Shown here in pieces: positions 1 through 64,000 of a DNA stretch of 64,000 bases (within the stretch, counting starts at the first letter, position 1; every line of letters starts with the position of its first letter). Source of the stretch: a virus. Where the stretch lies: IMG/VR virus record IMGVR_UViG_3300009068_000023. The stretch is one strand, 5' to 3'. The translations under genes were made by a program, and so were the position numbers. Under the pieces are notes generated by a model. That model was not told the DNA's origin. It did not search any database and was given only the letters and a program-made list of their open reading frames with translations.

Positions 1-2823
1 ATTGTAATTACAGATATTCAAGCAACAAATGGTTCAACTACGGTTACAGTATCGACAACTACCCCACCTGCGGTTGGCACACCAGTTCTTATTCAAGATA
101 GCTTGTTTACCGGTGGCAACGGGCCTTTCGTAGTAGATTCAGTATCAGCTGGTACTAATTTCACATATACTGCAAGAACGCCATTTACAGGTTCATCTGG
201 CTCAGTATATAACTCAACATTATCGTTTGTATTCGCTGGTAGCTTTTATTCAAATGCAAGTATGCCACAAGCAACTGCTATGACTAATAGTGGTGTTGTA
301 GTTACAGTAACTACAACCAACCCTCACGGTCTTCAGATAGGCGATGGTATCTATGTAACAGGTTCAACCGCATCATCTAATGCACCTAACGGTACATGGC
401 AGGTTAGTTCGGTACTAAGCAGCACATCTTTTAACTTTGTTGTAGTAAATGCGCCATCCGGATCAATTTCCGGTGGCACAATTTACCCCAGACCAGACGG
501 TGTATATCAACATAGAGCATTTGACGGCGGTGTTCAGTTTACTACAGGCAATCAAGCGCACAATATTCAAACTATTCGTCAAACAAGAAGATACTTTAGA
601 TATCAATCTGGCAAAGGCATTCAAGTTAGTACAGGTACAAGCTTAAAGCCAAACATTAACGTAGATAAGATTACATCGTCTGGAACAGTAGCAACCGTTA
701 CTACAAAAGCACCTCACTACATTAGTTTTGGTACAACTTTTATTATTTCAGGCTGTAATGAAACAGCATATAATGGTACCTTTACAGTAACTTCAGTAGT
801 CAGTGATAACCAATTCACATATAGTACATTAACAACCCCCACTGCAACGCCTGCAACTGGTATACCCGCTCTGTCAGTATCTAGCTGGTATGGCGCAACA
901 ACCAGAACCGGATTATTCGATTTCCAGAATGGTGTATTTTTTGAATTTGATGGTCAAACTCTTTACTGTGTAAGAAGAAGCTCAACTACACAATTGTCCG
1001 GCTTCTTTAACGTTACTAACGGCTCGTCAACAGTAACTGGCGCAACCGTTAACGGGGTATCACCTTCACTATCGTCACAACTAGTGCCTGGTGACTTTAT
1101 AGTTATTAGAGGGATGTCATTCAGAGTTCTAAATATTGCAAGTGACACCTCTATGACAGTTTCGCCTCCTTATAGAGGAGCAACTCTATCAGGTACGAAC
1201 GTCTGTATTATTTCTAAGACTATCGATACAAGAGTTCCGCAAAACTTATGGAACATTGATAAGATGGACGGTACTGGCCCATCTGGTATGAACCTTGATC
1301 TTACTAAGATGCAAATGTTCTATCTTGACTATAGCTGGTACGGCGCTGGTACAGTAAGATATGGATTCAGAGATACACAAGGTAGAGTAGTTTACGTCCA
1401 TAGGTTTGTTAACAATAACCAGAATACTGAAGCGTACATGCGTTCTGGTAACTTGCCTGCCAGATACGAAACCAATACTATTGCACCATTTACGAATCTT
1501 GCAGCAACGTTGGCATCAAGCGCAACAACAATGTCGGTTGGTAACACTACTGCATTCCCAACAACTGGTACAGTTTATATTGATAACCCAAGCAATCCTG
1601 AGTATGTGTTTTATTCAGGCAAGACAGCTACAACACTTACCGGTCTTACAAGAGGTAAGGCAGCCACAACCGTAACAATGACAAGAACGAGCGGCAGCTC
1701 AACCTTAACATCAACAAACTCAGTAGCTGGTCTGCAAGTAGGCATGTTAATTTACGGTACAGGTATTCCAAATAATACCTATGTTGCGTCTATTACCACC
1801 GGGGCATTTAATACAGTGGTCATGTCCAGAGCTGCATCAAGCTCAGGCTCCTCTACTTACAGCTTTGCTAATATGGGTAATGCAACGGGAGATGTAACTC
1901 ATACATTCTCTGCTACTGCTCCTATATCAGTGTATCTACATTCACCACAATTCTCACCGACGATTAGCCACTGGGGTACGTCAGTAATTATGGACGGACA
2001 GTACGATAACGATAAGTCGTTGCAATTTACCTACGGTGAAACAACAACTACCACTGCAATTGCTGGTAACGTTGCTTCAGTAACTATTGGTTCAGGCTCA
2101 AATACATTTAGCGTTGTTAATACTACACCGATCTTCCCTGGTATGTTAGTGGCAGGTAGCAATATTCCTTCCGGCGCAATAGTTACAGCCGTGTCCGGCG
2201 GCAACCCAAACAACACTATTACAATGAATAGACAGGGGTCAGGCTCCGGTTCTACAACAGTAACGTACAATAGTGCTGTTGCTCTTGCAACTCTAAGAGT
2301 TACGCCTTCAGTTGATTCTGGTGTTACTGGTGTACTTGGCTCAAAGGAAATTGTTAACCGTATGCAGCTCACGTTGCAAAACTTGGACGTGCTAGTTAAC
2401 GGGGTGTTCTTGATTCAGCTAATTCTAAATGGCGCGCCGATTGCACCAACAACTAGCACAACAACAAGCTATACCGGTGCCACAGCAGCATTAAGCACCT
2501 TCGGTCCTATTGCTACTGGTACATCAAGTCTTGCCCAGATTGCTGACCATACAGGCCCTGTATATGTCTCAGGCGGTGAAGCGATGTTTAGCTTCTATGC
2601 TGTGAACAACGCCGGTTCTACTAACTACTCCGTAGCAGCTGCTGCTCTTAACATGCTACGAGATCTAGGTAATAGTATTCTTGGTGGTGGTACAACTAAC
2701 ACACCAGGTGCTGCAGGTGTTTACCCAGACGGTCCAGATACGCTTACGATTGTTGGTATTAACATCGGTAGCTCGAATGCTCAAATTCAAACACGTCTAT
2801 CCTGGACAGAAGCACAAGCTTAA
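1..2823 (+). CDS. Large virion structural/tail-associated protein, 5'-truncated (frame is open from base 1)
   Basis: Frame 1 has no stop from 1 to TAA at 2821-2823. S/T/G-rich beta-structure with repeated VTVTTxxPHxL/IxxG modules typical of T4-like tail/baseplate accessory proteins. Confidence 0.75.
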   Translation: MVITDIQATNGSTTVTVSTTTPPAVGTPVLIQDSLFTGGNGPFVVDSVSAGTNFTYTARTPFTGSSGSVYNSTLSFVFAGSFYSNASMPQATAMTNSGVVVTVTTTNPHGLQIGDGIYVTGSTASSNAPNGTWQVSSVLSSTSFNFVVVNAPSGSISGGTIYPRPDGVYQHRAFDGGVQFTTGNQAHNIQTIRQTRRYFRYQSGKGIQVSTGTSLKPNINVDKITSSGTVATVTTKAPHYISFGTTFIISGCNETAYNGTFTVTSVVSDNQFTYSTLTTPTATPATGIPALSVSSWYGATTRTGLFDFQNGVFFEFDGQTLYCVRRSSTTQLSGFFNVTNGSSTVTGATVNGVSPSLSSQLVPGDFIVIRGMSFRVLNIASDTSMTVSPPYRGATLSGTNVCIISKTIDTRVPQNLWNIDKMDGTGPSGMNLDLTKMQMFYLDYSWYGAGTVRYGFRDTQGRVVYVHRFVNNNQNTEAYMRSGNLPARYETNTIAPFTNLAATLASSATTMSVGNTTAFPTTGTVYIDNPSNPEYVFYSGKTATTLTGLTRGKAATTVTMTRTSGSSTLTSTNSVAGLQVGMLIYGTGIPNNTYVASITTGAFNTVVMSRAASSSGSSTYSFANMGNATGDVTHTFSATAPISVYLHSPQFSPTISHWGTSVIMDGQYDNDKSLQFTYGETTTTTAIAGNVASVTIGSGSNTFSVVNTTPIFPGMLVAGSNIPSGAIVTAVSGGNPNNTITMNRQGSGSGSTTVTYNSAVALATLRVTPSVDSGVTGVLGSKEIVNRMQLTLQNLDVLVNGVFLIQLILNGAPIAPTTSTTTSYTGATAALSTFGPIATGTSSLAQIADHTGPVYVSGGEAMFSFYAVNNAGSTNYSVAAAALNMLRDLGNSILGGGTTNTPGAAGVYPDGPDTLTIVGINIGSSNAQIQTRLSWTEAQA

Positions 2824-2832
2824 GAGGATAAT

Positions 2833-3285
2833 ATGGCATCTATTAAACTAAACGGTACCACTTCTAATTCGGTAACTATTTCAGCACCAGACAATCCTAA
2901 TACTACAGTATATGTGTTGCCGGTGGCTGATGGATCAAACGGACAGGTACTGACTACCAACGGTGCCGGTTACATGTCATGGACGACAGTAGGGGTAGCA
3001 GGCGCTAATACTCAGATACAGTTTAATGATAGTGGTGTTAGTAATGGTTCAGCCAACCTAGCATTCTACAAGTCTAATTCAACTATTGCTGTTAATAATG
3101 CAGTTATTAATGCGTCTCTAACAGTTAATACTATCGCAGTAGGCGCTAACATAAATATTAACACGGCTACCGTATCAGTAGGAAACGCCACTAACAACGT
3201 GCAGATTAACTCAACCGGAGTTTTCTTAAGTAACGTTGCATATCCTACAACCACCACTATACTGACTTATAGCTTAGCTTTCTAG
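2833..3285 (+). CDS. Small tail-fibre-like protein
   Basis: GAGG RBS; GQVLTTNGxGxxxW and QFNDxG fibre modules; C-terminus LTYSLAF shared with 4484-5119. Confidence 0.65.
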   Translation: MASIKLNGTTSNSVTISAPDNPNTTVYVLPVADGSNGQVLTTNGAGYMSWTTVGVAGANTQIQFNDSGVSNGSANLAFYKSNSTIAVNNAVINASLTVNTIAVGANININTATVSVGNATNNVQINSTGVFLSNVAYPTTTTILTYSLAF

Positions 3286-3293
3286 GAAAAAAT

Positions 3294-3740
3294 ATGAAAC
3301 AATTAACTATCTATAAACCAACGTTTAGTACTGCTAATAACACATTAGATTTTTCAACACTGCCAAACTTTAAGTTTAGCAAGCTGTATGCTGTTATTAA
3401 CACCACTCAAAACGTACCTTTGTACATTGCAGGCGCACCCAACCTAGGAGCTACAAATCCAGGCGGTGGTCCTCTTGTTACATTAAGTGTTAACACTACA
3501 ACATACAATCCATCTGATAACCTCAACATTTATTATGATGATTTAGATGGATTTGATTCTTTCTCTCAGTATAATGTACGATACTCTAATCAAAAAATTA
3601 TAGAGGTATTAGAACAATTACTAATAGAAACGAAAGTGACCAACTTGATCCTTTCAGAAGGATTAAATGGCTCGCCATTTATTACCGAAGTTACACAACT
3701 TCGCAAAGATATAAATAGTAACGTAACCGATGAAGGTTAA
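3294..3740 (+). CDS. Hypothetical virion-associated protein
   Basis: 148-aa ORF with AGGA RBS inside the structural gene run. Confidence 0.55.
   Translation: MKQLTIYKPTFSTANNTLDFSTLPNFKFSKLYAVINTTQNVPLYIAGAPNLGATNPGGGPLVTLSVNTTTYNPSDNLNIYYDDLDGFDSFSQYNVRYSNQKIIEVLEQLLIETKVTNLILSEGLNGSPFITEVTQLRKDINSNVTDEG
3710..3717 (+). promoter_or_regulatory. T4-type late promoter
   Basis: Exact TATAAATA ~50 nt upstream of the 3766 ATG. Confidence 0.7.
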
Positions 3741-3765
3741 TTTTAACTAAGTAAAGGAGACTCAC

Positions 3766-4395
3766 ATGCTTATTCAAGGACAAGTAGGCCCAATTTCTGC
3801 ACAATCACTTGGTGCCGGTTCTAACCCAAACGTACGTCTTGGTCAACAAGGCGATCTTATCGCAACTGAGCTACACGGTCGTTATTATGAGACCAACTAT
3901 CGTAGAGCTCTTTTCAACGCTGCTTCGACGGCTGCTGCTACAACCTCGGCTGGTACAACCACATCGTTCACCGGTCTAATGGTTTACAACCCACTTAACA
4001 GCCCAGTTAACCTAGTCATCAACAAGGTTGGCTATGCATTCATCGTTGCCTTCGGTTCTGCCGCTGCTTACGGTGTTATGACTGGCTTCAGCACATCACC
4101 AATCGCTACATTCTCGACTTCGAACACCTCGACCAAGTCGCAGTATGTTGGTGGTGCTCAAGGTTACGGTGTTGCTTATGCATCAGCCACTCTAACAGCA
4201 ACCCCAGTCGTTAACACCATCTTCGGTTCAGGCCTAACTGGTGCTATCACAACAGTCCCATCAGTGCCTCTTCTATATGATCTAGAAGGCAGCGTTATTG
4301 TTCCTCCTGGTGGCTACGTTTGCTCGTACACCACATCAGCATCTGGTGCCAGCGCATTCTTTGGCTCGTTCCAATGGGAAGAAATCCCAGTCTAA
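3766..4395 (+). CDS. Probable abundant virion protein (decoration/fibre subunit)
   Basis: AAGGAG RBS, its own late promoter and terminator, codon choices resembling gp23/gp18. Confidence 0.6.
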   Translation: MLIQGQVGPISAQSLGAGSNPNVRLGQQGDLIATELHGRYYETNYRRALFNAASTAAATTSAGTTTSFTGLMVYNPLNSPVNLVINKVGYAFIVAFGSAAAYGVMTGFSTSPIATFSTSNTSTKSQYVGGAQGYGVAYASATLTATPVVNTIFGSGLTGAITTVPSVPLLYDLEGSVIVPPGGYVCSYTTSASGASAFFGSFQWEEIPV

Positions 4396-4414
4396 TTTTA
4401 GACGGTATTTCAAG

Positions 4415-4447
4415 AAAGAAAGCACCCTTGAGGTGCTTTCTTTTTTT
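4415..4447 (+). terminator. Rho-independent terminator
   Basis: AAAGAAAGCACC-CTTGA-GGTGCTTTCTTT followed by a T run. Confidence 0.85.
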
Positions 4448-4448
4448 G

Positions 4449-4456
4449 TATAAATA
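4449..4456 (+). promoter_or_regulatory. T4-type late promoter
   Basis: TATAAATA immediately after the terminator, upstream of 4484. Confidence 0.8.
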
Positions 4457-4483
4457 GATAGTGTTCCACTATTCTATATCGCC

Positions 4484-5119
4484 ATGGGTAAGACTAGAGA
4501 CTTCTCAAGACTGCTATCTGAAAATCTAAACAATAACATCAAAATTGCTAATGCGCAGATGTATATTGGAGACGGTGGCGGCAATGCATACTTAAACTCA
4601 ACAAGTATTGCAGTATCATCAGTTAACGCAACTACGCTTACTGTTACATCCATCTATTCTAATGGATCACTAGGCACATCAGGCCAGGTATTAACATCTA
4701 ATGGTTCTGGTGCATACTGGTCAAGCTACACATCTCAGGCGTTAGGATTATTCAGCACAGTACAATTTAATGATGCTGGATACGCCAACGGCGCACAATA
4801 CGTGTCGTACGACAAACCTACCGGTGCATTCATAGTCGGTAGTAGCACCGCAAATACAAGAGTAGCTTTTAGCAATGTCAGTCTGAATGGTGACAGTGCA
4901 ACGCTATTTACTGGCAATGCAACCATTACTGGAACCTATAGTTCTAATGGTGTGGTGCTTTCTAATACAGCCTCATCTGGCAACGTAAACATTAATATGA
5001 GCGGTGTGCAAATAGGAAACTCAACAGTTAATTCTCAACTGACGTCTGCAGGGTTATCTGTTAACGGTGGTGCACCACTTAACATAACAACAGTATTAAC
5101 ATACAGCTTGGCTTTTTAA
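4484..5119 (+). CDS. Tail-fibre-like protein
   Basis: GQVLTSNGSGAYW and QFNDAG modules; C-terminal LTYSLAF. Confidence 0.65.
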   Translation: MGKTRDFSRLLSENLNNNIKIANAQMYIGDGGGNAYLNSTSIAVSSVNATTLTVTSIYSNGSLGTSGQVLTSNGSGAYWSSYTSQALGLFSTVQFNDAGYANGAQYVSYDKPTGAFIVGSSTANTRVAFSNVSLNGDSATLFTGNATITGTYSSNGVVLSNTASSGNVNINMSGVQIGNSTVNSQLTSAGLSVNGGAPLNITTVLTYSLAF

Positions 5120-5130
5120 CAGGTTAAAAA

Positions 5131-6000
5131 ATGGGCATAATTAGAAACTTAGCAAGTCGTGCATCAGACAGCTTAGTACTAGAAACTACTGTTGCAACAG
5201 AAGGCCAGACCTATTTCCCATACTCATCTACAAAGAGTAATTTCAATAATTTTTTAATCTATATTAACGGTGTATTGCAATCCAATACTGGTGACTATAC
5301 TGCAAACTCTCTAGGGGTTACTCTTACCCTTGCTGCCAACAGTAGCGATATTATTACCATAGGCATTATAAACAATGTTTTCTCCAAAGGAGAAAAGGGA
5401 GAGAAGGTTTCTAGTGCATTATACACAGATGCTAACAACACAATAGTTTTCACCAATTCAGACTCAACTGTTTTCCCGGTCACTGGTGTTAAAGGTCAAA
5501 AAGGCGATCAAGGCAGCAAAGGTGCAGATGGCAATGTCTATGCTGCTGGTGCAAAGGGAGATAAGGGTGACAAGGGTGAAGTAGGACCGACTGGTTCAAC
5601 TGGTAGTACTGGTGCAAAGGGCGATAAGGGTAGTCAGCTTTACGCCGCAACTTATATAGATGAATTAAATACCATAACATTTACAAATTCTGATCTAACT
5701 ACATTTTCAGCAGCAGGTATGAAAGGACAAAAAGGTGAGACAGGTAATACTGGTAATAATGGAGCAAAAGGAGATGCAGGGGCCATATCATACACAACTA
5801 ACATAGGGGATGGTACTAACACTTCTTTTACTATTAATCATAACCTAGCTAAAGCAGATGTGTCAGTGGTAGTTTTTGAGAATGCCACTAATAACCAAGT
5901 GTACCCTGATGTATCAGTTACAAACAATAATACGTGTGTAGTTAGTTTTGTTATAGCACCTACCTCAAGCCAATATAGAGTCAGAGTTCTAGGGTTCTAA
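5131..6000 (+). CDS. Collagen-like (Gly-X-Y) fibre protein
   Basis: Repeated KGEKG/KGDKG/KGQKG triplets; N-terminal IYINGVLQ module; C-terminal FTINHNL module. Confidence 0.75.
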   Translation: MGIIRNLASRASDSLVLETTVATEGQTYFPYSSTKSNFNNFLIYINGVLQSNTGDYTANSLGVTLTLAANSSDIITIGIINNVFSKGEKGEKVSSALYTDANNTIVFTNSDSTVFPVTGVKGQKGDQGSKGADGNVYAAGAKGDKGDKGEVGPTGSTGSTGAKGDKGSQLYAATYIDELNTITFTNSDLTTFSAAGMKGQKGETGNTGNNGAKGDAGAISYTTNIGDGTNTSFTINHNLAKADVSVVVFENATNNQVYPDVSVTNNNTCVVSFVIAPTSSQYRVRVLGF

Positions 6001-7138
6001 TGGCCAATAACTATATTATTTCCCCTTCGTGGCAAAACGACGTTACTGAAGCAGCCGCCGGTACATTGCCTACAGGTGATAATAGCAGCATGGGAAGTAA
6101 TACAGTACCCGGTATGCAAAGATTACTTCAAAGAAACGCAAACGCAGGACAAACATTTCAGAATGGAATAGTATCTACATATAGTCTGGTGTATACTTAT
6201 TTTGTTGGTATATATGCTGGAGGGGTATTAGCTCCTAATGGAGATATTCATTTTGTTCCTTTAGGTGCAAACCGAGGACAAAAAATATCAGCCTCCGGGG
6301 TTGTATCAACTTATAGTTTAGTGTATACTAATAGTAATGGTGCATATGTTGGGGAGTATTATCACTTAATGGTGATATTCATTTCGTACCTTATTCTGCA
6401 CTAGTAGGTCAAAAAATATCAGTATCCGGGGTTGTATCAACTTATAGTTTAGTCTATACTAATAGTAATGGAGCATATCTAGGTGGAGTTCTAGCACCTA
6501 ATGGAGATATACATTTTATACCTAATAATGCAAATAGAGGACAAAAAGTATCCGCTTCAGGAGTAGTGTCAACTTATAGTTTGGTGTATACTACTACTAG
6601 TGCATATTGGGGTGGTGTTTTAGCTACTAATGGAGATATTCATTTTGTACCCGTTGCAGCAGAAGTTGGACAAAAAATATCCGCATCTGGAGTAGTATCA
6701 ACTTATAGTTTAGTGTATACTAATAGTAATGGTGCATATGTTGGGGGAGTTCTAGCTCCTAATGGAGATATACATTTTATACCTAATAATGCAAATAGAG
6801 GACAAAAAGTATCCGCTTCAGGAGTAGTGTCAACTTATAGTTTAGTATATACTAGTGGTGGACAATACTGGGGAGGGGTAATAGCACCTAATGGAGATAT
6901 TCATTTCGTTCCATTTAACACACCAGTAGGCCAAAAAATAAACACTAATACTGGAGTAGTATCAACTTATAGTTTAATATATACTGTTTCTGCTTCATAT
7001 ACCGGAGGAGTATTAGTACCTAATGGAGATATTCATTTTGTACCCTATACTGCTTCCCAGGGTCAAAAAATTTCAACAAATCCTGCTGAACCATTCAGTC
7101 TAGGCGTCTGTTGCTCTCCATTCTTTAATAAGTTCTAA
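6000..7138 (+). pseudogene. 7-repeat beta-propeller protein A, split by a 1-nt deletion in a G run at 6351-6354 (real mutation or sequencing error)
   Basis: ORFs 6000-6404 and 6566-7138 join into one protein collinear with the two downstream paralogues if GTTGGGGAGTA had G5, as in the duplicate copy at 6743-6747. Confidence 0.8.
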
Positions 7139-9360
7139 TCATGCCAACATATTCCTTAGCACCTGGGTGGGTTTCAGAAGTTAAACAAAGAGCCTGGGGA
7201 ACCATTAATACAGCAGATAATAGCACCACCACATCTGATAGCTGGTTCTTTGGTATGAAAGGTATGTTAGATGCAAGCGTAAATGCAGGACAAGCATTTC
7301 AGAACGGGATAGTATCCACTTATAGTTTGGTGTATACTGCGGCTAATGCATATTCTGGCGGTGTTCTAGCACCTAATGGAGACATTCATTTTGTGCCATA
7401 TGCGGCTACTGTAGGGCAAAAAGTATCAGCATCTGGTGTAGTGTCCACATATAGTTTAGTATATACTAGTTCTGTTGCATATCTAGGAGGAGTTTTAGCT
7501 CCTAATGGTGATATACATTTTGTACCAAATGGTGCTACTGTTGGCCAAAAAGTATCTGCGTCAGGGGTAGTGTCAACTTATAGTATAATTGCCAGCGGCT
7601 ATGTTGGCGGAGTACTAATGCCAAATGGAGATATTTTTTTTATAGCCAGTAGCAATATTCAAAAAGTATCTTCTTCAGGGGTAGTTTCAACATTTAGTAT
7701 AATTAATGCACACGTTAATGTGAGCGGAGGGGTACTAGCTCCTAATGGCGAGCTTCACACAATACCTTTTTACTCTTACCTTAGAGGTCTGAAGGTATCA
7801 GCAGCAGGTGTATCATCTACTTATTCAATTGTTTATACTGATTATTATCCACACTTTGGAGGAGTTCTAGCACCTAATGGAGACATTCATTTTGTACCAG
7901 CCTATGCAAGCCGAGGGCAAAAGGTATCAGCCACAGGGGTAGTATCAACTTATAGTTTAGTGTACACAGGCAATGCATTATATTACGGTGGTGTTCTAGC
8001 GCCTAATGGAGATATTCATTTTATACCAGGTAATTCAGCTGTTGTGGGGCAAAAAGTGTCTGCATCAGGAGTAGTATCAACCTATAGTTTAGCGTATACT
8101 GTTACGAATGGATACAAAGGTGGGGTCTTAGCGCCTAACGGAGATATTCATTTTATACCTCAAAGTGCAGCTGTTGGTCAAAAAATATCAACACTACCAG
8201 CCATACCTTTTAATCAATCCATATGCCAGTCACCATTCTTTAATAAGTTATAATAATGGCTATACTGAACCGTAATTCTAACACATTTATTTCAGAGGTA
8301 CAAAGCACAACACAAGGCACTGTACCGGCTGCGGATAATAGTTCTATAGGTAGTGATTTAACTGCATGGAATTCATTTAAAACATTATTAAACAAATCAG
8401 TTGCAGGTGGTAGTTTGTTTAGTAGCGGGGTGGTATCAACTTATAGTTTAGTGTATACATATGGCGTCGGCTATGCTGGAGGTGTTCTTGCACCCAACGG
8501 CGATATTCATTTCGTACCTAATGCAACACCGGTGGGGCTTAAGGTATCTGCAGCCGGGGTGGTATCAACTTATAGTTTAGTGTATACTGGGTCTTATGTG
8601 TATACGGGAGGTGTACTTGCCCCTAATGGAGATATTCATTTTATACCTGCGCAGGCACGAGTGGGTCAAAAGATAAACACCAATACTGGTGTAGTGTCTA
8701 CTTATAGCTTAGTGTATACTACAGGTACTGGCGCATACACAGGAGGCGTTCTTGCACCCAACGGCGATATTCATTTTATACCCAATTCGGGAATAGTAGG
8801 TCAAAAGATAAACACCAATACTGGTGTAGTGTCTACTTATAGCTTAGTGTATACCTTAACAGGGTTTTATCCAAACTTATATAATGGAGGGGTATTAGCA
8901 CCTAATGGAGATATTCATTTTGTACCTGCGCAGGCACAAGTAGGTCAAAAAGTATCTGCATCTGGAGTAGTATCAACTTATAGTTTAATACATACTAATG
9001 GTTCAAATTCTAATTACATAGGGGGTGTTTTATCTCATAATGGAGATATTCATTTAGTACCATTTCGTGCACGAGTAGGACAAAAAATATCAGTCTCCGG
9101 AGTTGTGTCAACTTATAGTTTAGTATATAGTGGGGTAAATGGTGAATATTACGGCGGAGTACTAGCACCTAACGGGGATATTCATTTTGTACCATTCTGG
9201 GCTCCATACGGTCAAAAAGTTTCTGCATTAGGGATAGTATCAACTTATAACATATTAATTTCTTCCCCATATTTTTATGCGGGTGGAATTCTTACACCTA
9301 ACGGTGAAATTCATTTTATACCTAACAGTAATATGAAGGCAGGCCAAAAAATTTCAACAA
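6165..9360 (+). repeat. 21 coding tandem repeats of ~130 nt across three genes
   Basis: Includes perfect duplications 6497-6582 = 6758-6843 (86 nt), 6303-6354 = 6695-6746 (52 nt) and 8664-8719 = 8799-8854 (56 nt). Confidence 0.9.
7141..8253 (+). CDS. 7-repeat beta-propeller protein B (candidate receptor-binding protein)
   Basis: Seven ~43-aa repeats GVVSTYSLVYT..YxGGVLAPNGDIHFVP..GQKVSAS; C-terminus CxSPFFNK. Confidence 0.8.
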   Translation: MPTYSLAPGWVSEVKQRAWGTINTADNSTTTSDSWFFGMKGMLDASVNAGQAFQNGIVSTYSLVYTAANAYSGGVLAPNGDIHFVPYAATVGQKVSASGVVSTYSLVYTSSVAYLGGVLAPNGDIHFVPNGATVGQKVSASGVVSTYSIIASGYVGGVLMPNGDIFFIASSNIQKVSSSGVVSTFSIINAHVNVSGGVLAPNGELHTIPFYSYLRGLKVSAAGVSSTYSIVYTDYYPHFGGVLAPNGDIHFVPAYASRGQKVSATGVVSTYSLVYTGNALYYGGVLAPNGDIHFIPGNSAVVGQKVSASGVVSTYSLAYTVTNGYKGGVLAPNGDIHFIPQSAAVGQKISTLPAIPFNQSICQSPFFNKL

Positions 9361-9419
9361 ATCCAGGAATTCCTTTTAACATAGGCACATGCCTGTCACC
9401 TTTTTTCAATAAATTTTAG
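8256..9419 (+). CDS. 7-repeat beta-propeller protein C (candidate receptor-binding protein)
   Basis: Same seven-repeat architecture and C-terminal CLSPFFNKF. Confidence 0.8.
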   Translation: MAILNRNSNTFISEVQSTTQGTVPAADNSSIGSDLTAWNSFKTLLNKSVAGGSLFSSGVVSTYSLVYTYGVGYAGGVLAPNGDIHFVPNATPVGLKVSAAGVVSTYSLVYTGSYVYTGGVLAPNGDIHFIPAQARVGQKINTNTGVVSTYSLVYTTGTGAYTGGVLAPNGDIHFIPNSGIVGQKINTNTGVVSTYSLVYTLTGFYPNLYNGGVLAPNGDIHFVPAQAQVGQKVSASGVVSTYSLIHTNGSNSNYIGGVLSHNGDIHLVPFRARVGQKISVSGVVSTYSLVYSGVNGEYYGGVLAPNGDIHFVPFWAPYGQKVSALGIVSTYNILISSPYFYAGGILTPNGEIHFIPNSNMKAGQKISTNPGIPFNIGTCLSPFFNKF

Positions 9420-9431
9420 TGAGGTTTAGTA

Positions 9432-10787
9432 ATGTATAATCGTGATAAGATTATTGGTATAATGCAAGAGATTTATGAAGGCTCAAAAGAAATAGCACCA
9501 TATGTAATGGTAGCTCAACCAAGAAGAGATCTAAACGAAACAGCAGCACAAAATTTTGATGGCTACGATGGCCTTCATATAGACATGCTAGGTTTCTCGC
9601 ATGGCTTCTGTAATATAGGTGGAGAAAAGGTAGACGTTGCTCGAAACTATCTAATAGAAAGAGCATTAGAGAGTGGCGCAAAGTATCTTTTATTCGTTGG
9701 CGAAGATACTGTTCTCCCGTACGATGCATTTAAGGTCTTACACGAAACAGCAGAAAAGAATCCAGGTACAGTAGTAACAGGCGTCTACTATATCAAATGC
9801 TCCGATGCCATGATTATGGTGCGGAACGGCAACTGGATTACTATCCCTAATGTAGACCCTGGGCAATTAATCACTGCCTGGCAAACAGGTATGGATGTGA
9901 TGCTAGTTCCTATTGATATTTTGAAGAGACTAAAAGAAGAAGATCCTGAACTACCATTCTGCTGTATTGGTAATAACATTAACGATGAGATCCCTTTTGT
10001 AGGCGAGGACAACTTCTTTGTACACAGACTACACAGATTAGGAATTAAACTTCTTGTCAACACCGATGTACAGTGTCTGCATATGGATCTTGCATCAGGC
10101 AACTATACAGCACACCCATCAGTAGATATTAAGAAGTACTATACCAATATTCCTATTGGTAGACCTCTTACTTTAGATGATAAAGACTATATTGACAGAC
10201 GCTGGATTGATAGATTGCCCGAGGGTAGCAACAGCGGCAAAAACAAGTTACAAGCAATTATTGATAGCGGCGAACCTCTCAAGCTTAATATCGGCTCAGG
10301 TCGCGACAAGCTAGAAGGATATATTGGCATTGATAAATATAACAAGATTGCAGACATCAACGAAGATATTTTTGATTTTAAGCTACCTTCAGGCTGTGTG
10401 GATGAGATTTTTGCTTCACACGTGATTGAGCATATACCACAGCATAGAGCTCCAGAGCTGCTAAGTAAGTGGTTAGATGCTTTGAAGCCAGACGGCAAGC
10501 TTATTATGGAGATGCCTGATTTAGAGGGCCTCTGCAAAGCGTTTACTGATGCTAAGACGTTTGAAGAAAGATTTAGTTTAACGTTATGCATTTATGGTGC
10601 TTTTATTGATGAAGAAAAGCCATCAGAAGAGGCGTTGAAGAATGGAGTTAAGTCGCCGCATCTGTTTGGTTACTATCCAAAAGCTTTAACAGATCTTCTA
10701 ACCGAATTAGGATATAAAAACGTTCAAGTTCTACCACCCCAGGGTCAGCATCCGGGTGTTAATTTTAGAATAGAAGCAAACAAATAG
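9432..10787 (+). CDS. GT-A (GT2-like) glycosyltransferase fused to class I SAM methyltransferase
   Basis: N-half: VDVARNYLIE...YLLFVGEDTVLP...GEDNFF. C-half: LNIGSG...IGID...EIFASHVIEH...LKPDGKL. Confidence 0.75.
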   Translation: MYNRDKIIGIMQEIYEGSKEIAPYVMVAQPRRDLNETAAQNFDGYDGLHIDMLGFSHGFCNIGGEKVDVARNYLIERALESGAKYLLFVGEDTVLPYDAFKVLHETAEKNPGTVVTGVYYIKCSDAMIMVRNGNWITIPNVDPGQLITAWQTGMDVMLVPIDILKRLKEEDPELPFCCIGNNINDEIPFVGEDNFFVHRLHRLGIKLLVNTDVQCLHMDLASGNYTAHPSVDIKKYYTNIPIGRPLTLDDKDYIDRRWIDRLPEGSNSGKNKLQAIIDSGEPLKLNIGSGRDKLEGYIGIDKYNKIADINEDIFDFKLPSGCVDEIFASHVIEHIPQHRAPELLSKWLDALKPDGKLIMEMPDLEGLCKAFTDAKTFEERFSLTLCIYGAFIDEEKPSEEALKNGVKSPHLFGYYPKALTDLLTELGYKNVQVLPPQGQHPGVNFRIEANK

Positions 10788-10795
10788 GAGTAAAA

Positions 10796-11236
10796 ATGAC
10801 TTGTGAAATTTCTTTAGAAGGGCTCTTGACAGTTGGTGGAAACGAAGAAAGAGCACTCGCTGATATTAGAGTAACATTTGACGATAAAGTCTACGACTGG
10901 AAGATTTTTATCCCTCCTGGTGCAAATCTTAACGAGTTCTTAGAGAGCTCAAAAGACAAGATTGTAGCAGAAATAGAAGCCAAAGAAGCCGAATGGGAAG
11001 CATTAGATCCAAAGACAAGAACTTTGCAATCACCATTTGGTGAAGACATGGTTATAGATATCAACAAGGATGAAATTGTTAGACCATCTATTCCTGACTA
11101 CTACGCACAAAGAAGAAATGAGTACCCATCGTTGAGCGAGCAGTTGGGTGCAATTTGGAAGGGTGAAAAAACTGAAGAATTCGCTGCTATGAAACAAAAA
11201 ATTCTAGATGTAAAAGCCAAGTATCCAAAGGTATAA
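10796..11236 (+). CDS. Tail fibre assembly/chaperone-like protein
   Basis: C-terminal YAQRRNEYPSLSEQL...VKAKYPK motif typical of phage fibre-associated proteins. Confidence 0.6.
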   Translation: MTCEISLEGLLTVGGNEERALADIRVTFDDKVYDWKIFIPPGANLNEFLESSKDKIVAEIEAKEAEWEALDPKTRTLQSPFGEDMVIDINKDEIVRPSIPDYYAQRRNEYPSLSEQLGAIWKGEKTEEFAAMKQKILDVKAKYPKV

Positions 11237-11239
11237 TCC

Positions 11240-12409
11240 ATGACCAGAAGTAGAACACTTTCAACGTTTTCAGGCTTAACAACTTTAACAGCGGGTGCTA
11301 GTAATCTTGCATATGGCAGTGCTACTGTTAATACCTTTATTAACGCCACTTCTATTTCTATTAGCAACTCTACCGCTAATACTACGATTAATACATCATC
11401 GTTTGTTGTAGGTAATACTATCGTTAATTCAGTAATTAACGCAACAAGTATTGCTATTAGAAATAGTACGTCGAATAGTGTAATTAATGCTTCTGCTTTA
11501 GTAATAGGAAATAGTACAGTAAATACTTCTATTAGTGTTGCAAATATTTCAATAGGCAATACTACTGTTAATACTCAGATAAATTCTAGTGCCATATTCG
11601 TAGGTAATACTGTATTAGTAAACAGCACTACAGTTTTTGTAGGAATTCCTTCTAGTTTTGCATATGCAAACAGTACTACTGCGGGAGTCAACTACTTCGG
11701 TACCTCATCTTTTATTAATTCAACAAGTCTAGTTATCGCTGGTACACTTAGAGCAAATACTACGCATATTATTCCAGGTGCGATCTATGCAAACAACTCT
11801 AATGGATCTTCAGGACAAATACTTACATCAAATGGTACAGGTATTTACTGGAGTACAGTAAGTAGTGGTGGTGGAGGAAGTACACTGGCTATAGGAAATC
11901 TAGTATATATGATGTGGTTTAAAAGTTCTGCATCAACGTACTACTTAGCACGAGGCTGGGTATATAAAAACAATAAAGCAACGAACCCCTCTTCTAGTAC
12001 TATGTACTTTAGACTTTATGATTTCTATACTACTTCTTCTATTAATCCGTCATTTACAACAGTTGCTTCTGCTCCTATAAGTAGTTGGTCTTCTTCAGGT
12101 TCGAGCTCGAGTTATTCTATGTTGTCGGGTAACGTTAATAGTCAACAACTATACGGTTTAGAGTTTTATAGCGGGTATAATTATGCAGGCAGTGAGTCTA
12201 TAATGCCTGCCAGTGTTACTGGACCAACAGGAGCCACCACACTAAAGTATTCGTCAGGAGGGCTCTCCAGCCATTCAAGCTCAGTAGCAGGCTTTAATAC
12301 TCCATCGACTGATTTTACCTGGGGATATACACCTAACAACTATATTACTACTACTTATGTATTAGATGGTACTCAAGACTCTAAGATTGCTACTTTTAAT
12401 TACCCCTAA
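11240..12409 (+). CDS. Tail-fibre-like protein (paralogue 1)
   Basis: Asn/Ser/Thr-rich repetitive shaft, GQILTSNGTGIYW hinge, C-terminal domain shared with 12418-13539. Confidence 0.65.
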   Translation: MTRSRTLSTFSGLTTLTAGASNLAYGSATVNTFINATSISISNSTANTTINTSSFVVGNTIVNSVINATSIAIRNSTSNSVINASALVIGNSTVNTSISVANISIGNTTVNTQINSSAIFVGNTVLVNSTTVFVGIPSSFAYANSTTAGVNYFGTSSFINSTSLVIAGTLRANTTHIIPGAIYANNSNGSSGQILTSNGTGIYWSTVSSGGGGSTLAIGNLVYMMWFKSSASTYYLARGWVYKNNKATNPSSSTMYFRLYDFYTTSSINPSFTTVASAPISSWSSSGSSSSYSMLSGNVNSQQLYGLEFYSGYNYAGSESIMPASVTGPTGATTLKYSSGGLSSHSSSVAGFNTPSTDFTWGYTPNNYITTTYVLDGTQDSKIATFNYP

Positions 12410-12417
12410 ACTAAATT

Positions 12418-13539
12418 ATGACAAAAAGTAGATCAGTATCTAGTGTTTTATCAAATCCAGCTTCTGCAGCTATCTTAACAGACGCAGTATCTAATACCTC
12501 TATAAATTCTATATCTATTAGTATAGGTAATACTGCAACAAACACTACTATTAATAATTTTTCTATTAGTTTAGGGGCAGATCTAGTTATAAACAATACC
12601 TCTATGTCTGTTGGGAGCAACACAAGAGTAAATACATCTACTCTTGAGTATAGCGGGGTTACTAACACTACCGTAAATTCTACATCTTTAACATCTGGCA
12701 ATGTTATTCTTTTATCCGACAGTATCAGTCTAGGTTTAGTTAATACCTATTCTAATTCTTTTTCAATAGGAAACAGTTCATCTAATACATTATTTTATGG
12801 AGATTTTTTACCCTCTATTATCCCCAGTACTTACAGTGCCGGACGCGGAAATGAAAATACATCGTTAAGTTCTAGTTATCTTCGATTTAATAGCGTTTTT
12901 GGAACCTCTTTTAGTACTCGAATAGCAACACAAAACATCTTTGCAAACGGATCTAGTGGAACAGCCGGCCAAGTTTTATATTCAAACGGAACGGGTGTAT
13001 ATTGGGATTTACGTCCAGGAAATTTATCCATAGGCAATTTAGTATATGTTATGTTTTTTAATGAACCGTCATACTATATGGCTAGAGGGTGGGCATATAA
13101 AAGTGGTAAAACCTCTAATATAGCTACAATTTACATTAAATTTTTTGATTATTATAGTACTTCATCAATTAGCCCCAATTGGGGTTCGGTAGGTACAGCA
13201 AATACAAATAGTGCATGGACATTATTAGGTTCATCTTCATCTGTTAGTGCGTTTGCTACTTCAGTATCTAACAAACAACTTTATGGTTTAGATTTTTATA
13301 GTGGGTATAATTATGCAGGAAGTACTAGTATAATGCCTGCATCCCCTAGTTCAGCTTCCGGTGCAATTACACTAAAATATCCTTCTGGGGGACTAGCAGC
13401 TTATACTGTATTACCCCAATATGGCAACTACCCTTCAACAGATAGTACTTGGGGGTATGTACCCAGCAACTATATTACCTTTTCTTATTCATTAGATGGA
13501 ACTCTAGATAGTAGAATTTCTACTTTTAACTACCCTTAA
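12418..13539 (+). CDS. Tail-fibre-like protein (paralogue 2)
   Basis: Same architecture; shared IGNLVY..ARGW..FYSGYNYAGS..TFNYP domain. Confidence 0.65.
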   Translation: MTKSRSVSSVLSNPASAAILTDAVSNTSINSISISIGNTATNTTINNFSISLGADLVINNTSMSVGSNTRVNTSTLEYSGVTNTTVNSTSLTSGNVILLSDSISLGLVNTYSNSFSIGNSSSNTLFYGDFLPSIIPSTYSAGRGNENTSLSSSYLRFNSVFGTSFSTRIATQNIFANGSSGTAGQVLYSNGTGVYWDLRPGNLSIGNLVYVMFFNEPSYYMARGWAYKSGKTSNIATIYIKFFDYYSTSSISPNWGSVGTANTNSAWTLLGSSSSVSAFATSVSNKQLYGLDFYSGYNYAGSTSIMPASPSSASGAITLKYPSGGLAAYTVLPQYGNYPSTDSTWGYVPSNYITFSYSLDGTLDSRISTFNYP

Positions 13540-13550
13540 TAAATACTATT

Positions 13551-13940
13551 ATGACAAAACTAGACACTCTCATAGAACAAAATCCAGATCTGGAGCTATT
13601 TCCTGATCCTGATAATATCGATCTTACAACTAAAAAGGTTATATTATTGGATGAGCCTATAGTACAGAATGAAAGAATTGAGTGGGCCACTCTAGAAGAT
13701 CTTACAGAAGAAGATATACAGCTAAGGTTAACTGACCTAAAAAGAATTGCATATCAGAGAAGAGCTTATCTTTTCTCACTGTTAAGCTGGCGTTATGAGA
13801 GACACAGCAGAGAAGTAAGATTGGATATTCCTACCACGGACAACTTAGATGACCTAGATAATTATGCACAAGCATTAGCAGACATCTCAAAGCAACCAGA
13901 TTACCCGTATACCATTACATGGCCTCAAGAGTTAAACTAA
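13551..13940 (+). CDS. Phage tail fibre assembly chaperone
   Basis: YAQALADISKQPDYPYTITWP motif; AATAAATA late-promoter variant at 13538-13545. Confidence 0.65.
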   Translation: MTKLDTLIEQNPDLELFPDPDNIDLTTKKVILLDEPIVQNERIEWATLEDLTEEDIQLRLTDLKRIAYQRRAYLFSLLSWRYERHSREVRLDIPTTDNLDDLDNYAQALADISKQPDYPYTITWPQELN

Positions 13941-13950
13941 AGGAATAAAC

Positions 13951-14694
13951 ATGGCTATCCCAACTTCAAGAAATGAATTTAAAGAATACTGCCTTAGAAA
14001 GTTAGGTAAGCCAGTCCTTGAGATTAACGTAGATGATGATCAGATTGATGATCGAGTAGACGAATCCCTTAAGTATTATTATGATTATCATTTTGATGGA
14101 TCGGAAAAAATTTACTATAAGCACCTTATTACCGAACAAGATAAGGTTAACAAGTATATTACCCTGCCGGAAAACATTATAGGAGCAGTAAGAATATTTC
14201 CTATTGGTGATCCGGTAGTTGGCCATCAAGACTTATTCAATATCAGATATCAGATTGCTCTTAATGATTTGTATACTCTTACATCAGTAAGTTTAATACC
14301 TTTCTATATGACAATGCAGCATTTGGCACTTATACAGCAAATCATCGTTGGACAAAAGCCTATTAGATATAACCGTCATACTAACAGATTATATGTTGAT
14401 ATGGATTGGAACGTCCATACCGGCGTTACTTACCTTTTAGTTGAAGCATATATGGTAGTAGACCCAGCTGTGTTTACTGATGCCTGGGGTGACCGATGGC
14501 TGCAAGAATACTGCACAGCAAAAATTAAGTATCAATGGGGTACTAATCTAACTAAGTTTACTGGCTTAGAACTACCTGGTGGCGTTAAGTTTAATGGTGA
14601 AAAAATATTAGATGATGCCAAGCAGGAAATAGATAAGTTAGAACAAGAAATGATTTCTAGCTACTCGTTGCCAGTGATGGATATGATTGGGTAA
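13951..14694 (+). CDS. gp13: Neck protein
   Basis: PTSRNEFKEYCLRKLGKPVLEINV...KYQWGTNLTKF; position in the T4 gene order. Confidence 0.92.
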   Translation: MAIPTSRNEFKEYCLRKLGKPVLEINVDDDQIDDRVDESLKYYYDYHFDGSEKIYYKHLITEQDKVNKYITLPENIIGAVRIFPIGDPVVGHQDLFNIRYQIALNDLYTLTSVSLIPFYMTMQHLALIQQIIVGQKPIRYNRHTNRLYVDMDWNVHTGVTYLLVEAYMVVDPAVFTDAWGDRWLQEYCTAKIKYQWGTNLTKFTGLELPGGVKFNGEKILDDAKQEIDKLEQEMISSYSLPVMDMIG

Positions 14695-15420
14695 TGGCAA
14701 CCAATTTTTACTTTAATAATTTTAAAAGTAGCCAAGAGCAGCTTTTAATTGAAAACTTGATTGTAGAAGCTATTAAGATCTACGGTCATGAACTTTATTA
14801 TTTGCCTAGAACAAGAGACGCATACGATCCTATTTACGGTGAGAGTCCTTTAAGCTCCTTTAATAATGCCTACATGCTTGAAATGTATATTAAGAATGTT
14901 GAGGGATTTGCAGGAGAAGGAGACTTCTTATCTAAGTTCAATCTAGAGATAAGAGATCGAGTTACATTTACTATGGCTCGAAGAATATTTAATGATGAGG
15001 TAGGAAGTATAGAAGCCATAGTTACCAAGAGAAGGCGACCTTATATTCTTCCCTTTAAACAATAAGATATTTGAAATTAAGTTTGTCGAACACGAAGCTA
15101 TTTTCTATCAACTAGGCTCACTACAAACATTCGATATACAATGTGAACTGTTTGAATATAGCAACGAGATATTTAATACTGGTTTATTAGATGTTGATAA
15201 TCTATATGACAACTATAGACTTGACGTTAATGCGTACTCTATTAAGTATCAAATAGGTGCAGATTATGGCTTCCTAACAGATGAGTCTGGCTTTAATTTA
15301 ATTACAGAAGGTGAAGATATTGGTGACCTAATAGTAGATAATACGTCTACTATACAAAATGAAGCTTTAGAGTTTATTGACTTTACTAACATTGACCCGT
15401 TTAGTGAAGGCAATCTATAA
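14694..15420 (+). CDS. gp14: Neck protein, frameshifted near 15024 in this sequence
   Basis: N-half in ORF 14694-15065; the conserved PREGDLIFFP...FEIKFVEHE...ELFEYS...DPFSE half is open in another frame from 15025 to TAA 15418-15420. Confidence 0.88.
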
Positions 15421-16235
15421 TGTTCGGACAGACCTTTTATCATAAGACACTCAGAAAGTACGTAACGTACTTTGGCACACTTTTTAACGACATTTACATT
15501 AACAGAGTAAATGCAAGCAATACAAGCATACAGACACTTCGTGTACCTATCACCTACGCACCTCGCGATAAAGCTCTAGCAAGAGTGGATGCCGAACCAA
15601 ACCTCAATAGACCTGCTGCGGTTATTCTACCGGTAATGTCATTTGAGATGACTGGACTATCTTATGCTGCAAGTAGAAAGCTTGCTACAATCAATAAGAG
15701 TAGAATTACTAAAGTCGAAACTAATGATGACAATTATCTAAAGTATGCGTACAATCCAGTACCATATGATATTGACTTCACTTTAAATATCATGGTAAAG
15801 AATGCAGAAGACGGCACAAGAATTCTAGAACAAATTCTGCCGTTCTTTACTCCTGAATGGACCGCAACTTTAAATCTTATTCCAGAGTTAGATTTTAAAT
15901 TAGACATACCTGTTATCATAAAGAACATTACATCTTCAGACACGTATGATACTAATTATGAAGAAAGAAGAGTTCTTACCTGGACCATAAACTTTACTAT
16001 GCTAGGGTATCTATTTGGCCCAGTCAAGAAGTCTAATGTTATTACTCTTGCAAATACTAATTTCTACGAAAAATTTAATACTAATACTGTTGCTGAGAGT
16101 ATTACTATATACCCAGGTATGTTGGCTAATGGACAACCAACAACTAATGCATCGCTAACGGTAGATAGAAGTGACATTCTACCTGATGATGATTGGGACT
16201 ATATTATTATAAAGAAGAGCATAGATGAAAACTGA
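15420..16235 (+). CDS. gp15: Tail sheath stabilizer/terminator
   Basis: FYHKTLRKYVTYFGTLFNDI...PVPYDIDF...EQILPFFTP. Confidence 0.92.
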   Translation: MFGQTFYHKTLRKYVTYFGTLFNDIYINRVNASNTSIQTLRVPITYAPRDKALARVDAEPNLNRPAAVILPVMSFEMTGLSYAASRKLATINKSRITKVETNDDNYLKYAYNPVPYDIDFTLNIMVKNAEDGTRILEQILPFFTPEWTATLNLIPELDFKLDIPVIIKNITSSDTYDTNYEERRVLTWTINFTMLGYLFGPVKKSNVITLANTNFYEKFNTNTVAESITIYPGMLANGQPTTNASLTVDRSDILPDDDWDYIIIKKSIDEN

Positions 16236-16605
16236 TACTATTTCTGACGCATTAGGCCTCCCGCCTCTTGAAAAAGAAATACAAGTTATTAAAAAGCAGC
16301 CCGATTACGAATATGATTTTGAATATGCAAGAGGCAATCTTCTTAATATTATAGAGAAGGGCGCAGAGGCTCTAGATGGTATTTTAGATGTTGCCGGGCA
16401 ATCCCAACATCCTAGAAGCTATGAAGTCGCAGCTAATCTTATTAAAACTATGTCAGAGGTTAATAAGGATCTTTTGGAGCTTTCAAAACGAAAGCAAGAG
16501 CTATCTGGAGAAGCTGGCAATGCAAAGACTATCAACAATAATCTATTTGTTGGCAGCACAGCCGAGCTTCAAAAATTTTTAAAAGATCAAAATGAGCAAC
16601 ACTGA
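16225..16605 (+). CDS. gp16: Terminase small subunit
   Basis: DFEYARGNL...HPRSYEVA...NNNLFVGSTAELQKFLK. Confidence 0.92.
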   Translation: MKTDTISDALGLPPLEKEIQVIKKQPDYEYDFEYARGNLLNIIEKGAEALDGILDVAGQSQHPRSYEVAANLIKTMSEVNKDLLELSKRKQELSGEAGNAKTINNNLFVGSTAELQKFLKDQNEQH

Positions 16606-18235
16606 GTATTATCTTGGTAATAGAAACCTCAAACGTAGTTATGTAGAGATTGAATGGACAAAGGACAACGTCCAGGAATACATAAAGTGTTCAAGAGATC
16701 CAGTATACTTTATTGAAAATTACGTAAAGATAGTACACGTAGACAAAGGCTTAATACCTTTTCAACCTTACGACTATCAAAAAGATATTATAGAGCTTTC
16801 AGATAAAGAAAGATTTGTAATATGTAAGATGCCTAGACAGGTCGGTAAAACTACCGTAGTTGTAGGTATTATTCTGCATCGTGTACTGTTTTACGAAAAC
16901 TATTCAGTAGCTATACTTGCCCACAAAGAAAAACAAGCACGGGAAATTCTAAGTAGAATTCAACTTGCTTATGAACACATGCCTAGATGGATGCAACAAG
17001 GTATAGTAGAATGGAACAAAGGTAATGTAGAGTTAGAAAATGGCTCTAAGATACAAGCTAGTTCTACTGCATCATCAGCCATTAGAGGTACATCACAAAA
17101 CTTAGTTTACCTAGATGAGTTTGCTTTCGTACCCAACAACATTCAAGAGTCGTTCTTTGCTTCTGTATACCCTACCATTTCTTCTGGCGCTACTACAAAA
17201 GTATTAATTACGTCTACTCCTAATGGTCTTAACTTATTCTATAAGATATGGGCTGATAGTGAGAATGAAAGAAATGATTATAAGCGGATTGACGTTCATT
17301 GGAGTGAAGTGCCAGGAAGAGATGAAGCCTGGAAGCAACAAACAATTAACAACACATCCGAGGAACAATTTAGGCAGGAGTTTGAGTGTGAGTTCCTAGG
17401 TTCATCATCAACCCTAATTGCAGGTGCAAAGCTTAGAACTTTAGTTTATCAGACACCTGTAAAGTCTGACGAGCATTTAAAGATATTTAAGTACCCAGAA
17501 AAGGATAGAATTTATACTATAGCAGTCGATACTGCGCGTGGACGTGAAGGGGACTATTCTGCCTTTAAAGTGTTCGATGTTACTGAGTTTCCTTATGTGG
17601 ATGTTGCTTCATATCGTAATAAGGAAATAGATCCATTAGTATATCCATCTGTCGTTTATAATCTAGCAAACTATTATAATAAAGCTTTAATTTTAGTAGA
17701 AATAAATGATGTAGGACAACAGGTAGCCGATATTCTTCAGCATGATTTAGAGTATGATAATTTAATTTTTAGTTATTCCTCACCCCTTAAAGGTGCAGTA
17801 GTATCAGCTGGATTCTCTGGCTCTTCTCATGCAGGTGTAAGAACTACTAAATTAACTAAGAAGATTGGCTGCTCTAATTTAAAATCAATGATTGAAAGTG
17901 ACAAACTTATAATTAATGATTTTGATACTATACAAGAGCTGTACAGATTTGTAAGTAATGGTACTTCGTTTGAAGCAGAAGAAGGTAACGATGACTTAGT
18001 GATGTGTTGTGTTATTTTTGCATGGTTAACAGATCAACAGTACTTTAAAGACTATGCAAACAATAATTTTAGACGTAACTTGTATGAAAATAGTATTCAA
18101 CGAATTGAGGACGAACTATTGCCTTTTGGTGTTATTGACGATAAGCAACCTATTCAAGTAGGAGATTTTGGTAAGGTTCAGATAGAAAATTTGGATGAAT
18201 CAAGAATATCTTTCAATAAGTGGATGATGACTTAA
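16592..18235 (+). CDS. gp17: Terminase large subunit
   Basis: PRQVGKTT Walker A, YLDEFAF Walker B, STPNG, DDLVM nuclease motif. Confidence 0.96.
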   Translation: MSNTEYYLGNRNLKRSYVEIEWTKDNVQEYIKCSRDPVYFIENYVKIVHVDKGLIPFQPYDYQKDIIELSDKERFVICKMPRQVGKTTVVVGIILHRVLFYENYSVAILAHKEKQAREILSRIQLAYEHMPRWMQQGIVEWNKGNVELENGSKIQASSTASSAIRGTSQNLVYLDEFAFVPNNIQESFFASVYPTISSGATTKVLITSTPNGLNLFYKIWADSENERNDYKRIDVHWSEVPGRDEAWKQQTINNTSEEQFRQEFECEFLGSSSTLIAGAKLRTLVYQTPVKSDEHLKIFKYPEKDRIYTIAVDTARGREGDYSAFKVFDVTEFPYVDVASYRNKEIDPLVYPSVVYNLANYYNKALILVEINDVGQQVADILQHDLEYDNLIFSYSSPLKGAVVSAGFSGSSHAGVRTTKLTKKIGCSNLKSMIESDKLIINDFDTIQELYRFVSNGTSFEAEEGNDDLVMCCVIFAWLTDQQYFKDYANNNFRRNLYENSIQRIEDELLPFGVIDDKQPIQVGDFGKVQIENLDESRISFNKWMMT

Positions 18236-18249
18236 TAGGTTTGAAAATT

Positions 18250-18289
18250 TATAAATAAAAATAATCAGTTATACTTCTTGTCATAAATA
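18250..18289 (+). promoter_or_regulatory. Tandem late promoters for gp18
   Basis: TATAAATA at 18250-18257 and CATAAATA at 18282-18289. Confidence 0.75.
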
Positions 18290-18310
18290 ACCTTTTGAAG
18301 GAGACACAAA

Positions 18311-20425
18311 ATGGCATTTCAAGTTAGTCCAGGTGTAAATGTCACTGAAATTGACTTGACCACTGTAGTCCCAGCAGTATCAACAACAGAAGGCGCTCTA
18401 GCTGGCGTTTTTCGTTGGGGACCAGTTGGCAAAAGAATTTTAGTAGACTCAGAAACTAATCTAGTTGCCCGTTTCGGCAAACCAACCAACCACAATGCAG
18501 AAACATTCTTCACTGCAGCTAATTTCCTTGCTTACGGAAATAAGTTATATGTAGTAAGAACTGCTAATACTACCGATGCAACTGGTGCTGACGGTGTATT
18601 AACTGCTTTCGCTAATGTGTCGACAGTATCGTCAGCTACAAACCTCATTATTAAGAACGATGATGACTTTGATAGCACAACTGTACAGACCAATATCGGT
18701 AGCGAAACCAACGTTAGATACATTGCAAGATATCCAGGTGCACTAGGAAACTCGTTAAAAATCTCTGTGTGTGATACAAGCAATGCTTTCTTCTCGAACA
18801 CAGTTCTTGCAGGTAACGGTTCAATTAGCGTTAACGGTAGCATCACATCAGTTCAAGCTTACAACGGTACAAACACTTTTGCTGTAGTAGTTGGTCAAAG
18901 TGGTTCAGGTACTATCGCTGATGCTGTATCACGTGCTGGTACATTACGTAGCCTTCTATCTGTCGGTGACCTAGTTGATTTAGGTAACAATACAATTGGT
19001 ACACAGCTAGTCAAGGTAACATCAGTTGGCTCAGTATCGAACACAGGTACACAAGCAACGTTCACCGTTAATACAGAATCCAAGTTCACATTAGTTGACT
19101 TCGAAGGTGCTGGAATAGCAAACGTGAGCTCAACAAGCGCCGGATACCTAAAGCGTTACTGGCAATATGCCACCGCCGTAGATAAGGCTCCAGGTACATC
19201 AGACTATGTTGCAAACTTTGGTAACTCAGCAGCTGTTGACGAAGTTCACGTTATCGTAGAAGATCAAGACGGTCAGTTTACAGGCGTACCAGGCGCGGTT
19301 CTAGAAGTCTTCCAAGGCCTTTCGAGAGCTACTAACGCTAAGACAACTGATGGATCGACAAACTACGTCAAGGATGTTATTAACCAAAATTCACGTTATG
19401 TTTATTACAACAATAACAGAGTATCTGGTTATACAAATACAGCATTAAACATCGCTTCACTCGCCAATAACACACCACTAGCTCTTTCGTTCGTGGCTGG
19501 TTCAGACGGCGCCGCAGAAGACAGTGTACCTGTTAATGTTCTAACTGCTGGTTATGATATGTTCAGCTCAGCAGAAGATGTTGACATTTCTTTAGTGCTA
19601 CAAGGCAAGGCAACCGGCGGTGAAAATAATGCAACTCTTGGCAACTACATTATTAACAATGTTTGCGAATCAAGAAAAGATTGCGTTGCATTCATTTCTC
19701 CAAGCAAGGCATCAGTAGTACTAAATGCCGGTGGCGACGAAGAAAATGATGTAGTTACATACAGAAATGCTCTTACTTCAACATCGTATGCTGTTCTTGA
19801 CTCAGGTTACAAGTACCAATACGACAAGTACAATGACGTATATCGTTATGTACCTCTAAACGGTGATGTTGCTGGTCTATGCGTAAGAACTGATGATACA
19901 AGAGATCCATGGTTCTCGCCAGCCGGTTTCAACAGAGGCATTATTAAGAACTCAGTAAGACTAGCTTTCAATCCTTCGAAGGCTCAACGTGACGTTCTTT
20001 ACAAGTCAGGTGTTAACCCTGTAGTAACATTCCCAGGTCAAGGCACTCTTCTGTTCGGCGACAAGACTCTTCTTGCCAAGCCATCAGCATTCGACAGAAT
20101 TAACGTTCGTAGATTGTTCATTGTGCTAGAGAAGGCCATTGCAACTGCAGCTAAGTTTACACTATTCGAATTCAACGACCCGTTCACTCGTGCACAGTTC
20201 AAGAACCTTGTTGAGCCTTTCTTGCGTGATGTACAAGGTCGTCGTGGCATCTATGATTTCAAGGTTGTTTGTGATGAATCAAACAACACCGGTGAAGTTA
20301 TTGACCGCAATGAGTTTGTTGGTGACATCTACATTAAGCCTGCTAAGTCGATCAACTTTATCCAGTTGAACTTCGTAGCGGTCAGAACAGGTGTCGAATT
20401 CTCCGAAATCGTTGGACAGTTCTAA
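18311..20425 (+). CDS. gp18: Tail sheath protein
   Basis: SPGVNVTEIDLT...PWFSPAGFNRG...FDRINVRRLF...KPAKSINFIQLNFVA. Confidence 0.97.
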   Translation: MAFQVSPGVNVTEIDLTTVVPAVSTTEGALAGVFRWGPVGKRILVDSETNLVARFGKPTNHNAETFFTAANFLAYGNKLYVVRTANTTDATGADGVLTAFANVSTVSSATNLIIKNDDDFDSTTVQTNIGSETNVRYIARYPGALGNSLKISVCDTSNAFFSNTVLAGNGSISVNGSITSVQAYNGTNTFAVVVGQSGSGTIADAVSRAGTLRSLLSVGDLVDLGNNTIGTQLVKVTSVGSVSNTGTQATFTVNTESKFTLVDFEGAGIANVSSTSAGYLKRYWQYATAVDKAPGTSDYVANFGNSAAVDEVHVIVEDQDGQFTGVPGAVLEVFQGLSRATNAKTTDGSTNYVKDVINQNSRYVYYNNNRVSGYTNTALNIASLANNTPLALSFVAGSDGAAEDSVPVNVLTAGYDMFSSAEDVDISLVLQGKATGGENNATLGNYIINNVCESRKDCVAFISPSKASVVLNAGGDEENDVVTYRNALTSTSYAVLDSGYKYQYDKYNDVYRYVPLNGDVAGLCVRTDDTRDPWFSPAGFNRGIIKNSVRLAFNPSKAQRDVLYKSGVNPVVTFPGQGTLLFGDKTLLAKPSAFDRINVRRLFIVLEKAIATAAKFTLFEFNDPFTRAQFKNLVEPFLRDVQGRRGIYDFKVVCDESNNTGEVIDRNEFVGDIYIKPAKSINFIQLNFVAVRTGVEFSEIVGQF

Positions 20426-20450
20426 TAAATAAAGACAAAGGAGAAAAGAC

Positions 20451-21002
20451 ATGGCTTTCAATGTAAATGAGATTAGAAGTCAGCTAACGCTAGGGGGTGC
20501 AAGACAGTCGCTATTCCAAGTGACTATCCAGAACCCCGCTAACGGCGTTGCTGACATCAAGGTACCTTTCCTAGTTAAGGCAGCTCAAATTCCTGCCTCA
20601 ACTCTAGGAACTATCGAAGTACCATACTTTGGTCGTAAGATCAGATTAGCTGGCGATAGAACATTTGATGCTTGGACTGTTACTGTAATTAACGATGAAG
20701 ACTTCCTAATCCGTAATGCTATGGAACAGTGGTCAAATCAAATCCAATCGTTACAAGGCAACTTAAGAACGTTTGGTGGTGCTAGCCCACTTCTTTACAA
20801 GGCTCAAGCACAAGTAACACAGTTCTCGAAGACAGGTGTGCCTATCAGAACTTACAACTTTAATGGTATTTACCCATCGGATATCTCTGCTATTGATCTA
20901 GCATGGGATTCGACAGATGCAATTGAAGAATTTACTGTAACATTCCAGTATGACTATTGGGAAGTTTCAGGTGGTATTACTGGTAATGCAGGCGGAGTTT
21001 AA
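20451..21002 (+). CDS. gp19: Tail tube protein
   Basis: GGARQSLF...YFGRKIRLAGDRTFDAWTVTVINDEDF; AATAAATA at 20424-20431. Confidence 0.95.
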   Translation: MAFNVNEIRSQLTLGGARQSLFQVTIQNPANGVADIKVPFLVKAAQIPASTLGTIEVPYFGRKIRLAGDRTFDAWTVTVINDEDFLIRNAMEQWSNQIQSLQGNLRTFGGASPLLYKAQAQVTQFSKTGVPIRTYNFNGIYPSDISAIDLAWDSTDAIEEFTVTFQYDYWEVSGGITGNAGGV

Positions 21003-21021
21003 CTCTTAATTTGAGGCAGTT

Positions 21022-22572
21022 ATGATATTATTTGGTTTTGAAATTAAAAGGCCTGGGAATTCCGCCCAGGAGCAGTCAAAGGAGCCATCGTTCGTACCAC
21101 AAGTATCGGACGATGGCGCCCTTGTTGTTGCAGCTGGCGGCGCGTACGGCACATATATTGACTTAGAAGGTACTGTTAAATCTGAAGCAGATTTAGTTAA
21201 CAAGTATCGAATGATGTCAATGCACCCGGAAGTAGATAGCGCAATAGATGATGTAGTTAATGAAGCAATAGTATCAGATGACGATTCCCCTCCAGTAAGA
21301 ATAATTCTGGATGATACAAACCTATCAGCGTCCGTTAAAAGAGCTATCACTCAAGAATTCGAAGAAATAACAACGTTATTAAATTTTAATAATCAGTGTT
21401 ATGAAATTTTTAGAAGGTGGTATATTGATGGTAGACTATATCTACATGCTATCATTAATATAGACAATCCTAAACTAGGCATTCAAGAATTAAGATTCAT
21501 TGACCCTAGAAGAATTAGAAAAGTAAAAGAAGTACAAAAGAAAAAAGATCCAAAGACCAATGCAACTTTAAATTCCACAAAAGCTGAATACTACATTTAT
21601 TCAGAAAAGAATTTTAATGACAGCACATCGGTTGCAAGTTCAAGCCCTACTGCAGCTTTAAAGATTGCTAAAGATAGTATTGTGCATGTTACATCTGGTC
21701 TTTTAGATGTAAGCAATACTTTGGTACTTTCGTATCTACACAAAGCTATCAAGCCTCTTAATCAATTAAGAACTCTAGAAGATGCAACAGTTATCTATAG
21801 AGTATCAAGAGCGCCAGAAAGAAGAATATTCTATATTGACGTGGGTAATCTGCCAAAAATGAAGGCGGAACAATATCTTCAAGATATGATGACACGCCAT
21901 AAAAATAGACTAGTATATGATGCATCGACTGGTGAGCTTAGAGATGATCGTAAGTTCATGACAATGCTTGAAGACTACTGGCTACCAAGACGTGAAGGTA
22001 ACAGAGGCACAGAAATTACAACACTGCCTGGCGGTCAAAACCTAGGTGAGATGGCTGACGTAGAATACTTTCAGATGAAGTTGTATGAAAGTCTTAACGT
22101 ACCAGTATCTAGACTCAAAACAGATACCGCGTTTAATCTAGGAAGATCAACCGAAATCTCACGCGATGAAGTTAAATTCTCTAAATTTATTGATAGATTA
22201 AGATTAAGATTTTCACAAATCTTTATTAAGTGTCTAGAGAAGCAACTTATTCTTAAAGGTATAACCACTCCAGAAGACTGGGATGAGTTCTCTAGCAAAA
22301 TTAAATTTGATTATGCAAAAGACAATTACTTTGCAGAATTAAAAGATACAGAAGTGCTTACTGAAAGATTAAACAGTCTTGCGCTAATTACACCTTATGC
22401 AGGGGTATATTATTCTAATGATTGGATTAGAAGACATGTTCTCCGTCAAACAGATGAAGAAATTGAGATTCTAGATAAGCAGATATCTAAAGAAAAAAAT
22501 AACCCTCAATTTGCATCATTAGCTTTAGGTGGAGAAGAGCCTCAAGCACCTACAGACAACACACAAGCATAA
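21022..22572 (+). CDS. gp20: Portal vertex protein
   Basis: YRVSRAPERRIFYIDVGNLPKMKAEQYL...EDYWLPRREGNRGTEITTLPGGQNLG. Confidence 0.97.
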   Translation: MILFGFEIKRPGNSAQEQSKEPSFVPQVSDDGALVVAAGGAYGTYIDLEGTVKSEADLVNKYRMMSMHPEVDSAIDDVVNEAIVSDDDSPPVRIILDDTNLSASVKRAITQEFEEITTLLNFNNQCYEIFRRWYIDGRLYLHAIINIDNPKLGIQELRFIDPRRIRKVKEVQKKKDPKTNATLNSTKAEYYIYSEKNFNDSTSVASSSPTAALKIAKDSIVHVTSGLLDVSNTLVLSYLHKAIKPLNQLRTLEDATVIYRVSRAPERRIFYIDVGNLPKMKAEQYLQDMMTRHKNRLVYDASTGELRDDRKFMTMLEDYWLPRREGNRGTEITTLPGGQNLGEMADVEYFQMKLYESLNVPVSRLKTDTAFNLGRSTEISRDEVKFSKFIDRLRLRFSQIFIKCLEKQLILKGITTPEDWDEFSSKIKFDYAKDNYFAELKDTEVLTERLNSLALITPYAGVYYSNDWIRRHVLRQTDEEIEILDKQISKEKNNPQFASLALGGEEPQAPTDNTQA

Positions 22573-22586
22573 GTAATTTTAAATAG

Positions 22587-22594
22587 TATAAATA
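22587..22594 (+). promoter_or_regulatory. T4-type late promoter
   Basis: TATAAATA upstream of 22607. Confidence 0.8.
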
Positions 22595-22606
22595 AAAGGA
22601 ATAATT

Positions 22607-22855
22607 ATGACTGACTTTAATATTAGTGATATGATTGATAGCGTTTTAGAGAACAACCCTTCTACATTTAAAGACGCTTTTAATAGTGTTATGGCTCAAA
22701 AGGTTGCTGCTGCTTTAGTAACTAAAAAGCAAGAAGTAGCAGCTTCTATGTATAATAATGAGCAAGAGTCAGAAGTAGAAACGGATTCAGAAGCTGTTCC
22801 CGAACAGGAAGTAGAAACAGAGGCCGAAAATGTCGATCAAACTCAAGAAGCTTAA
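22607..22855 (+). CDS. Prohead core protein (gp67-like)
   Basis: Small acidic protein directly after gp20. Confidence 0.65.
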   Translation: MTDFNISDMIDSVLENNPSTFKDAFNSVMAQKVAAALVTKKQEVAASMYNNEQESEVETDSEAVPEQEVETEAENVDQTQEA

Positions 22856-23861
22856 AGAACTATACGTACCAAAATCAGCAGACGAAAAGAAGTTCGTTGA
22901 CAAGCACGTAGTCGCTAAGACTGCTGATGCTAACAAGAACGATGATGCTGTGTTTGATGGTTCAAAGGTAAAAACAATCAAGAGAAAAGAAACTCGTCAT
23001 GGCTACGATAATGAAGAGGACGTTAAGGTCTATGAAGAACTAGAACACCTTGACGAAATTTCTCATGAAGGTGCTGTTCGTGCTGCTTCAGTATGGAAGA
23101 ACAAAGGCGACTACAGACGCTCGATGCTGTATACTAAATTAGCCAAGGCATTAGAAGACGGTGATAGAACTACCGCCGCAGGATACGAAGCTCAACTACG
23201 CGCTCTAAAAGAAGAGAACATCGATGAGAAGCTAAAGCCATCGATGGGCGCCGGTGAATATGTTTCTGACTTTCAAAAGTCAAATGCTCCACAATTTGCT
23301 GGCAAGTCAAAAGAGAAGCGCAGAATGATGGGAATTGCTGCCTACCTTTCAGCCAAGAAGGGCGTGATGAAGGAAGAAGTTGATCCTCCTTTTATTCCAG
23401 ACAAGAAGAAATCATCTGCTAATGTTACAGACAAATCTGGCGCACATCATACCGCAATGTCAAGAGTTAGACACTTGGCAAAACAAGCACTAGAAAAGCA
23501 AAAGAAGATAAAGAATGAGGAAATCGAACAAGTAGATGAACTAGACAAGTCGACAATGCGTAGCTATGTTGGTAAAGCTGCAGTAGATATTGCTCGTTCG
23601 GGTATTACACAAGGAATGCTAAAATATCAGAGCAACAAAGAAATAATGGCTAAGCATATTAGCAAGAGACTTAAGGGTATCGATACAGCTACTAAAAAGT
23701 TAGCTTACGAAGAAGTCGATGTTTCTCTATTAGAGCTTTATATCAACCTAGACGAAGATAATAGAAATGTAATGCTTTCTATGATTGAAAAGGGTCTTAG
23801 AGAAGAGCTTTTACAATTCGCACAAAGCATAACGGAGCATCTAGATGCCAACAATAATTAA
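22830..23861 (+). CDS. Prohead core/internal head protein (gp68 position)
   Basis: Charged protein between the gp67-like gene and gp21, with repeated EE..(I/L/V)DE segments resembling prohead-protease sites. Confidence 0.55.
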   Translation: MSIKLKKLKELYVPKSADEKKFVDKHVVAKTADANKNDDAVFDGSKVKTIKRKETRHGYDNEEDVKVYEELEHLDEISHEGAVRAASVWKNKGDYRRSMLYTKLAKALEDGDRTTAAGYEAQLRALKEENIDEKLKPSMGAGEYVSDFQKSNAPQFAGKSKEKRRMMGIAAYLSAKKGVMKEEVDPPFIPDKKKSSANVTDKSGAHHTAMSRVRHLAKQALEKQKKIKNEEIEQVDELDKSTMRSYVGKAAVDIARSGITQGMLKYQSNKEIMAKHISKRLKGIDTATKKLAYEEVDVSLLELYINLDEDNRNVMLSMIEKGLREELLQFAQSITEHLDANNN

Positions 23862-24201
23862 TCAAAAGAATGGCAAGATAGTCATTCATGCAACAGCAAA
23901 CGTTAATTCAAACGTTGCCTCATTTGCTTTGTCTGGGGAGAACTACACAGATATACAAGTATCACAAGTATTCTGGTCTGCCAATACAGACGTCTTTGTA
24001 AAGCGCGGATCAAACACCCTGCTCTATTTTCCACCTAACTCAACTGGTGGCATAGACTTTGCAGGTGAAGGAATGGCTCTTTCTCAAGATTCTTCTGCTA
24101 ATGTTGTAATTACTATTGGTAGCGGTGGCGCCGGCTTTGTACTATTAGAGCTTACCAAGATGATACAATATCCAGCCACCTACGATTACTTCGAGAACTA
24201 A
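23845..24201 (+). CDS. Hypothetical small beta-rich head-associated protein
   Basis: 118-aa ORF with GGAG RBS in the head operon. Confidence 0.5.
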   Translation: MPTIINQKNGKIVIHATANVNSNVASFALSGENYTDIQVSQVFWSANTDVFVKRGSNTLLYFPPNSTGGIDFAGEGMALSQDSSANVVITIGSGGAGFVLLELTKMIQYPATYDYFEN

Positions 24202-24202
24202 A

Positions 24203-24868
24203 ATGAAACTAATTAGCGAACTAGTAGAAGAAGTAAGATACGTTGTAGAAGAAAAGGAAGCAGGCAAAAAAGACTTCTACATTGAGGGTGTCTATCTTCA
24301 AGGCAACATTAAGAACAGAAATAACCGTGTCTATAAAACTGAAACTCTTGATAGAGAAGTTAATAGATACATCAAAGAATATGTTGAAAAGAATAGAGCT
24401 TTTGGAGAGCTAGGACATCCATCAGGACCTACTCTTAATCTAGAACGCTCATCGCATATTATAAAGAGCCTTAAGAGAGAAGGCAACAATTTTATTGGTA
24501 AGGCCAAGATTCTAGATACTCCATACGGTAATATCGTTAAGAATTTAATGCAAGAAGGAGCACAACTGGGTGTTTCTTCAAGAGGAATGGGCACAGTAAA
24601 AACAAATAAAGAAGGTATCCAAGAAGTACAAGATGACTTTTATCTTGCTACAGCAGCGGATATCGTTGCCGATCCTTCAGCACCAGATGCTTTTGTAAGA
24701 GGTATTATGGAAGGTGTTGAATGGGTAATGAATCCTGATGGCGGTTTTAAAATGATTCAAGTCACAGAAACAATGCGCACAGAAATGAAAAAAATGACTA
24801 GCCGTCAAATTCAAGAAGGTAAGATGCATTTATTCCAAAAATTCCTTGATGAATTAATAAAAAAGTAA
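24203..24868 (+). CDS. gp21: Prohead protease
   Basis: KNRNNRVY...GELGHP...LGVSSRGMG...DIVADPSAPDAFV. Confidence 0.96.
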   Translation: MKLISELVEEVRYVVEEKEAGKKDFYIEGVYLQGNIKNRNNRVYKTETLDREVNRYIKEYVEKNRAFGELGHPSGPTLNLERSSHIIKSLKREGNNFIGKAKILDTPYGNIVKNLMQEGAQLGVSSRGMGTVKTNKEGIQEVQDDFYLATAADIVADPSAPDAFVRGIMEGVEWVMNPDGGFKMIQVTETMRTEMKKMTSRQIQEGKMHLFQKFLDELIKK

Positions 24869-24882
24869 TAAAAATAAAGTTT

Positions 24883-24890
24883 TATAAATA
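24883..24890 (+). promoter_or_regulatory. T4-type late promoter
   Basis: TATAAATA upstream of gp22. Confidence 0.8.
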
Positions 24891-24916
24891 ACTTTACCAG
24901 TTTAAGGAGTATTAAA

Positions 24917-25885
24917 ATGACACAAGAGATTAATGAGTTTATGGACGTAGGAGGCGGTGCTACAGGAGCTTCGAAGGTTCCTGAGCCAGTAGCAAAAACC
25001 GCTACACTACCCAATTCAAAGAAGCAAGGAGATACATCTCCTCAGAAGGTTGAGGGTGAGGTAGAAGATACAGATAGTGAGAATAACACAAAGCCAACTG
25101 GCGATATGTCTGCTAAGAATAGAGCTTCTATACAAACTCATGGTGGTAGTGGCGCCATGAAGGAAGATATGGAAAACCTATTCCAAGGTGAAGATCTTTC
25201 AGAAGAGTTCAAAGAAAAGGCTACGACTATTTTTGAAGCCGCTGTCGGCGCAAAGGTAGACGAAATAACAGAACAACTTCAAGCCGAGTTTGATGCCAAG
25301 CTTGAAGAGCAAGTAGTTTCTGTTGTTGGCGAAATTTCAGAAACTCTTGACGACTATTTAAATTACATTGTGAACGGATGGCTTGAAGAGAATGAAGTAG
25401 CAATTGAGACAAGCCTACGCTCAGAAATTACAGAAGAATTCATCGAAGGTCTCAAGAATTTATTCGTTGAGCACTACATTGATATCCCTGAAGACAAGGT
25501 TGATGTCGTCGAAGAATTGTCTGTTAAGGTTGAAGAACTTGAAGGCAAGCTTAATGAAGCTATGAATGACAATATTGAACTAAACAAGGCACTGCAAGAA
25601 AACGCCAAGAATCAAATTTTTGCAGATGTTTGCGAAGGTCTAGCTGATACACAAGCTGACAAGTTCGCTACTCTAGCTGAAAACGTTCAATTTGAAGATG
25701 TTGATTCATACAGACGCAAGCTTGAAATAGTCAAAGAAAATTACTTCTCTGCAAAGAAAGTAAGATCTAACATCATCCAAGAAGAAGTAGACAATGCTAG
25801 CGATGAAGCTCAAGCTCAGCCAGTAAAGATGACTGGTCCTGTTGCTAACTACGTACAAGCAATTTCTCGCTCCATAAAGAAATAA
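24917..25885 (+). CDS. gp22: Prohead scaffold protein
   Basis: LSEEFKEKATTIFEAAV...LKNLFVEHYIDIPE; acidic coiled coil. Confidence 0.93.
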   Translation: MTQEINEFMDVGGGATGASKVPEPVAKTATLPNSKKQGDTSPQKVEGEVEDTDSENNTKPTGDMSAKNRASIQTHGGSGAMKEDMENLFQGEDLSEEFKEKATTIFEAAVGAKVDEITEQLQAEFDAKLEEQVVSVVGEISETLDDYLNYIVNGWLEENEVAIETSLRSEITEEFIEGLKNLFVEHYIDIPEDKVDVVEELSVKVEELEGKLNEAMNDNIELNKALQENAKNQIFADVCEGLADTQADKFATLAENVQFEDVDSYRRKLEIVKENYFSAKKVRSNIIQEEVDNASDEAQAQPVKMTGPVANYVQAISRSIKK

Positions 25886-25888
25886 AAA

Positions 25889-25896
25889 TATAAATA
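25889..25896 (+). promoter_or_regulatory. T4-type late promoter
   Basis: TATAAATA upstream of gp23. Confidence 0.85.
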
Positions 25897-25933
25897 TTTA
25901 ACTACCCACAATTTTAAAACAAGGGAGACTAAG

Positions 25934-27286
25934 ATGTATATCAATGAAGAAATTCAACAAAAGTGGCAGCCAGTGCTTGAGCACGCTGATCTACCAAAGA
26001 TCGGTGATTCGCACAAGCGCTATGTTACTGCTACAATCCTAGAGAACACCGAGCGCGCTCTTCGCGAAGCTGGTCAAATCTCGCGTGGTAGCCAGCATCT
26101 TTTTGAAGCTGGTCAACCAGTTAACGCAATGCAAGGTTCGTCGTCAGACGGTACAACTGGCTCGGTAGATATTTTCGATCCAGTTCTTATCAGCCTTGTT
26201 CGTCGTTCGATGCCTAACCTAATCGCTTACGATATCTGCGGCGTACAGCCAATGACAGGCCCAACAGGCTTGATCTTCGCAATGCGTGCCCGTTATGCTA
26301 ACCAAGCTGGTACCGAAGCATTCTACAACGAAGTCAACACAGCATTCTCGACAATCGTTGGTGGCGGTGCTCAGATCGGTAACGCACACGTTGGTGCTCT
26401 AGGTAGCGGTGCTAACACCACCCTTCTAGCTCAATCAGCTAACGTTAACTATGCCCAAGGTATGTCGACATCGACTTCAGAATATCTTGGCTCGAACAAC
26501 ACGCTAGTATTCCCAGAAATGGCTTTCTCAATCGAGAAGGTTTCGGTAACAGCTAAGACACGTGCTCTAAAGGCTGAGTACACAATGGAACTTGCACAAG
26601 ATCTACGTGCTGTTCATGGTCTTGATGCTGAAACAGAACTAAGCAACATTCTTTCGTCAGAAATTCTTGCTGAAATCAACCGCGAAGTTATCCGTACAAT
26701 CTACGTAACTGCTAAGCAGGGTTCGCTAGAAGGCACAACATCTGCCGGTATTTTCGACCTAGACACCGACTCGAACGGTCGTTGGTCAGTTGAAAAGTTC
26801 AAGGGTCTAATGTTCCAACTCGAAAGAGAAGCCAACAAGATCGCCAAGGACACAAGACGTGGTAAGGGCAACGTAGTACTATGCTCGTCAGACGTTGCTT
26901 CAGCTCTTCAAATGGCTGGCGTTCTAGACTACGCTCCTGCTCTTAACAGCAACAACCTACAAGTTGATGATACCGGTGCAACATTCGCTGGTGTACTAAA
27001 CGGCCGTATCCGCGTTTACATCGATCCATATTCGACAGGTAACTTCTTCATGATGGGTTACAAGGGTTCGTCGCCATTTGACGCCGGCCTCTTCTACTGC
27101 CCATACGTTCCTCTACAAATGGTTCGTGCTGTAGACCAAGACACCTTCCAACCAAAGATTGGCTTCAAGACCCGTTATGGTATGGTTGCCAACCCATTTG
27201 CTGAAGGTGCAAGCGCCCAACTAGGTCGCCTAGCAGAAAACAGCAATATATACTATCGCCGTACTATTGTTAACAACCTAATGTAA
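25934..27286 (+). CDS. gp23: Major capsid protein
   Basis: LVRRSMPNLIAYDICGVQPMTGPTGLIFAMR...TFQPKIGFKTRYG. Confidence 0.98.
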   Translation: MYINEEIQQKWQPVLEHADLPKIGDSHKRYVTATILENTERALREAGQISRGSQHLFEAGQPVNAMQGSSSDGTTGSVDIFDPVLISLVRRSMPNLIAYDICGVQPMTGPTGLIFAMRARYANQAGTEAFYNEVNTAFSTIVGGGAQIGNAHVGALGSGANTTLLAQSANVNYAQGMSTSTSEYLGSNNTLVFPEMAFSIEKVSVTAKTRALKAEYTMELAQDLRAVHGLDAETELSNILSSEILAEINREVIRTIYVTAKQGSLEGTTSAGIFDLDTDSNGRWSVEKFKGLMFQLEREANKIAKDTRRGKGNVVLCSSDVASALQMAGVLDYAPALNSNNLQVDDTGATFAGVLNGRIRVYIDPYSTGNFFMMGYKGSSPFDAGLFYCPYVPLQMVRAVDQDTFQPKIGFKTRYGMVANPFAEGASAQLGRLAENSNIYYRRTIVNNLM

Positions 27287-27323
27287 TATTAGACATAAAA
27301 ATATAATAGTATAGCTGCATATT

Positions 27324-27351
27324 AAGCCCGCTGGAAACAGCGGGCTTTTTT
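27324..27351 (+). terminator. Rho-independent terminator after gp23
   Basis: AAGCCCGCTG-GAAA-CAGCGGGCTT followed by a T run. Confidence 0.9.
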
Positions 27352-27354
27352 CTT

Positions 27355-27362
27355 TATAAATA
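27355..27362 (+). promoter_or_regulatory. Late promoter for gp3
   Basis: TATAAATA ending 5 nt before ATG 27368, implying a nearly leaderless mRNA. Confidence 0.7.
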
Positions 27363-27367
27363 AGCAT

Positions 27368-27892
27368 ATGAGCGCAATAAACAACATTCCAAACAATCCT
27401 AATTTTCTCTCTCCTCTAGGCTTTAAGTTTAGTATAAAGAGATGTCCAGGATTTAACTACTTCGTCCAGTCAGCATCAGTGCCAGGAACTAGTATTGGTG
27501 TTGCTACAGTGTCTACCCCATTCGTAGATCTTCCATTCACTGGTGTCAAGAACACATATGAAGATCTAAGAATCACTTTCAAGGTAGACGAAGAGCTCCG
27601 CAACTACAAAGAAATATTTGACTGGATGACAGCTATCAGCTTCCCAGACAACTTTGATCAATACGGTTCAATAGCTAATTCAAAAGCAGGCTCTGGCACA
27701 GGCATCTATTCTGATGCAACGCTTACAATTCTAAACAGTGCCAGAAATCCTATCATGGATGTATACTTTAAGAATCTGTTTCCATACGCGCTTTCAGAAC
27801 TTAAGTTCAGTACTACAGATACTGATGTCAACTACATTGAAGTATCAGCAGACTTCAAATATCAAACCTTTACAATGGGTTACTTGACTTAA
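27368..27892 (+). CDS. gp3: Tail completion/tube terminator protein
   Basis: NFLSPLGFKF...FKVDEELRNYKEIFDWM...SDATLTIL. Confidence 0.88.
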   Translation: MSAINNIPNNPNFLSPLGFKFSIKRCPGFNYFVQSASVPGTSIGVATVSTPFVDLPFTGVKNTYEDLRITFKVDEELRNYKEIFDWMTAISFPDNFDQYGSIANSKAGSGTGIYSDATLTILNSARNPIMDVYFKNLFPYALSELKFSTTDTDVNYIEVSADFKYQTFTMGYLT

Positions 27893-27912
27893 GTAACAGT
27901 ATATACTATAAT
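27884..27912 (+). promoter_or_regulatory. Sigma70-type promoter for the uvsY-uvsW-gp55 operon
   Basis: TTGACT-N17-TATAAT. Confidence 0.85.
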
Positions 27913-27938
27913 ACTAGCAATTAACTAAGGTAATTGCT

Positions 27939-28373
27939 ATGAAGTTAGAAGAAATACAACAGCATTGGGAACGCGATTCAACCGTCGATCGCACCGAGCT
28001 AGGTGAAGAAAGTCTTAGGATACCTCAATTACATTCGAAATACTTTAAGTTCTTTTCTGCAGAAAGACTTCTTCTTAGAAAGATGGAGTATGAGTACAAG
28101 AGTTTACATAAAGAGAAGTACGAGTATTACGCAGGAACACTAGATGAAAATACTCTTAATGCTAACGGCTGGGAACCTTTTGCATTGAGAGTTCTTAGAG
28201 CAGATATTCCAATGTATCTAGATTCAGATACAGACATACGGAATGCTTCTCTTAAAATTAAGATGCAGGAAGAGAAGGTAGAGTTTTTAGAATCTATCCT
28301 CAAGTCACTTCCTAATAGAGGGTATCAAATTGCTCAAGCAATAGCGTGGGAGAAGTTTAAAGTTGGTGCCTGA
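27939..28373 (+). CDS. uvsY: Recombination mediator
   Basis: LGEESLRIPQLHSKY...YYAG...NRGYQIAQAIAWEKF. Confidence 0.9.
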   Translation: MKLEEIQQHWERDSTVDRTELGEESLRIPQLHSKYFKFFSAERLLLRKMEYEYKSLHKEKYEYYAGTLDENTLNANGWEPFALRVLRADIPMYLDSDTDIRNASLKIKMQEEKVEFLESILKSLPNRGYQIAQAIAWEKFKVGA

Positions 28374-29838
28374 TATAGTCATAGAAAAAATTAATGATGC
28401 ATATATTAAAGCTCATTGCGATCAAAGTATAGCGCAAGAGCTGAGTGACTATTTTACGTTTGTAGTACCGGGTGCAGACCATATTAAAAGAGCACGTGCA
28501 AAGAAGACTGGCAGACCTATTAGATGGGATGGCAAGATTCGTCTTTTTAGTGCGGCAACACATCGCATTCATGCAGGCTTAAGATTACATCTAGAGCTAT
28601 TTGCAAGAGAAAATAACTATACAGTAGATTACGAAAATAGAGAAGATTTTCTCGAATCAGAATTTTCAGTAGACGAAGCAAACGAATTTATTTCATCTTT
28701 AAAACTAACGCTTCAGCCTAGAGACTATCAAATAGAAGCGTTTGTTCATGCAGTGCGCAATAAAAGAGCTCTTCTATTATCTCCGACCGCATCCGGTAAA
28801 TCATTAATCATATATTTACTCTCTAGATACTTCTATGAGAGCGGTAAAGTGCTGGTGGTAGTACCTACTACTTCACTAGTACATCAGATGGCATCTGACT
28901 TCGGTGAATATAGCGGTATAAACAGCGATAAGTTCTGCCATAAGATTCTTTCTGGAGCAGAAAAAGAATCAAGCATGCCATTCGTTATATCGACCTGGCA
29001 ATCAATCTACAAGATGCCAGCCGAATGGTTTGAGCAGTTTAAGGTTGTAGTAGGGGATGAAGCGCACTTGTTTAAAGCAGACAGCCTTTCATCTATAATG
29101 AATAAGCTAGTAGATTGCCCTATACGTTTTGGCTTTACAGGTACACTAGACGGCTCACAAACACACAAGCTAGTATTAGAAGGTTTGTTTGGACCAGTCA
29201 AGAAGATCACTACAACTGCAGAACTTATAGAACAAAAGCACCTTGCAGACTTTAAGATTAAGGCATTAATTCTTACATATCCGGAACTTATTAGACAGCA
29301 GTTTAAAGGTCTATCGTACCAAGACGAAATAGACTATATAGTTAGATGTGAGCCAAGAAATAGGTTTATAGTTAATCTAACACGCTCTCTTAAAGGCAAT
29401 ACGCTATTATTATTCCAATACGTTGAAAAGCATGGAGATGTGTTATACAATATGCTGAAAGGGGATAATGTATTCTTCGTCTCCGGATCGGTAAAGGGTG
29501 AAATAAGAGAAGATATTAGACGAGCAGTAGAAGAGTGTGATGATGCTATTATTATCGCTTCTTACGGTACCTTTTCAACTGGAGTAAATATTAAAAATCT
29601 GCACAACGTCGTATTCGCAAGCCCTACAAAGTCCCGCATTAGAAACCTACAATCGATAGGGCGTGGCTTGAGAAAGGGAGATAAGAAAACATCCGCCGTG
29701 CTTTATGATATTGCTGACGATTTGTCCTGGAAGTCAAGAAAAAACTTTACTTTGTTACATTTTGCAGAAAGACTAAAGATCTATAACGAAGAAAGATTTA
29801 GTTATAAAACATATAATATAGGACTAAATTTCGTATGA
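28363..29838 (+). CDS. uvsW: SF2 DNA helicase
   Basis: PRDYQ, SPTASGKS, DEAH, TGT, QSIGRGLR. Confidence 0.95.
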   Translation: MVPDIVIEKINDAYIKAHCDQSIAQELSDYFTFVVPGADHIKRARAKKTGRPIRWDGKIRLFSAATHRIHAGLRLHLELFARENNYTVDYENREDFLESEFSVDEANEFISSLKLTLQPRDYQIEAFVHAVRNKRALLLSPTASGKSLIIYLLSRYFYESGKVLVVVPTTSLVHQMASDFGEYSGINSDKFCHKILSGAEKESSMPFVISTWQSIYKMPAEWFEQFKVVVGDEAHLFKADSLSSIMNKLVDCPIRFGFTGTLDGSQTHKLVLEGLFGPVKKITTTAELIEQKHLADFKIKALILTYPELIRQQFKGLSYQDEIDYIVRCEPRNRFIVNLTRSLKGNTLLLFQYVEKHGDVLYNMLKGDNVFFVSGSVKGEIREDIRRAVEECDDAIIIASYGTFSTGVNIKNLHNVVFASPTKSRIRNLQSIGRGLRKGDKKTSAVLYDIADDLSWKSRKNFTLLHFAERLKIYNEERFSYKTYNIGLNFV

Positions 29839-30239
29839 ATACACTCCTTATCAAACTAGTAGACGGAACCGAAGTTATTGGTAGCATTAACAATAATTCC
29901 GACGGTGGTGTAACTATTACCGATCCGCTACAAGTAAACTACTATGTAAGAAACCCCGCATCAGCGCCTATCATTACATTGCATCGCTATATGCCTATGT
30001 CAGACCAGAAGGAGTATAGCTTTTTACAATCTCATATTCTCTCAGTTGCTAATCCTAAGAAGGGCATGATTGAATATTATCGAGCGACATTAAAGGATAT
30101 AACTAATAACTTTGATTTTGATCTTAATAACGAACTTATGGAGAAGGCAGCATATGCTACCGAACTGACTGATAATGTCTCGAAAGAAGTAGCTGAGGCT
30201 TTGTTAGAAAAGGTGCTTAAGAAGCCGCTAATTAACTAA
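29835..30239 (+). CDS. Conserved T4-like hypothetical protein (Sm-like fold likely)
   Basis: IKLVDGTEVIG N-terminus; usual position between uvsW and gp55. Confidence 0.6.
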   Translation: MNTLLIKLVDGTEVIGSINNNSDGGVTITDPLQVNYYVRNPASAPIITLHRYMPMSDQKEYSFLQSHILSVANPKKGMIEYYRATLKDITNNFDFDLNNELMEKAAYATELTDNVSKEVAEALLEKVLKKPLIN

Positions 30240-30814
30240 TGAAAGATAAAACGCACTATGTAGATAATAAAAAGCTTCTTGAAGCGATGGTTGAGTATAA
30301 AGCAAAGGTTGACGAAGCAAAAGCTAATAACGTACTCAAGCCTCAGATACCGACGTATATCGGCCACTGTATGCTTATGATAGCTAGAAGGCTTTCTCAC
30401 AAACCTAACTTTATTAACTATCCGTATAGAGAAGAGATGATTAGCGATGGGGTAGAGAATTGCGTAAGTTATATTGATAACTTTGACCCTAATAAATCTA
30501 ACAATCCGTTCTCATACTTTACTCAAATTATCTACTTTGCGTTTTTGCGTAGAATTCTTAAAGAGAAGAAGCAGCTTTATATTAAGCATAAGTCCTTAGA
30601 AAATAGTATTGTATTTAATATGGCAGTAGATCAAAATGACTTCGATGATAACGACTATACATCATCAGCTGTATCAGATTTAGAAAACGAAAACATGAAT
30701 GACTTTATTAAGAATTTTGAGCTTAATCTTAGCAAGAAAAAGATCAAGCGCAAGAAGGGTGTTGAAGTTTTTATAGAGGATGAGGCTCCCATTGAAAATA
30801 GCGATAGTAACTGA
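30239..30814 (+). CDS. gp55: Late transcription sigma factor
   Basis: HYVDNKKLL...KPNFINYPYREEMISDGVENC...NPFSYFTQIIYFAFLRRI. Confidence 0.96.
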   Translation: MKDKTHYVDNKKLLEAMVEYKAKVDEAKANNVLKPQIPTYIGHCMLMIARRLSHKPNFINYPYREEMISDGVENCVSYIDNFDPNKSNNPFSYFTQIIYFAFLRRILKEKKQLYIKHKSLENSIVFNMAVDQNDFDDNDYTSSAVSDLENENMNDFIKNFELNLSKKKIKRKKGVEVFIEDEAPIENSDSN

Positions 30815-31862
30815 TACACATTATGGTGCAAGAGGCGATAGCGTACACTTTTCAAACTACTTTGAAAGATTTTATAGTAGCGTTTTCTTCCCGTACCTAG
30901 ACGAAAATAATATTAGTACTGTACTACATCTTGGTGATGTATTCGACAGACGTAAGTATATTAACTTTGCATCACTAAAAGCATGCCGTGATTATTTCTT
31001 TGAGCAGTTAAAGAAAAGAAATATCGATACGCATATGATTGCAGGTAATCATGATACGTTCTATAAGAACACGAACGAAGTAAATGCACTAGATCTGTTG
31101 CTTGGTGAATACGATAATATTAAAGTTTACGATACACCTCAAGATGTTGCTTTTGACGGAACTGATATCCTAATGATGCCGTGGATATGCTCAGGCAACT
31201 ACCAAGACTGCATGAGAGCAATCGACAATACCAAAGCACAAATTCTATTCGGCCACCTAGAGATTAGTGGCTTTGAAATGTATAGAGGCAGTATTAATGA
31301 CGGCGGTATGGATAGCGTTACGTTTAGTAAGTTCGATCTAGTATGTTCAGGGCACTTCCACCACCGCTCATCAAGAAATAATATTAACTATCTTGGTACG
31401 CCTTATGAAATTACTTGGTCTGACTTTAACGACCAAAAAGGATTTCATATATTTGATACCGATACAAGAGAGCTTAAATTTATTCCTAACCCTCTGACGA
31501 TGTTTAGAAAAGTCTTCTATGATGATTTGAATAAGAATGCTGCTGAAGTTATCGTAGATGATTTTAGCGCTTACACTAATTGTTATGTTAAGGTGATTGT
31601 TAAAAACAAAACTAACCCTATGTGGTTTGATATGTTTATTGAGAAGCTAGAAAAAGCAAACATATTAGATATCCAGGTAGTAGAAGACCACCTGAATCTA
31701 GATCTCGAAGATGACGATGATATCATTAATGAAGCAGAAGATACTTTATCTATTCTGAACAAGTATGTGGATCAATTTGATGCAGAAGTCGACAAAGTAA
31801 AGCTTGAAAATCTACTTAGAACGCTTTATAATGAGGCAGTCTCCATTGAGTATACTATCTAA
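30792..31862 (+). CDS. gp47: Recombination endonuclease subunit (Mre11/SbcD-like)
   Basis: DTHYG, LGDVFDRRK, GNHD, GHL, SGHFH; likely TTG start. Confidence 0.95.
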   Translation: MKIAIVTDTHYGARGDSVHFSNYFERFYSSVFFPYLDENNISTVLHLGDVFDRRKYINFASLKACRDYFFEQLKKRNIDTHMIAGNHDTFYKNTNEVNALDLLLGEYDNIKVYDTPQDVAFDGTDILMMPWICSGNYQDCMRAIDNTKAQILFGHLEISGFEMYRGSINDGGMDSVTFSKFDLVCSGHFHHRSSRNNINYLGTPYEITWSDFNDQKGFHIFDTDTRELKFIPNPLTMFRKVFYDDLNKNAAEVIVDDFSAYTNCYVKVIVKNKTNPMWFDMFIEKLEKANILDIQVVEDHLNLDLEDDDDIINEAEDTLSILNKYVDQFDAEVDKVKLENLLRTLYNEAVSIEYTI

Positions 31863-33577
31863 TGATTTTATTTAAAAATATACGCTGGAAAAACTTCTTA
31901 TCTACTGGTAACGCGTTTACTGAGATTGACTTTCTACGCAACCGTTCAACGCTTATTGTCGGTGAGAATGGTGCTGGAAAGTCTACTCTTCTTGACGCTC
32001 TTTGCTTTGTTCTTTACGGTCGCCCGTTTCGTAAAATTAACAAGCCACAGCTTCTTAACACTATCAATGGTAAGGGGTTAGAAGTACAGTTAGAGTTTAC
32101 TATCGGTAAGCATGACTATAAAGTCGTTCGAGGCATGAAGCCCAACGTCTTTGAAATCTATCAAAACGGCAATATCATTAATCAGAATGCAGAGTCAAGA
32201 GAATATCAAGAGATGTTCGAGAAAAGCATTCTGAAGCTTAACTATAAATCTTTCTCTCAAATTGTTATTCTTGGTAGTGCATCGTTCGTACCGTTCATGC
32301 AACTACCTGCAGCTCATCGCCGAGAAGTTATTGAAGATCTGTTAGACATACAAATCTTCTCGACTATGAATACTCTGCTCAAAGATAAGATTGCAGTTAA
32401 TAAAGCAGACATAGTTGATAATGATTTTAAGATAAAGAGTATTGCTGAGAAGATTGAACTGCATAAGAAGTATCTTGAGTCGTTGAAGCAAAACAACGAC
32501 GAGATTATTAATGAAAAGCTAGCTATTATAAAGACTCATGAGGAAGGCATTAATGAGTCGCAGCTTACTATTAATGAGCTCACTACACAGATTAATGAGC
32601 TGGATAGTGAAACCAGTCAGATAGAAACCCTACGTACGGAAGATAGAGATATTCGAGAACTCTATCGTAAGATGTATGAGAAGTCAGTAACACTTATTAA
32701 AGAAAATAGTTTCTATAACGACAACGACAATTGCCCTACTTGTAAGCAAGGCATCTCAGATAATTTTAAGTGTGAGTCGAAGCAAAAGAACGACGATGAC
32801 ATATCAGTTATTGGTAGAGGCTTATCAAAGCTAGACAAAAAGCTTGCTATTATCAATGAAAAGATCGCAGCATACAACGAATCGCTTACAGTTCAGAAGA
32901 ACCTGCAGCAGAAGGTAAACGAGCTTAACAATAAGATATCTACGCTTAATATGTTTATTACGTCTCTTAACAATGAGATAGAACAGATTAAGTCTAATAC
33001 TAAGCATATTGATGCTAGCTCAAAGGAAATTAAAACTCTAAGAGAAGATCTTAAAGTTAGAATTGACCTAAAGGAATCGTTAGTTGACGATAGGCATACG
33101 TTGAGTACTGCTGCTATTCTACTTAAAGATTCTGGTATTAAGACCAAAATTATTAAGCAGTATATTCCAGTAATTAACAAGCTGATTAATAAGTATCTTG
33201 CATCAATGGACTTTTTCGTTAACTTTGAACTTAACGAAAACTTTGAAGAATCTATTAAGTCGAGGTTTAGAGATGAATTTAGCTATGAATCGTTTAGTGA
33301 AGGCGAAAAGATGCGTATCGACTTGGCTCTACTATTTACCTGGAGAGCTATTGCAAAACTTCGCAATTCTGCTAGTACTAACCTTCTTATCCTTGATGAA
33401 GTTTTCGATAGCAGCTTAGATGTTTCGGGTACGGATGAATTCTTAAAGATTATTCAGGGCATTACAGGTGAAACGAATATCTTTATTATTAGCCATAAGG
33501 GCGATGCCTTGATGGATAAGTTCCATTCCGTTATTAAATTTGAAAAACATAAGAACTTCTCAAGAATTGCTAATTAA
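31862..33577 (+). CDS. gp46: Recombination ATPase subunit (Rad50/SbcC-like)
   Basis: GENGAGKS, CPTC zinc hook, FSEGEK signature, LILDEVFD. Confidence 0.96.
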   Translation: MILFKNIRWKNFLSTGNAFTEIDFLRNRSTLIVGENGAGKSTLLDALCFVLYGRPFRKINKPQLLNTINGKGLEVQLEFTIGKHDYKVVRGMKPNVFEIYQNGNIINQNAESREYQEMFEKSILKLNYKSFSQIVILGSASFVPFMQLPAAHRREVIEDLLDIQIFSTMNTLLKDKIAVNKADIVDNDFKIKSIAEKIELHKKYLESLKQNNDEIINEKLAIIKTHEEGINESQLTINELTTQINELDSETSQIETLRTEDRDIRELYRKMYEKSVTLIKENSFYNDNDNCPTCKQGISDNFKCESKQKNDDDISVIGRGLSKLDKKLAIINEKIAAYNESLTVQKNLQQKVNELNNKISTLNMFITSLNNEIEQIKSNTKHIDASSKEIKTLREDLKVRIDLKESLVDDRHTLSTAAILLKDSGIKTKIIKQYIPVINKLINKYLASMDFFVNFELNENFEESIKSRFRDEFSYESFSEGEKMRIDLALLFTWRAIAKLRNSASTNLLILDEVFDSSLDVSGTDEFLKIIQGITGETNIFIISHKGDALMDKFHSVIKFEKHKNFSRIAN

Positions 33578-33581
33578 CATT

Positions 33582-34259
33582 ATGAATAATCAAAATATAG
33601 ATTTAAAGTATATTAATTTAACCATTAACAACGAAGTTCACAAAAAATTTTGGCCTTCAGATGATAAAATTTGTTTAAATGTTATAAGCAAAGATCTAGA
33701 CAAATTTATACCGTTTATTGAAAAATTAAAAAATAAAAATGTAGTAGTTCAAGCAGGTGGTAATTGTGGACTATATCCTTTTATTTTATCTTTCTTTTTT
33801 AAAAAGGTAATAACATTTGAGCCTATTTTCTTTCTTTTTCATGTATTAACTTTAAATTGCAACCGAACCAACATCTATAAATTTAATTGTGCATTAAGTG
33901 ATGAAGGTGGATTTACAAATATGAGTAATCCACAAGAAATTAATGTAGGCACATTTAAACTTGATTCTTCTTCTAACAACACTACTATCATTAAAACGTC
34001 TCTGGATTCTTTAAATTTAGAAGAAGTAGATTTTTTAATGCTGGATGTAGAAGGTCATGAAATGGAAGTTCTTAAAGGAGCAGAGCAAACAATAAGCAGA
34101 TGTAATCCTGTAGTATTAGTAGAAACGTCACCAGATACACATGATCGTGTTATAGAGTATTTTAAGGCAAAAAAATATACAATTGAACACACTTTTAATC
34201 CTTATGTTTCTTCGTGCAATATTCTATTGACACCTTCTAACTATAAAAAGAAAAAATGA
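33582..34259 (+). CDS. FkbM-family methyltransferase
   Basis: VVQAGGNCG, TFEP, LMLDVEGHEMEVLKGA; start placed at ATG 33582. Confidence 0.8.
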   Translation: MNNQNIDLKYINLTINNEVHKKFWPSDDKICLNVISKDLDKFIPFIEKLKNKNVVVQAGGNCGLYPFILSFFFKKVITFEPIFFLFHVLTLNCNRTNIYKFNCALSDEGGFTNMSNPQEINVGTFKLDSSSNNTTIIKTSLDSLNLEEVDFLMLDVEGHEMEVLKGAEQTISRCNPVVLVETSPDTHDRVIEYFKAKKYTIEHTFNPYVSSCNILLTPSNYKKKK

Positions 34260-34780
34260 TACTTGACTTAATTAGCCCTGATCATCCATTACTCAGAACA
34301 AAGTTAGAGAAATTTAACTTTAATAACCCACCTATTAATCCTATAGAATTAGTCAACAATCTTATTGAGACTATGGTAAAGGAAAAGGGAATGGGGTTGT
34401 CTGCTAATCAGGTAGGTCTACCATACCGAGTATTTGTTTTGTATTCTGCAGAACCTATGCCAATGTTTAATCCTACCATTGTAGATACGACTACTGAATT
34501 GGTTCTTTTGGATGAAGGTTGCCTATCATATCCTAATCTATTCTTACCGATCAAGAGATCAAAGTCAGTTAAAGTCCGCTACCAGGATGCATTCGGTGAA
34601 TACCATACAGAGACCTATACAGGTATGACTGCACGTTGCATTCAGCATGAGCTTGATCATTTAAACGGGGTAGATTATACTAAGAGAGCTAATCCTATTC
34701 ACCTTGCAAGGGCTAAGAATCAAAAGAAGCTCCTAGATCGCAAAGTAAAGAAGTTTAAGCACCTTACACAAGCTATATAA
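34256..34780 (+). CDS. def: Peptide deformylase
   Basis: GMGLSANQVG, EGCLS, QHELDHLNG. Confidence 0.95.
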   Translation: MILDLISPDHPLLRTKLEKFNFNNPPINPIELVNNLIETMVKEKGMGLSANQVGLPYRVFVLYSAEPMPMFNPTIVDTTTELVLLDEGCLSYPNLFLPIKRSKSVKVRYQDAFGEYHTETYTGMTARCIQHELDHLNGVDYTKRANPIHLARAKNQKKLLDRKVKKFKHLTQAI

Positions 34781-34817
34781 TTTACCGTGCCCTTCCACGT
34801 ATAACTAGGAGTGATGA

Positions 34818-35675
34818 ATGTCAAAGATTAAAGTCGCAGAGCTTTTCTATAGCCTGCAAGGAGAAGGGCGCTATGTTGGTGTGCCTTCTATCTTCCTAAG
34901 AACTTTCGGTTGTAACTTTCAATGCGCCGGTTTCGGCATGCCTATAGGACAACTTAGTGATGAGAGAAATAATGTCGCTGTTCATGTTTCTAATTACAAC
35001 AACTACGAAGAGCTTCCTCTCGTTCATACTGGATGTGACTCTTACGCTAGTTGGGATCCTCGTTTTAAGCATCTTAGCCCTGTACGATCTACTGACGAAA
35101 TCGCCGAAAAGATTTTTGAGCTTCTTCCAGAACATAAGTGGAAAAAAGAACACCTAGTTATTACGGGCGGAGAACCTCTTCTAGGATGGCAGCGTTCGTT
35201 TCCAGACCTCATTAAGAGAGGCGACTTTATCTATAATCTTGAAAATCTTACATTTGAAACTAACGGTACGCAACCATTAACAGACGACTTTAGGTACTTT
35301 CTGTTTGAGGAGTTTACAAGATTTGGGCGTAGTTTTGATCGACTCACATTCTCAGTATCACCTAAGCTACCTTGCTCTGGAGAAAAATGGGAAGATGCTA
35401 TCAAGCCAGAAGTTATTCACGATTATCAAGGCATCGGTCATACCTACCTCAAGTTTGTAGTAGCAACAGAACAGGATGTAGAAGACGCAAAGAAAGCTGT
35501 CAAGGAATATAAAGACGAAGGCTTTTGCGGAGATGTATATCTGATGCCAGTGGGCGGTACCGAAGATGTATATTACTTAAACAACAAGCAAGTCGCTGAA
35601 CATGCTATGAAGCTAGGATGGAGATATTCCCCGCGACTGCAAGTAGATATTTGGAGAAACGCATGGGGGACATGA
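34818..35675 (+). CDS. queE: 7-carboxy-7-deazaguanine synthase (radical SAM)
   Basis: ELFYSLQGEG...FLRTFGCNFQC...GCDS (split CxxxC..C), ITGGEP, ETNGT, SPK. Confidence 0.92.
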   Translation: MSKIKVAELFYSLQGEGRYVGVPSIFLRTFGCNFQCAGFGMPIGQLSDERNNVAVHVSNYNNYEELPLVHTGCDSYASWDPRFKHLSPVRSTDEIAEKIFELLPEHKWKKEHLVITGGEPLLGWQRSFPDLIKRGDFIYNLENLTFETNGTQPLTDDFRYFLFEEFTRFGRSFDRLTFSVSPKLPCSGEKWEDAIKPEVIHDYQGIGHTYLKFVVATEQDVEDAKKAVKEYKDEGFCGDVYLMPVGGTEDVYYLNNKQVAEHAMKLGWRYSPRLQVDIWRNAWGT

Positions 35676-36097
35676 GCACCTATGACTTTACTTACGATAT
35701 GTTTAACGAAGCAATCGATAACATTGTTCGTCAAGTAAATAATAAAAAAATCAAATACAACTATATCGTTGGTCTTACAAGAGGCGGTTTAATTCCTGCT
35801 ACGGTTCTTAGCCATAGACTTAAAGTGCCTATGCTTGCAAGTAACTGGGATACCGATAGAAAGAAGCCTTCGCTTACGCTAATGGACATCTTGGATAATC
35901 CAAGAAATAAAGTACTATTAGTAGATGAAATATTGGATACCGGCAAGACGATACAGACATTTATGGAAATACATGGCAAGACCGATGTTGCGGTTGTTGT
36001 ATGGAATAAGGAACAACCAGTTATTCCAGACTATCATCATATGACAATAAAGCGTTCAGAGTTTTCTGATTGGATTGAATTTTGGTGGGAGAAGTAA
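35672..36097 (+). CDS. Type I phosphoribosyltransferase (Gpt-like)
   Basis: VGLTRGGLIP, PRPP loop VLLVDEILDTGKT, C-terminal WIEFWWE; ATG overlaps the queE stop. Confidence 0.85.
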   Translation: MSTYDFTYDMFNEAIDNIVRQVNNKKIKYNYIVGLTRGGLIPATVLSHRLKVPMLASNWDTDRKKPSLTLMDILDNPRNKVLLVDEILDTGKTIQTFMEIHGKTDVAVVVWNKEQPVIPDYHHMTIKRSEFSDWIEFWWEK

Positions 36098-36098
36098 A

Positions 36099-36566
36099 AT
36101 GGGAAAGTTTTATAGTACAAAGACATACGGAAATGATCGAGGTCTAAGCTGCTGCTTTAGACAATGGAAAAGCACTCATAGCCATTGCAGTTTGTTGCAT
36201 GGGTATTCTATTGGTGTGCATGTTACGTTCGAATGCGATAGCTTAGATGAACGCAACTGGGTTATGGATTTTGGTGGGCTGAAAGAGTTTAAAGAATGGC
36301 TTGAGTATATGTTCGACCATACTTTGATTCTAGCAGAGGATGATCCTGAGCTTAATACTCTGAAGCAATTGCACAGTATGGGTGTTGCAGATGTTAGAGT
36401 AGTACCCGGTGTAGGTTGTGAGCGTTTTGCTGAGCTGGCCTATAATCAACTAGCATTAATGCTTGATGATTGGAGAGAAAATGGCACTCTATTGAATCCT
36501 ACAGTTCGCGTTAAGTCAGTAGAAGTATTTGAGCATGCAGGTAACTCGGCATTTTATGAAGGCTAA
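36099..36566 (+). CDS. queD: 6-carboxytetrahydropterin synthase
   Basis: HCSLLHGY, WVMDFG, FDHT, VEVFEH. Confidence 0.9.
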   Translation: MGKFYSTKTYGNDRGLSCCFRQWKSTHSHCSLLHGYSIGVHVTFECDSLDERNWVMDFGGLKEFKEWLEYMFDHTLILAEDDPELNTLKQLHSMGVADVRVVPGVGCERFAELAYNQLALMLDDWRENGTLLNPTVRVKSVEVFEHAGNSAFYEG

Positions 36567-36568
36567 TA

Positions 36569-37249
36569 ATGAAATATACTGAAATATTGCGTAATAAACT
36601 CATTAACAACAAATTAAGGTACTGGGCCGGTGATAATATTTCCTCAATTCTCAATGATGCAGATCGTCAGGTTATTGTTGAAGAAGCTACAAAAGCGTTT
36701 GAAGGAGTACTGGATGCTCTGCTCATTGACCGGGAAAATGACCCCAACTCAAAAGGAACGGCAAAAAGACTAGCCAAGATGTATGTACATGAGATTATGT
36801 CGGGTAGATATTATCCAGCACCTGATGCAACTGCATTTCCTAATATTGGTGAAGAAGCCTATAAAGGTATGCTCGTAGTTCGTTCGGAACTAAAGTCAAT
36901 GTGCTCGCATCATCATCAGCCAGTAACTGGAGTAGGCTATATTGGTATTATTCCAGGTGATAAGGTTATTGGTCTATCGAAGTATACTCGTATTGCTCAA
37001 TGGTGCGCACGTCGAGGCACTCTTCAAGAAGAATTGTGTAATGATATTGCTCGTGAGATTCGAAAAGCAACCGAAAGCAATAACGTTGCAGTATACTTAA
37101 AGCTTAAGCATGGTTGCTGTCAGAACCGTGGTATTAACGCGCACGATAGTACTACTCAAACTACAGTACTATACGGCGAATTTAATAACGCCGACGTCAA
37201 GAAAGAGTTCTTTGACAATATTCAAATTCAAGAACTAACTACTCGTTGA
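36569..37249 (+). CDS. folE: GTP cyclohydrolase I
   Basis: SMCSHHHQP, IGLSKYTRI, LQEE, HGCCQNRG. Confidence 0.95.
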   Translation: MKYTEILRNKLINNKLRYWAGDNISSILNDADRQVIVEEATKAFEGVLDALLIDRENDPNSKGTAKRLAKMYVHEIMSGRYYPAPDATAFPNIGEEAYKGMLVVRSELKSMCSHHHQPVTGVGYIGIIPGDKVIGLSKYTRIAQWCARRGTLQEELCNDIAREIRKATESNNVAVYLKLKHGCCQNRGINAHDSTTQTTVLYGEFNNADVKKEFFDNIQIQELTTR

Positions 37250-37300
37250 GCTAATATTGAAGTTATATTAATATATAATCTCCCTACTATATTATATTTT

Positions 37301-37732
37301 ATGTGGTATAAAAACTCTGAAGGTAGATACGGCGATTCCGGCCGCAAAGGTGATAGTGGCGAAAGCGTAGTCGAACGCTACCTTATCAAAAATAATATTC
37401 AGTATGTTAAGAAAGAGGATCCTTATAGCCAAGTAAAGCTTAAGATCGATTTTTTAGTAGACGATGTTCCTATGGATGTCAAGACGAACATCTATAAAGG
37501 ACACCTTGGAGTAGAAGTATATACTAACGATCTTAATGAAGGCTGGATTCATACTACCACAGCTAAAGAAATATATGGTGTAGACCTTATCTACGAAGGT
37601 ATCTACAAGTATAACGTTGATACTATGAGAAAGTATGTAATGAAAAACAAACACCGTGCAAAGCCTACTAAGCAAGGTGCTTACATACTCTGGGTGTCGA
37701 AGAATGAACCTTTTATCGAGAAACTGCAATGA
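37301..37732 (+). CDS. Putative PD-(D/E)XK nuclease
   Basis: GDSGE..VERYL...IDFLVD...DVKT pattern of the restriction-endonuclease fold. Confidence 0.55.
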   Translation: MWYKNSEGRYGDSGRKGDSGESVVERYLIKNNIQYVKKEDPYSQVKLKIDFLVDDVPMDVKTNIYKGHLGVEVYTNDLNEGWIHTTTAKEIYGVDLIYEGIYKYNVDTMRKYVMKNKHRAKPTKQGAYILWVSKNEPFIEKLQ

Positions 37733-38517
37733 AAATCGCTCACGAAGCCCCCTTAAGCATATTCAATAAAGTACAAGAAGTAACCGACTACGACTATGCC
37801 CTTGTACACCTTTTTGAAGAGAATGAAAAGTATTATGACTTCTTTGAGAAGGCTTTGCTTAAGAAGCGTGAGGTTATTCTAGACAATTCAGTCTTTGAAT
37901 TGGGTACTGCTTTCGATAAGGACAAGTATTATGGCTGGATTGAAAAGCTAGATCCGACCTATTATATTATTCCAGATGTACTAGAAGATGCACAGCAGAC
38001 TGTTAAGAATGTAAAAGACTGGCAGCAATTGCCTGGCAAGAAGACTATAGGTGTAGTCCAAGGCAAGAGCGTTCAAGAGGTAGTTTGGTGCTATCAAGAA
38101 ATTGAACCTCTAGTAGATAAGGTTGCTATTTCGTTTGATTATTCGTTCTTTATTAACGAAGAGATTAACGGTACTCTGCCTACCAAATATCATCACTACA
38201 TGTATGGTCGAGATGCGTTGATTAATTATATGCTTAATATTGCTAACGTAATTAATATTAATAAACCCCATCATCTACTAGGATGTGGTTTGCCTCAAGA
38301 GTTCGATGTATATCGAGGTTACAGCTGGATTGATTCTATGGATACGTCTAATCCAGTAGTTGCTGGTATCAAAGGTATTAGGTATAATGGTAAACATGGC
38401 TTAGAAGACAAGCCAACAGAAAAGCTTTTTACTCTAATTAACTCCGATGTAAACGATGAGCAGATGAGTAAAATTCTCTACAACATAGAATGTTTTAGGG
38501 CTATAGTTAATGGATAA
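37729..38517 (+). CDS. dpdA: TGT/DpdA-like transglycosylase (DpdA3-type)
   Basis: ILDNSVFE, IPDV, GVVQG, HLLG, DSMDTS TIM-barrel motifs inside a Que cluster. Confidence 0.72.
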   Translation: MKIAHEAPLSIFNKVQEVTDYDYALVHLFEENEKYYDFFEKALLKKREVILDNSVFELGTAFDKDKYYGWIEKLDPTYYIIPDVLEDAQQTVKNVKDWQQLPGKKTIGVVQGKSVQEVVWCYQEIEPLVDKVAISFDYSFFINEEINGTLPTKYHHYMYGRDALINYMLNIANVININKPHHLLGCGLPQEFDVYRGYSWIDSMDTSNPVVAGIKGIRYNGKHGLEDKPTEKLFTLINSDVNDEQMSKILYNIECFRAIVNG

Positions 38518-39055
38518 TAAACCTTGGATTGCTTTATTCTCACAAACAGGCTCCGAAATAGCAGCGCTATCTGCAAAGATAGGCGTTGCTCCTAGCCTTA
38601 TTTTAACTAACAATATCGATTCTAGCACGTGGCATCCGTTCATTCGCGAGCAAAAGACTATCAGTGGCGATCATGAAACGATCATGCAGACCCTTCTAGA
38701 CGAAAATAAAGATAACAACCATCTAGTTACGCTGCACGGATACTTAAAAATTATTCCGAATAATATCTGTAGCGCGATGGACATCTATAACGGGCATCCT
38801 GGTCTTATTACTCGGTACCCGGAACTTAAAGGGTTAGACCCTCAGGAAAAGGTCGCAGAAAATATCTCGCGATTTGTGTTTATTGGCAGTGTAGTACATA
38901 AAGTAACTAATGACGTTGATGGCGGAGAAATATTGTCGTCATTTGCAGTTCTTAATGGATGTAATAGCAGAGAAGAAGTATACTCTAATTTAAGAATAAC
39001 GTCGTTGCATGCTTGGCTAAAATTTTTCAAGGACAATAAATGCGAATTGGTATAA
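38510..39055 (+). CDS. PurN-like formyltransferase (DpdN-like)
   Basis: LFSQTGS, LHGYLKI, YNGHPG, GSVVHKVTNDVDGGEI (NxH..H..D catalytic set). Confidence 0.8.
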   Translation: MDNKPWIALFSQTGSEIAALSAKIGVAPSLILTNNIDSSTWHPFIREQKTISGDHETIMQTLLDENKDNNHLVTLHGYLKIIPNNICSAMDIYNGHPGLITRYPELKGLDPQEKVAENISRFVFIGSVVHKVTNDVDGGEILSSFAVLNGCNSREEVYSNLRITSLHAWLKFFKDNKCELV

Positions 39056-39591
39056 GCGGTGCTCAATCTACTGGTAAGACAACGTTATTAAATGCTTTGA
39101 GATCAGAACCAGTCTTTAAAGACTATGAAGTCTGTAACGAAGTAACTAGAAAGGTTGCGTCGTATGGTCTGCCTATTAACGAAGATGGTAATGATATTAC
39201 TCAAGAGCTGATTATGAATCAGCATATTGTTAATCTTGCTATGCATGATAATATGATTACAGATAGAACTGTGCTAGACGGTCTAGTATATTCAAAGTAT
39301 TTACGTGAGAATAGTAAGATTACAGCTGGTACGTTAAAGTATGTTGAGAGAATCTTTGATCGGATGATTCAAGGATATGATTTTATCTTTTACGTTGCAC
39401 CTGAGTTTGAGATTAAGAACGATGGCGTAAGGTCTATTAATACGTTCTTTAGAGACAGAGTAGTTAATATTTTTAATGAAGTTATCTCACAGAAAAATGT
39501 ACCGGTTTATAATGTAAAAGGAACTGTAAGAGAGAGAGTTCAGTTTGTACTTAATGTATTAGAAATTAATAAGGAAATTACTGATAAATGA
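39040..39591 (+). CDS. P-loop nucleotide kinase (NadR/AAA_28-like)
   Basis: GAQSTGKTT, ITDRTVLD, DGVR. Confidence 0.78.
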   Translation: MRIGISGAQSTGKTTLLNALRSEPVFKDYEVCNEVTRKVASYGLPINEDGNDITQELIMNQHIVNLAMHDNMITDRTVLDGLVYSKYLRENSKITAGTLKYVERIFDRMIQGYDFIFYVAPEFEIKNDGVRSINTFFRDRVVNIFNEVISQKNVPVYNVKGTVRERVQFVLNVLEINKEITDK

Positions 39592-40517
39592 GCGATAATC
39601 AAAAGACACTAAATGACCTAGTATCAGTACACCTAGGCAAGGCTGGGGATGGTTCCGTAGTTAAGCCCTATGTTACCCCTGATGACGTTGATCCGTCTTT
39701 GCTGGTAGCTGTGCCTAGACAGCTTAATCGTACAGAATATGGCCTTCAAGATGATAATCTACCCTTTGTTGGTAGTGATGCGTGGAATGCGTATGAGTTC
39801 TCTACTTTGCTTAAGAACGGATTTCCTGTATCAGGCTGGCTAAAGTTTGTCTATAATGATAATACGCCTAATATCGTAGAATCAAAGTCAGTTAAGTTGT
39901 ATCTTAATTCATACAATATGGCAAGGCTTATTGAGTCGGTTGAAGAGTTATGGATGATCGAAGACAAGATCGGTGAAGATCTAACTAAGGCTACTGGTGG
40001 TTATGTCTGCGCGCAGATCGCTATTAATAATGTAGATGGTGTACGACCCATTACTGGTGACTTCGTATCGCTAGAAAACTATTGCAATATCGATAAGATG
40101 ACTTTCGACAAGTATAATGAGAGTTCTGATATTCTAGAAGTAGTGCCTAGTATTGGCAGGTATGAGCGTTGGCGATCGCATTCGCTTCGTTCGAACTGTC
40201 GAGTAACTAATCAACCTGATTGGGGCGATGTTTATATTCATATTAAGGGTGAGAAGGCAGTTACTCCTGAATCTCTGTTGCAGTATATTGTAAGTATGCG
40301 AAAAGAGAATCATTTCCACGAAGAGATTTGTGAATGTATTTACAAGCGCCTGCACGACCTTCTTGCACCTGAAGAGCTGCTAGTTGCATGTCTATACACT
40401 CGCCGCGGTGGTATTGATATCAACCCTGTTCGAGCATCGAGTTGGGAAGTGTTAAATTTATATGCAGGTAACTTGACGGGTGAGTATAGCTTCTGCACTA
40501 AGACGATGAGACAATAA
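39588..40517 (+). CDS. queF: NADPH-dependent preQ0 reductase (two-domain QueF)
   Basis: VESKSVKLYLNS QueF motif, RSNCRVTNQPDWG, HFHEEICE, YTRRGG. Confidence 0.93.
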   Translation: MSDNQKTLNDLVSVHLGKAGDGSVVKPYVTPDDVDPSLLVAVPRQLNRTEYGLQDDNLPFVGSDAWNAYEFSTLLKNGFPVSGWLKFVYNDNTPNIVESKSVKLYLNSYNMARLIESVEELWMIEDKIGEDLTKATGGYVCAQIAINNVDGVRPITGDFVSLENYCNIDKMTFDKYNESSDILEVVPSIGRYERWRSHSLRSNCRVTNQPDWGDVYIHIKGEKAVTPESLLQYIVSMRKENHFHEEICECIYKRLHDLLAPEELLVACLYTRRGGIDINPVRASSWEVLNLYAGNLTGEYSFCTKTMRQ

Positions 40518-40717
40518 TGAGTTCACCAGATAAGAACGTAAATGAAATTTGTGACGAATTTATTGCTAGATCTTTACACGGATATAACAAATACGGCGTT
40601 ACAACAGAACGAACTGATTTAAATTTCGATCAATGGATTCAGCATCTTAAAGAAGAGCTTATGGATGCTGTAGTTTATATTCATAGAGTGCAAAAGGAAC
40701 GAAATGAAGTTAAGTGA
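40517..40717 (+). CDS. Small all-alpha NTP pyrophosphatase-like protein
   Basis: RSxxGxxKYG...WIQHLKEELMDAVVY acidic helix pattern. Confidence 0.55.
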   Translation: MSSPDKNVNEICDEFIARSLHGYNKYGVTTERTDLNFDQWIQHLKEELMDAVVYIHRVQKERNEVK

Positions 40718-41459
40718 TGCAATGGCAGGTCTGCCTGATACTGATAAGAATGTAGTTGCTGTACTATCTGGAGGACTTGATTCATCTGTAATGTTAATGC
40801 TTTTGATTGAGAAGTATGGTGCAGATAAGGTACATGCAGTTTCATATGATTATGGTCAGAAGCAATGGATGGAATTAAAGCGTGCCAGGAACTTAACAGA
40901 CAGCCTAGGTGTAGAGCATAAGATTTTTGAATTGGATATTCTAGGTAAGATCGCAAGAACGATGTCTGCCAACATTCAAGGGTCTGAGGTTGATATGCCT
41001 AAGATTAAGGATGTTCTAGGTGACCCGCAGCCGGTAACTTATGTACCGTTCAGAAATATGATTATGCTCTCGCTTACTCTTGCACTAGCAGAAGCGTCCG
41101 ATGCATCTCATATCTTTACAGGCTTACAAGTGCATGACGAATATGGTTACTGGGATACTACACAGCGTTTTGTAGATAGTATGAACGCAGTTGCAACACA
41201 GAACCGTAATCATAAGGTTGAGATTGTTGCACCGTTTAGTCAACTCAGCAAGTATCAAGAGATTGAGCTATGCAAGGAAATGGGCATGGTTAATTATCTA
41301 GAAAGCACACTTACTTGCTATAATCCAGATGGCAGCGGTAAGAGCTGCGGTGTATGTCCATCGTGTGCCGAACGCATTGCTAACTTTGCAAAAGCAGGAT
41401 TAAAGGATCCAATCGAATATAGTGTGCCTATTCCTTGGGATAAACTGATAGCTGCGTAA
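40704..41459 (+). CDS. queC: 7-cyano-7-deazaguanine synthase
   Basis: LSGGLDS, YGQK, TYVPFRN, TCY..CGVCPSCAER. Confidence 0.95.
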   Translation: MKLSDAMAGLPDTDKNVVAVLSGGLDSSVMLMLLIEKYGADKVHAVSYDYGQKQWMELKRARNLTDSLGVEHKIFELDILGKIARTMSANIQGSEVDMPKIKDVLGDPQPVTYVPFRNMIMLSLTLALAEASDASHIFTGLQVHDEYGYWDTTQRFVDSMNAVATQNRNHKVEIVAPFSQLSKYQEIELCKEMGMVNYLESTLTCYNPDGSGKSCGVCPSCAERIANFAKAGLKDPIEYSVPIPWDKLIAA

Positions 41460-41924
41460 ATGAAAACAATATACTTGGATATGGATGGGGTAATAGCTAA
41501 CTTCGATAAAGACTATTATTCTATCTTTGGTGTAAATTGTAGAGAGGACCCGGATAAGGGTAACTGGAATAAGTTTATTATCCTTGAGGGCTTTAAAACT
41601 CTTAGTATGATGCCAGATGCTCAAGTTCTCTTAGATTATTTACAAAGCAACTATACTAATATTATTATCCTTTCTTGCGCCGGTCGCAAAGAAACATATA
41701 CTGAAGTATGTTTGCAGAAGATTAAATGGTTAGAGAATAATAAGATAGGACATTTACCACGTGCATTTACCTTTACTAAGAAGGAAAAAGGACTATTCGG
41801 TCATCCAAGTTGCATCTTAATTGATGATAGTATACAATGTATAGAACCATTCGTACAAAATAACGGCAATGGTGCTTTACATACCTCAGCCGTAGATACT
41901 ATTAATCAACTTCAAGGCTTTTAA
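41460..41924 (+). CDS. HAD-family 5'(3')-deoxyribonucleotidase-like protein
   Basis: YLDMDGVIA, KxxWL, LIDD. Confidence 0.8.
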   Translation: MKTIYLDMDGVIANFDKDYYSIFGVNCREDPDKGNWNKFIILEGFKTLSMMPDAQVLLDYLQSNYTNIIILSCAGRKETYTEVCLQKIKWLENNKIGHLPRAFTFTKKEKGLFGHPSCILIDDSIQCIEPFVQNNGNGALHTSAVDTINQLQGF

Positions 41925-41925
41925 T

Positions 41926-42600
41926 ATGTGTGCAATTGTAGGTTCATTCGATACTAATAAACTACACGAGCTAGTTAAGCTTAACATGCATAGAGGTAGC
42001 TATTCGTATTCGTTCTCGCTATACGATTGCTATACTGGCAGGCTTACAGTTATGAAGCAGGACTTCGGTGAGCCTGATTTTTCGGTCATTAACGTACCTC
42101 AACGTACATATGGTATTGTGCATGTGCAGGCTCCGACTACAGAGTCGGCCTCGATGGAATCGATTCATCCTGCAACTGCTTATCCATTATCAACTTTTAC
42201 TAAAGATAAGCATAACGTATTGAAGGAATTTAATACGTGCCTATGGCATAATGGTATTCTAAAAGAATCGGCTATAAAGAAGCTACAGCAATCTAATGGA
42301 GAAGTAAAATGGGATACCATGCTGATGCTTTGTGAGCTTATTGGGTCAGGATGGAGCTCATTCAGTAAGTTTGATGGAAGTTTTAGCTGTTTGTTTTATA
42401 ATAGCTACTCGATGTTTTTGTTCCGCAACGAAATATCGCCTATGTTTATAGACGACGAGCTTAATATCTCTTCGAGCAGGTTTCAGGGCTCAAGAGAGAC
42501 AGAAGCTAATAAAGTATTGAAAATGGAGTTTGACTTTAAGTCTGCTGCTCCTATCTTTACTTTTAAGACGATTGAGAATCCGTATTATTTTGGAGATTGA
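41926..42600 (+). CDS. Class II (Ntn) glutamine amidotransferase, stand-alone
   Basis: N-terminal MCAIVG nucleophile Cys, RG, HxxAPT, HP, WHNG. Confidence 0.75.
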   Translation: MCAIVGSFDTNKLHELVKLNMHRGSYSYSFSLYDCYTGRLTVMKQDFGEPDFSVINVPQRTYGIVHVQAPTTESASMESIHPATAYPLSTFTKDKHNVLKEFNTCLWHNGILKESAIKKLQQSNGEVKWDTMLMLCELIGSGWSSFSKFDGSFSCLFYNSYSMFLFRNEISPMFIDDELNISSSRFQGSRETEANKVLKMEFDFKSAAPIFTFKTIENPYYFGD

Positions 42601-42602
42601 CA

Positions 42603-43103
42603 ATGAAGCATGTATTTGGTAGAGGTGCAGGAACAACTCTTTCACACGTCGATTCTGAATCAGACGTACAACCTAATGCGGTTGATTTGAGACTAGGAAA
42701 GGTCTTTAAGATTAGAAATGAATTGTTTGAGATTACTAATCATGATAAGAAGCATCGAGGTTCAGATGAAGTTAAGCCAGATGTAGACGGATTTTATTAT
42801 TTGGAACCAGGCTCATACGAAGTGATTATGAAGAATACAATCGCTGTAGGGCTTAATGAAGCAGGCTGGGTAATCACACGCAGCACACTTAACAGGAACG
42901 GTGTTTTTCTTACATCCGGTCTCTATGATTCAGGGTATAGTGGAGTAATGGCAGGGGTTATGCATGTAACGTGTGGTCCTGCGCGTATTAAAAAGGGAAC
43001 CAGAATCGGACAATATATCTGCTTTGATGCGGAGACGTTGCATCTTTACGATGGTGATTATGGTAGCAACAAAGAACACGATAAGAAATACGGAGAAAAT
43101 TGA
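42603..43103 (+). CDS. dUTPase/dCTP deaminase family protein
   Basis: QPNAVDLRL, TRSTLNRNG, YDSGYSG, RIGQ. Confidence 0.85.
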   Translation: MKHVFGRGAGTTLSHVDSESDVQPNAVDLRLGKVFKIRNELFEITNHDKKHRGSDEVKPDVDGFYYLEPGSYEVIMKNTIAVGLNEAGWVITRSTLNRNGVFLTSGLYDSGYSGVMAGVMHVTCGPARIKKGTRIGQYICFDAETLHLYDGDYGSNKEHDKKYGEN

Positions 43104-44056
43104 TGCAGATTCAAATTCCAATTCAGGATCTACAAAAGAAGAAGCTCTTTCTTGCCACACCAATGTATGGCGGTCAGTGCGCAGGCATGTATACTCGTAG
43201 CGTTGCAGACTTGTCTGCTATGTGTGCCAAGTATAATATTCCTATTCAGCTTTATTATTTGTTTAATGAGTCGCTTATTACTCGTGCACGCAACTACTGT
43301 GTCGATGAGTTTATGCGTTCTGATTGCACGCACTTGATGTTTATCGATAGTGATATCGGCTTTAATCCTCAAGACGTTCTAGCTATGTTAGGTCTTATGA
43401 CTGACGAAAGCCCTTATGATATTATGGGTGGACCTTATCCTAAGAAGTGTATTTCTTGGGAGAAGATCAAGCAAGCCGTTGATAAGGGCTTTGCTGACGA
43501 AGATCCTAACACTCTCGAGAAGTATGTCGGTGACTATGTATTCAACCCAAAGGGTAATACTGCCTCGATTCCTCTTGGTGAGCCTGTAGAAGTGCTTGAG
43601 ATTGGTACCGGGTTTATGATGGTACAACGACGTGCATTCGAGAAGTATAAGGAATCATACCCATACCTCTCGTACAAGCCTGACCATGTACGTACAGAGT
43701 TCTTTGATGGTAGTCGTGAAATCCATGCTTACTTCGATTGCATTATCGATAGAGGCTTTAGCTATCAGACGCTGCATAATCTTCTAGAGGATGTTGCGAA
43801 TGGTAAGACCGATCTACAAGATGCTGCTAAGACGATTGTAGATAACGAGCAGAAGGCTTCGAAGCGTTATCTATCTGAAGATTATAACTTCTGCTATCAT
43901 GCTGAGAAGATAGGTCTGCGTGTATGGTTCTGCCCATGGATGAAGCTACAGCACGTTGGTTCATATATCTTCGGTGGTAGCTTGGTCGATCTAGCTCAAA
44001 TTGGTGCTGCTGCTACTGCTGATGTGCAGAAGATTGGCGGCAAGAAGAAGAAATGA
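43103..44056 (+). CDS. Conserved T4-like GT-A fold (glycosyltransferase-like) protein
   Basis: ATPMYGG, ESLITRARN, FIDSDI, GTGFM, YLSEDY. Confidence 0.7.
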   Translation: MQIQIPIQDLQKKKLFLATPMYGGQCAGMYTRSVADLSAMCAKYNIPIQLYYLFNESLITRARNYCVDEFMRSDCTHLMFIDSDIGFNPQDVLAMLGLMTDESPYDIMGGPYPKKCISWEKIKQAVDKGFADEDPNTLEKYVGDYVFNPKGNTASIPLGEPVEVLEIGTGFMMVQRRAFEKYKESYPYLSYKPDHVRTEFFDGSREIHAYFDCIIDRGFSYQTLHNLLEDVANGKTDLQDAAKTIVDNEQKASKRYLSEDYNFCYHAEKIGLRVWFCPWMKLQHVGSYIFGGSLVDLAQIGAAATADVQKIGGKKKK

Positions 44057-44718
44057 AACTAGATAATAAAACTCTCCAGATACTTAAGAACTTTTCTTTG
44101 ATTAACAGCTCCATGCGTTTCAAAGAAGGTAATACGCTTACCGTAGTATCGAGTAATAAGAATATTTTAGCGAGAGCGAACATTGCCGAGGGTTTCCCTC
44201 GGCAGTTTGCAATTAGTGATTTGCCTAGACTGCTAGGAGTTCTATCACTATTTGATACGCCTGAAATCGAGTTCACAGATACTCATTTGATTATCTCTGC
44301 TAATAATCAAAAAGTTAATTTTACCTTTGCCGATCCACGCATGATCGTAACGACAGACGCAAATGGTATTAATATGCCAGATGCTGAAGTTGAGTTTACT
44401 CTTACACCTGAGGACTTCTCGCGTATTATGAAAGCTCACGGTATTATGGGATTGCCTGATGTAGCAGTAACTGGTGAAGATGGTGAGATGTATATCGAAG
44501 CTACTAATGTGCGTAGCCCGACTACAGACAACTATAGAATTCATCTAGGCGCAATGCCAGATCCATCTCGTGAGTTTAAGATGGTATTCCGGCCGGAGTA
44601 TTTAAAGCTAATGAATGCCACGTACAACGTGCGCATTTCTTCCAGGGGCATTGCTGAATTTAAGAGCGATGATATTACCTACTGGATTACTACAGAAACT
44701 ACTTCGACGTTTAATTGA
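44053..44718 (+). CDS. gp45: Sliding clamp
   Basis: TLQILKNFSLINSS...FAISDL..LLGVLSLF; precedes gp44. Confidence 0.9.
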   Translation: MKLDNKTLQILKNFSLINSSMRFKEGNTLTVVSSNKNILARANIAEGFPRQFAISDLPRLLGVLSLFDTPEIEFTDTHLIISANNQKVNFTFADPRMIVTTDANGINMPDAEVEFTLTPEDFSRIMKAHGIMGLPDVAVTGEDGEMYIEATNVRSPTTDNYRIHLGAMPDPSREFKMVFRPEYLKLMNATYNVRISSRGIAEFKSDDITYWITTETTSTFN

Positions 44719-44719
44719 C

Positions 44720-44914
44720 ATGAAGAAAATAGATAATCTTGAAGAATTTTTTGCGGCATGCAAAGAAATTAAGATTATCTGTAGTAATGAAGATTCAGCA
44801 CCCGTTGCTAAGTTTTTAATAAAGAACGGGTTTTTTATACTTGCAGGTGAAAATTACGTTATGGGTTTATTGAAAAGCACAACAGGCAAGGTGGATATTG
44901 ATGCTGTCGAGTGA
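44720..44914 (+). CDS. Hypothetical protein (64 aa)
   Basis: Fills the gp45-gp44 gap; ATG at 44720. Confidence 0.5.
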   Translation: MKKIDNLEEFFAACKEIKIICSNEDSAPVAKFLIKNGFFILAGENYVMGLLKSTTGKVDIDAVE

Positions 44915-45848
44915 TGCAGAATTTCTATGGGTTGAAAAGTATAGGCCTCGTAATATTGACGATACTATTCTTCCAGAAGAGCTTAAAAATACCTTTAAGA
45001 CGTTTGTATCGCAGAAGGAAGTACCTAACCTATTATTGACCGGTCGTGCAGGAACCGGCAAGACTACTATTGCTCGCGCCCTTCTAGAAGAAATCGGTTG
45101 CGACTATATTGTCATTAACGGTAGTATGAATGGTAATATTGATACTCTAAGAAACGAAATAGCACAATTTGCTTCGTCTATTTCGTTTACTGGTTCACGC
45201 AAGTATGTTATTCTAGACGAAGCAGATTATCTCAATCCTCAGAGTACTCAACCGGCGTTGCGTAACTTTATGGAAGAGTATTCTAAGAATTGCGGATTTA
45301 TTCTTACATGCAACTTCCGTAACCGTATTATTGAGCCTATCCATTCACGGTGCTCAATCGTCGAGTTCAAGATTCCTAAGGATGAGAAGCCTAAGCTTGC
45401 TATGCAGTTCTACAAGAGACTTCTAAAGATCCTAGAAGACGAGAACGTTACTAGCGATAGTAAGACTCTTGCTGCATTCGTAGAACGATACTTTCCAGAC
45501 TTCCGCCGCACTATTAACGAGCTACAGCGATATAGTGCAACGGGTAGTATTGACTCTGGCATACTATCTAACTTTCAAGAGAGTAAATTTTTAAACTTAG
45601 TAGCCTTTATTAAGGATAAAAGCTTTACTAATGTAAGAAAATGGGTAGGAGAGCATTCAGACGTAGAAGATGCTGTATTGTTTAGGACCTTTTATGATAC
45701 CGCATCAGAACACGTTAAAGCAAGTTCTATCCCACAACTGGTACTTCTTATTGCAAAGTACCAGTACAACTCAGCATTCGTTGCTGATAAGGAAATTAAC
45801 CTGGTTGCATTCCTTACCGAAGTCATGGTTGAAATAGAGTTCAAATGA
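44901..45848 (+). CDS. gp44: Clamp loader large subunit
   Basis: WVEKYRP, GRAGTGKT, LDEAD, SRC. Confidence 0.96.
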   Translation: MLSSDAEFLWVEKYRPRNIDDTILPEELKNTFKTFVSQKEVPNLLLTGRAGTGKTTIARALLEEIGCDYIVINGSMNGNIDTLRNEIAQFASSISFTGSRKYVILDEADYLNPQSTQPALRNFMEEYSKNCGFILTCNFRNRIIEPIHSRCSIVEFKIPKDEKPKLAMQFYKRLLKILEDENVTSDSKTLAAFVERYFPDFRRTINELQRYSATGSIDSGILSNFQESKFLNLVAFIKDKSFTNVRKWVGEHSDVEDAVLFRTFYDTASEHVKASSIPQLVLLIAKYQYNSAFVADKEINLVAFLTEVMVEIEFK

Positions 45849-46252
45849 ACCCGTTTGATTTTGTCAATGCAATAAACTATACCAAGAAAGATCTAATGAC
45901 TGGCTCAGAGAATGATGAGCTGGTAGAAAAAGAGTATGTGCCTTTTTTAGTTAATAAGTCTCTATCTTATTTCCCCGATACTATTCTCTACGCGAATGAG
46001 ATAAACCGATACAATAATGTAGATAAGAAATTACAGTTTCATTATCTACTAAATAGTATCAGGCCTCAGAAGCGTTTTGCAAAGTGGGTGAAGAAGGTTG
46101 AAAGTGAAGATATTTCCGCTGTTTGTCAATATTATAAGTATAATGTTGACAAGGCGTCTCAAGTCTTATCGATACTTTCAGCTGAGCAGTTAGAGACTAT
46201 AAAACAAGAACTAAAAAAGGTGAATGATGACCACTATAGACGATCTTATTGA
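45845..46252 (+). CDS. gp62: Clamp loader small subunit
   Basis: YVPFLVNKSLSYFPDT..ANEIN...LLNSIRPQKRFAKW. Confidence 0.92.
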   Translation: MNPFDFVNAINYTKKDLMTGSENDELVEKEYVPFLVNKSLSYFPDTILYANEINRYNNVDKKLQFHYLLNSIRPQKRFAKWVKKVESEDISAVCQYYKYNVDKASQVLSILSAEQLETIKQELKKVNDDHYRRSY

Positions 46253-46625
46253 AATAAGATTGGTAGAAGAAGATGATTTTTTAAAAGTAAGAGAAACGCT
46301 AACCCGTATTGGTGTAGCCTCCAGAAAAGATAAAAAGCTCTATCAATCCTGTCATATACTTCATAAGCAAGGCCGCTACTACATAGTTCATTTCAAAGAA
46401 CTATTTCTTCTAGACGGCAAGCCCTCTAATTTCTCCGAAGATGATATAGCACGTCGCAATGCTATTATCAATCTCCTTGCAGAATGGGAACTCATACACC
46501 TTATAGATCCCCGCGCAACTCAAGAACCAACAGCACCTCTATCTCAAATCAAAGTTTTATCATATAAAGAAAAGCATGAGTGGGAATTAGTAGCAAAATA
46601 CAATATAGGCAGAAAAACAAAGTAG
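46224..46625 (+). CDS. regA: Translational repressor
   Basis: DDFLKVRETLTRIGVASRK..LYQSCHILHKQGRYYIVHFKELF. Confidence 0.97.
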   Translation: MMTTIDDLIEIRLVEEDDFLKVRETLTRIGVASRKDKKLYQSCHILHKQGRYYIVHFKELFLLDGKPSNFSEDDIARRNAIINLLAEWELIHLIDPRATQEPTAPLSQIKVLSYKEKHEWELVAKYNIGRKTK

Positions 46626-46654
46626 TTGACTTTTAATTCTGATGCATCTATAAT
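46626..46654 (+). promoter_or_regulatory. Sigma70-type promoter for the tRNA cluster
   Basis: TTGACT-N17-TATAAT. Confidence 0.85.
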
Positions 46655-46674
46655 GTATTTGTTGTTAGGAAATC

Positions 46675-46768
46675 CCTCCTGTAGTTTAATGGTAAAACAC
46701 CCGGCTTATACCCGGCATAGGCTCTAGATGGGGGCACGTTACAGGTTCGAGTCCTGTCGGGAGGACCA
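46675..46768 (+). tRNA. tRNA-Ile(UAU) with an atypical long variable arm
   Basis: CCTCCTG/CGGGAGG acceptor, CT-TAT-AC loop, TTCGAGT T-loop, encoded CCA. Confidence 0.8.
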
Positions 46769-46775
46769 TGTTATC

Positions 46776-46858
46776 GCCCCGGTGGTGGAATGGTAGACAC
46801 GCTGGTCTTAGAAGCCAGTGCCAAAAGCGTGAGAGTTCGAGTCTCTCCTGGGGCACCA
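46776..46858 (+). tRNA. tRNA-Leu(UAG)
   Basis: CTGGT-CTTAGAA-GCCAG; CCA end. Confidence 0.93.
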
Positions 46859-46872
46859 AATTGAGAAATAAT

Positions 46873-47064
46873 ATGAAAATTAATCCAGTTATTAACTTTG
46901 ACGTAAGCAACAAAGAACATCGCGAAGATTTTTATACGTTTACTAGGACTAAGTGCCTCGGTAAGCTTAAAAATAAATATACACTCGAAGGATGTTTTGG
47001 CGATATTGTTAGTATGATGACTGAAAAGGTAGCTAATTTTTATATTCAGAAAGAGTTCGAGTAA
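46873..47064 (+). CDS. Hypothetical protein (63 aa)
   Basis: ATG 46873 after GAGA, between tRNAs. Confidence 0.55.
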   Translation: MKINPVINFDVSNKEHREDFYTFTRTKCLGKLKNKYTLEGCFGDIVSMMTEKVANFYIQKEFE

Positions 47065-47068
47065 GTTT

Positions 47069-47158
47069 GGAAGTGTGGATGAGTGGTTTAAATCAACAGT
47101 CTTGAAAACTGTCGTGTCAGTAATGGCACCGTGAGTTCGAATCTCACCGCTTCCGCCA
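47069..47158 (+). tRNA. tRNA-Ser(UGA)
   Basis: ACAGT-CTTGAAA-ACTGT, long variable arm, GCCA end. Confidence 0.94.
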
Positions 47159-47161
47159 GAT

Positions 47162-47235
47162 CCCGGTGTAGTTTAATGGCAGAACCGCAGCCTCCAAATC
47201 TGCATGTGGGAGTTCGATTCTCTCCACCGGGTCCA
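47162..47235 (+). tRNA. tRNA-Trp(CCA)
   Basis: CCCGGTG/CACCGGG acceptor, CT-CCA-AA loop, TCCA end. Confidence 0.82.
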
Positions 47236-47237
47236 AG

Positions 47238-47265
47238 TTGACTTATATTCGATAAGTATTATAAT
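47238..47265 (+). promoter_or_regulatory. Sigma70-type promoter
   Basis: TTGACT-N16-TATAAT just upstream of tRNA-Met. Confidence 0.75.
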
Positions 47266-47273
47266 GTACGTAT

Positions 47274-47347
47274 AGCGGGATAGTGAAATGGCATCACACA
47301 GGTCTCATAAGCCTGAGTTCTTAGTTCGAATCTAGGTCCCGCAACCA
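47274..47347 (+). tRNA. tRNA-Met(CAU), possibly initiator-like
   Basis: CAGGT-CTCATAA-GCCTG; 1:72 A:A mismatch. Confidence 0.85.
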
Positions 47348-47352
47348 ATTAT

Positions 47353-47427
47353 TCCCTGGTAGCTCAGCGGTAGAGTAGATGACTGTTAATCATTTGGTCG
47401 CTGGTTCAATCCCAGCCCGGGGAGCCA
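47353..47427 (+). tRNA. tRNA-Asn(GUU)
   Basis: GATGA-CTGTTAA-TCATT; GCCA end. Confidence 0.93.
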
Positions 47428-47444
47428 AGTTAATAGGAGACATT

Positions 47445-47702
47445 ATGTCGGAGAAGGTAATTGTAAGCACATTCGAAGGCGCGCATAGTACTCGTACCGT
47501 ATATGAAGACGGTACTATTGAATTTATTACACACTATGATAAGCTTCTTAACGAAATTACTGAGCTAGGAGCACCTGTATTTTTGAATCCTGACGATAGC
47601 ATGCCTGAGCAAGTTGCATCAGAACCAGGAAGCGATAAGGTTGCAGAAGTAGTAGTTGAAAAGCCAAAGCTTCGTCGCGGTCGTAAGAAGAAAGAAGTTT
47701 AA
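47445..47702 (+). CDS. Hypothetical protein (85 aa) with a basic C-terminal tail
   Basis: AGGAG RBS and ATG 47445. Confidence 0.65.
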   Translation: MSEKVIVSTFEGAHSTRTVYEDGTIEFITHYDKLLNEITELGAPVFLNPDDSMPEQVASEPGSDKVAEVVVEKPKLRRGRKKKEV

Positions 47703-47706
47703 TATA

Positions 47707-47780
47707 GCCTCCATAGTTAAATGGTATAACACTTGATTTGTAATCATGGATTCTTGGTTCGATTCCGGGTGGGGGCACCA
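47707..47780 (+). tRNA. tRNA-Thr(UGU)
   Basis: TT-TGT-AA loop; ACCA end. Confidence 0.9.
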
Positions 47781-47784
47781 GTTT

Positions 47785-47860
47785 CTCTCTATGGCGTAAT
47801 CAGGTAGCGTACTGCGTTTGGGGCGCAGTGGTTTTGGTTCAAATCCAAATAGAGAGACCA
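47785..47860 (+). tRNA. tRNA-Pro(UGG)
   Basis: CTGCG-TTTGGGG-CGCAG; ACCA end. Confidence 0.92.
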
Positions 47861-47864
47861 AAAT

Positions 47865-47940
47865 AGGAGGTTAGCTCAGTTGGTAGAGCGTCACGCTTAC
47901 ACCGTGAATGTGATCGGTTCGAACCCGGTACCTCCTACCA
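47865..47940 (+). tRNA. tRNA-Val(UAC)
   Basis: TCACG-CTTACAC-CGTGA; ACCA end. Confidence 0.93.
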
Positions 47941-48375
47941 AACCCCCGTGTCTCCTTGGGTTTAGGAGAGGTGTGAGTTTGTGTTATGCCACAGCACTAT
48001 TGGCCAAATAGTGTCCAGAACTCTCAGGTGCCTAGTTCCACCATATGACTAGCGATTCTTAAAGATCGAATACTTTAAGCGTTCTCGTCGAAGCGTTATT
48101 AGACGTGGTCGGAGTAACCTCCCGGTCAAGTGGTTCCCTGGTAAGGAATGGCTTGGCACCTATAACAGTCCTTCTGATGAGTCTTTAGGAGACGATAACA
48201 GTAGTGCGTACAGCGAAATGGCGAGCCCTTCTTATAGGCCGTACCCAGAGTAGTCGTTACTGTCAAGGACCCGCCCCATACCTTTCGGTGTATTGGGTGC
48301 GAAGCGGAAGCTAGGGATGAAACGGTATACAATAGCGGTCTAGAACGCAACCTGTAACCTTAGTAGCGCAACCGA
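47941..48375 (+). ncRNA. Unassigned large structured non-coding RNA
   Basis: GC-elevated segment with no credible ORF and many helices, e.g. 47951-47969, 47994-48014, 48026-48032/48155-48161, 48058-48079. Boundaries approximate. Confidence 0.7.
48168..48270 (+). ncRNA. Type I hammerhead ribozyme (variant core), predicted cleavage after C48264
   Basis: Stem I GTCCTT/AAGGAC, CTGATGA, stem II GTCT/AGAC, GA(T)AA, stem III ACAGTAGTG/CGTTACTGT, GTC triplet. Confidence 0.8.
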
Positions 48376-48396
48376 ACTATCTATAAGGAGATCAAT

Positions 48397-48555
48397 ATGA
48401 GCGATGGCGGAAAAGGATCAAAACAAAGACCATTAGGTATTGATCTTATCACATTCGAAAACAACTGGGATAAAATTTTTGGTAATAAAGAACCAGAACA
48501 GGTTCTTACCCCAGAAGAAAAACTCAAAGAAGAAAAGCTTAAGCAGGACGATTAG
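48397..48555 (+). CDS. Small phage protein (MSDGGKGS..RP...FENNWDKIFG)
   Basis: AAGGAG RBS; 52 aa, below the ORF-track cutoff. Confidence 0.7.
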   Translation: MSDGGKGSKQRPLGIDLITFENNWDKIFGNKEPEQVLTPEEKLKEEKLKQDD

Positions 48556-48558
48556 TTG

Positions 48559-48587
48559 TTGCCCTTCATTCATAAGTAGACTATAAT
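48559..48587 (+). promoter_or_regulatory. Sigma70-type promoter
   Basis: TTGCCC-N17-TATAAT upstream of tRNA-Arg. Confidence 0.7.
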
Positions 48588-48594
48588 GAATCAT

Positions 48595-48671
<77 letters not shown>

Positions 48672-48676
48672 AAAAC

Positions 48677-48764
48677 GCCCGGGTGGTGAAATAGGTAGAC
48701 ACAGCAGACTTAAAATCTGCCGCTTTAAAACGGCGTACCGGTTCGATTCCGGTCCCGGGCACCA
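48677..48764 (+). tRNA. tRNA-Leu(UAA)
   Basis: GCAGA-CTTAAAA-TCTGC; long variable arm; ACCA end. Confidence 0.94.
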
Positions 48765-48777
48765 ACAAGGAGCAAGC

Positions 48778-49248
48778 ATGCTAAAAATAGATATTAATGA
48801 AGTAAAAGAGTTTATCGAAGCACAAGGCCCTAGCACAAAAATTTATATTGGTGGCGACTCTGAAAGATTCATTAATAACAATATTTGGTATGCTGATTAC
48901 ACACTCGCAATTGTAGTACACATCGACGGAAGACATGGTTGCAAGCTCTTTGGCGAGGTTCAAAGAGAACGCGATTATGATCAAAGCAAGAACCGCCCAA
49001 GAATGCGGCTAATGAATGAAGTATATAAAGTTGCAGAGCTGTATTTGAAACTACAAGAAGTTCTAGAAGACAGAGATGTTGAAGTTCATCTTGATATTAA
49101 TCCAAGCGATCTTCACGGTTCGAGTTGTATTATTAATGAAGCAGTAGGCTATATTAAGGGTATGTGTAACGTTACACCCCTTATTAAGCCTCAAGCGTTT
49201 GCAGCGAGCTATGCTGCAGATAGAATTAAAGAAGTGTTAGCTGCATAG
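48778..49248 (+). CDS. RNase H-like YkuK (DUF458) family protein
   Basis: IYIGGDS, NEV, VEVHLDI, KP.AFAASYAAD. Confidence 0.8.
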   Translation: MLKIDINEVKEFIEAQGPSTKIYIGGDSERFINNNIWYADYTLAIVVHIDGRHGCKLFGEVQRERDYDQSKNRPRMRLMNEVYKVAELYLKLQEVLEDRDVEVHLDINPSDLHGSSCIINEAVGYIKGMCNVTPLIKPQAFAASYAADRIKEVLAA

Positions 49249-49321
49249 CGGGATTCGTAAAATGGTATTACCCTAGCCTTCCAAGCTAGAGTCGCGGGTT
49301 CGATTCCCGCATCCCGCTCCA
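49248..49321 (+). tRNA. tRNA-Gly(UCC)
   Basis: CTAGC-CTTCCAA-GCTAG; TCCA end. Confidence 0.94.
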
Positions 49322-49337
49322 ATCTTAAGGATATATT

Positions 49338-49496
49338 ATGTCTAAATTTACTTTTGCTCATACTCTTGACGATCTCAAGATCACTCATGAGTTTGAAGAG
49401 ATTCAACTTAATAATGTTATAGAAAATTTTGAATCTTTTCTTCGCGGATGTGGATTTGTTTTTGATGGAAATCTAGAAATAGTAGAGAAGGATTAA
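49338..49496 (+). CDS. Small hypothetical protein (52 aa)
   Basis: AAGGA RBS; THEF...FESFLRGCGF motif. Confidence 0.6.
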   Translation: MSKFTFAHTLDDLKITHEFEEIQLNNVIENFESFLRGCGFVFDGNLEIVEKD

Positions 49497-49972
49497 GGAT
49501 TACATCCTGCAGATATGTAACTTAGTTGTTGCATCATGCGATAGGGGAAACCTTTCCCTCTTCTCATCAACCATTGATTCTGAACACTGTAAGCAACAAA
49601 CTCAATCCTGGCGTTCTCCTCGCAGGTTCCCTTAGCTGTAGGGTCAATTACCTTGCTAAGGTATTGTAAATGGTGAACAAACTCATGCACGTAGTAACTT
49701 GCATCTGTATCGTTCTGAGGATCCCAGGTACTTCTTAGGTAGATGGTTCCTCCATCGTATAGCCCTACTACAAAAGAATCGTTAGGGCATTGCTTACCGC
49801 AAACCTTTATAGTAAGTTCCTTAGGTGAGAGATATACTATTGGTGGTATGGTATAATGCAAGTCTGGCGCGTAGATGCTAGCTGCTTCTTGCGATAGGAT
49901 TTTAATATCATCCATCTTATCAGCAAAAGCTGAAGAGCAGAAGAGAGCCAGCAATAAAATTGCTTTTTTCAT
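49493..49972 (-). CDS. Exported HEXXH protein
   Basis: Signal peptide MKKAILLLALFCSSAFA; VHEFVHHLQ...EFVAY; paired cysteines. Confidence 0.7.
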   Translation of the reverse strand: MKKAILLLALFCSSAFADKMDDIKILSQEAASIYAPDLHYTIPPIVYLSPKELTIKVCGKQCPNDSFVVGLYDGGTIYLRSTWDPQNDTDASYYVHEFVHHLQYLSKVIDPTAKGTCEENARIEFVAYSVQNQWLMRRGKGFPYRMMQQLSYISAGCNP

Positions 49973-50030
49973 GGCATTTAATTTAGTTAATGGGTATAAT
50001 ACTTAGGTAATTTAAATTTTAAAGTCAACT

Positions 50031-50474
50031 ATGAAAACTTGGACATTAGATGTTAAATTGGGTGTTGATGGTGAGCATTACATTCATCTTAACGATGAAA
50101 TACTAGAAGCTACTGGCCTTAAAATTGGTGACTCTATAAAATGGGTAGACAATAGCGACGGTTCATGGAGTATGAAGAAAATGGATGATAGCCTTAAGTA
50201 CTATGTTGTAGATATTCTTAGCACATTCCGTAATCGATATGTCATCAAAGCTAAGTCTCTTGTAGATGCAATGGATGAAGTTGTGTTTAATGAGCACGAC
50301 CCGGGCTTTAAAGAGTTCTCTCAAAAGCATCTAGGAACTCAGATTTTTGACGGCCGGGAGATTTCATATTCCGATATTATACAACTTCAATATTCAGATA
50401 ATGATTATCTAAGCTCGTGGACGGAATCAGAAGTAATCGAACGTCTTACTAATACTATTGACTATAAGGATTGA
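50031..50474 (+). CDS. AbrB-like N-terminal domain protein
   Basis: YIHLNDEILEATGLKIGDSIKWVDNSDGSW swapped-hairpin pattern. Confidence 0.55.
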   Translation: MKTWTLDVKLGVDGEHYIHLNDEILEATGLKIGDSIKWVDNSDGSWSMKKMDDSLKYYVVDILSTFRNRYVIKAKSLVDAMDEVVFNEHDPGFKEFSQKHLGTQIFDGREISYSDIIQLQYSDNDYLSSWTESEVIERLTNTIDYKD

Positions 50475-50475
50475 T

Positions 50476-50661
50476 ATGTTTCGTAGCCAGGCTCAGCTTA
50501 AACTAATGCGTGAGCAAAAAGAAAGTATCATGAGCGGATTCTTTTATAATCTTGTAGAAAACACGCAATTTGCTCTTGAAGATATCAAAGATATGTTTCT
50601 TGAAGAGTATCCAGATGAGCAGTATTTTCTTAATGAGCTAGTATCGGAGCTTGACAATTGA
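50476..50661 (+). CDS. Hypothetical protein
   Basis: AAGGA RBS, ATG 50476. Confidence 0.5.
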   Translation: MFRSQAQLKLMREQKESIMSGFFYNLVENTQFALEDIKDMFLEEYPDEQYFLNELVSELDN

Positions 50662-50828
50662 TTATTAAGGTAAGCAATTCAGGGCGTAAGCCTAGTAAGA
50701 AGCAGAAAGAAAAGCAGAAGGCAGCCTGGGCCGAACATTGTAAAAAATATGGACTAGACCAGGGCAAAGAGAATAAGAAAGATGTTCGATATAGAATTAA
50801 CAAGTTTGGCGAATTCGAAAGAGTCTAA
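50658..50828 (+). CDS. Small basic hypothetical protein (56 aa)
   Basis: TTG start after GGAG; fills the gap before dCMP deaminase. Confidence 0.45.
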   Translation: MIIKVSNSGRKPSKKQKEKQKAAWAEHCKKYGLDQGKENKKDVRYRINKFGEFERV

Positions 50829-51252
50829 ATGGGATCTAAGGTTTTTAAACTTAGCTTCTCATATCAGCACATGGTCAAAAGATCCTAGCACGAAAGTTGG
50901 TTCAGTAATAGTTAATGAAAAAAATCATATATTATCTGTTGGGTATAACGGTTTTCCTAGTGGTGTTGAAGATAATGATAGCCGCTACCTTGATAGAGAT
51001 ACTAAACTTAAATTCGTGTGTCATGCTGAAAGAAACGCCCTTGACAATGCCCATTCCGATGTTTCAGACTGCACTCTCTATGCAACGTTGATGCCATGCA
51101 ACGAATGTGCTAAATCTATTATACAGCGCGGAATTAAACGCGTTGTATGTTATGTACCGGAATCATTTGACGGTACTCGTTTTAATTGGGAAGTAACTAC
51201 ATCTATGTTTGAAGAAGCGGGAATTCAGCTAGATATACTGACCCCCGTATAA
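50782..51252 (+). CDS. cd: dCMP deaminase
   Basis: SKDPSTKVG, GYNG, HAE, PCNECAK. Confidence 0.92.
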   Translation: MFDIELTSLANSKESKWDLRFLNLASHISTWSKDPSTKVGSVIVNEKNHILSVGYNGFPSGVEDNDSRYLDRDTKLKFVCHAERNALDNAHSDVSDCTLYATLMPCNECAKSIIQRGIKRVVCYVPESFDGTRFNWEVTTSMFEEAGIQLDILTPV

Positions 51253-51311
51253 ATAACATTGCAGCGCCTTCGGGGCTGTAATTTAATCTTGCTTAATTTA
51301 AGGAGAAATAT
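51248..51311 (+). promoter_or_regulatory. Late promoter plus a ROSE-like two-hairpin leader of hsp20
   Basis: TATAAATA 51248-51255; UUCG hairpin 51258-51282; UUGCU paired opposite AAGGAG 51287-51306. Confidence 0.65.
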
Positions 51312-51806
51312 ATGACTTCATTTCCAACTATGGTTCTGGGCAACCAATTTAAGGATCTTGACAAGTTTTTTGTTGGATTCGACGAAACGTTCAACCGTCT
51401 GGCAAAGTTCCATGACGATGTTGCTAAGAACATTCCAAACTATCCTCCATACAATATCAAGAAGGTAGACGATAACAAGTACGTTATTGAGCTGGCCGTT
51501 GCTGGTTTCTCAAAGAACGAACTAGAACTAGAACTTGCTGATGGTGTTCTTTCAGTTAAGGGTTCAACTTCTATCGACTCGCTTGTTAATGATGGAGTAG
51601 ACCAGACATACCTATACAAGGGTATCTCTGACCGCGCTTTCGCACGCAAGTTTACTCTTGCCGATACAGTAGAAATCAAGAACGCCGAATACATTAACGG
51701 CCTTCTAAAGGTTTTCCTAGAGCGTATCATTCCAGAGCACAAGAAGCCAAAGAAGATTGAAATCTCTGATTCCTCATCAGATAAGCAACTTCTAGTTGAA
51801 GACTAA
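51312..51806 (+). CDS. hsp20: Small heat shock protein (IbpA-like)
   Basis: NYPPYNI...IELAVAGF...YLYKGISDRAF...NGLL...PEHKKPKKIEI. Confidence 0.95.
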   Translation: MTSFPTMVLGNQFKDLDKFFVGFDETFNRLAKFHDDVAKNIPNYPPYNIKKVDDNKYVIELAVAGFSKNELELELADGVLSVKGSTSIDSLVNDGVDQTYLYKGISDRAFARKFTLADTVEIKNAEYINGLLKVFLERIIPEHKKPKKIEISDSSSDKQLLVED

Positions 51807-51828
51807 AGTTTTTATTTTAATAAAAACC

Positions 51829-51857
51829 AAGAAAGGGGGCTTTCCCCCTTTCTTTTA
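51829..51857 (+). terminator. Rho-independent terminator
   Basis: AAGAAAGGGGG-CTTT-CCCCCTTTCTT plus TT. Confidence 0.85.
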
Positions 51858-51883
51858 TTACTGAATTAGGATATAATAAACCT

Positions 51884-52171
51884 ATGAATGATATTTTAAT
51901 TGATATATGGAAATGGATTAAAGATGATTATAGGTCTAATAATCTTAGGTTTATTGTTGAGCTTGTCGCTTGGGCTATTAGTATTGGGTGTTCAATTGCA
52001 ATGGCGGCTACCGTACCTAATCCTCCCCTCATGGCTCTTTATCCTATTTGGATTACTGGTTGCTGCCTCTACGCATGGGCTGCATTTACTCGTAAATCTT
52101 TTGGCATGATTCTTAATTACATGCTCTTGATTACTATCGACAGTATTGGTTTGATTAGACTCTATCTATGA
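51884..52171 (+). CDS. Small 3-TM membrane protein
   Basis: Three hydrophobic segments. Confidence 0.6.
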   Translation: MNDILIDIWKWIKDDYRSNNLRFIVELVAWAISIGCSIAMAATVPNPPLMALYPIWITGCCLYAWAAFTRKSFGMILNYMLLITIDSIGLIRLYL

Positions 52172-52392
52172 TTAATATAAAGCCGCTTAAGGTAGTTGAG
52201 TGGGCTGCTGTAGTCTGTGTTGTTGCTGCAGCTGCTCTTACATCATTCGACATTACTCCAATCAATAAGATCCTATTCTTTTTAGGTAACACGTTATGGA
52301 TGGTTGTTGCCTACTATTGGAGGCAATGGAGTTTATTTGTTGTTAATGCTATAATGAACGTATTCTATCTCTACGGTATTATTACCGGGTAG
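52168..52392 (+). CDS. Small 3-TM membrane protein
   Basis: Three hydrophobic segments; W..SL...N pattern. Confidence 0.6.
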   Translation: MINIKPLKVVEWAAVVCVVAAAALTSFDITPINKILFFLGNTLWMVVAYYWRQWSLFVVNAIMNVFYLYGIITG

Positions 52393-52416
52393 AATTTATT
52401 TTATAAAGGAAATCAT

Positions 52417-52731
52417 ATGTCACATGTTAAAGTTTATCGGATGATGAATGGTGAAGAATTCATCGGTGAGTTTGTAGAGTTTTTTGAGTCGCGTTTCAAG
52501 CTTCGTAATGTAGGTGTAATTCAGCTAGTTCCTAATGCAAAGGGCACTGTCTCGGTTGCATTAGTACCATTCGCACCCTATGGAACTAACACCGAATTTG
52601 AATTCGAACGCGGTCACGTCACCACTTCTTTTGATCCTAATACAGATCTTCTTAATAGCTATAACAAGATCTTTGGTTCAGGTATTGAAATTGTTCCTGC
52701 AGGCGGCATTGACCTTTCATCGGGTAGCTAA
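52417..52731 (+). CDS. Conserved T4-like Sm-like hypothetical protein
   Basis: RMMNGEEFIG...YNKIFGSGI; usual neighbour of gp43. Confidence 0.65.
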   Translation: MSHVKVYRMMNGEEFIGEFVEFFESRFKLRNVGVIQLVPNAKGTVSVALVPFAPYGTNTEFEFERGHVTTSFDPNTDLLNSYNKIFGSGIEIVPAGGIDLSSGS

Positions 52732-52737
52732 TATAAT
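52709..52737 (+). promoter_or_regulatory. Sigma70-type promoter for gp43
   Basis: TTGACC-N17-TATAAT. Confidence 0.75.
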
Positions 52738-52765
52738 AGACAATTCGGCCTTGAAAGTGAATTAG

Positions 52766-55303
52766 ATGAGATTTTATACGAATGTCCATCTCTATAAGAA
52801 TGAATTTCTAATCCGAGGCTACGAGGGCGACGAGAAAGTACAATATACCGTACCTTGTCGCCCTTACCTATTTGTAACTGATCGCGTTAGTCTTGAAGAG
52901 TATAAAACTCTCTATGGTAAGACTGTTTACCGTAAAGAGTTTGATAGTACTTACGATGCACGTGCCTATATCAGCGGCATGAGTGACATTTCCGGTAAAG
53001 AAACTTACGGAATGACTAACTGGGTGTATCCGTTTATCAACGATCACTATCAAGGGGAAGTTAAATATGACCCGAAGAAAGTCTCAGTTGTCACAATCGA
53101 TATCGAAATCAAGGCGGAGGGCGGCTTTCCAGACATCTCAGTTGCAGATAGACAAGTCACCGCTATCACCCTCACAAAAAACGGCAAATCAATCGTCTTC
53201 GGATACTACGATTATAAGCCCTCATCAGAAAACATAACCTACGTCAAGTGTAGAGATGAGAATGATCTGCTTAATAAGTTTATCCTAGCATGGCGCTCGA
53301 AGCAGTTCTTGCCTGACATTATCACCGGCTGGAACGTTGAGTTCTTCGATATGCCCTATATGATTAATCGTATTACGCGTATCCTTGGCCCTGAGTCTGC
53401 TAAGCGTCTATCACCGTGGGGAATTCTCTCCGAACGGCAGATTGAAATCGCTGGTCGTGAATATACTATTCCTATCATCGTAGGTATTAGTATTCTAGAT
53501 TACATGCAGCTGTATAAGAAGTTTTCATTCTCACAGCAAGAAAGCTATAAACTAGATCATATTGCGTTTACTGAACTAGGCGAACGTAAGTTAGATTATA
53601 ACGCGCTTGGCTTTGAAACCCTCGATGAGTTCTATGAAAAAGACTTTCAGAACTATATCGAGTATAACATTCGAGATGTTGCGCTGGTCGATCGACTAGA
53701 AGATAAGCTTAAGTTTATTGAGCAGGTACTGGCAATTGCCTATGACGCCAAGGTCAACTATCTAGATACGTTTACGTCTGTGCGCATGTGGGATATTATT
53801 ATCCATAATTACCTAATGGAACAGAATATAGTTGTTCCGATGTTTGATGTTGCGCAACGCAAAGAAAAAGATCGACAGATCGTAGGTGCTTATGTAAAAG
53901 ATCCTCAGCTAGGTATGCATAACTGGGTTGTGTCGTTCGACTTGAATAGTCTGTACCCGCACCTTATCATGCAATACAATATTAGTCCTGAGACTTACAA
54001 AGGAACGTTTGGAGGTCTTTCGGACGATAGCGGAGTAGATAGAATCCTTAATGGTGCGTTAAACGACCTAAGCATAAGGAATGAGATTACCTCTCAGAAC
54101 TATACTGTAGCTGCGTCTGGTTGTTACTTTGATCGAGATCGTCAAGGGTTCCTGCCTAAGCTGATGGAGCAGATGTATAACGATCGGGTTAAGTATAAGA
54201 ACCAGATGATTGCTGCTAAGAAGCAGTACGAAAAGGAAAAGACTTACGAGTATGAGAAGGAAATTGCACGCTGTCATAACATGCAGCTTGCTAAGAAGAT
54301 TCAGCTAAACTCAGCTTATGGCGCTCTTGCGAATATGTTCTTCCGCTGGTTTGACCCTAAGTATGCCGAATCAATTACTAAGTCGGGTCAGCTTTCTATC
54401 CGCTGGATGGAAAAGAAGATGAACGAGTATCTTAACAAGACTCTTAAGACTGACAATGTCGATTATGTGCTTGCCGTTGATACCGATTCAATGTATATTA
54501 CACTGGATGAGTTAGTCAAGCAGACAGCAGCAGAACTTCCGACCGAGAAGGTAGTTAAGTACTTAGATAAGTTCTGTGATAAAGTACTTGAGCCGTATAT
54601 TGATAAGTGCTATGAAGAGCTGTCAATCTATGTGAATGCTTATGAGCAGAAGATGAAGATGAAGCGAGAAGTTATTGCTGATAAAGGCATCTTTACTGCT
54701 AAGAAGCGATATATTCTTAACGTGCATAACTCTGAAGGCGTTCAGTATGCCGAGCCCAAGCTTAAGATGATGGGCATCGAGGCTGTTCGTTCATCTACTC
54801 CTGCACCGGTTCGTAAGATGATTAAAGAGAGTATGACTATTATCATGACCAAGACTGAAGATGATATGATTTCATACATTGAGAAGAGTAGAGATGAGTT
54901 TAAGAGTCTACCGTTCGAACAAATTGCATTCCCGCGTGGTGTTACTGAACTCGATAAGTGGTCTGATAGTAGTGGCGGTAAGGTGTTCAAGTTAGGTACA
55001 CCTATTCACGTTAAAGGTGCTCTGCTATACAATCACGCAATCAAGCAGCGTAAGCTCGATAAGAAATATGATACTGTAAAGAAGGGAGAGAAGATTAAGT
55101 TCTGCTATCTTAAGACTCCTAACTACCTTGGCGAGCATGTTATATCGACGCCCGGAAAACTTCCTAAAGAGCTAGATCTAGAACATATGATCGACTATGA
55201 TGTGCAGTTTCAGAAGGCGTTTATTGAGCCTATCAAAGGTATTCTGGATACTATAGGATGGGAAACTGAGAAGAGAAATACTTTGGAAGAGTTCTTTATA
55301 TAA
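52766..55303 (+). CDS. gp43: Family B DNA polymerase
   Basis: DIE exonuclease motif, SFDLNSLYP, KIQLNSAYG, DTDS, KKRY. Confidence 0.97.
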   Translation: MRFYTNVHLYKNEFLIRGYEGDEKVQYTVPCRPYLFVTDRVSLEEYKTLYGKTVYRKEFDSTYDARAYISGMSDISGKETYGMTNWVYPFINDHYQGEVKYDPKKVSVVTIDIEIKAEGGFPDISVADRQVTAITLTKNGKSIVFGYYDYKPSSENITYVKCRDENDLLNKFILAWRSKQFLPDIITGWNVEFFDMPYMINRITRILGPESAKRLSPWGILSERQIEIAGREYTIPIIVGISILDYMQLYKKFSFSQQESYKLDHIAFTELGERKLDYNALGFETLDEFYEKDFQNYIEYNIRDVALVDRLEDKLKFIEQVLAIAYDAKVNYLDTFTSVRMWDIIIHNYLMEQNIVVPMFDVAQRKEKDRQIVGAYVKDPQLGMHNWVVSFDLNSLYPHLIMQYNISPETYKGTFGGLSDDSGVDRILNGALNDLSIRNEITSQNYTVAASGCYFDRDRQGFLPKLMEQMYNDRVKYKNQMIAAKKQYEKEKTYEYEKEIARCHNMQLAKKIQLNSAYGALANMFFRWFDPKYAESITKSGQLSIRWMEKKMNEYLNKTLKTDNVDYVLAVDTDSMYITLDELVKQTAAELPTEKVVKYLDKFCDKVLEPYIDKCYEELSIYVNAYEQKMKMKREVIADKGIFTAKKRYILNVHNSEGVQYAEPKLKMMGIEAVRSSTPAPVRKMIKESMTIIMTKTEDDMISYIEKSRDEFKSLPFEQIAFPRGVTELDKWSDSSGGKVFKLGTPIHVKGALLYNHAIKQRKLDKKYDTVKKGEKIKFCYLKTPNYLGEHVISTPGKLPKELDLEHMIDYDVQFQKAFIEPIKGILDTIGWETEKRNTLEEFFI

Positions 55304-55306
55304 ATA
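55299..55306 (+). promoter_or_regulatory. T4-type late promoter
   Basis: TATAAATA overlapping the gp43 stop, upstream of 55337. Confidence 0.75.
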
Positions 55307-55336
55307 TATTATAAAGTTTATTCATAGCGAGTAATT

Positions 55337-57265
55337 ATGTTTTCCTTTTCTTTCTACTTAAATGAAAAATATCAGGCATTAGGAACTCCAGATCCTAAGC
55401 ATTACACTCACCTGGCTGACTATGCATTTAGAGGATCATCTGCTACCGGCGCTGCTGCTAATATCTACAAGCACATGCAGCACCGTGAAGATAGCAAATC
55501 CTCTATGGAACCACAAAAGAAAACAGACGGTAAGGTATCAGTAGTTACCGCAAGAAACTCTAAGGATTCTCCATTCCATAATCCTCATCATCCAGAAAAT
55601 GCTGTGGGTGTTGCATACAAGGGTAGAATGGATGCTAAGACCGTAAAACCTGAAGAAAAGGTATCCTATTCGCACGAAGATATAAAGAAGCATTATGGTG
55701 CAGAGCATCATTTGACTCCTATGCTTTCATCGCTTCTTGACCATGCTCACAAGATTCATGGTGCGGCTCCTATTATTCAGCATGATATTCATACAACAGA
55801 GCCTAAGAAAGACATTCATTTAGCTAATGGTAAAGCTACCTGGCAACCTAATGTAGTTCGTAACTCTACATCGAATCCAGAAGAAGTAAAGAAGCTTCAT
55901 AGAGCTAAAATTGTTATCGCATCGCACACCGCTATGGATAAGAATTTTAATAACCCTCATGGACTAAAGCCTGGTAAGGATATTAAACATCATCCAGATG
56001 TTTATAATGTAGAACTAAATGCTCCTAAGGTTAGTAGCAAGAAACTTGATACACACAATAAGGCTATTGGTGCGCATTTAAAAGATAAAGAAACACGTTC
56101 ACATTTAGATACTGTTGCTAATGCATCATACAAACATCATCTAGAGCCGTTTGTTAATAGCAAGATTCGTACAGGCGAGTACGGCGGCGAAGGTCAGAAA
56201 CAATTAATGCATGGTGACTTAAAGAAGTTTGTATCTGATGCTCACGATAAAGAAATTGCTAAGGTTAAGACTGATAAAGCAAAGCAGGCTAAGACTGAAG
56301 CAAAGCATGCTGCTTTAAAAGAAATAGATGCTCATAAGAGCGCTATTAATAAGACATTTGAAGTTCATCATGCTATGACTAATGCGGTCAGAGATTATGT
56401 CCACGAGACGCATAAGGCTGATGAAAGCTCTCCTATCAAGCATGAGATTCCTGATGAGCATGGTAAGTTTAAGCCTGCTCCTCCAGAAGGCTATGTTCCT
56501 CGCGGTAAGCATCCTGCTACTTCTACAACCAAGCTTAATCCTCGTTCAGAGTTTAATAGAGCTAACTTTGCTAAGAACGCAGAGCTAAGCAAGAAGAAGC
56601 CAAGCGTTACAGAAGATACAGAACATAAAGCAGTAGTTATTCCTGCCGCACGTATGCAACCTTTCCATCGTGGCCATGAAGCGCTTATTAATGATGCCTT
56701 AAAGAAAAATCACGGTCCAGTTCATCTGTACATTACGAAGAACAAGCCTAATGATGCTGATAATCCTCTTTCATCTGAGCATCGTTCTAATCTAATTAAG
56801 CATGCATTTCATAAAGATATTGAAGCAGGTAAACTTCATGTTCATGAAGGCGGAAGCATGTTCCAGAACATGACACACTTCCATAAAAACAACCCTCATG
56901 TCACTAATGCGCATGTTGTATTAGGCAAGGGCCGTGAAGAATCGGCTAAGCAAGTTGCTGCTTATAACGGCAAGGCAGATAAGGCAGGACATGTTCCATA
57001 TCACTTTAATCACCTATCTACCAGTATTAGATCTGAAGCCGGTGGTGAGCATGACACTGTAAGAGCTACTGAGCTTAGAAATATGGCTCATAGCGATGCC
57101 TCTCACGAAGAGAAGCTTAAGTACTTTAAGGATAGAATGCATCCAGACATTCCTCATAATTTGGTTAAAAAGACTCTAAGCGATGTAGAAGCTGTTAAGC
57201 CAAAAGCTAAGAAACTAAAAGAAAGCTTGCAATCGTTCCGTAACTTTATTATTAATCTTCTATAA
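55337..57265 (+). CDS. His-rich fusion: ligase-like nucleotidyltransferase domain plus HxGH cytidylyltransferase-like domain
   Basis: KTDG...EGYV...KLNPRSEFNRANF in the N-domain; ARMQPFHRGH...NPLS...RATELR in the C-domain. Confidence 0.65.
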   Translation: MFSFSFYLNEKYQALGTPDPKHYTHLADYAFRGSSATGAAANIYKHMQHREDSKSSMEPQKKTDGKVSVVTARNSKDSPFHNPHHPENAVGVAYKGRMDAKTVKPEEKVSYSHEDIKKHYGAEHHLTPMLSSLLDHAHKIHGAAPIIQHDIHTTEPKKDIHLANGKATWQPNVVRNSTSNPEEVKKLHRAKIVIASHTAMDKNFNNPHGLKPGKDIKHHPDVYNVELNAPKVSSKKLDTHNKAIGAHLKDKETRSHLDTVANASYKHHLEPFVNSKIRTGEYGGEGQKQLMHGDLKKFVSDAHDKEIAKVKTDKAKQAKTEAKHAALKEIDAHKSAINKTFEVHHAMTNAVRDYVHETHKADESSPIKHEIPDEHGKFKPAPPEGYVPRGKHPATSTTKLNPRSEFNRANFAKNAELSKKKPSVTEDTEHKAVVIPAARMQPFHRGHEALINDALKKNHGPVHLYITKNKPNDADNPLSSEHRSNLIKHAFHKDIEAGKLHVHEGGSMFQNMTHFHKNNPHVTNAHVVLGKGREESAKQVAAYNGKADKAGHVPYHFNHLSTSIRSEAGGEHDTVRATELRNMAHSDASHEEKLKYFKDRMHPDIPHNLVKKTLSDVEAVKPKAKKLKESLQSFRNFIINLL

Positions 57266-57274
57266 AATATAAAC

Positions 57275-57514
57275 ATGAAAGCAGAATTAGATAATGACTT
57301 TGATTTTGGATTTAGTATTGTCGACGAAAATGAACTAGACATAGCTCAAACGGCTAAGTCTAGTTCAGATAAAGTTGATAAGATCTATAAAATGATCCTT
57401 CCTCTTCTTTCTAATTTGGAAAAAAATCCAGATAAAGACTACATTTACTGGCCAAATAGATTAGATAAAATTAAAGAATTTAAACAGAAAATAAAAGCCA
57501 TTTACGAAAGTTAA
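57275..57514 (+). CDS. Conserved phage hypothetical protein
   Basis: FDFGFS...LLSNLEKNPDKDYIYWPNR. Confidence 0.65.
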   Translation: MKAELDNDFDFGFSIVDENELDIAQTAKSSSDKVDKIYKMILPLLSNLEKNPDKDYIYWPNRLDKIKEFKQKIKAIYES

Positions 57515-57684
57515 TGATACTTTATTATGCAGTAGACGAATTCGGCGATAAAATGCGCCGATTTTATTCTATACGCCTGGCTAAACATTATATTAGTAAT
57601 AAGCCTGGCTGGTCTTTATTAAAAGAAGAGCTTATAATTAAGCCTGTTATTGATTGGGCTAATTTTGAGGAGGCTTTATTTTGA
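57514..57684 (+). CDS. Small hypothetical protein (56 aa)
   Basis: Overlapping TAATG start and TTGA stop tile the neighbouring genes. Confidence 0.5.
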   Translation: MILYYAVDEFGDKMRRFYSIRLAKHYISNKPGWSLLKEELIIKPVIDWANFEEALF

Positions 57685-58205
57685 AAGTCTTTATGGGCAA
57701 GTATCCTAAGAACCATACCAAAGAGCGTAAGGTAAGTATCCGTATAGACAAATGGGATACATGGGGTATGGACCATACTCTTGCACTTATTATACTTCCT
57801 ATGCTTAAGCAGGTGAAAGCTAATAAGCAAGGATCACCTAGCGACCTTCCTGAATTTCAACAAACAGACAATCAATACCCTCAAACCTGTTTTGACTTCT
57901 ATGCAGAAGGAAATGACGACGCATGGGCTGCAGGTCATAAGCATTGGGAAGAAATCATGGATAAAATGATTTGGTCATTTGAGCAAGTGCTTGACGAAGA
58001 TTGGGATGAGCAATACTGGCTAGTTAAACCTGTAATCGATTGGGATGATATGGCTAGCAAGGAAGGGTTTGACGAAAAGGGCTTGAAAGAGATTAAGTGG
58101 AAGGTTTGGGGTGAATGTGATTGGGACGGCCGTATGATGCATTCGCAGCGTATACGAGAAGGTCTTGAGCTTTTCGGTAAGTATTACCAGGACTTATGGG
58201 ATTAA
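57681..58205 (+). CDS. Conserved phage hypothetical protein
   Basis: IDKWDTWGMDHTLA...GLELFGKYYQDLWD; GAGGAG RBS. Confidence 0.65.
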   Translation: MKVFMGKYPKNHTKERKVSIRIDKWDTWGMDHTLALIILPMLKQVKANKQGSPSDLPEFQQTDNQYPQTCFDFYAEGNDDAWAAGHKHWEEIMDKMIWSFEQVLDEDWDEQYWLVKPVIDWDDMASKEGFDEKGLKEIKWKVWGECDWDGRMMHSQRIREGLELFGKYYQDLWD

Positions 58206-58206
58206 T

Positions 58207-58383
58207 ATGATAGAAAAGTCTCGATTAGATGGTATTTTATTTGCTATAATGGGCGATGCTATTCTAGTAGAGCGCTGGTGGAATACACCTAAAAAGGTAT
58301 TTGATATGCAAAAGCCAATCGATATGTTTGAAGTTGATTCTGAACGAGTAAGAGACTATATTATGAAATGTGCACGCTTTTAA
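58207..58383 (+). CDS. Small protein resembling the MbcA/ParS antitoxin C-terminal domain
   Basis: VERWWNTPKKVFDMQKPIDM pattern. Confidence 0.4.
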   Translation: MIEKSRLDGILFAIMGDAILVERWWNTPKKVFDMQKPIDMFEVDSERVRDYIMKCARF

Positions 58384-58396
58384 TAAAGGATAGACG

Positions 58397-59434
58397 ATGA
58401 GCTTTTTTAGAGACTTAGTGGAGACTATTAAAGATGAGGATACTTGTATTGCCGCTGACGGCAACGGTAGTGCTGAGTTTGGTGGTTTTATTGATACTGG
58501 CAGCTATATTCTCAACGCTGTTCTCTCTGGTAGCCTCTATGGTGGCGTACCTGATAACAAAGTTACTGCTTTTGCAGGAGAGTCCGCTACTGGTAAAACT
58601 TTCTTCGTACTTGGTGTCGTTAGAGCCTTCCTTGACAAGAACCCAGCCGGAGGAGTCGTCTACTACGACACCGAAGCAGCCGTAACGAAACAGATGATGG
58701 AAGATCGCGGTATTGATACTAACCGCGTTATTATTGCTGAGCCAGACACTATTCAGAAGTTTAAGACTCATGCACTTAAGATGATTGATGCATACGATAA
58801 GCAGCCAGAAGACAAGCGTCCTCCTATGATGTTTGTGCTTGATTCATTAGGTCTGCTATCTACCTCTAAGGAAATGGAAGATAGTCTGGAAGGTAAAGAT
58901 ACTCGCGATATGACTAAGTCGCAGGTTATTAAAGCAGCCTTCCGCGTTCTTACATTGAAGCTTGCTAAAGTTCGTATCCCAATGCTAGTCACCAACCACG
59001 TCTATGAAATGGTTGGCTCTTATGTTCCTACAAAGGAGGTATCAGGTGGTTCAGGGCTCAAATATGCTGCCAGCACTATTGCAATGCTCAGCAAAAAGAA
59101 AGAAAAAGACGGAGACGCAATTATTGGAAACATCATTAAAGTCAAGATGTATAAGTCCCGTCTATCAAAAGAACACGGAATCGCAGAAGTGTTACTTACT
59201 TACGACAAGGGCCTTGACCGCTACTACGGTCTCCTAGACTTGGCTGAGAAGTATGAAATCATTAAAAAGTCATCTACCCGCTATGAATTACCAGACGGTC
59301 GTAAAGTATTTGGCAAAGAGATTAATCGTAATCCTGCTGAGTATTTTACTGCTGAGATTATGGAACAGCTTGAAGAAGTAGCTAAGAAAGAGTTTAGTTA
59401 TGGATCAAACACAATAACAGAAACTGATGATTGA
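58397..59434 (+). CDS. uvsX: RecA-like recombinase
   Basis: AGESATGKT, YYDTE, DSLG, NHVY, SGGSG. Confidence 0.95.
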   Translation: MSFFRDLVETIKDEDTCIAADGNGSAEFGGFIDTGSYILNAVLSGSLYGGVPDNKVTAFAGESATGKTFFVLGVVRAFLDKNPAGGVVYYDTEAAVTKQMMEDRGIDTNRVIIAEPDTIQKFKTHALKMIDAYDKQPEDKRPPMMFVLDSLGLLSTSKEMEDSLEGKDTRDMTKSQVIKAAFRVLTLKLAKVRIPMLVTNHVYEMVGSYVPTKEVSGGSGLKYAASTIAMLSKKKEKDGDAIIGNIIKVKMYKSRLSKEHGIAEVLLTYDKGLDRYYGLLDLAEKYEIIKKSSTRYELPDGRKVFGKEINRNPAEYFTAEIMEQLEEVAKKEFSYGSNTITETDD

Positions 59435-60812
59435 AAATACAATCTTTAATAACTTAGTCTTTAATGAAGAGTTTGCAAGAAAAACTCTTCCTTTTTTAAA
59501 GGCAGACTATTTTCAGAATAAGCTTGATAAGGTTCTGTTTAAACTAATAGATGAATATGTAACGAAGTATAATAGTATTCCTACTAAAGCAGCGCTGATT
59601 GTAGAGTTGGATAGTGTCTCAGGTACTAATGATGATGAGCATAAAATGCTCGTTGATAAAGTAAATGAGATTAAGGATGAGCAAGCAGATGTTAAATGGC
59701 TTGTAGATCAAACTGAGAAGTATTGTCAGGACAGAGCCATTTACAATGCTATTATGAGCTCTATTCAGATTATCAATGGCAATTCGCAAGATGGTAAAGG
59801 TAAGATACCAACTCTACTCTCTGATGCATTGGGTGTATCATTCGATACTCATATTGGTCATGACTTTCTAGATGACTTTGAATCACGCTTTGAGTTTTAT
59901 CATCAGAAAGAAAAGCGAGTTCCGTTCGATTTAGATTATTTTAATACTATTACTAAAGGCGGTCTACCTCTTAAGACACTTAACGTTGCTCTTGCAGGTA
60001 CCGGTGTAGGTAAATCTCTCTTTATGTGTCATTGTGCTGCTGCTAATTTAATGAGCGGTAAGAACGTTCTATACATTACTATGGAAATGGCAGAAGAGAA
60101 GATTGCCGAGCGTATTGATGCAAATCTATTGAATGAGCCAATGGATATGCTATCTATGCTGCCTAAAGAGGCATACGATAAGAAGATTGAACGCATTAAG
60201 AATAAGACGCTAGGCAAGTTAATCATTAAGGAATATCCTACTGCGTCTGCAGGAGCTGCTCATTTTAGGCATCTTCTAGGCGAATTGAAGTTGAAAAGAA
60301 ATTTTGTTCCTGATATAATCTATGTGGATTACTTAAACATCTGCATGTCTTCGAGGCTAAAGTATGGTTCAAATGTCAATTCATACACGTATATCAAATC
60401 TATTGCAGAAGAGATTAGAGGGCTCGCGGTTGAATTTAATGTACCAATCGTATCTGCAACTCAAACTACGCGTTCAGGTTATACTAATACTGATCTCGGC
60501 CTCGAAGACACTAGCGAATCGTTTGGGTTGCCCGCGACTGCGGATTTTATGTTTGCTCTTATCACGTCAGAGGAACTGGAAGACCTTGGACAAATATTGG
60601 TCAAACAATTAAAGAATCGATATAACGATCCTAGCCATCATAGAAAGTTTGTAGTAGGTGTAGATAGATCTAAGATGAGGCTCTATAATGTAGAGCAGTC
60701 AGCACAAGACGATATTATAGATGATACTCCGTTGTTCGATCGTTCATCGTCTGGCGAACGTATCAAGCAAGAACGTAAATTTGATAAAACGGTCTTCGAC
60801 GAATTCAAATGA
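59427..60812 (+). CDS. gp41: Replicative helicase
   Basis: AGTGVGKS, IIKEYPT, DYLNI, ATQTTR, SESFGLP, LKNRY. Confidence 0.96.
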   Translation: MIENTIFNNLVFNEEFARKTLPFLKADYFQNKLDKVLFKLIDEYVTKYNSIPTKAALIVELDSVSGTNDDEHKMLVDKVNEIKDEQADVKWLVDQTEKYCQDRAIYNAIMSSIQIINGNSQDGKGKIPTLLSDALGVSFDTHIGHDFLDDFESRFEFYHQKEKRVPFDLDYFNTITKGGLPLKTLNVALAGTGVGKSLFMCHCAAANLMSGKNVLYITMEMAEEKIAERIDANLLNEPMDMLSMLPKEAYDKKIERIKNKTLGKLIIKEYPTASAGAAHFRHLLGELKLKRNFVPDIIYVDYLNICMSSRLKYGSNVNSYTYIKSIAEEIRGLAVEFNVPIVSATQTTRSGYTNTDLGLEDTSESFGLPATADFMFALITSEELEDLGQILVKQLKNRYNDPSHHRKFVVGVDRSKMRLYNVEQSAQDDIIDDTPLFDRSSSGERIKQERKFDKTVFDEFK

Positions 60813-61234
60813 TTAATATTAGTGTTAGAAAGACTTCTAAAGAACAAGAAGAGGTTCTAATAAATGCTGCCACCTTTTATCTTGATAAACTTAACGTAAG
60901 AAAGAGAACCATACCTCTAGACATAGAAATAACTCTATGTAAATTGGATGCTGATGGATATTGCGATTTTAACTATGATCATAAATATCCAGAGATAGCT
61001 ATACATTTAAACAAGCGATTATCTGAAAAGGATATGCTTGTTGCTCTTGCTCATGAATTAGTTCATTCTAGGCAATATCTGAGAAAAGAACTAATTAGTA
61101 AGGATAGAGTTTTTCTATGGAAAGGAAAAACTTCTAAGAGTTATGAGTGGGAAGATGAAGCATACGATTTAGAAAGTCAGCTCTATGAAAGGTATGAAAA
61201 TGAGTGCAAATACAAACATTGGCACAAGTTCTAG
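60809..61234 (+). CDS. HEXXH metallopeptidase-like protein
   Basis: LAHELVHSRQY...WEDEAY. Confidence 0.7.
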   Translation: MINISVRKTSKEQEEVLINAATFYLDKLNVRKRTIPLDIEITLCKLDADGYCDFNYDHKYPEIAIHLNKRLSEKDMLVALAHELVHSRQYLRKELISKDRVFLWKGKTSKSYEWEDEAYDLESQLYERYENECKYKHWHKF

Positions 61235-61436
61235 TAAGAGAAAGAAGTATACTCGCTATGCATCTTTAGAAGCTGTTGAATTTGGTAATTGGCTAATAAA
61301 GGCTAGCAGTGCTGACGCTGGAGGTATTTTAGTTATTATGTACAATACCAAAACATATCAAGCCTGTACTAAGTATTTTAGTGATGAATATCAGGCTAAT
61401 ATCTTTATTACGTATGCGATGGAGAAGTATCAGTAG
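61200..61436 (+). CDS. Hypothetical protein
   Basis: 78-aa ORF ending the + strand run. Confidence 0.5.
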   Translation: MSANTNIGTSSSKRKKYTRYASLEAVEFGNWLIKASSADAGGILVIMYNTKTYQACTKYFSDEYQANIFITYAMEKYQ

Positions 61437-62178
61437 TTTCTAGCTTCTTAGTCCAGTAAACTATATCCCAGGTACCGTCCATTTTCTCAACGAGAGCAGA
61501 ACAGCTTTCAACCCAATCACCGCAGTTCATATAGTATAGACCGCTTATCTCTTTGATCTCCGGGGTGTGAATATGTCCACATATAACGCCCTGGAACTCT
61601 CTCTTCTTAGCATAATGAGTGATATTGCCTTCAAACTTAAATATAAAGTCGACGGCCTTTTTTACTTTATGCTTAAGGAACTTTGATAGGCTCCAATAAT
61701 CAAAACCAAACTTATATCTAACCCAGTTATATACTGAGTTAACCCATAGTAAAGAATCGTATGCTTTATCGCCTAAGAAGCTAAGCCATGGAGCTAGTCG
61801 AGTAATTCCATCGAACATATCTCCATGTACAACGAGATACTTCTCGCCTAGAATACCTCTATACTCAGCGTGATTAACAACGCTAATGTTACCTAAAGTA
61901 AATAGACCAACATAGGGTCTAAGAAACTCATCATGATTACCCGTCACATAGGTAATCTTTACGCCCTTCCGGCTAAGTTTGAATATCTTGCTTACTAGAT
62001 GGGAATGAGACTTCTTCCAGTGCCATTTCTGTTGCTTAACTCGCCACCCATCTATAATATCTCCAACTAGAAATAGCTCTTCACACTCATTATGCTTAAG
62101 AAAATCTGTAAGCAATTCAGCTTTGCTTTCTTTAGTTCCCAGATGTATATCTGATACGAATATAGTCTTGTACTTCAT
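61408..62178 (-). CDS. LpxH-like metallophosphoesterase (UDP-2,3-diacylglucosamine hydrolase family)
   Basis: SDIHLG, GDIIDGW, GNHD, HGD, CGHIH, NCGDWVES. Confidence 0.85.
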   Translation of the reverse strand: MKYKTIFVSDIHLGTKESKAELLTDFLKHNECEELFLVGDIIDGWRVKQQKWHWKKSHSHLVSKIFKLSRKGVKITYVTGNHDEFLRPYVGLFTLGNISVVNHAEYRGILGEKYLVVHGDMFDGITRLAPWLSFLGDKAYDSLLWVNSVYNWVRYKFGFDYWSLSKFLKHKVKKAVDFIFKFEGNITHYAKKREFQGVICGHIHTPEIKEISGLYYMNCGDWVESCSALVEKMDGTWDIVYWTKKLETTDTSPSHT

Positions 62179-62441
62179 TTCTTATCGCATGCCTCTTTCT
62201 TTTCCTTCTCACACTTATCTACCATTATAATAACGGTATTGACTTTAGTATTTAATCTAATAAGATCGTTATCTAGAGTTCTGATTCTATCAATAAGTGC
62301 TATAAGAATATTATTAGTCTCGCTAATAATAGGTTTAACTTCTGTAGTAGTCCATCTATAGAGATAGAATATCAAGTAGCCCATACAGCCTGCTGTTACA
62401 ACAGGAAAGCCAAATTTTTCTATTAAATGTACTATTTCCAT
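62175..62441 (-). CDS. Single-TM coiled-coil membrane protein (holin-like)
   Basis: FGFP + TM + LIDRIRTLDNDLIRL. Confidence 0.6.
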   Translation of the reverse strand: MEIVHLIEKFGFPVVTAGCMGYLIFYLYRWTTTEVKPIISETNNILIALIDRIRTLDNDLIRLNTKVNTVIIMVDKCEKEKKEACDKK

Positions 62442-62719
62442 TAGTCTTTTCTTAATTCATCAGTGTTATTAAGTCTAGAAATTCTCTCTACATCAGGAGG
62501 AAGATCTAAAGCAGTTGAAATTAGGATATCAATTTTAAGTAAATCGTTATCCATTGTCTTAATTCTTTTATCTAATGATAGAATTATACTTTGAATACTC
62601 TTGATGTTACTAATGACACCAGCTAAAATAAATTTCAGTGTCAAGTACACAAAATACCCTGCGCAAAGTGCTGCTGCCATTGGAAACCCAAGCTCTGCTA
62701 GAAGCTTATAGAAGTCCAT
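62441..62719 (-). CDS. Single-TM coiled-coil membrane protein, paralogue of 62175-62441
   Basis: AGGAG RBS, ATG at 62719; LGFP + TM + LDKRIKTMDNDLLKI. Confidence 0.6.
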   Translation of the reverse strand: MDFYKLLAELGFPMAAALCAGYFVYLTLKFILAGVISNIKSIQSIILSLDKRIKTMDNDLLKIDILISTALDLPPDVERISRLNNTDELRKD

Positions 62720-62741
62720 GGTTTCTCCTTTGAGAATCAAT

Positions 62742-62749
62742 TATTTATC
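62742..62749 (-). promoter_or_regulatory. Late-promoter variant (GATAAATA) for the minus-strand operon
   Basis: Reverse complement of TATTTATC, ~22 nt upstream of ATG 62719. Confidence 0.55.
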
Positions 62750-62755
62750 AGCCTG

Positions 62756-62784
62756 TTGCCTTTCTTTCCGAATACTCGTACAAT
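62756..62784 (+). promoter_or_regulatory. Sigma70-type early promoter
   Basis: TTGCCT-N17-TACAAT. Confidence 0.7.
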
Positions 62785-62821
62785 GATGATGTTGGGTAAG
62801 CAATCACATACAGGAGCACAC

Positions 62822-63328
62822 ATGAACAACTTTACAGATATCAAAGTAGACGAAAACGTCTTTACTACAGTCCAGATCAATACCTATATGAAGGGCAACC
62901 TAGGAATCTTCCGAAAGGTTGTTGCTGCAGCAAAGAAGGCTATCGAAGCACCGTTGCGTGATAAGCTGACTGAAGCAGGCAACGATGTGCGTATCGTTTA
63001 TTATCTCAAGAACCTTAAGACGCGTCGCACTCACGGCAAATGCATCCGAAGTGCTAACGGCAAAGTGATTACAGTTCTGCTTAACGCAAAGGTATTGCCT
63101 GGGTTCAAGGACATGGCCGAGACGCTGGGTCATGAGATGGTTCACGTCGAGCAGTATATGACCGGGCGTATGACAAACGATGGTTATCATCGAGTATGGG
63201 AAGGTCAGAAGCACGATGGGCGCGGTACTACCTATGAGAGCTATCGCAATCTGCCTTGGGAGAAAGAGGCGTTCGATCGCCAGGCCGAGGAAGCATCCAA
63301 GATCCTCAACGCGTACCACAAGGGTTGA
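62822..63328 (+). CDS. Early HEXXH (SprT-like) metallopeptidase-like protein
   Basis: AGGAG RBS, ATG 62822; LGHEMVHVEQY...PWEKEAF. Confidence 0.7.
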   Translation: MNNFTDIKVDENVFTTVQINTYMKGNLGIFRKVVAAAKKAIEAPLRDKLTEAGNDVRIVYYLKNLKTRRTHGKCIRSANGKVITVLLNAKVLPGFKDMAETLGHEMVHVEQYMTGRMTNDGYHRVWEGQKHDGRGTTYESYRNLPWEKEAFDRQAEEASKILNAYHKG

Positions 63329-63353
63329 CTTTATTTCCGCGTGACGCTATCAT
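63325..63353 (+). promoter_or_regulatory. Sigma70-type early promoter
   Basis: TTGACT-N17-TATCAT. Confidence 0.75.
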
Positions 63354-63395
63354 GTATTGGTCGTTAGGGAAAAACACACAACACAAGGAGAAAGT

Positions 63396-64000
63396 ATGAT
63401 TACAGTAACTCAAGTCGGCGATAAGTTCGTCGGTTCGATCGATGGCGTCGAAGTTGTTCGTTCGGTGAACGCTTCGTACGTTAACAAGAAGGTTCGTGAG
63501 ATGAGCTCTGCGAACTTTATTCCGCAGCCGGCTTCTGCTCCGGTTGCTCAGTTCGGTATCAATGAACGCTTTGACTTTACTTCGGACCTCGTAACGATGG
63601 TTGCGAAGGGTCAGACTGCATCGGCTGTTATTACTGGCGAAGGCAGTCTGGGCAAGTCGTTTACGGTTACTGCTGCTCTGAAAGCTGCTGGTCTGCAAGA
63701 CTTCAGCGAGAAGGAGCCTGGTGATACTGCTGCACCGCGTACGACCTATCGTGTCGTCAAGGGCTTCTCGACTGCTAAAGGCTTGTATCGCGTTCTGTAT
63801 GAGAACCGTAACTCGATTATTGTTTTCGATGATTGCGATAGCATTCTGAAAGACGCTGATGCGCTTAACCTGCTCAAGGGTGCTCTTGATTCGTATGATC
63901 GTCGTATTATCTCGTGGAATACTTCGCGTATTGACGATCTTCCGCGTTTCTTTCAGTTCAAGGGCGGTGTCGTATTCATCTCGAATATGCCGCAATCGAA
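63396..64000 (+). CDS. P-loop/AAA ATPase, 3'-truncated (absent from the ORF track)
   Basis: AAGGAG RBS, ATG 63396; translates MITVTQVGDKF...GEGSLGKS (Walker A)...IIVFDDCD (Walker B)...FISN, open to the window end. Confidence 0.85.
   Translation, partial: MITVTQVGDKFVGSIDGVEVVRSVNASYVNKKVREMSSANFIPQPASAPVAQFGINERFDFTSDLVTMVAKGQTASAVITGEGSLGKSFTVTAALKAAGLQDFSEKEPGDTAAPRTTYRVVKGFSTAKGLYRVLYENRNSIIVFDDCDSILKDADALNLLKGALDSYDRRIISWNTSRIDDLPRFFQFKGGVVFISNMPQS

Follow-up and report, generated by a model that had tools for sequence, protein, structure and literature searches.

A DpdA3/DpdN-type 7-deazaguanine gene island in a T4-like phage and its predicted product, formylated preQ1 in place of guanine

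A cluster of 7-deazaguanine genes in the T4-like phage of IMG/VR record IMGVR_UViG_3300009068_000023 raises two questions: which modified base it makes, and whether that base is exchanged for guanine in DNA or in the nucleotides from which DNA is made. In the window, the 64,000-nucleotide stretch that was analysed, the cluster forms a tight co-directional array at 34818-43103 between gp46 and gp45; its genes overlap or abut from end to end in an operon-like manner, and the phage polymerase is gp43. An earlier note on this DNA had named folE, queD, queE, queC, a true queF, a DpdA-like and a PurN-like gene, a PRTase, a kinase, a HAD gene and a dUTPase-family gene, and significant family matches confirmed them all at the same coordinates on the + strand, as are all features given below. 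The region is very probably a DpdA3/DpdN-type 7-deazaguanine DNA hypermodification island, and its gene set should be complete for the replacement of guanine by formylated preQ1, a kind of modification already described. What is shown here comprises the gene identities, the synteny with a chemically measured phage, the transglycosylase fold and the conservation of active-site residues. DpdA3 relatives occur in more than 531 IMG/VR loci. Of 41 loci with good coverage, 40-41 have each of the core genes, against 31 with the kinase and 24 with the PRTase. A conserved 318-aa gene (43100..44056; phrog_1574, 1.8e-62) lies directly ahead of gp45, where T4-like relatives also have a copy; its glycosyltransferase hints are weak (GT21/GT2, only at E 0.009-0.03), and it is probably a boundary gene outside the pathway.

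GTP would be converted to preQ0 by FolE, QueD, QueE and QueC, and preQ0 reduced to preQ1 by QueF. The radical SAM enzyme QueE, 7-carboxy-7-deazaguanine synthase (34818..35675), matches Pfam Radical_SAM (1.3e-06) and five NCBIfam QueE models (4e-16 to 8e-11, every one below cut-off), and copies 63-93% identical to it occupy the same position in related loci. QueD, 6-carboxytetrahydropterin synthase (36075..36566), is recognised by PTPS (3.6e-18) and TIGR03367 (3.8e-11) and is 44% identical to QueD of Flavobacterium phage immuto_2-6A. FolE, GTP cyclohydrolase I (36569..37249), matches PF01227 (2.5e-38) and NF006824 (1.3e-38), and QueC, preQ0 synthase (40704..41459), matches PF06508 (6.1e-54) and, above cut-off, TIGR00364 (2e-50). 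QueF (39588..40517) is a bimodular NADPH-dependent preQ0 reductase (QueF_N 1.1e-28, QueF 2.6e-19, TIGR03138 9.5e-68) with both the ESKSVKLY motif and the catalytic Cys of CRVTNQPDW.

The DpdA3-type guanine transglycosylase (37729..38517) has no match in Pfam and was recognised by homology to the annotated DpdA of immuto_2-6A (52.6% identity; 41% to gp056 of CP220 and 25% to CGPG_00065 of phiST) and by the TGT fold of its AF2 model (pLDDT 96.8), for which the top 50 Foldseek matches in the PDB are TGT or ArcTGT structures at E about 1e-7. In an alignment with bacterial DpdA, its HLLG falls at Leu236 and its D205 at the nucleophile Asp256, and D52, D83 and D205 are invariant in the homologues compared. 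With 262 aa it is shorter than bacterial DpdA, whose large Ins8 insertion is missing here; the catalytic Asp residues are retained, and this minimal enzyme with a TGT fold would swap guanine for a 7-deazaguanine. Tests of DpdA3 expression in E. coli failed, no DpdA3 has been assayed and its action on DNA has never been demonstrated; replacement of G was complete in all three DpdA3 phages measured (PMC10516641). The next gene encodes DpdN (38510..39055), a PurN-like formyltransferase of preQ1 or dPreQ1 that matches PF00551 (1e-06) and, as a profile, the GAR transformylases (PurN) of the PDB (3e-13), with Asn94, His96 and Asp137 conserved. It is 41% identical to immuto_2-6A DpdN, and DpdA3-DpdN fusion proteins occur in some phages. 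Its N-terminal SxxGS loop resembles the GAR-phosphate loop of PurN. DpdN would formylate the aminomethyl group.

The closest chemical reference is immuto_2-6A, the DNA of which has no dG and 345,000 fdPreQ1 per 10^6 nucleotides, so that all of its G is fdPreQ1 (Cui et al. 2023; PMC10516641). The core of FolE, QueD, QueE, QueC, QueF, DpdA3 and DpdN is homologous in the two phages (24-53% identity between the clusters), and the order in immuto_2-6A is nearly as here: QueD/QueE, PRTase, FolE, DpdA3, DpdN, AAA_28 kinase, QueF. Because of this synteny, with identities of 36-53%, the prediction of fdPreQ1 as the product, also made in the earlier note, is well supported by homology and gene order, yet not new. 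Virion DNA would have G largely or wholly replaced by fdPreQ1, with restriction-enzyme resistance as the expected effect; we infer the product, the replacement level and whether formylation precedes or follows insertion.

Further genes accompany this core. A 143-aa ORF (37301..37732) that overlaps the dpdA3 start (ATGA) has no match in Pfam, PHROG or the PDB; it carries a PD-(D/E)XK-like motif, with E21, D50 and D59-x-K61 invariant in nine homologues, and is not core, since it is found in just 14 of 86 loci. An accessory HAD protein resembling 5'(3')-deoxyribonucleotidase (NT5C; 41460..41924) matches phrog_2643 (3.7e-27), has a DMDG motif and a weak NT5C match (0.001), and occurs in 9 of 41 well-covered loci. 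A class II (Ntn) glutamine amidotransferase at 41926..42600 had been missed in the first reading of the sequence. It has the N-terminus MCAIVG and is structurally similar to GATase_6/7 clusters, GlmS and PurF (Atlas feature score 0.95-0.96, TM 0.72-0.84). Found 3' of QueC in 23 of 41 loci, it is probably an ammonia source for QueC, and it is accessory because it is absent from immuto_2-6A and part of the T4-like loci. The last gene encodes a dUTPase-family (DCD-like) dNTP pyrophosphatase (42597..43103; PF22769 1.1e-14, PF00692 5e-06, NF002598 dUTPase 1.3e-25), with the motif GLYDSGYSG present and the deaminase Glu absent. At this position each of the 40 T4-like loci has the dUTPase-family gene, a gene of PRA-PH/MazG type, or the two together.

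A further module comprises the PRTase, the kinase and u66. The PRTase, an accessory type I purine phosphoribosyltransferase of the Gpt/XGPRT kind (35618..36097, with the true start probably near 35666), matches PF00156 (5.8e-13), with xanthine PRTase as the best NCBIfam match (8.8e-14, below cut-off) and purine PRTase or XGPRT structures as PDB matches (1.6e-09 to 2e-05). Its PRPP loop is VLLVDEILDTGKT, and the third acidic residue of its [DE][DE]IxD[ST]G motif is invariant across all PRTase homologues. This Asp marks 6-oxopurine PRTases, in which it contacts N7, an atom that 7-deazaguanines and other 7-deazapurines do not have. The PRTase is found in 28 of 68 loci, each with the kinase, and in none within 10 kb without it. 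No PF00156 match was found in CP220, MA9V-3, a relative (96% complete) in which kinase and u66 are present, or the complete genome G001. The AAA_28 P-loop nucleoside/nucleotide kinase (39040..39591; PF13521 4.8e-17, phrog_2107 'thymidylate kinase' 3e-25) is weakly matched in the PDB by NadR ribosylnicotinamide kinase, dNK and TMPK, and its homologues adjoin DpdA3 in immuto_2-6A (36%) and CP220 (31-33%). The gene at 40517..40717, which the earlier note had called small NTP-pyrophosphatase-like, resembles no NTP-PPase family in sequence or fold and has no match in the PDB; its 66-aa product, u66, is a helical hairpin (AF2, two helices, pLDDT 88) about 50% identical to residues 7-63 of phage proteins of 193-199 aa that have a MazG domain at 120-188. 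By this alignment, u66 is the N-terminal partner domain of the MazG proteins of about 195 aa. Across the 68 loci u66/MazG is confined to those with the kinase and absent from all with DUF3310, and 23 loci lack kinase, u66/MazG and PRTase and have a DUF3310 gene instead; all three are also missing from a 160,495-base genome that is complete and terminally repeated.

Could the cluster serve another product, or another nucleic acid? Unformylated dPreQ1, dG+ made via Gat and QueC, or a mixture with partial replacement is unlikely, although the adjacent amidotransferase and QueC resemble the Gat-QueC fusion by which phage 9g makes dG+ (PMC6884629), so that a different or mixed product is conceivable, and DpdN activity has never been demonstrated in vitro (PMC10516641). 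Against this, QueF and DpdN are retained in 40-41 of 41 loci, the catalytic triad of DpdN is kept, the amidotransferase is accessory, and fdPreQ1 is all that is seen in immuto_2-6A, which has both QueF and DpdN (PMC10516641). That the genes make queuosine for host tRNAs or phage tRNA-Asn (GUU), rather than modify DNA, is most improbable. FolE, QueC, QueD, QueE and QueF are indeed the bacterial preQ1 pathway, and the phage has 12 tRNAs, including tRNA-Asn(GTT), but DpdN plays no part in Q synthesis, the transglycosylase is a DpdA3, all three tested carriers of which have modified DNA, and no canonical tgt, queA, queG or queH was found among the ORFs scanned, which cover the structural half of the window in part. 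This agrees with the earlier note, which had seen no queA, queG or queH.

As to where the exchange takes place, we lean towards DpdA3 working on DNA. In that case the kinase, u66, the Gpt-like PRTase and the nucleotidase would form an optional nucleotide-pool module and not a supply line for modified dNTP, and the PRTase would return freed guanine to GMP and hence to GTP for FolE. Such salvage explains the PRTase, and fits it better because the Asp typical of 6-oxopurine PRTases is kept, but leaves unexplained why CP220, without a PRTase, has a kinase. In the earlier note, PRTase, kinase and pyrophosphatase were instead to supply a modified dNTP. Spelled out, this route would have the following steps: the PRTase would join preQ0 or preQ1 to PRPP (ToyH in toyocamycin synthesis is an analogue), kinase, host RNR and NDK would carry the product to the dNTP, and DpdA3 would be unneeded for bulk replacement. 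The PRTase, kinase and HAD phosphatase do all lie within the cluster, the PRTase keeps to loci with the kinase, and it is also present in immuto_2-6A and elsewhere in the phiST genome. This supply line is nevertheless very doubtful, given that the PRTase is dispensable in the fully modified CP220 (100% dADG), the module is missing from 23 of 68 loci, the universal gene of the system is DpdA3 and not the PRTase, the nearest PRTase families are xanthine-guanine PRTases, and the N7-contacting Asp is kept in all homologues. A tentative alternative is that DpdA3 exchanges the base on a free mononucleotide or nucleoside and that the resulting modified dNTP enters DNA through gp43. A dNTP pyrophosphatase of the dUTPase family or of MazG type would turn dGTP into dGMP, which the HAD nucleotidase may take on to dG; DpdN would formylate, as PurN acts on a ribose-5-phosphate-linked amine, the AAA_28 kinase would re-phosphorylate, and the PRTase would only salvage guanine. 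The SxxGS loop of DpdN, like that of PurN, suits this scheme, as does the lack of Ins8, which is DNA-binding in bacterial DpdA. P-loop kinases of three unrelated families directly abut DpdA3 according to lineage (AAA_28 in immuto_2-6A and the present clade, AAA_18/33 in phiST and MA9V-3, an HD-AAA_33 fusion upstream and AAA_28 downstream in CP220), NTP hydrolases of four families adjoin it, each locus type having a MazG/PRA-PH, HD or dUTPase-type gene, and u66/MazG is seen only with the kinase. This is the pattern of pre-replicative pathways and counts against the DNA-level reading. Also in favour of the alternative are the complete replacement in all three phages measured and the ADG nucleoside reported from CP220-infected cells in the part of PMC10516641 that cites Crippen 2019. 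However, the 23 loci and the complete genome without AAA_28-family kinase and PRTase also lack a T4 gp1 homologue, with only an 80-aa DUF3310 gene there, and phiST lacks the AAA_28 kinase. The two layouts interchange at least four times on the DpdA3 tree among DpdA3s at least 50% identical, so the same substrate class is expected with and without the kinase. The DNA-acting DpdA1 of phage 9g is likewise small (317 aa) and acidic, which makes size and pI non-discriminating, and many phages carry dUTPase and MazG genes for housekeeping. For the nucleotide-level route of the earlier note, then, the recurrence of unrelated kinases and NTP hydrolases stands in favour, whereas the dispensable PRTase and the accessory module speak against it.

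Among known systems, immuto_2-6A is nearest and likewise has an NTP pyrophosphatase adjoining DpdA3, but it is non-T4-like with a family A polymerase, has a PRA-PH/MazG protein at the place of u66 and QueC elsewhere in the genome, and lacks the HAD nucleotidase, dUTPase-family gene and 143-aa ORF. Campylobacter phage CP220 (Firehammervirus) is a T4-like myovirus with the AAA_28 kinase homologue immediately downstream of DpdA3; it differs in having no QueF or DpdN, an HD plus AAA_33 kinase fusion upstream, and an amide, not formyl-preQ1, as product. Cellulophaga phage phiST (100% dDG) and Chryseobacterium phage MA9V-3 have a distant DpdA3 (about 25% identity) beside FolE, QueD, QueE, a P-loop kinase and an NTP hydrolase of MazG or DCD-like type, but the kinase is AAA_18/33, their loci lack QueC, QueF and DpdN, and 7-deazaguanine is reached through DpdL, a paralogue of QueD. 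Bacterial DpdA and phage DpdA1 and DpdA2 (Dpd system, phage 9g, CAjan) share the TGT fold, Asp nucleophile and HLLG-type base-stacking Leu; their insertion is post-replicative, partial (0.1-30%, against complete replacement in DpdA3 phages; PMC10516641) and sequence-specific, and the 9g cluster lacks kinase, PRTase and MazG. The pre-replicative systems for T4 hmC (gp56 dCTPase, gp42, gp1 kinase) and S-2L dZ (MazZ, DatZ, PurZ) have no gp42 or PurZ homology to the present cluster, no T4 gp1 homologue was found in the relatives examined, and a nucleotide-level step in DpdA3 phages is hypothetical; the likeness to them is one of layout only, a dNTP hydrolase, a base-modifying enzyme and a dedicated kinase.

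The window belongs to a T4-like phage, and the interval between gp46 and gp45 holds fifteen co-directional genes that overlap or abut in an operon-like arrangement (cluster at 34818-43103, plus strand). Family searches give their order as QueE, a type I phosphoribosyltransferase (PRTase), QueD, FolE, a 143-aa ORF without a family, a 262-aa protein without a Pfam match, a PurN-like formyltransferase, an AAA_28 P-loop kinase, a bimodular QueF, a 66-aa ORF, QueC, a HAD deoxyribonucleotidase-like protein, a 224-aa protein, a dUTPase-family protein and a 318-aa gene, which confirms the observation in the earlier note that the named genes of a 7-deazaguanine cluster are present. Upstream lie the genes for the late sigma factor gp55, gp47 and gp46 (30239-33577), and between gp46 and QueE are an FkbM-type methyltransferase (33540-34259) and a peptide deformylase (34256-34780); the position of the deformylase, paired with the methyltransferase over 33540-34780, is conserved in 33 related loci. 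The 318-aa gene (43100-44056), which precedes gp45, belongs to phrog_1574, a large phage family of unknown function. It is conserved in all T4-like relatives of the cluster, and its matches to glycosyltransferases are weak (E 0.009-0.03). Downstream are gp45, gp44, gp62 and RegA (44053-46625), followed by 12 tRNA genes (46675-49321), including a tRNA-Asn(GTT), which has a queuosine-family anticodon, and a 94-nt tRNA-Ile(TAT), and by the B-family gp43 polymerase (52766-55303), with UvsX and gp41 further on. A dCMP deaminase (PF00383, 5e-23) is encoded outside the cluster at 50782-51252, so the phage has further pyrimidine-pool genes. A megablast search of 50,697 phage records returned no match to the cluster, indicating that the phage has no close sequenced isolate among them.

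The island probably makes fdPreQ1-type DNA, that is, DNA carrying the formylated preQ1 nucleoside, through DpdA3 and DpdN, as predicted from homology to the measured system of Flavobacterium phage immuto_2-6A. The earlier note had proposed formylated preQ1 in the DNA, and the proposal is supported by this homology, by the nearly identical gene order and by the retention of the catalytic triad in DpdN. Given the homology and the triad, the prediction is well founded, and it is already in the literature for such clusters. DpdN, the PurN-like formyltransferase (38510-39055), is placed in the PurN superfamily by a match to PF00551 and by a profile match to glycinamide ribonucleotide (GAR) transformylases (3e-13), and the Asn-His-Asp triad of those enzymes is kept as the invariant residues N94, H96 and D137. 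It is 41% identical to the immuto DpdN, adjoins DpdA3 in 40 of 41 loci and is co-encoded, with DpdA3, alongside the full FolE-to-QueF pathway. Natural DpdA3-DpdN fusions of 447 aa, represented by library proteins P0029 and P0118, argue for two enzymes acting in direct succession. The QueF motif E(S/L)K(S/A)hK(L/Y)(Y/F/W) is present as ESKSVKLY and the catalytic Cys lies in CRVTNQPDW; the QueF_N and QueF models exceed their Pfam cut-offs, and the TIGR03138 score of 228.7 bits falls short of the cut-off of 293. DNA of the fdPreQ1 type should resist many restriction enzymes and will affect the sequencing and cloning of such viromes.

Several accessory proteins accompany this core. The 224-aa protein encoded near QueC (41926-42600), which was not named in the earlier note, was assigned by feature and structure search as a class II glutamine amidotransferase with the N-terminus MCAIVG; encoded on its own, it resembles the Gat-QueC fusion of dG+ phages divided into separate proteins. 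In the dUTPase-family protein, motif III is present and the deaminase Glu absent. The 143-aa ORF (37301-37732) overlaps the start of dpdA3 and has invariant E21, D50 and D59-x-K61 residues in a PD-(D/E)XK-like pattern, and a PDB profile search with it gave no match. The ORF occurs in just 14 of 86 loci and takes up either of two positions, a pattern suggesting that it may be a mobile or optional nuclease.

DpdA3, the predicted 262-aa transglycosylase (37729-38517), is 52.6% identical to the immuto DpdA, 41% to CP220 gp056 and about 25% to phiST CGPG_00065 (tblastn, over 81-100% of the protein). The DpdA3 subfamily was founded on these three proteins (PMC10516641), and its profile gives scores of 268-399 bits. 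An AF2 model built on 65 representatives (pLDDT 96.8) has a TGT-like (beta/alpha)8 fold, and the best 50 PDB matches of this model by Foldseek are all to TGT or ArcTGT (E 1.7e-7 to 7.5e-6, TM 0.56-0.68). The best PDB match of the family profile is bacterial DpdA (7UI4), with an E-value of 0.12 that is weak on its own; in that alignment D205 falls on the nucleophile Asp256 and HLLG on Leu236. D52, D83 and D205 are invariant in the 65 representatives, and D52 and D83 would correspond to Asp95 and Asp130 of bacterial DpdA, as assigned by strand position only. Ins8, the large DNA-contacting insertion of bacterial DpdA, is missing from DpdA3. The small size and pI of DpdA3 were considered as a sign of a non-DNA substrate, and this was ruled out by the similar DpdA1 of phage 9g, which acts on DNA with 317 aa and a pI of 5.6, as compared to the median pI of 5.5 for DpdA3; size and charge therefore do not discriminate between routes. 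Tests of DpdA3 in E. coli failed (PMC10516641).

With the DpdA3 profile, over 531 loci were detected in IMG/VR, as were 1511 clusters of proteins (50% identity) in a large protein library, so that clusters of the fdPreQ1 type are common in environmental T4-like phages. Each cluster gene was profiled against 86 loci, the neighbourhood census covering the 80 closest DpdA3 loci. Among the 41 loci with good flanks, QueE, QueD, FolE, DpdN and QueF occur in 40 or 41 and QueC in 35, as compared to 31 for the kinase, 24 for the PRTase and 27 for the 66-aa protein or a PRA-PH/MazG protein. Some related clusters also encode a Vut_1/YhhQ-type membrane transporter after QueC (L077:13478-14083, and loci L064, L044, L045, L050, L056, L061, L062 and L076). 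Because this family includes a preQ0/preQ1 importer, the transporter hints at possible precursor uptake.

In kinase-less loci, the place of the kinase is occupied by a gene for DUF3310 (PF11753). This gene, encoding 80-120 aa, lies between dpdN and queF in L055 (11295-11540), L039 (11295-11558) and 21 other related loci, and one library representative, P0074, is a DpdA3-DUF3310 fusion; the literature searched gave nothing on the function of DUF3310. Among 68 loci covering this interval, DUF3310 alone is found in 23, the kinase with the 66-aa protein or MazG in 39, the kinase with DUF3310 in two and the kinase alone in four; DUF3310 together with the 66-aa protein or MazG occurs in none of the 68. 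Candidate minimal loci devoid of any nucleotide-metabolism gene were rejected, since DUF3310 and a PRA-PH/MazG gene are encoded in them. A quick tree of DpdA3 shows at least four switches between the kinase layout and the DUF3310 layout, so the pattern is not the effect of one clade, and very similar DpdA3 proteins work with and without the kinase. A complete, terminally repeated genome of 160,495 bases has DpdA3, DpdN, the preQ1 genes, the amidotransferase and the dUTPase-family gene, with no AAA_28-family kinase (by a search with a positive control) and no PRTase. A homologue of T4 gp1 was not found in this genome by a search run without a positive control, and the idea that the AAA_28 kinase and a gp1-type dNMP kinase are distributed in a complementary manner was rejected, with gp1 in none of five relatives, likewise without such a control.

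The 66-aa ORF (40517-40717), which the earlier note listed as a small NTP-pyrophosphatase-like gene, is predicted to form a two-helix hairpin, too small for a full MazG domain. It had no match in Pfam at E up to 10, none in the PDB by profile, Foldseek or VIA, and none in an atlas shape search, and its hhalign comparisons with the immuto PRA-PH protein (probability 0.2%) and with DUF3310 were not significant. A complex prediction with DpdA3 gave no verdict (score 0.00). Its residues E31-x-x-D34 and E47-x-x-D50, invariant or nearly so, can be compared to the metal-binding MazG motif EXX[ED]...EXXD. Relatives of about 195 aa share about 50% identity with it over their first 60 residues and have a MazG or PRA-PH domain later in the chain; in these proteins the 66-aa unit forms a domain of its own on the N-terminal side of MazG. 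Since these longer relatives adjoin ThyX and ribonucleotide reductase in podophage contigs, the 66-aa protein is, by its sequence relationships, best described as a MazG-associated domain linked to nucleotide metabolism. Any pyrophosphatase activity would be putative.

The earlier note also had the PRTase and then the kinase supply a modified dNTP, a route that is unlikely. The PRTase (35618-36097) has the type I PRPP loop VLLVDEILDTGKT, including a third acidic residue, and this motif is invariant in all PRTase homologues. In 6-oxopurine PRTases in general, this residue makes contact with N7 of the purine, an atom missing from 7-deazaguanines; adenine, uracil and orotate PRTases have another residue in its place. 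The best matches are to xanthine and guanine PRTases, below curated cut-offs, and the protein is putatively assigned to the Gpt/XGPRT-like 6-oxopurine class. A PF00156 search found no PRTase in CP220, the DNA of which is fully dADG, in MA9V-3 or in a 96%-complete relative that carries the kinase and the 66-aa ORF. Every PRTase located within 10 kb is accompanied by the kinase; a PRTase homologue is encoded at another place in one contig that lacks the kinase. Salvage of guanine released by DpdA3, returning GTP to FolE, would fit better than synthesis of a preQ nucleotide.

In the reading that is preferred, with slightly better than even confidence, bases would be exchanged on DNA by DpdA3, with an optional nucleotide-pool or salvage module. 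Cui et al., who introduced the name DpdN for the PurN paralogue, proposed a post-replicative origin for every 7-deazaguanine modification and never mention the kinase or the PRTase (PMC10516641); nothing later than their 2023 paper on DpdA3, DpdN or fdPreQ1 was found in the literature searched. A less probable alternative, held only tentatively, is that DpdA3 is a mononucleotide or nucleoside base-exchange enzyme rather than a DNA transglycosylase, and that guanine is fully replaced before replication. In this scheme dGTP would be hydrolyzed, the base swapped on dGMP or dG, the product formylated by DpdN and then re-phosphorylated by a dedicated kinase; in kinase-less relatives, the role of the kinase would fall to DUF3310, which some phages encode as a fusion with DpdA3. 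In its favor, an NTP-hydrolase gene is present in every type of DpdA3 locus, and a dUTPase-family gene, a PRA-PH/MazG gene or both are at the same position in 40 of 40 T4-like loci. The nearest solved relatives of the kinase (39040-39591) are nucleoside and nucleotide kinases, but every one of these matches has a weak E-value and does not point to a particular substrate. The main value of the analysis is a sharpened, testable question, whether full replacement of guanine precedes or follows replication. Because unrelated kinases and NTP hydrolases, or alternatively DUF3310, repeatedly adjoin DpdA3, which in some phages is fused to DpdN or to DUF3310, a few enzyme assays could decide the timing.

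Comparison with known systems also lends some weight to the pre-replicative scheme, in that three unrelated P-loop kinase families are found directly beside DpdA3. An AAA_28 kinase is present in the clade of the window, in immuto and in CP220, whereas small kinases of the AAA_18/33 type lie directly upstream of DpdA3 in phiST (CGPG_00066) and MA9V-3 (XQU63046), both annotated as hypothetical, and gp055 of CP220 is an HD phosphohydrolase fused to an AAA_33 kinase; the AAA_18/AAA_33 kinases and the CP220 fusion are at L011:7466-7945, L012:7507-7977 and L002:7868-8899. The DpdA1 cluster of phage 9g, where the modified base is inserted partially and in a sequence-specific way, has none of these kinase and NTP-hydrolase genes. 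The closest parallel is the immuto_2-6A locus, which encodes QueD, QueE, a PRTase, FolE, an NTP pyrophosphohydrolase, DpdA, a PurN-like protein, a "thymidylate kinase" and QueF in nearly the same order as the window, with 24-53% identity between the proteins. Its DNA contains 345,000 fdPreQ1 per 10^6 nucleotides and no dG (Cui et al., PMC10516641), and the cluster in the window is an expected relative of this system.

Follow-up and report, generated by a model that had tools for sequence, protein, structure and literature searches.

The approximately 436 bases that follow tRNA-Val(UAC) in the tRNA array of an uncultured T4-type phage probably consist of two separate structured-RNA genes, placed end to end in the tRNA operon. 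We give this reading a probability of roughly two in three. The stretch is located on the + strand at 47941-48376 of the window, which is the whole 64,000-nt DNA analysed here (IMGVR_UViG_3300009068_000023). Its 5' part, designated module 1, is, by sequence comparison, a divergent member of a widespread, uncatalogued RNA family inside the tRNA arrays of uncultured phages. Its 3' part, module 2, is a cassette composed of a predicted type I hammerhead ribozyme and an RNA of about 110 nt, designated RNA 2. The reading is based on conservation, covariation, modularity and genomic context, which are direct observations.

Genomic setting, coding potential and constraint

All genes in the window are on the + strand. 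The genes for the clamp loader (gp44 and gp62) and RegA precede a 12-gene tRNA array (46675-49321), and a family B DNA polymerase gene is located farther on. Three strong, near-consensus sigma-70-like promoters are present in the tRNA array (46626-46654, 47238-47265, and 48559-48587). Each is just 5' of a tRNA, and together they divide the array into units. The features adjacent to the stretch are as follows.

47238-47265, + strand: sigma-70-like promoter with 11 of 12 matches; it would drive tRNA-Met to tRNA-Val, the RNA element and the 52-aa ORF
47865-47940, + strand: tRNA-Val(UAC), CCA encoded; module 1 begins where this tRNA ends
48397-48555, + strand: 52-aa ORF with a good ribosome-binding site; outside the element and missing from loci L002 and L003

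No terminator-like site was found between 47265 and 48559. Thus, the stretch would share a transcript with tRNA-Met, Asn, Thr, Pro and Val, and we infer that this transcript starts from the promoter at 47238.

A first-pass annotation, made from the sequence of the window, had described the stretch as a structured, co-transcribed RNA that is not assigned to any family. A conserved, structured RNA without an Rfam assignment is borne out below, and co-transcription is what the layout of promoters and terminators suggests. The start at 47941 is the base right after the encoded CCA of tRNA-Val, as that annotation had it, and the 3' boundary, ~48376, is where the alignment with relatives ends. The stretch is gene-free. 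It had been called non-coding, and no credible ORF is present in 47941-48396, where all six frames are interrupted. It had been called GC-rich as well, and its G+C content is 0.47-0.49, compared with 0.35-0.41 in nearby coding DNA. The lack of tmRNA and RNase P hallmarks was likewise correct: ARAGORN detected no tmRNA in the window, and Rfam 15 returned no match to tmRNA or RNase P, nor to GOLLD, ROOL or other large phage RNAs that had been suggested for comparison, even at E<=10. A tmRNA reading was dropped, based on the ARAGORN and Rfam results.

All helices listed in the annotation exist in the sequence, at the positions it gave. Its description of the stretch as densely paired did not survive comparison with shuffled sequence: the minimum free energy (MFE) of the whole stretch has a z-score of +0.54, and its two halves have z-scores of -0.9 and +0.9. 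On the same shuffle test, even three adjacent tRNAs reach only -1.4. Because the folding energy is no better than the shuffled level, dense pairing is no evidence by itself, and the case must rest on relatives.

The whole element is found in a small clade of phages: the window (identical in L171 and L174), L002, L003/L081, L118/L175, and L170. L002 was also retrieved as L082, L093, L166 and L177, and the same element is present in a different contig, L167. tRNA-Val is directly 5' of the element in every contig of the clade that reaches far enough upstream. Downstream of the element, the genes vary: the window has the 52-aa ORF, L002 and L170 have a gene for a calcineurin-like phosphoesterase on the opposite strand, and L003 has a promoter followed by tRNA-Arg. 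These differences rule out the element as the leader of one particular downstream gene.

Between phages of this clade, the element is 92-98% identical, compared with 70-79% for the flanking coding DNA. Substitutions between lineages amount to 3.4% and 5.7% in the element, against 19.5% and 30% at synonymous sites of the neighbouring RNase H-like gene. Only four sites vary among five lineages in the central 200 nt (48094-48292). The grouping of lineages differs between the 5' and 3' parts of the element, which indicates recombination inside it. Recombination weakens the argument from rates, since the low divergence could partly reflect recent exchange, but the pattern of change within the element still points to constraint. 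Covariation over the whole element within the window clade alone is not significant (86 of 500 shuffles).

It is very unlikely that the stretch encodes a protein, either as a 69-aa ORF, which gene callers place in L003 and L118 (corresponding to 48045-48253 of the window), or as a TAG-recoded frame. The ORF is called on these two contigs, and frame +1 of 47941-48396 is interrupted by TAG stops only, four in number, with neither TAA nor TGA across 152 codons. However, relatives differ by a 1-nt indel, substitutions between them fall mostly at codon position 2 of this sole TAG-only frame, and ARAGORN found no suppressor tRNA in the window. In the window, L002 and L170, the frame of the 69-aa ORF is displaced by one base and lacks a start codon. 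Of the ten substitutions in this ORF, eight are non-synonymous, including six at codon position 2. It matches no PHROG family and would span the whole hammerhead. The coding readings were dropped for the frameshift, the missing start codon, the substitution pattern and the PHROG result.

Several other features were observed in these tRNA regions. The array of a related phage contains a tRNA with the anticodon CUA (L008:4491-4565), which is of the amber-suppressor type and is labelled Pyl by ARAGORN. A permuted two-piece tmRNA is located beside the tRNA array in L004 (4739-5174; 124 bits to RF04321 and 104 bits to RF01850), with the tag ANDEQFALAA. Another is called by ARAGORN alone near the tRNA array of L029, from about 4393.

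Module 1 and its family in phage tRNA arrays

The following features constitute module 1.

47941-48167 (3' end approximate), + strand: module 1; models R2 (66 bits) and R3 (38.9 bits) match 48101-48167; family covariation and tRNA-array context
47951-47969, + strand: hairpin A, 6 bp, directly after the tRNA; three different complementary stems in L027/L324, L424/L225 and the window clade
47975-48023, + strand: helix P2 (47975-79/48019-23), enclosing a small hairpin (47980-93) and hairpin B
47994-48014, + strand: hairpin B with the loop GGCCA; the stem differs in each of the window, L424, L027, L324 and L225 (five stems in all), and the GGCC of the loop is invariant
48027-48052, + strand: H-type pseudoknot; S1 48027-30/48039-42 and S2 48032-36/48048-52
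48058-48079, + strand: window-clade-specific hairpin, 7 bp; one compensatory change from A-U to G-C and one change from G-C to G-U in L003/L118
48111-48122, + strand: short hairpin with a UAAC loop, inside the most conserved motif of the family
48125-48157, + strand: long 3' hairpin (7 bp, G.G, 5 bp, 7-nt loop), followed by ACC; 96.9% paired cells and 8 double-change pairs in 94 sequences

The family was recognized through L225, a more distant relative with a full-length element. A 51-nt piece of that element, corresponding to 48102-48161 of the window, matched several related phages, in which the next feature is a tRNA and not a hammerhead. R2, a covariance model of the module 1 motif, recruited further members. 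A degenerate motif scan of IMG/VR found at least 120 stretches with the motif; among the IMG/VR matches listed, 105 model matches with scores of 36-73 bits are distributed in 100 loci. Across 94 distinct sequences, 87.6% of cells are paired, compared with 71% after shuffling, and both motif helices together show 252 double-change cells. None of 500 shuffles reaches either observed value; fitting the alignment to the model biases the comparison in favour of the family, but the margin is large. Relatives with covariation, which the first-pass annotation had proposed to seek in phage tRNA clusters, do exist.

Module 1 loci carry a median of 13 tRNAs among the matches listed. The distance from the upstream tRNA to the motif is most commonly 140-160 nt (37 of 101 cases), and the gap in the window is 160 nt after tRNA-Val. 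The next tRNA starts within 10 nt of the motif end in 43 of 114 cases; the window and L225 have the hammerhead cassette there instead. The module 1 RNA usually begins at the 3' end of one tRNA and often extends to the next, and would thus be about 200-220 nt long. Six IMG/VR contigs (L302, L309, L317, L319, L342 and L398) have two copies of the motif in one tRNA array.

Membership of the window in the family was also evaluated with a model from which its own clade was excluded. This model, R3, built from the 105 IMG/VR matches, scores 48101-48167 of the window at 38.9 bits (E 1.8e-9). Three pairs in the middle of the long hairpin, G-C, G.U and C-G, are shared without exception by the 94 sequences. 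Of these, the window clade retains the G-C pair but has U.G and G.G at the other two. With two of three invariant pairs changed, it is considered to be a divergent member of the family.

Outside the motif, MAFFT alignments of whole module 1 across subgroups were too poor for counting pairs. The 5' helices are therefore supported by inspection of the nearest subgroup (L027, L324, L423/L424 and L225). The insertion in L003 falls in the loop of hairpin A. In S1 of the pseudoknot, a G-C pair is replaced by A-U in L423/L424. The S2 sequences differ in L027, L324 and L424, and L003 shows a double change that preserves the register.

Most helices of the first-pass annotation correspond to covarying features in the relatives. 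The exception is the helix 48026-32/48155-61, proposed to close a multibranch domain. It is perfect in the window only; the A that replaces G48156 in every relative disrupts it. Its two strands form part of the pseudoknot and of the lower end of the long hairpin, both of which are conserved and covarying, and the G48156A change of the relatives preserves the pair in the long hairpin as U-A. The closing helix was rejected.

Neither RNA was found in Rfam or in cultured phages. Rfam 15, searched at gathering thresholds and at E<=10 with the window, module 1 of L027, and L181, yielded only tRNAs and sub-threshold hammerhead matches. No match was obtained by blastn against 50,697 cultured-phage records with the element, the L181 cassette, the L225 element or the L077 motif. 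Our literature searches found no description of either RNA.

A DUF458/RNase H-like gene (PF04308) is located inside the tRNA array of the window at 48778-49248. It was considered as an obligate partner and rejected, as just 27 of the 119 loci selected solely for the module 1 motif contain a homologue.

The hammerhead cassette and its modularity

Module 2 is composed of the following features.

48168-48376, + strand: module 2, hammerhead plus RNA 2
48168-48270, + strand: predicted type I hammerhead with three stems and core; cut after C48264
48168-73/48265-70, + strand: stem I, 6 bp, open
48174-80, + strand: core CUGAUGA (C3 U4 G5 A6 N7 G8 A9); the 5' core is complete
48181-84/48190-93, + strand: stem II, 4-5 bp
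48194-97, + strand: G12 A13 U13a A14; GAUAA at 48194-98, with one extra U
48198-206/48255-63, + strand: stem III, 9 bp, closing a 48-nt branched insertion; three compensatory pairs relative to L225
48265-48376, + strand: RNA 2, predicted 3' cleavage product of ~110-112 nt; compensatory changes in H1, H2 and H3
48272-48301, + strand: H1 of RNA 2
48303-12, + strand: small GNRA hairpin of RNA 2
48313-22, + strand: conserved single strand of RNA 2
48335-48, + strand: variable hairpin of RNA 2
48360-76, + strand: conserved tail of RNA 2

The hammerhead cutting at 48264, suggested in the first-pass annotation, is well founded in its parts. All of them are present, including the A15.1-U16.1 pair (A48198-U48263) and the cleavage-site residue H17 (C48264), and cleavage is predicted after C48264. 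The 3' core departs from G12 A13 A14, being GAUAA and not GAAA. The only core change within the window clade is U to C at N7 in L170, which is the one free position. Against the type III model RF00008, the window scores 17 bits, far under the gathering threshold of 48.5; the canonical relative in L181 scores 27.8 bits against RF00163 (E 6.5e-5; gathering 34).

The core varies together with stem III. L181 and L421 have GAAA and a short stem III. The long stem III insertion, which keeps a conserved purine-rich motif, accompanies every instance of the two altered cores: GAUAA in the window clade, and GUAA, combined with A as the cleavage-site residue, in L225, L423 and L424. We know of no documented active form of the GUAA core. 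The insertion may compensate for the altered core, or the ribozyme may be losing activity. The extra U in GAAA has a precedent: the U13a insertion is discussed among assayed natural hammerhead core variants (Perreault et al. 2011, PMC3088659). The same extra U was observed in independent hammerheads of unrelated metagenome contigs, L102:4632-4688 (= L138) and L107:723-865 (= L140). One of these is compact, and the other has a ~60-nt insertion in stem III.

The cassette exists apart from module 1. L181 was found by scanning for a conserved 19-mer of the 3' part. It has the same stem I, GAAA, a short stem III and the same ~110-nt RNA, between tRNA-Leu and tRNA-Asn, and nothing before the cassette resembles the first 225 nt of the stretch. 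The cassette of L421 resembles that of L181 and is located after tRNA-Pro, also without module 1. L225 carries a full-length homologue of 452 nt between tRNA-Pro and tRNA-Met. L423 and L424 (reverse strand) carry both modules with a 42-aa ORF between them. The stop codon of this ORF, TGA, lies within the hammerhead CUGAUGA; thus, self-cleavage would cut the message ~90 nt past the stop codon. The cassette was seen in only six lineages among ~420 loci, after a tRNA, module 1 or a small ORF. Conversely, module 1 is present without the cassette in L027, L077, L021 and many others.

Since each module is found alone elsewhere, the stretch is not a single RNA class, and the ribozyme is not a built-in maturation device of the 5' RNA. 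Both had been proposed in the first-pass annotation, which described one RNA of ~430 nt, or ~320 nt after cleavage. In other phages, the 5' 225 nt and the hammerhead with its 3' domain each stand alone, and the ribozyme heads the downstream ~110-nt RNA. The idea of a candidate new phage ncRNA class holds insofar as no Rfam family matched; what it joined in one class is two modules.

Covariation in module 2 was evaluated with six cassette sequences (the window, L002, L003, L170, L181 and L225). Stem III contributes three double-change pairs that keep the pairing, and H1, H2 and H3 contribute one each; none of 500 shuffles equals these six. In this alignment, 95% of cells are paired, compared with 26-40% when the partners are slid. 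As the structure is hand-drawn and the sequences are few, this covariation is supportive and not conclusive. A pseudoknot between loop II and 48358-62 was dropped, as it is backed by L181 and not by L421 or L225.

A tRNA is located within a few bases 3' of RNA 2 in L181, L225, L423 and L424. In the window clade, no tRNA that would set the 3' end of RNA 2 directly follows it. The RNA 2 region of the window has a 6-nt deletion and 11 private substitutions, the changes falling in 48307-48361, so parts of RNA 2 may be decaying in this phage.

Further searches for the cassette added no lineage. Scans with hammerhead-core patterns in IMG/VR, JGI metagenomes and GTDB genomes found the same clade and chance matches in coding DNA only, and R1, a model of the hammerhead plus H1, had no match in 78 related loci. 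The matches of a tail-motif scan were rejected, being the N-termini of an unrelated protein.

From these arrangements, a processing pathway can be proposed. Its transcription, cleavage and enzymes are deduced from sequence. The left end of module 1 would be made by tRNA 3' processing by host enzymes, and its right end, in most relatives, by RNase P at the next tRNA. In the window, the hammerhead would cut after C48264 and give RNA 2 a nearly scarless 5'-hydroxyl end, leaving module 1 plus ribozyme as a 324-nt piece with a 2',3'-cyclic phosphate end. In the relatives, the ribozyme would make the 5' end of RNA 2, and RNase P at the following tRNA would make its 3' end.

The metallophosphoesterase gene downstream of the element in the L002 lineage (L002:2527-3309, - strand; also in L166, L167 and L170) encodes 260 aa and is located right after the RNA element. 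Some calcineurin-fold enzymes act on RNA 2',3'-cyclic phosphate ends, the type of end that hammerheads leave. A link between this gene and the hammerhead end is speculative.

Alternative readings and related RNA systems

The stretch is unlikely to be one integrated ncRNA of ~430 nt (~320 nt once cleaved) whose hammerhead is its own 3' maturation and whose parts are joined by long-range helices. The modules do adjoin in the window clade and L225, and two long-range helices, 47976-85/48344-53 and 48023-31/48354-63, have no mismatch in L002/L003 and are preserved in part in L170. However, these two helices cross each other, and the window is mismatched in both. Their strands are conserved in relatives without the partner module (L027 and L181), which indicates that internal pairings explain their conservation. 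The independent occurrence of each module, and the closing helix broken in all relatives, also argue against one integrated RNA. Less probable still is a mostly non-functional spacer of decaying remnants, in which the extra U kills the hammerhead, the 3' domain is eroding, and conservation comes from recombination of the tRNA block. Such a spacer is consistent with the non-canonical core, the private changes and deletion of the window in 48307-48361, the different grouping of lineages by the 5' and 3' parts as a signature of recombination, and folding z-scores near zero. It is opposed by a divergence about five-fold under the adjacent synonymous rate, by changes that are mostly located in loops or preserve pairing, by a widespread family with strong covariation, and by the presence of U13a among assayed natural core variants (PMC3088659). 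The non-canonical core and the shuffled-level folding energies also count against two RNA genes, as do the departures of the window from pairs invariant in the family.

The T4 tRNA cluster also encodes two small stable RNAs, species 1 (rnaC) and species 2 (rnaD). Module 1 could be the counterpart of rnaD and RNA 2 that of rnaC, with the hammerhead replacing host nucleases at the junction, but we consider this doubtful. The genomic logic is the same: in T4, rnaD starts one base after tRNA-Arg and is followed by rnaC (AF158101, 70908-71171). Window 48131-48153 is identical to rnaD at 21 of 23 positions, with a local score of 34 against 18 +/- 2.3 in 300 shuffles, all of which it exceeds (rnaD occupies 71053-71171 of AF158101; L301:3054-3172, - strand), and rnaC has a 14-nt string resembling the conserved tail of RNA 2. 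On the other hand, neither R2 nor R3 detects anything in the tRNA region of T4, even when the filters are turned off, and blastn of the element against the 50,697 phage records, T4 included, found nothing. The matching 23 nt are the apex of the hairpin, which is freely variable within the family, and other family members show no similarity to T4. The broader proposal, that module 1 and RNA 2 are widespread, diverged counterparts of the two T4 RNAs in a conserved two-RNA system, expressed by T4-type phages along with their tRNAs, and that the GAUAA and GUAA hammerheads are a working sub-class whose damaged core is rescued by the conserved stem III insertion, is similarly improbable. Two separate RNA genes end to end remain our preferred reading.

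Whatever their ancestry, the two RNAs here have their closest precedent in T4 species 1 and 2, which they resemble in being small RNAs in a T4-type tRNA cluster, right after a tRNA and, as predicted here, co-transcribed with it. They differ in size, about 225 and 112 nt compared with 119 and 139 nt for the T4 RNAs, which have no hammerhead. Phages and prophages also carry GOLLD (RF01998) and ROOL (RF03087), structured ncRNAs without an assigned function that are often neighbours of tRNA genes. Compared with these, the present modules are far shorter and have tRNAs on either side, and Rfam gave no match to GOLLD or ROOL even at E<=10. The permuted tmRNAs of L004 and L029 (RF04321 and RF01850) resemble the element in being structured RNAs of ~420 nt, located in the same tRNA region in T4-like relatives, but neither ARAGORN nor Rfam identifies the element as tmRNA, and it lacks both a tag frame and a T-arm ending in CCA.

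Among self-cleaving RNAs, theta ribozymes process the tRNA itself. They belong to another ribozyme class, and the cut here would be 324 nt past the tRNA, freeing a non-tRNA RNA. These HDV-like self-cleaving ribozymes are located in phage tRNA gene regions (PMC10879173). Type I hammerheads of phages and prophages (PMC3088659; RF00163) share with the present one three stems, CUGAUGA, the A15.1-U16.1 pair, the GUC cleavage site, an open stem I, an intergenic location in phages, and an extra U in GAAA, which is U13a. In contrast, stem III here has a conserved 48-nt branched insertion, a conserved ~110-nt RNA is fused to the ribozyme, and relatives of the window cassette have GUAA with A at H17.

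Phage tRNA arrays are usually read as tRNAs and junk spacers, and here one such spacer appears to be two folded RNAs. The module 1 family is present in well over a hundred contigs of uncultured phages, with no Rfam 15 match where tested and no cultured representative found by blastn. It offers an alignable family for asking what the non-tRNA RNAs of phage tRNA operons do, a question that has stood since T4 species 1 and 2. With low confidence, we propose that both RNAs are stable and trans-acting, made with the phage tRNAs and acting on translation or tRNA metabolism during infection, a role of the kind supposed for T4 species 1 and 2. The natural series of GAAA, GAUAA and GUAA cores, with and without the stem III domain, could be used to examine how far a hammerhead core can drift. 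The cassette would also represent a hammerhead of the bacterial world with an evident job, as inferred from its position: formation of the 5' end of a specific small RNA.

Follow-up and report, generated by a model that had tools for sequence, protein, structure and literature searches.

The tRNA region of phage T4 encodes two small stable RNAs, rnaC and rnaD (species 1 and 2), which are released by processing of the tRNA transcript; we know of no association of either RNA with a ribozyme. Thousands of phage hammerhead ribozymes are known, few of which have an assigned job, and the context described here suggests one. The closest described case of a ribozyme within phage tRNA transcripts is that of the theta (HDV-like) ribozymes, which adjoin the tRNAs of gut phages, cut exactly at the tRNA 3' end and have been proposed to substitute for a host nuclease step (Kienbeck et al. 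2024, PMC10879173).

The present locus lies in an IMG/VR virus record (IMGVR_UViG_3300009068_000023), of which a stretch of 64,000 nucleotides, referred to here as the window, was analysed. Nearly all of its genes are on the + strand, and they include those for terminase, tail sheath, the clamp loader gp44/62, the translational repressor RegA and a gp43-type DNA polymerase. The closest cultured counterparts of this polymerase are those of Synechococcus myoviruses, at only 52% amino-acid identity, implying that the source is an uncultured T4-like phage. Between regA and gene 43 are 12 tRNA genes (46675-49321; Rfam, ARAGORN). Directly 3' of the CCA of one of them, tRNA-Val, begins a noncoding block of ~438 nt that extends to ~48377 and is followed in turn by a 52-aa ORF, a promoter-like site and tRNA-Arg. 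The block and its neighbours are as follows:

47865-47940, + strand: tRNA-Val(UAC), CCA encoded (ARAGORN; Rfam)
47941-48167, + strand: 5' domain, a structured RNA module of ~227 nt (alignments, covariation)
48168-48270, + strand: hammerhead ribozyme, itemised below
48271-48377, + strand: 3' domain, a conserved structured RNA found with the hammerhead in every lineage
48397-48555, + strand: 52-aa ORF (MSDGGKGS...) with RBS AAGGAG at 48385-90, an optional neighbour of the module
48559-48587, + strand: sigma-70-like promoter (TTGCCC, 17-nt spacer, TATAAT) before tRNA-Arg, a consensus match only

On that consensus match, the promoter-like site at 48559-48587 may mark the end of the transcription unit that contains the ribozyme. 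Farther along the array, between tRNA-Leu and tRNA-Gly, is a 156-aa gene (48778-49248) that belongs to Pfam PF04308 (RNaseH_like) and phrog_11311; its relatives are found in more than 300 viral contigs, commonly within tRNA arrays. Elsewhere in the window, GTP cyclohydrolase and QueC-like genes (39588-41459) suggest a 7-deazaguanine (queuosine-type) modification pathway in the phage.

The segment 48168-48270 was identified as a hammerhead by an earlier, sequence-only reading of this DNA. All of the elements that it described were found where it had placed them, apart from one coordinate of an upstream helix that is discussed later:

48168-48173, + strand: stem I, 5' strand GUCCUU, pairing with 48265-70; nearly invariant in the family
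48174-48180, + strand: core C3 to A9, CUGAUGA; variation across the family confined to N7 (U or C)
48181-48193, + strand: stem II, GUCU/AGAC (48181-84 with 48190-93), with loop UUAGG (48185-89)
48194-48197, + strand: core G12 A13 U13a A14, with T48196 as the inserted U
48198-48206, + strand: stem III, 5' strand ACAGTAGTG, A15.1 being 48198; five of nine pairs change on both sides across the family
48207-48254, + strand: stem III arm, an insert of 48 nt; homologous arm in contigs L163, L190, L191, L195 and L214
48255-48263, + strand: stem III, 3' strand CGTTACTGT, U16.1 being 48263; supported by covariation
48264, + strand: C17, with the predicted cut between 48264 and 48265
48265-48270, + strand: stem I, 3' strand AAGGAC, which would open the 3' cleavage product

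Compared with the hammerhead consensus, the 5' core strand C3 U4 G5 A6 N7 G8 A9 is present as CUGAUGA, A15.1 and U16.1 form a pair (A48198-U48263), and position 17, the last of the cleavage triplet GTC (48262-64), is a C and not a G. Three helices are paired directly beside the core with support from covariation, which is uninformative for stem I because that stem is invariant. Stem III has 9 bp, two of them G.U. Where the consensus has a contiguous G12 A13 A14 followed by A15.1, the window has GAUAA (48194-98), with a U after A13.

Relatives were sought with exact patterns from three parts of the block, two of which lie outside the hammerhead, so that the sample is unbiased toward retention of the ribozyme. 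Thirteen distinct sequences, falling into ~8 lineages, were recovered from viral and metagenome contigs by this search; 15 of the 23 metagenome pattern matches were unrelated integrase coding sequences and were discarded. All members of the family lie within tRNA arrays and on the tRNA strand. The lineages, with the sequence of the G12-A14 strand in each, are:

Lineage A (window, L001, L002/L194, L205): GAUAA; large stem III arm
Lineage B (L163/L200, L199): GAAA; large stem III arm
Lineage C (L190, L215): GUAA; large stem III arm
Lineage D (L191/L198): GAAA; large stem III arm
Lineage E (L195): GAAA; large stem III arm; stem I damaged
Lineage F (L166/L210): GAAA; short stem III hairpin; no 5' domain
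Lineage G (L189): GAAA; short stem III hairpin; no 5' domain
Lineage H (L214): GUAA; large stem III arm; different stem II

In the compact lineages F and G the hammerhead module comes directly after a tRNA. The ribozymes of L190 and L215 are identical while their distal 3' domains differ, which indicates mosaic exchange. Relatives of the block occur throughout on environmental contigs, and the carriers are uncultured T4-like freshwater phages. A blastn search of the block against 50,697 phage records gave no match, no cultured phage record among them carrying it, and a pattern scan of bacterial genome contigs gave none. With nhmmer, loci of T4-like relatives were searched, 80 carrying RegA and 80 carrying the PF04308 gene of the tRNA array; the block was found only in two contigs that were already known, implying that more distant relatives, at 79% protein identity, lack it.

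Several other features of these contigs may be recorded here. The GUAA hammerheads, otherwise intact and with covarying stems, are at L190:8405-8652 (-), L215:9332-9560 (-) and L214:2024-2255 (-). The tRNA-Ile(UAU) calls of the window (46675-46768), L001 (619-712) and L166 (1032-1123) are 92-94 nt in length, unusually long for class I, possibly through an insertion or intron. L166 has a further noncoding stretch of ~160 nt (197-354) between tRNA-Cys and tRNA-Asp, in an array of the same kind, and L086, a related T4-like phage contig, has a tmRNA inside its tRNA array (4739-5154; 124 bits for permuted tmRNA RF04321 and 104 bits for beta_tmRNA RF01850). Canonical type I hammerheads of the form GGUUAA-CUGAYGAG...GAAAC...GUC-UUAACC were seen just upstream of genes in the unrelated phage contigs L164, L165, L169, L171, L175, L177 and L168, the last of which has four copies, several in tandem.

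Could the motif in the window be a chance resemblance, arising in a coding region that escaped annotation or in a structured RNA of some other kind? Its folding energy is unremarkable against expectation (z = +0.5; second z-score +0.4), and a 74-aa ORF overlaps it on the minus strand, as this explanation would have it. A relaxed type I descriptor that allowed any one-base insertion after A13 nevertheless found one site only in the window (128 kb, both strands) and a single match in 20 shuffled windows; the indels are not multiples of three; and the motif is conserved, with covariation, over ~8 lineages, the relatives including canonical cores. Over 10 representatives of the family, 98.7% of the cells in the proposed pairing scheme hold a standard base pair; sliding the 3' strands out of register lowers this to 31-49%. 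Double-sided changes affect eight pairs, of which five belong to stem III, two to stem II and one to hairpin P1 of the 3' domain. None of 500 shuffles reached these values, and the same analysis on an 11-sequence alignment was likewise supportive. In L214, stem II is GACCC/GGGUC in place of GUCU/AGAC, two of its pairs differing in both bases. The family core varies, beyond the G12-A14 strand, only at N7 (U/C) and H17 (C/A, never G), the two core positions that are free in the published hammerhead consensus; the triplet is GUC in the window and GUA in four relatives.

Structure prediction and covariance models point the same way. RNAalifold, applied to five diverse full-length blocks, recovered stems I, II and III unprompted, and the Rfam Hammerhead_1 model is matched from its first to its last position by the two compact relatives, which score 30.7 and 27.8 bits (threshold 34; E = 6.6e-6 and 6.5e-5). 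The initial identification as a hammerhead is thereby upheld, the relatives keeping the motif with compensatory changes. We conclude from these alignments that the ribozymes are, at the level of the family, type I hammerheads, and that a chance origin is scarcely credible. It had also been predicted that consensus searches would miss the window copy, and this is the case: an Rfam scan of the window at gathering thresholds reports tRNAs only, and under permissive settings the best result is Hammerhead_3 at 17 bits (threshold 48.5, E = 1.2), in an alignment that treats the U of CGAuAAC as an insertion. Real hammerheads with a large stem III arm escape consensus and covariance-model scans.

The inserted U, T48196, is present in four independent assemblies from different samples (window, L001, L002/L194 and L205) and is therefore not a read error. 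Anatomy, conservation in the family and covariation are likewise direct observations. The variant core is not new but corresponds to the insertion that Perreault et al. 2011 (PMC3088659) call U13a. Their paper lists U13a among the natural variations tested, shows it in Figure 5 and expects the inserted base to be turned out of the core with minimal effect on the structure; its Figure S6 collects core-variant ribozymes that are active. Across the present family the G12-A14 strand is GAAA in five lineages, GAUAA in that of the window and GUAA in two. Insertion after A13 is rare, being confined to lineage A among 28 phage contigs that match a loose hammerhead pattern allowing it.

Within lineage A the ribozyme is better conserved than the rest of the block. 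Comparison of the window with L001 gives the ribozyme segment a single difference in 103 columns, a change from U.G to C-G in stem III, compared with 17 in 231 for the 5' domain and 18 in 114 for the 3' domain, implying that constraint has persisted since the U was inserted. This argues that the lineage A ribozyme is still under constraint, and the window copy with U13a is probably still active, perhaps more slowly. In the GUAA lineages a U replaces A13, a core mutation by the strict consensus, yet the stems covary, so that selection in part of the family may favour the fold over catalysis. The occurrence of GAAA, GAUAA and GUAA in otherwise near-identical ribozymes provides a natural test series for the tolerance of this strand.

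Is cleavage switched? The proposal that it is conformationally controlled was built on an upstream helix, AGGTGCC/GGCACCT, and on a pairing between loop II (UAGG) and CCUA in the 5' flank. GGCACCT is indeed at 48155-61, with AGGTGCC at 48026-32, one base earlier than had been given. This helix conflicts with a local helix, GTCAAGT 48125-31/GCTTGGC 48151-57, whose 3' strand GGCACCT overlaps; in a wider alignment three pairs of the local helix are changed on both sides, and G48156A in L001, L002 and L205 breaks AGGTGCC/GGCACCT while converting a U.G of the local helix to U-A. The sequence CCTA is present at 48159-62 and offers 4 bp to loop II, but this lies within chance (shuffled flank p = 0.16); the pairing has 4 bp in lineage A only, 3 bp in B and D, and is absent in C, F and G. 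The equivalent complement in L214 reaches 5 bp (p = 0.06), and no tertiary contact of loop II with stem I or its flank emerged from this comparison.

A broader version of the idea would have competing pairings gate cleavage, with the 5' domain or the stem III arm perhaps acting as sensor. When the ribozyme is folded together with just the 3' domain, the structure of lowest predicted energy is the hammerhead. The minimum-energy fold of the whole 438-nt block, as a counterpoint, uses a hairpin of GUCCUUCUGA (48168-77) with UUAGGAGAC (48185-93) instead of stems I and II, sequestering stem I and the core, and this hairpin gains a G-C pair in relatives with loop UCAGG. Attenuated core variants, too, would fit a regulated ribozyme, as would the loop II complements in the flanks of the window and L214. 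Against this, the compact relatives are wholly without a 5' domain and no ligand or aptamer family was matched in Rfam at E<=10, in addition to the broken upstream helix and the chance level of the flank complement. The conformational switch is thus not supported in the form first proposed, and we consider switched cleavage in general very unlikely.

What, then, are the enlarged stem III and the 5' domain for? The arm, found in lineages A-E and H, consists of a conserved internal loop (GAA opposite AGUA), in an arrangement that we take to be reminiscent of loop E, a UGG/CCA helix and a variable hairpin. In lineages F (L166) and G (L189) it is replaced by a hairpin of 7-11 bp, and it is therefore dispensable for the ribozyme as such. 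The 5' domain, seen in the window, L163, L191, L190 and L214, belongs to lineages with an enlarged stem III and is missing from the compact L166 and L189. Its first base invariably adjoins the CCA of a tRNA, or in L191 a tRNA remnant; covariation between lineages is seen in its hairpins (CUCCU/AGGAG versus CUUCC/GGAAG, for example), and a search of Rfam at E<=10 gave no family for it. Of the six arm-bearing lineages, five also have the 5' domain, and the compact forms have neither element; the exception, L195, has the arm without the 5' domain, the deletion there having also damaged stem I. This co-occurrence, over few independent events, is suggestive. In L190 and L215 a small ORF sits between the 5' domain and the ribozyme.

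The whole 438-nt block, as represented by the window and L163, has no match at E<=10 to the models for GOLLD, ROOL, tmRNA or RNase P RNA. Its identification as a tmRNA was considered and rejected, there being no tRNA-like domain and no ARAGORN or Rfam match. A long-range helix, CTCAGGT/ACCTGAG, is present in L001, L002 and L166, but it is absent from L163, and the window reads ACCTGTA instead; it is thus not conserved. A candidate helix that would close the block is predicted between CCC 47945-47 and GGG 48314-16.

Such a helix, together with the joint occurrence of arm and 5' domain and the presence of three versions of the G12-A14 strand in one family whose stems covary, could be taken to mean that the lineage A and GUAA copies no longer cleave usefully and that the junction has been kept as the hub of a ~440-nt RNA. 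We think this unlikely. The other catalytic nucleotides (among them G5, G8, G12 and a non-G at 17) are invariant, and a mere junction would need none of them to be so; U13a figures in PMC3088659 among the naturally occurring variations that were tested; in the compact relatives the core is perfect and a large RNA that it might scaffold is lacking; and in L190 and L215 the 5' domain is parted from the ribozyme by the small ORF. An intermediate possibility is that 5' domain, arm and 3' domain make up a ~440-nt RNA that is split in two by the hammerhead, with the U13a and A13U cores tuning or gating the split. If so, it would represent an uncatalogued kind of natural ribozyme RNA, regulated or in two pieces; we give this reading a rather low likelihood.

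The partner that never varies in its presence is the 3' domain, whose parts in the window are:

48272-48301, + strand: hairpin P1
48303-48312, + strand: hairpin P2
48313-48322, + strand: AGGGAUGAAA
thereafter, + strand: a variable distal part, then the conserved end AGUAGCGCAACCGA

Its consensus across the family is AAGGAC, P1, P2, AGGGAYGAAA, the distal part, interchangeable among three versions, and the conserved terminal sequence AGUAGCRYAACCGR. Covariation is seen in both P1 and P2, and no Rfam family was matched by the domain. Within the 3' domain an invariant element is AGGGAUGAAA, for which most relatives have AGGGACGAAA; by complementarity it might pair either with GUCCUU, the 5' strand of stem I, or with CCC 47945-47, the latter pairing closing the whole block. 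In the contigs of four lineages (L166, L190, L215 and L214) the next tRNA begins 4-16 nt past the end of the 3' domain.

The sequence-only reading held that cleavage provides a leader for the 52-aa ORF. The constant downstream partner of the hammerhead is, however, this structured RNA and not the ORF, which follows the module directly in only two of the ~8 lineages (window and L189), has a homologue behind a tRNA in L190/L215, and is absent from L001, L002, L205, L163 and L166, the first three of which are the closest relatives of the window. The homology covers the N-terminal 30 aa in L189 and L215/L190, with the motif MSDGGKGSxxRPxxxDxxTFxxNWDxIF (window 48397-48555; L189 8401-8583 (-); L215 8981-9229 (-)). 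In L189 and L215 the called frame extends into a tRNA gene, and the small ORF matches no Pfam or PHROG family.

The reading that we favour, and regard as probable, is that a genuine type I hammerhead is co-transcribed with the phage tRNAs and cuts the operon transcript so as to release the 3' domain RNA. The likely transcription unit would start at a promoter-like site (47238-65), take in tRNA-Met, -Asn, -Thr, -Pro and -Val and continue into the noncoding block. Stems I, II and III would fold around the core and position C48264, the 2'-OH of which would attack, cutting the chain between 48264 and 48265. The upstream piece would be a trailer on tRNA-Val, made up of the 5' domain and the ribozyme and ending in a 2',3'-cyclic phosphate; the downstream piece would carry a 5'-OH on AAGGAC, the opening of a conserved structured RNA ~110 nt long. 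Since the next tRNA bounds the 3' domain in relatives, RNase P would make its 3' end; with the ribozyme cutting on the 5' side, the two activities may together excise a small stable RNA. The hammerhead would then be a built-in processing site for a non-tRNA RNA within a tRNA operon. The predicted cut is at the first base of the conserved RNA and the other end would be set by a tRNA; in this respect the ribozyme would parallel RNase P. We infer cleavage, the chemistry of the ends and the stability of the product from established hammerhead chemistry, and the part given to RNase P and the rate of the U13a core are similarly predictions.

How does the locus compare with known systems? It is a new example of a known ribozyme class, carrying a rare core variant described in 2011, and what is modestly new is the fixed coupling to a conserved downstream RNA, with the natural GAAA/GAUAA/GUAA series. 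It shares with the type I hammerheads of bacteria and phages (RF00163; PMC3088659) the core, the three stems with an open stem I, the GUC/GUA cleavage site and the phage intergenic setting. It differs in that the window copy has a U after A13 and a 48-nt structured stem III arm, and in that the family lies within tRNA arrays and is always followed by one particular conserved RNA. The U within the GAAA strand, giving GAUAA, is as in the U13a variant in the account of core variants by Perreault et al. 2011 (PMC3088659).

As a large, ornate noncoding block beside phage tRNA genes, the locus resembles GOLLD and ROOL; unlike these, it is modular, with a dispensable 5' domain, and has no Rfam match at E<=10. 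In having a non-tRNA structured RNA within the tRNA cluster of a T4-type phage it resembles rnaC and rnaD, but shares no sequence similarity with them (the blastn search of the block over the 50,697 phage records found nothing). The nearest functional parallel is with the theta ribozymes, in which, too, a small self-cleaving ribozyme is built into phage tRNA transcripts (PMC10879173). The hammerhead is of a different class, however, and its predicted cut falls ~60 to 325 nt past the tRNA, at the first base of a non-tRNA RNA, in freshwater T4-like phages rather than those of the gut.
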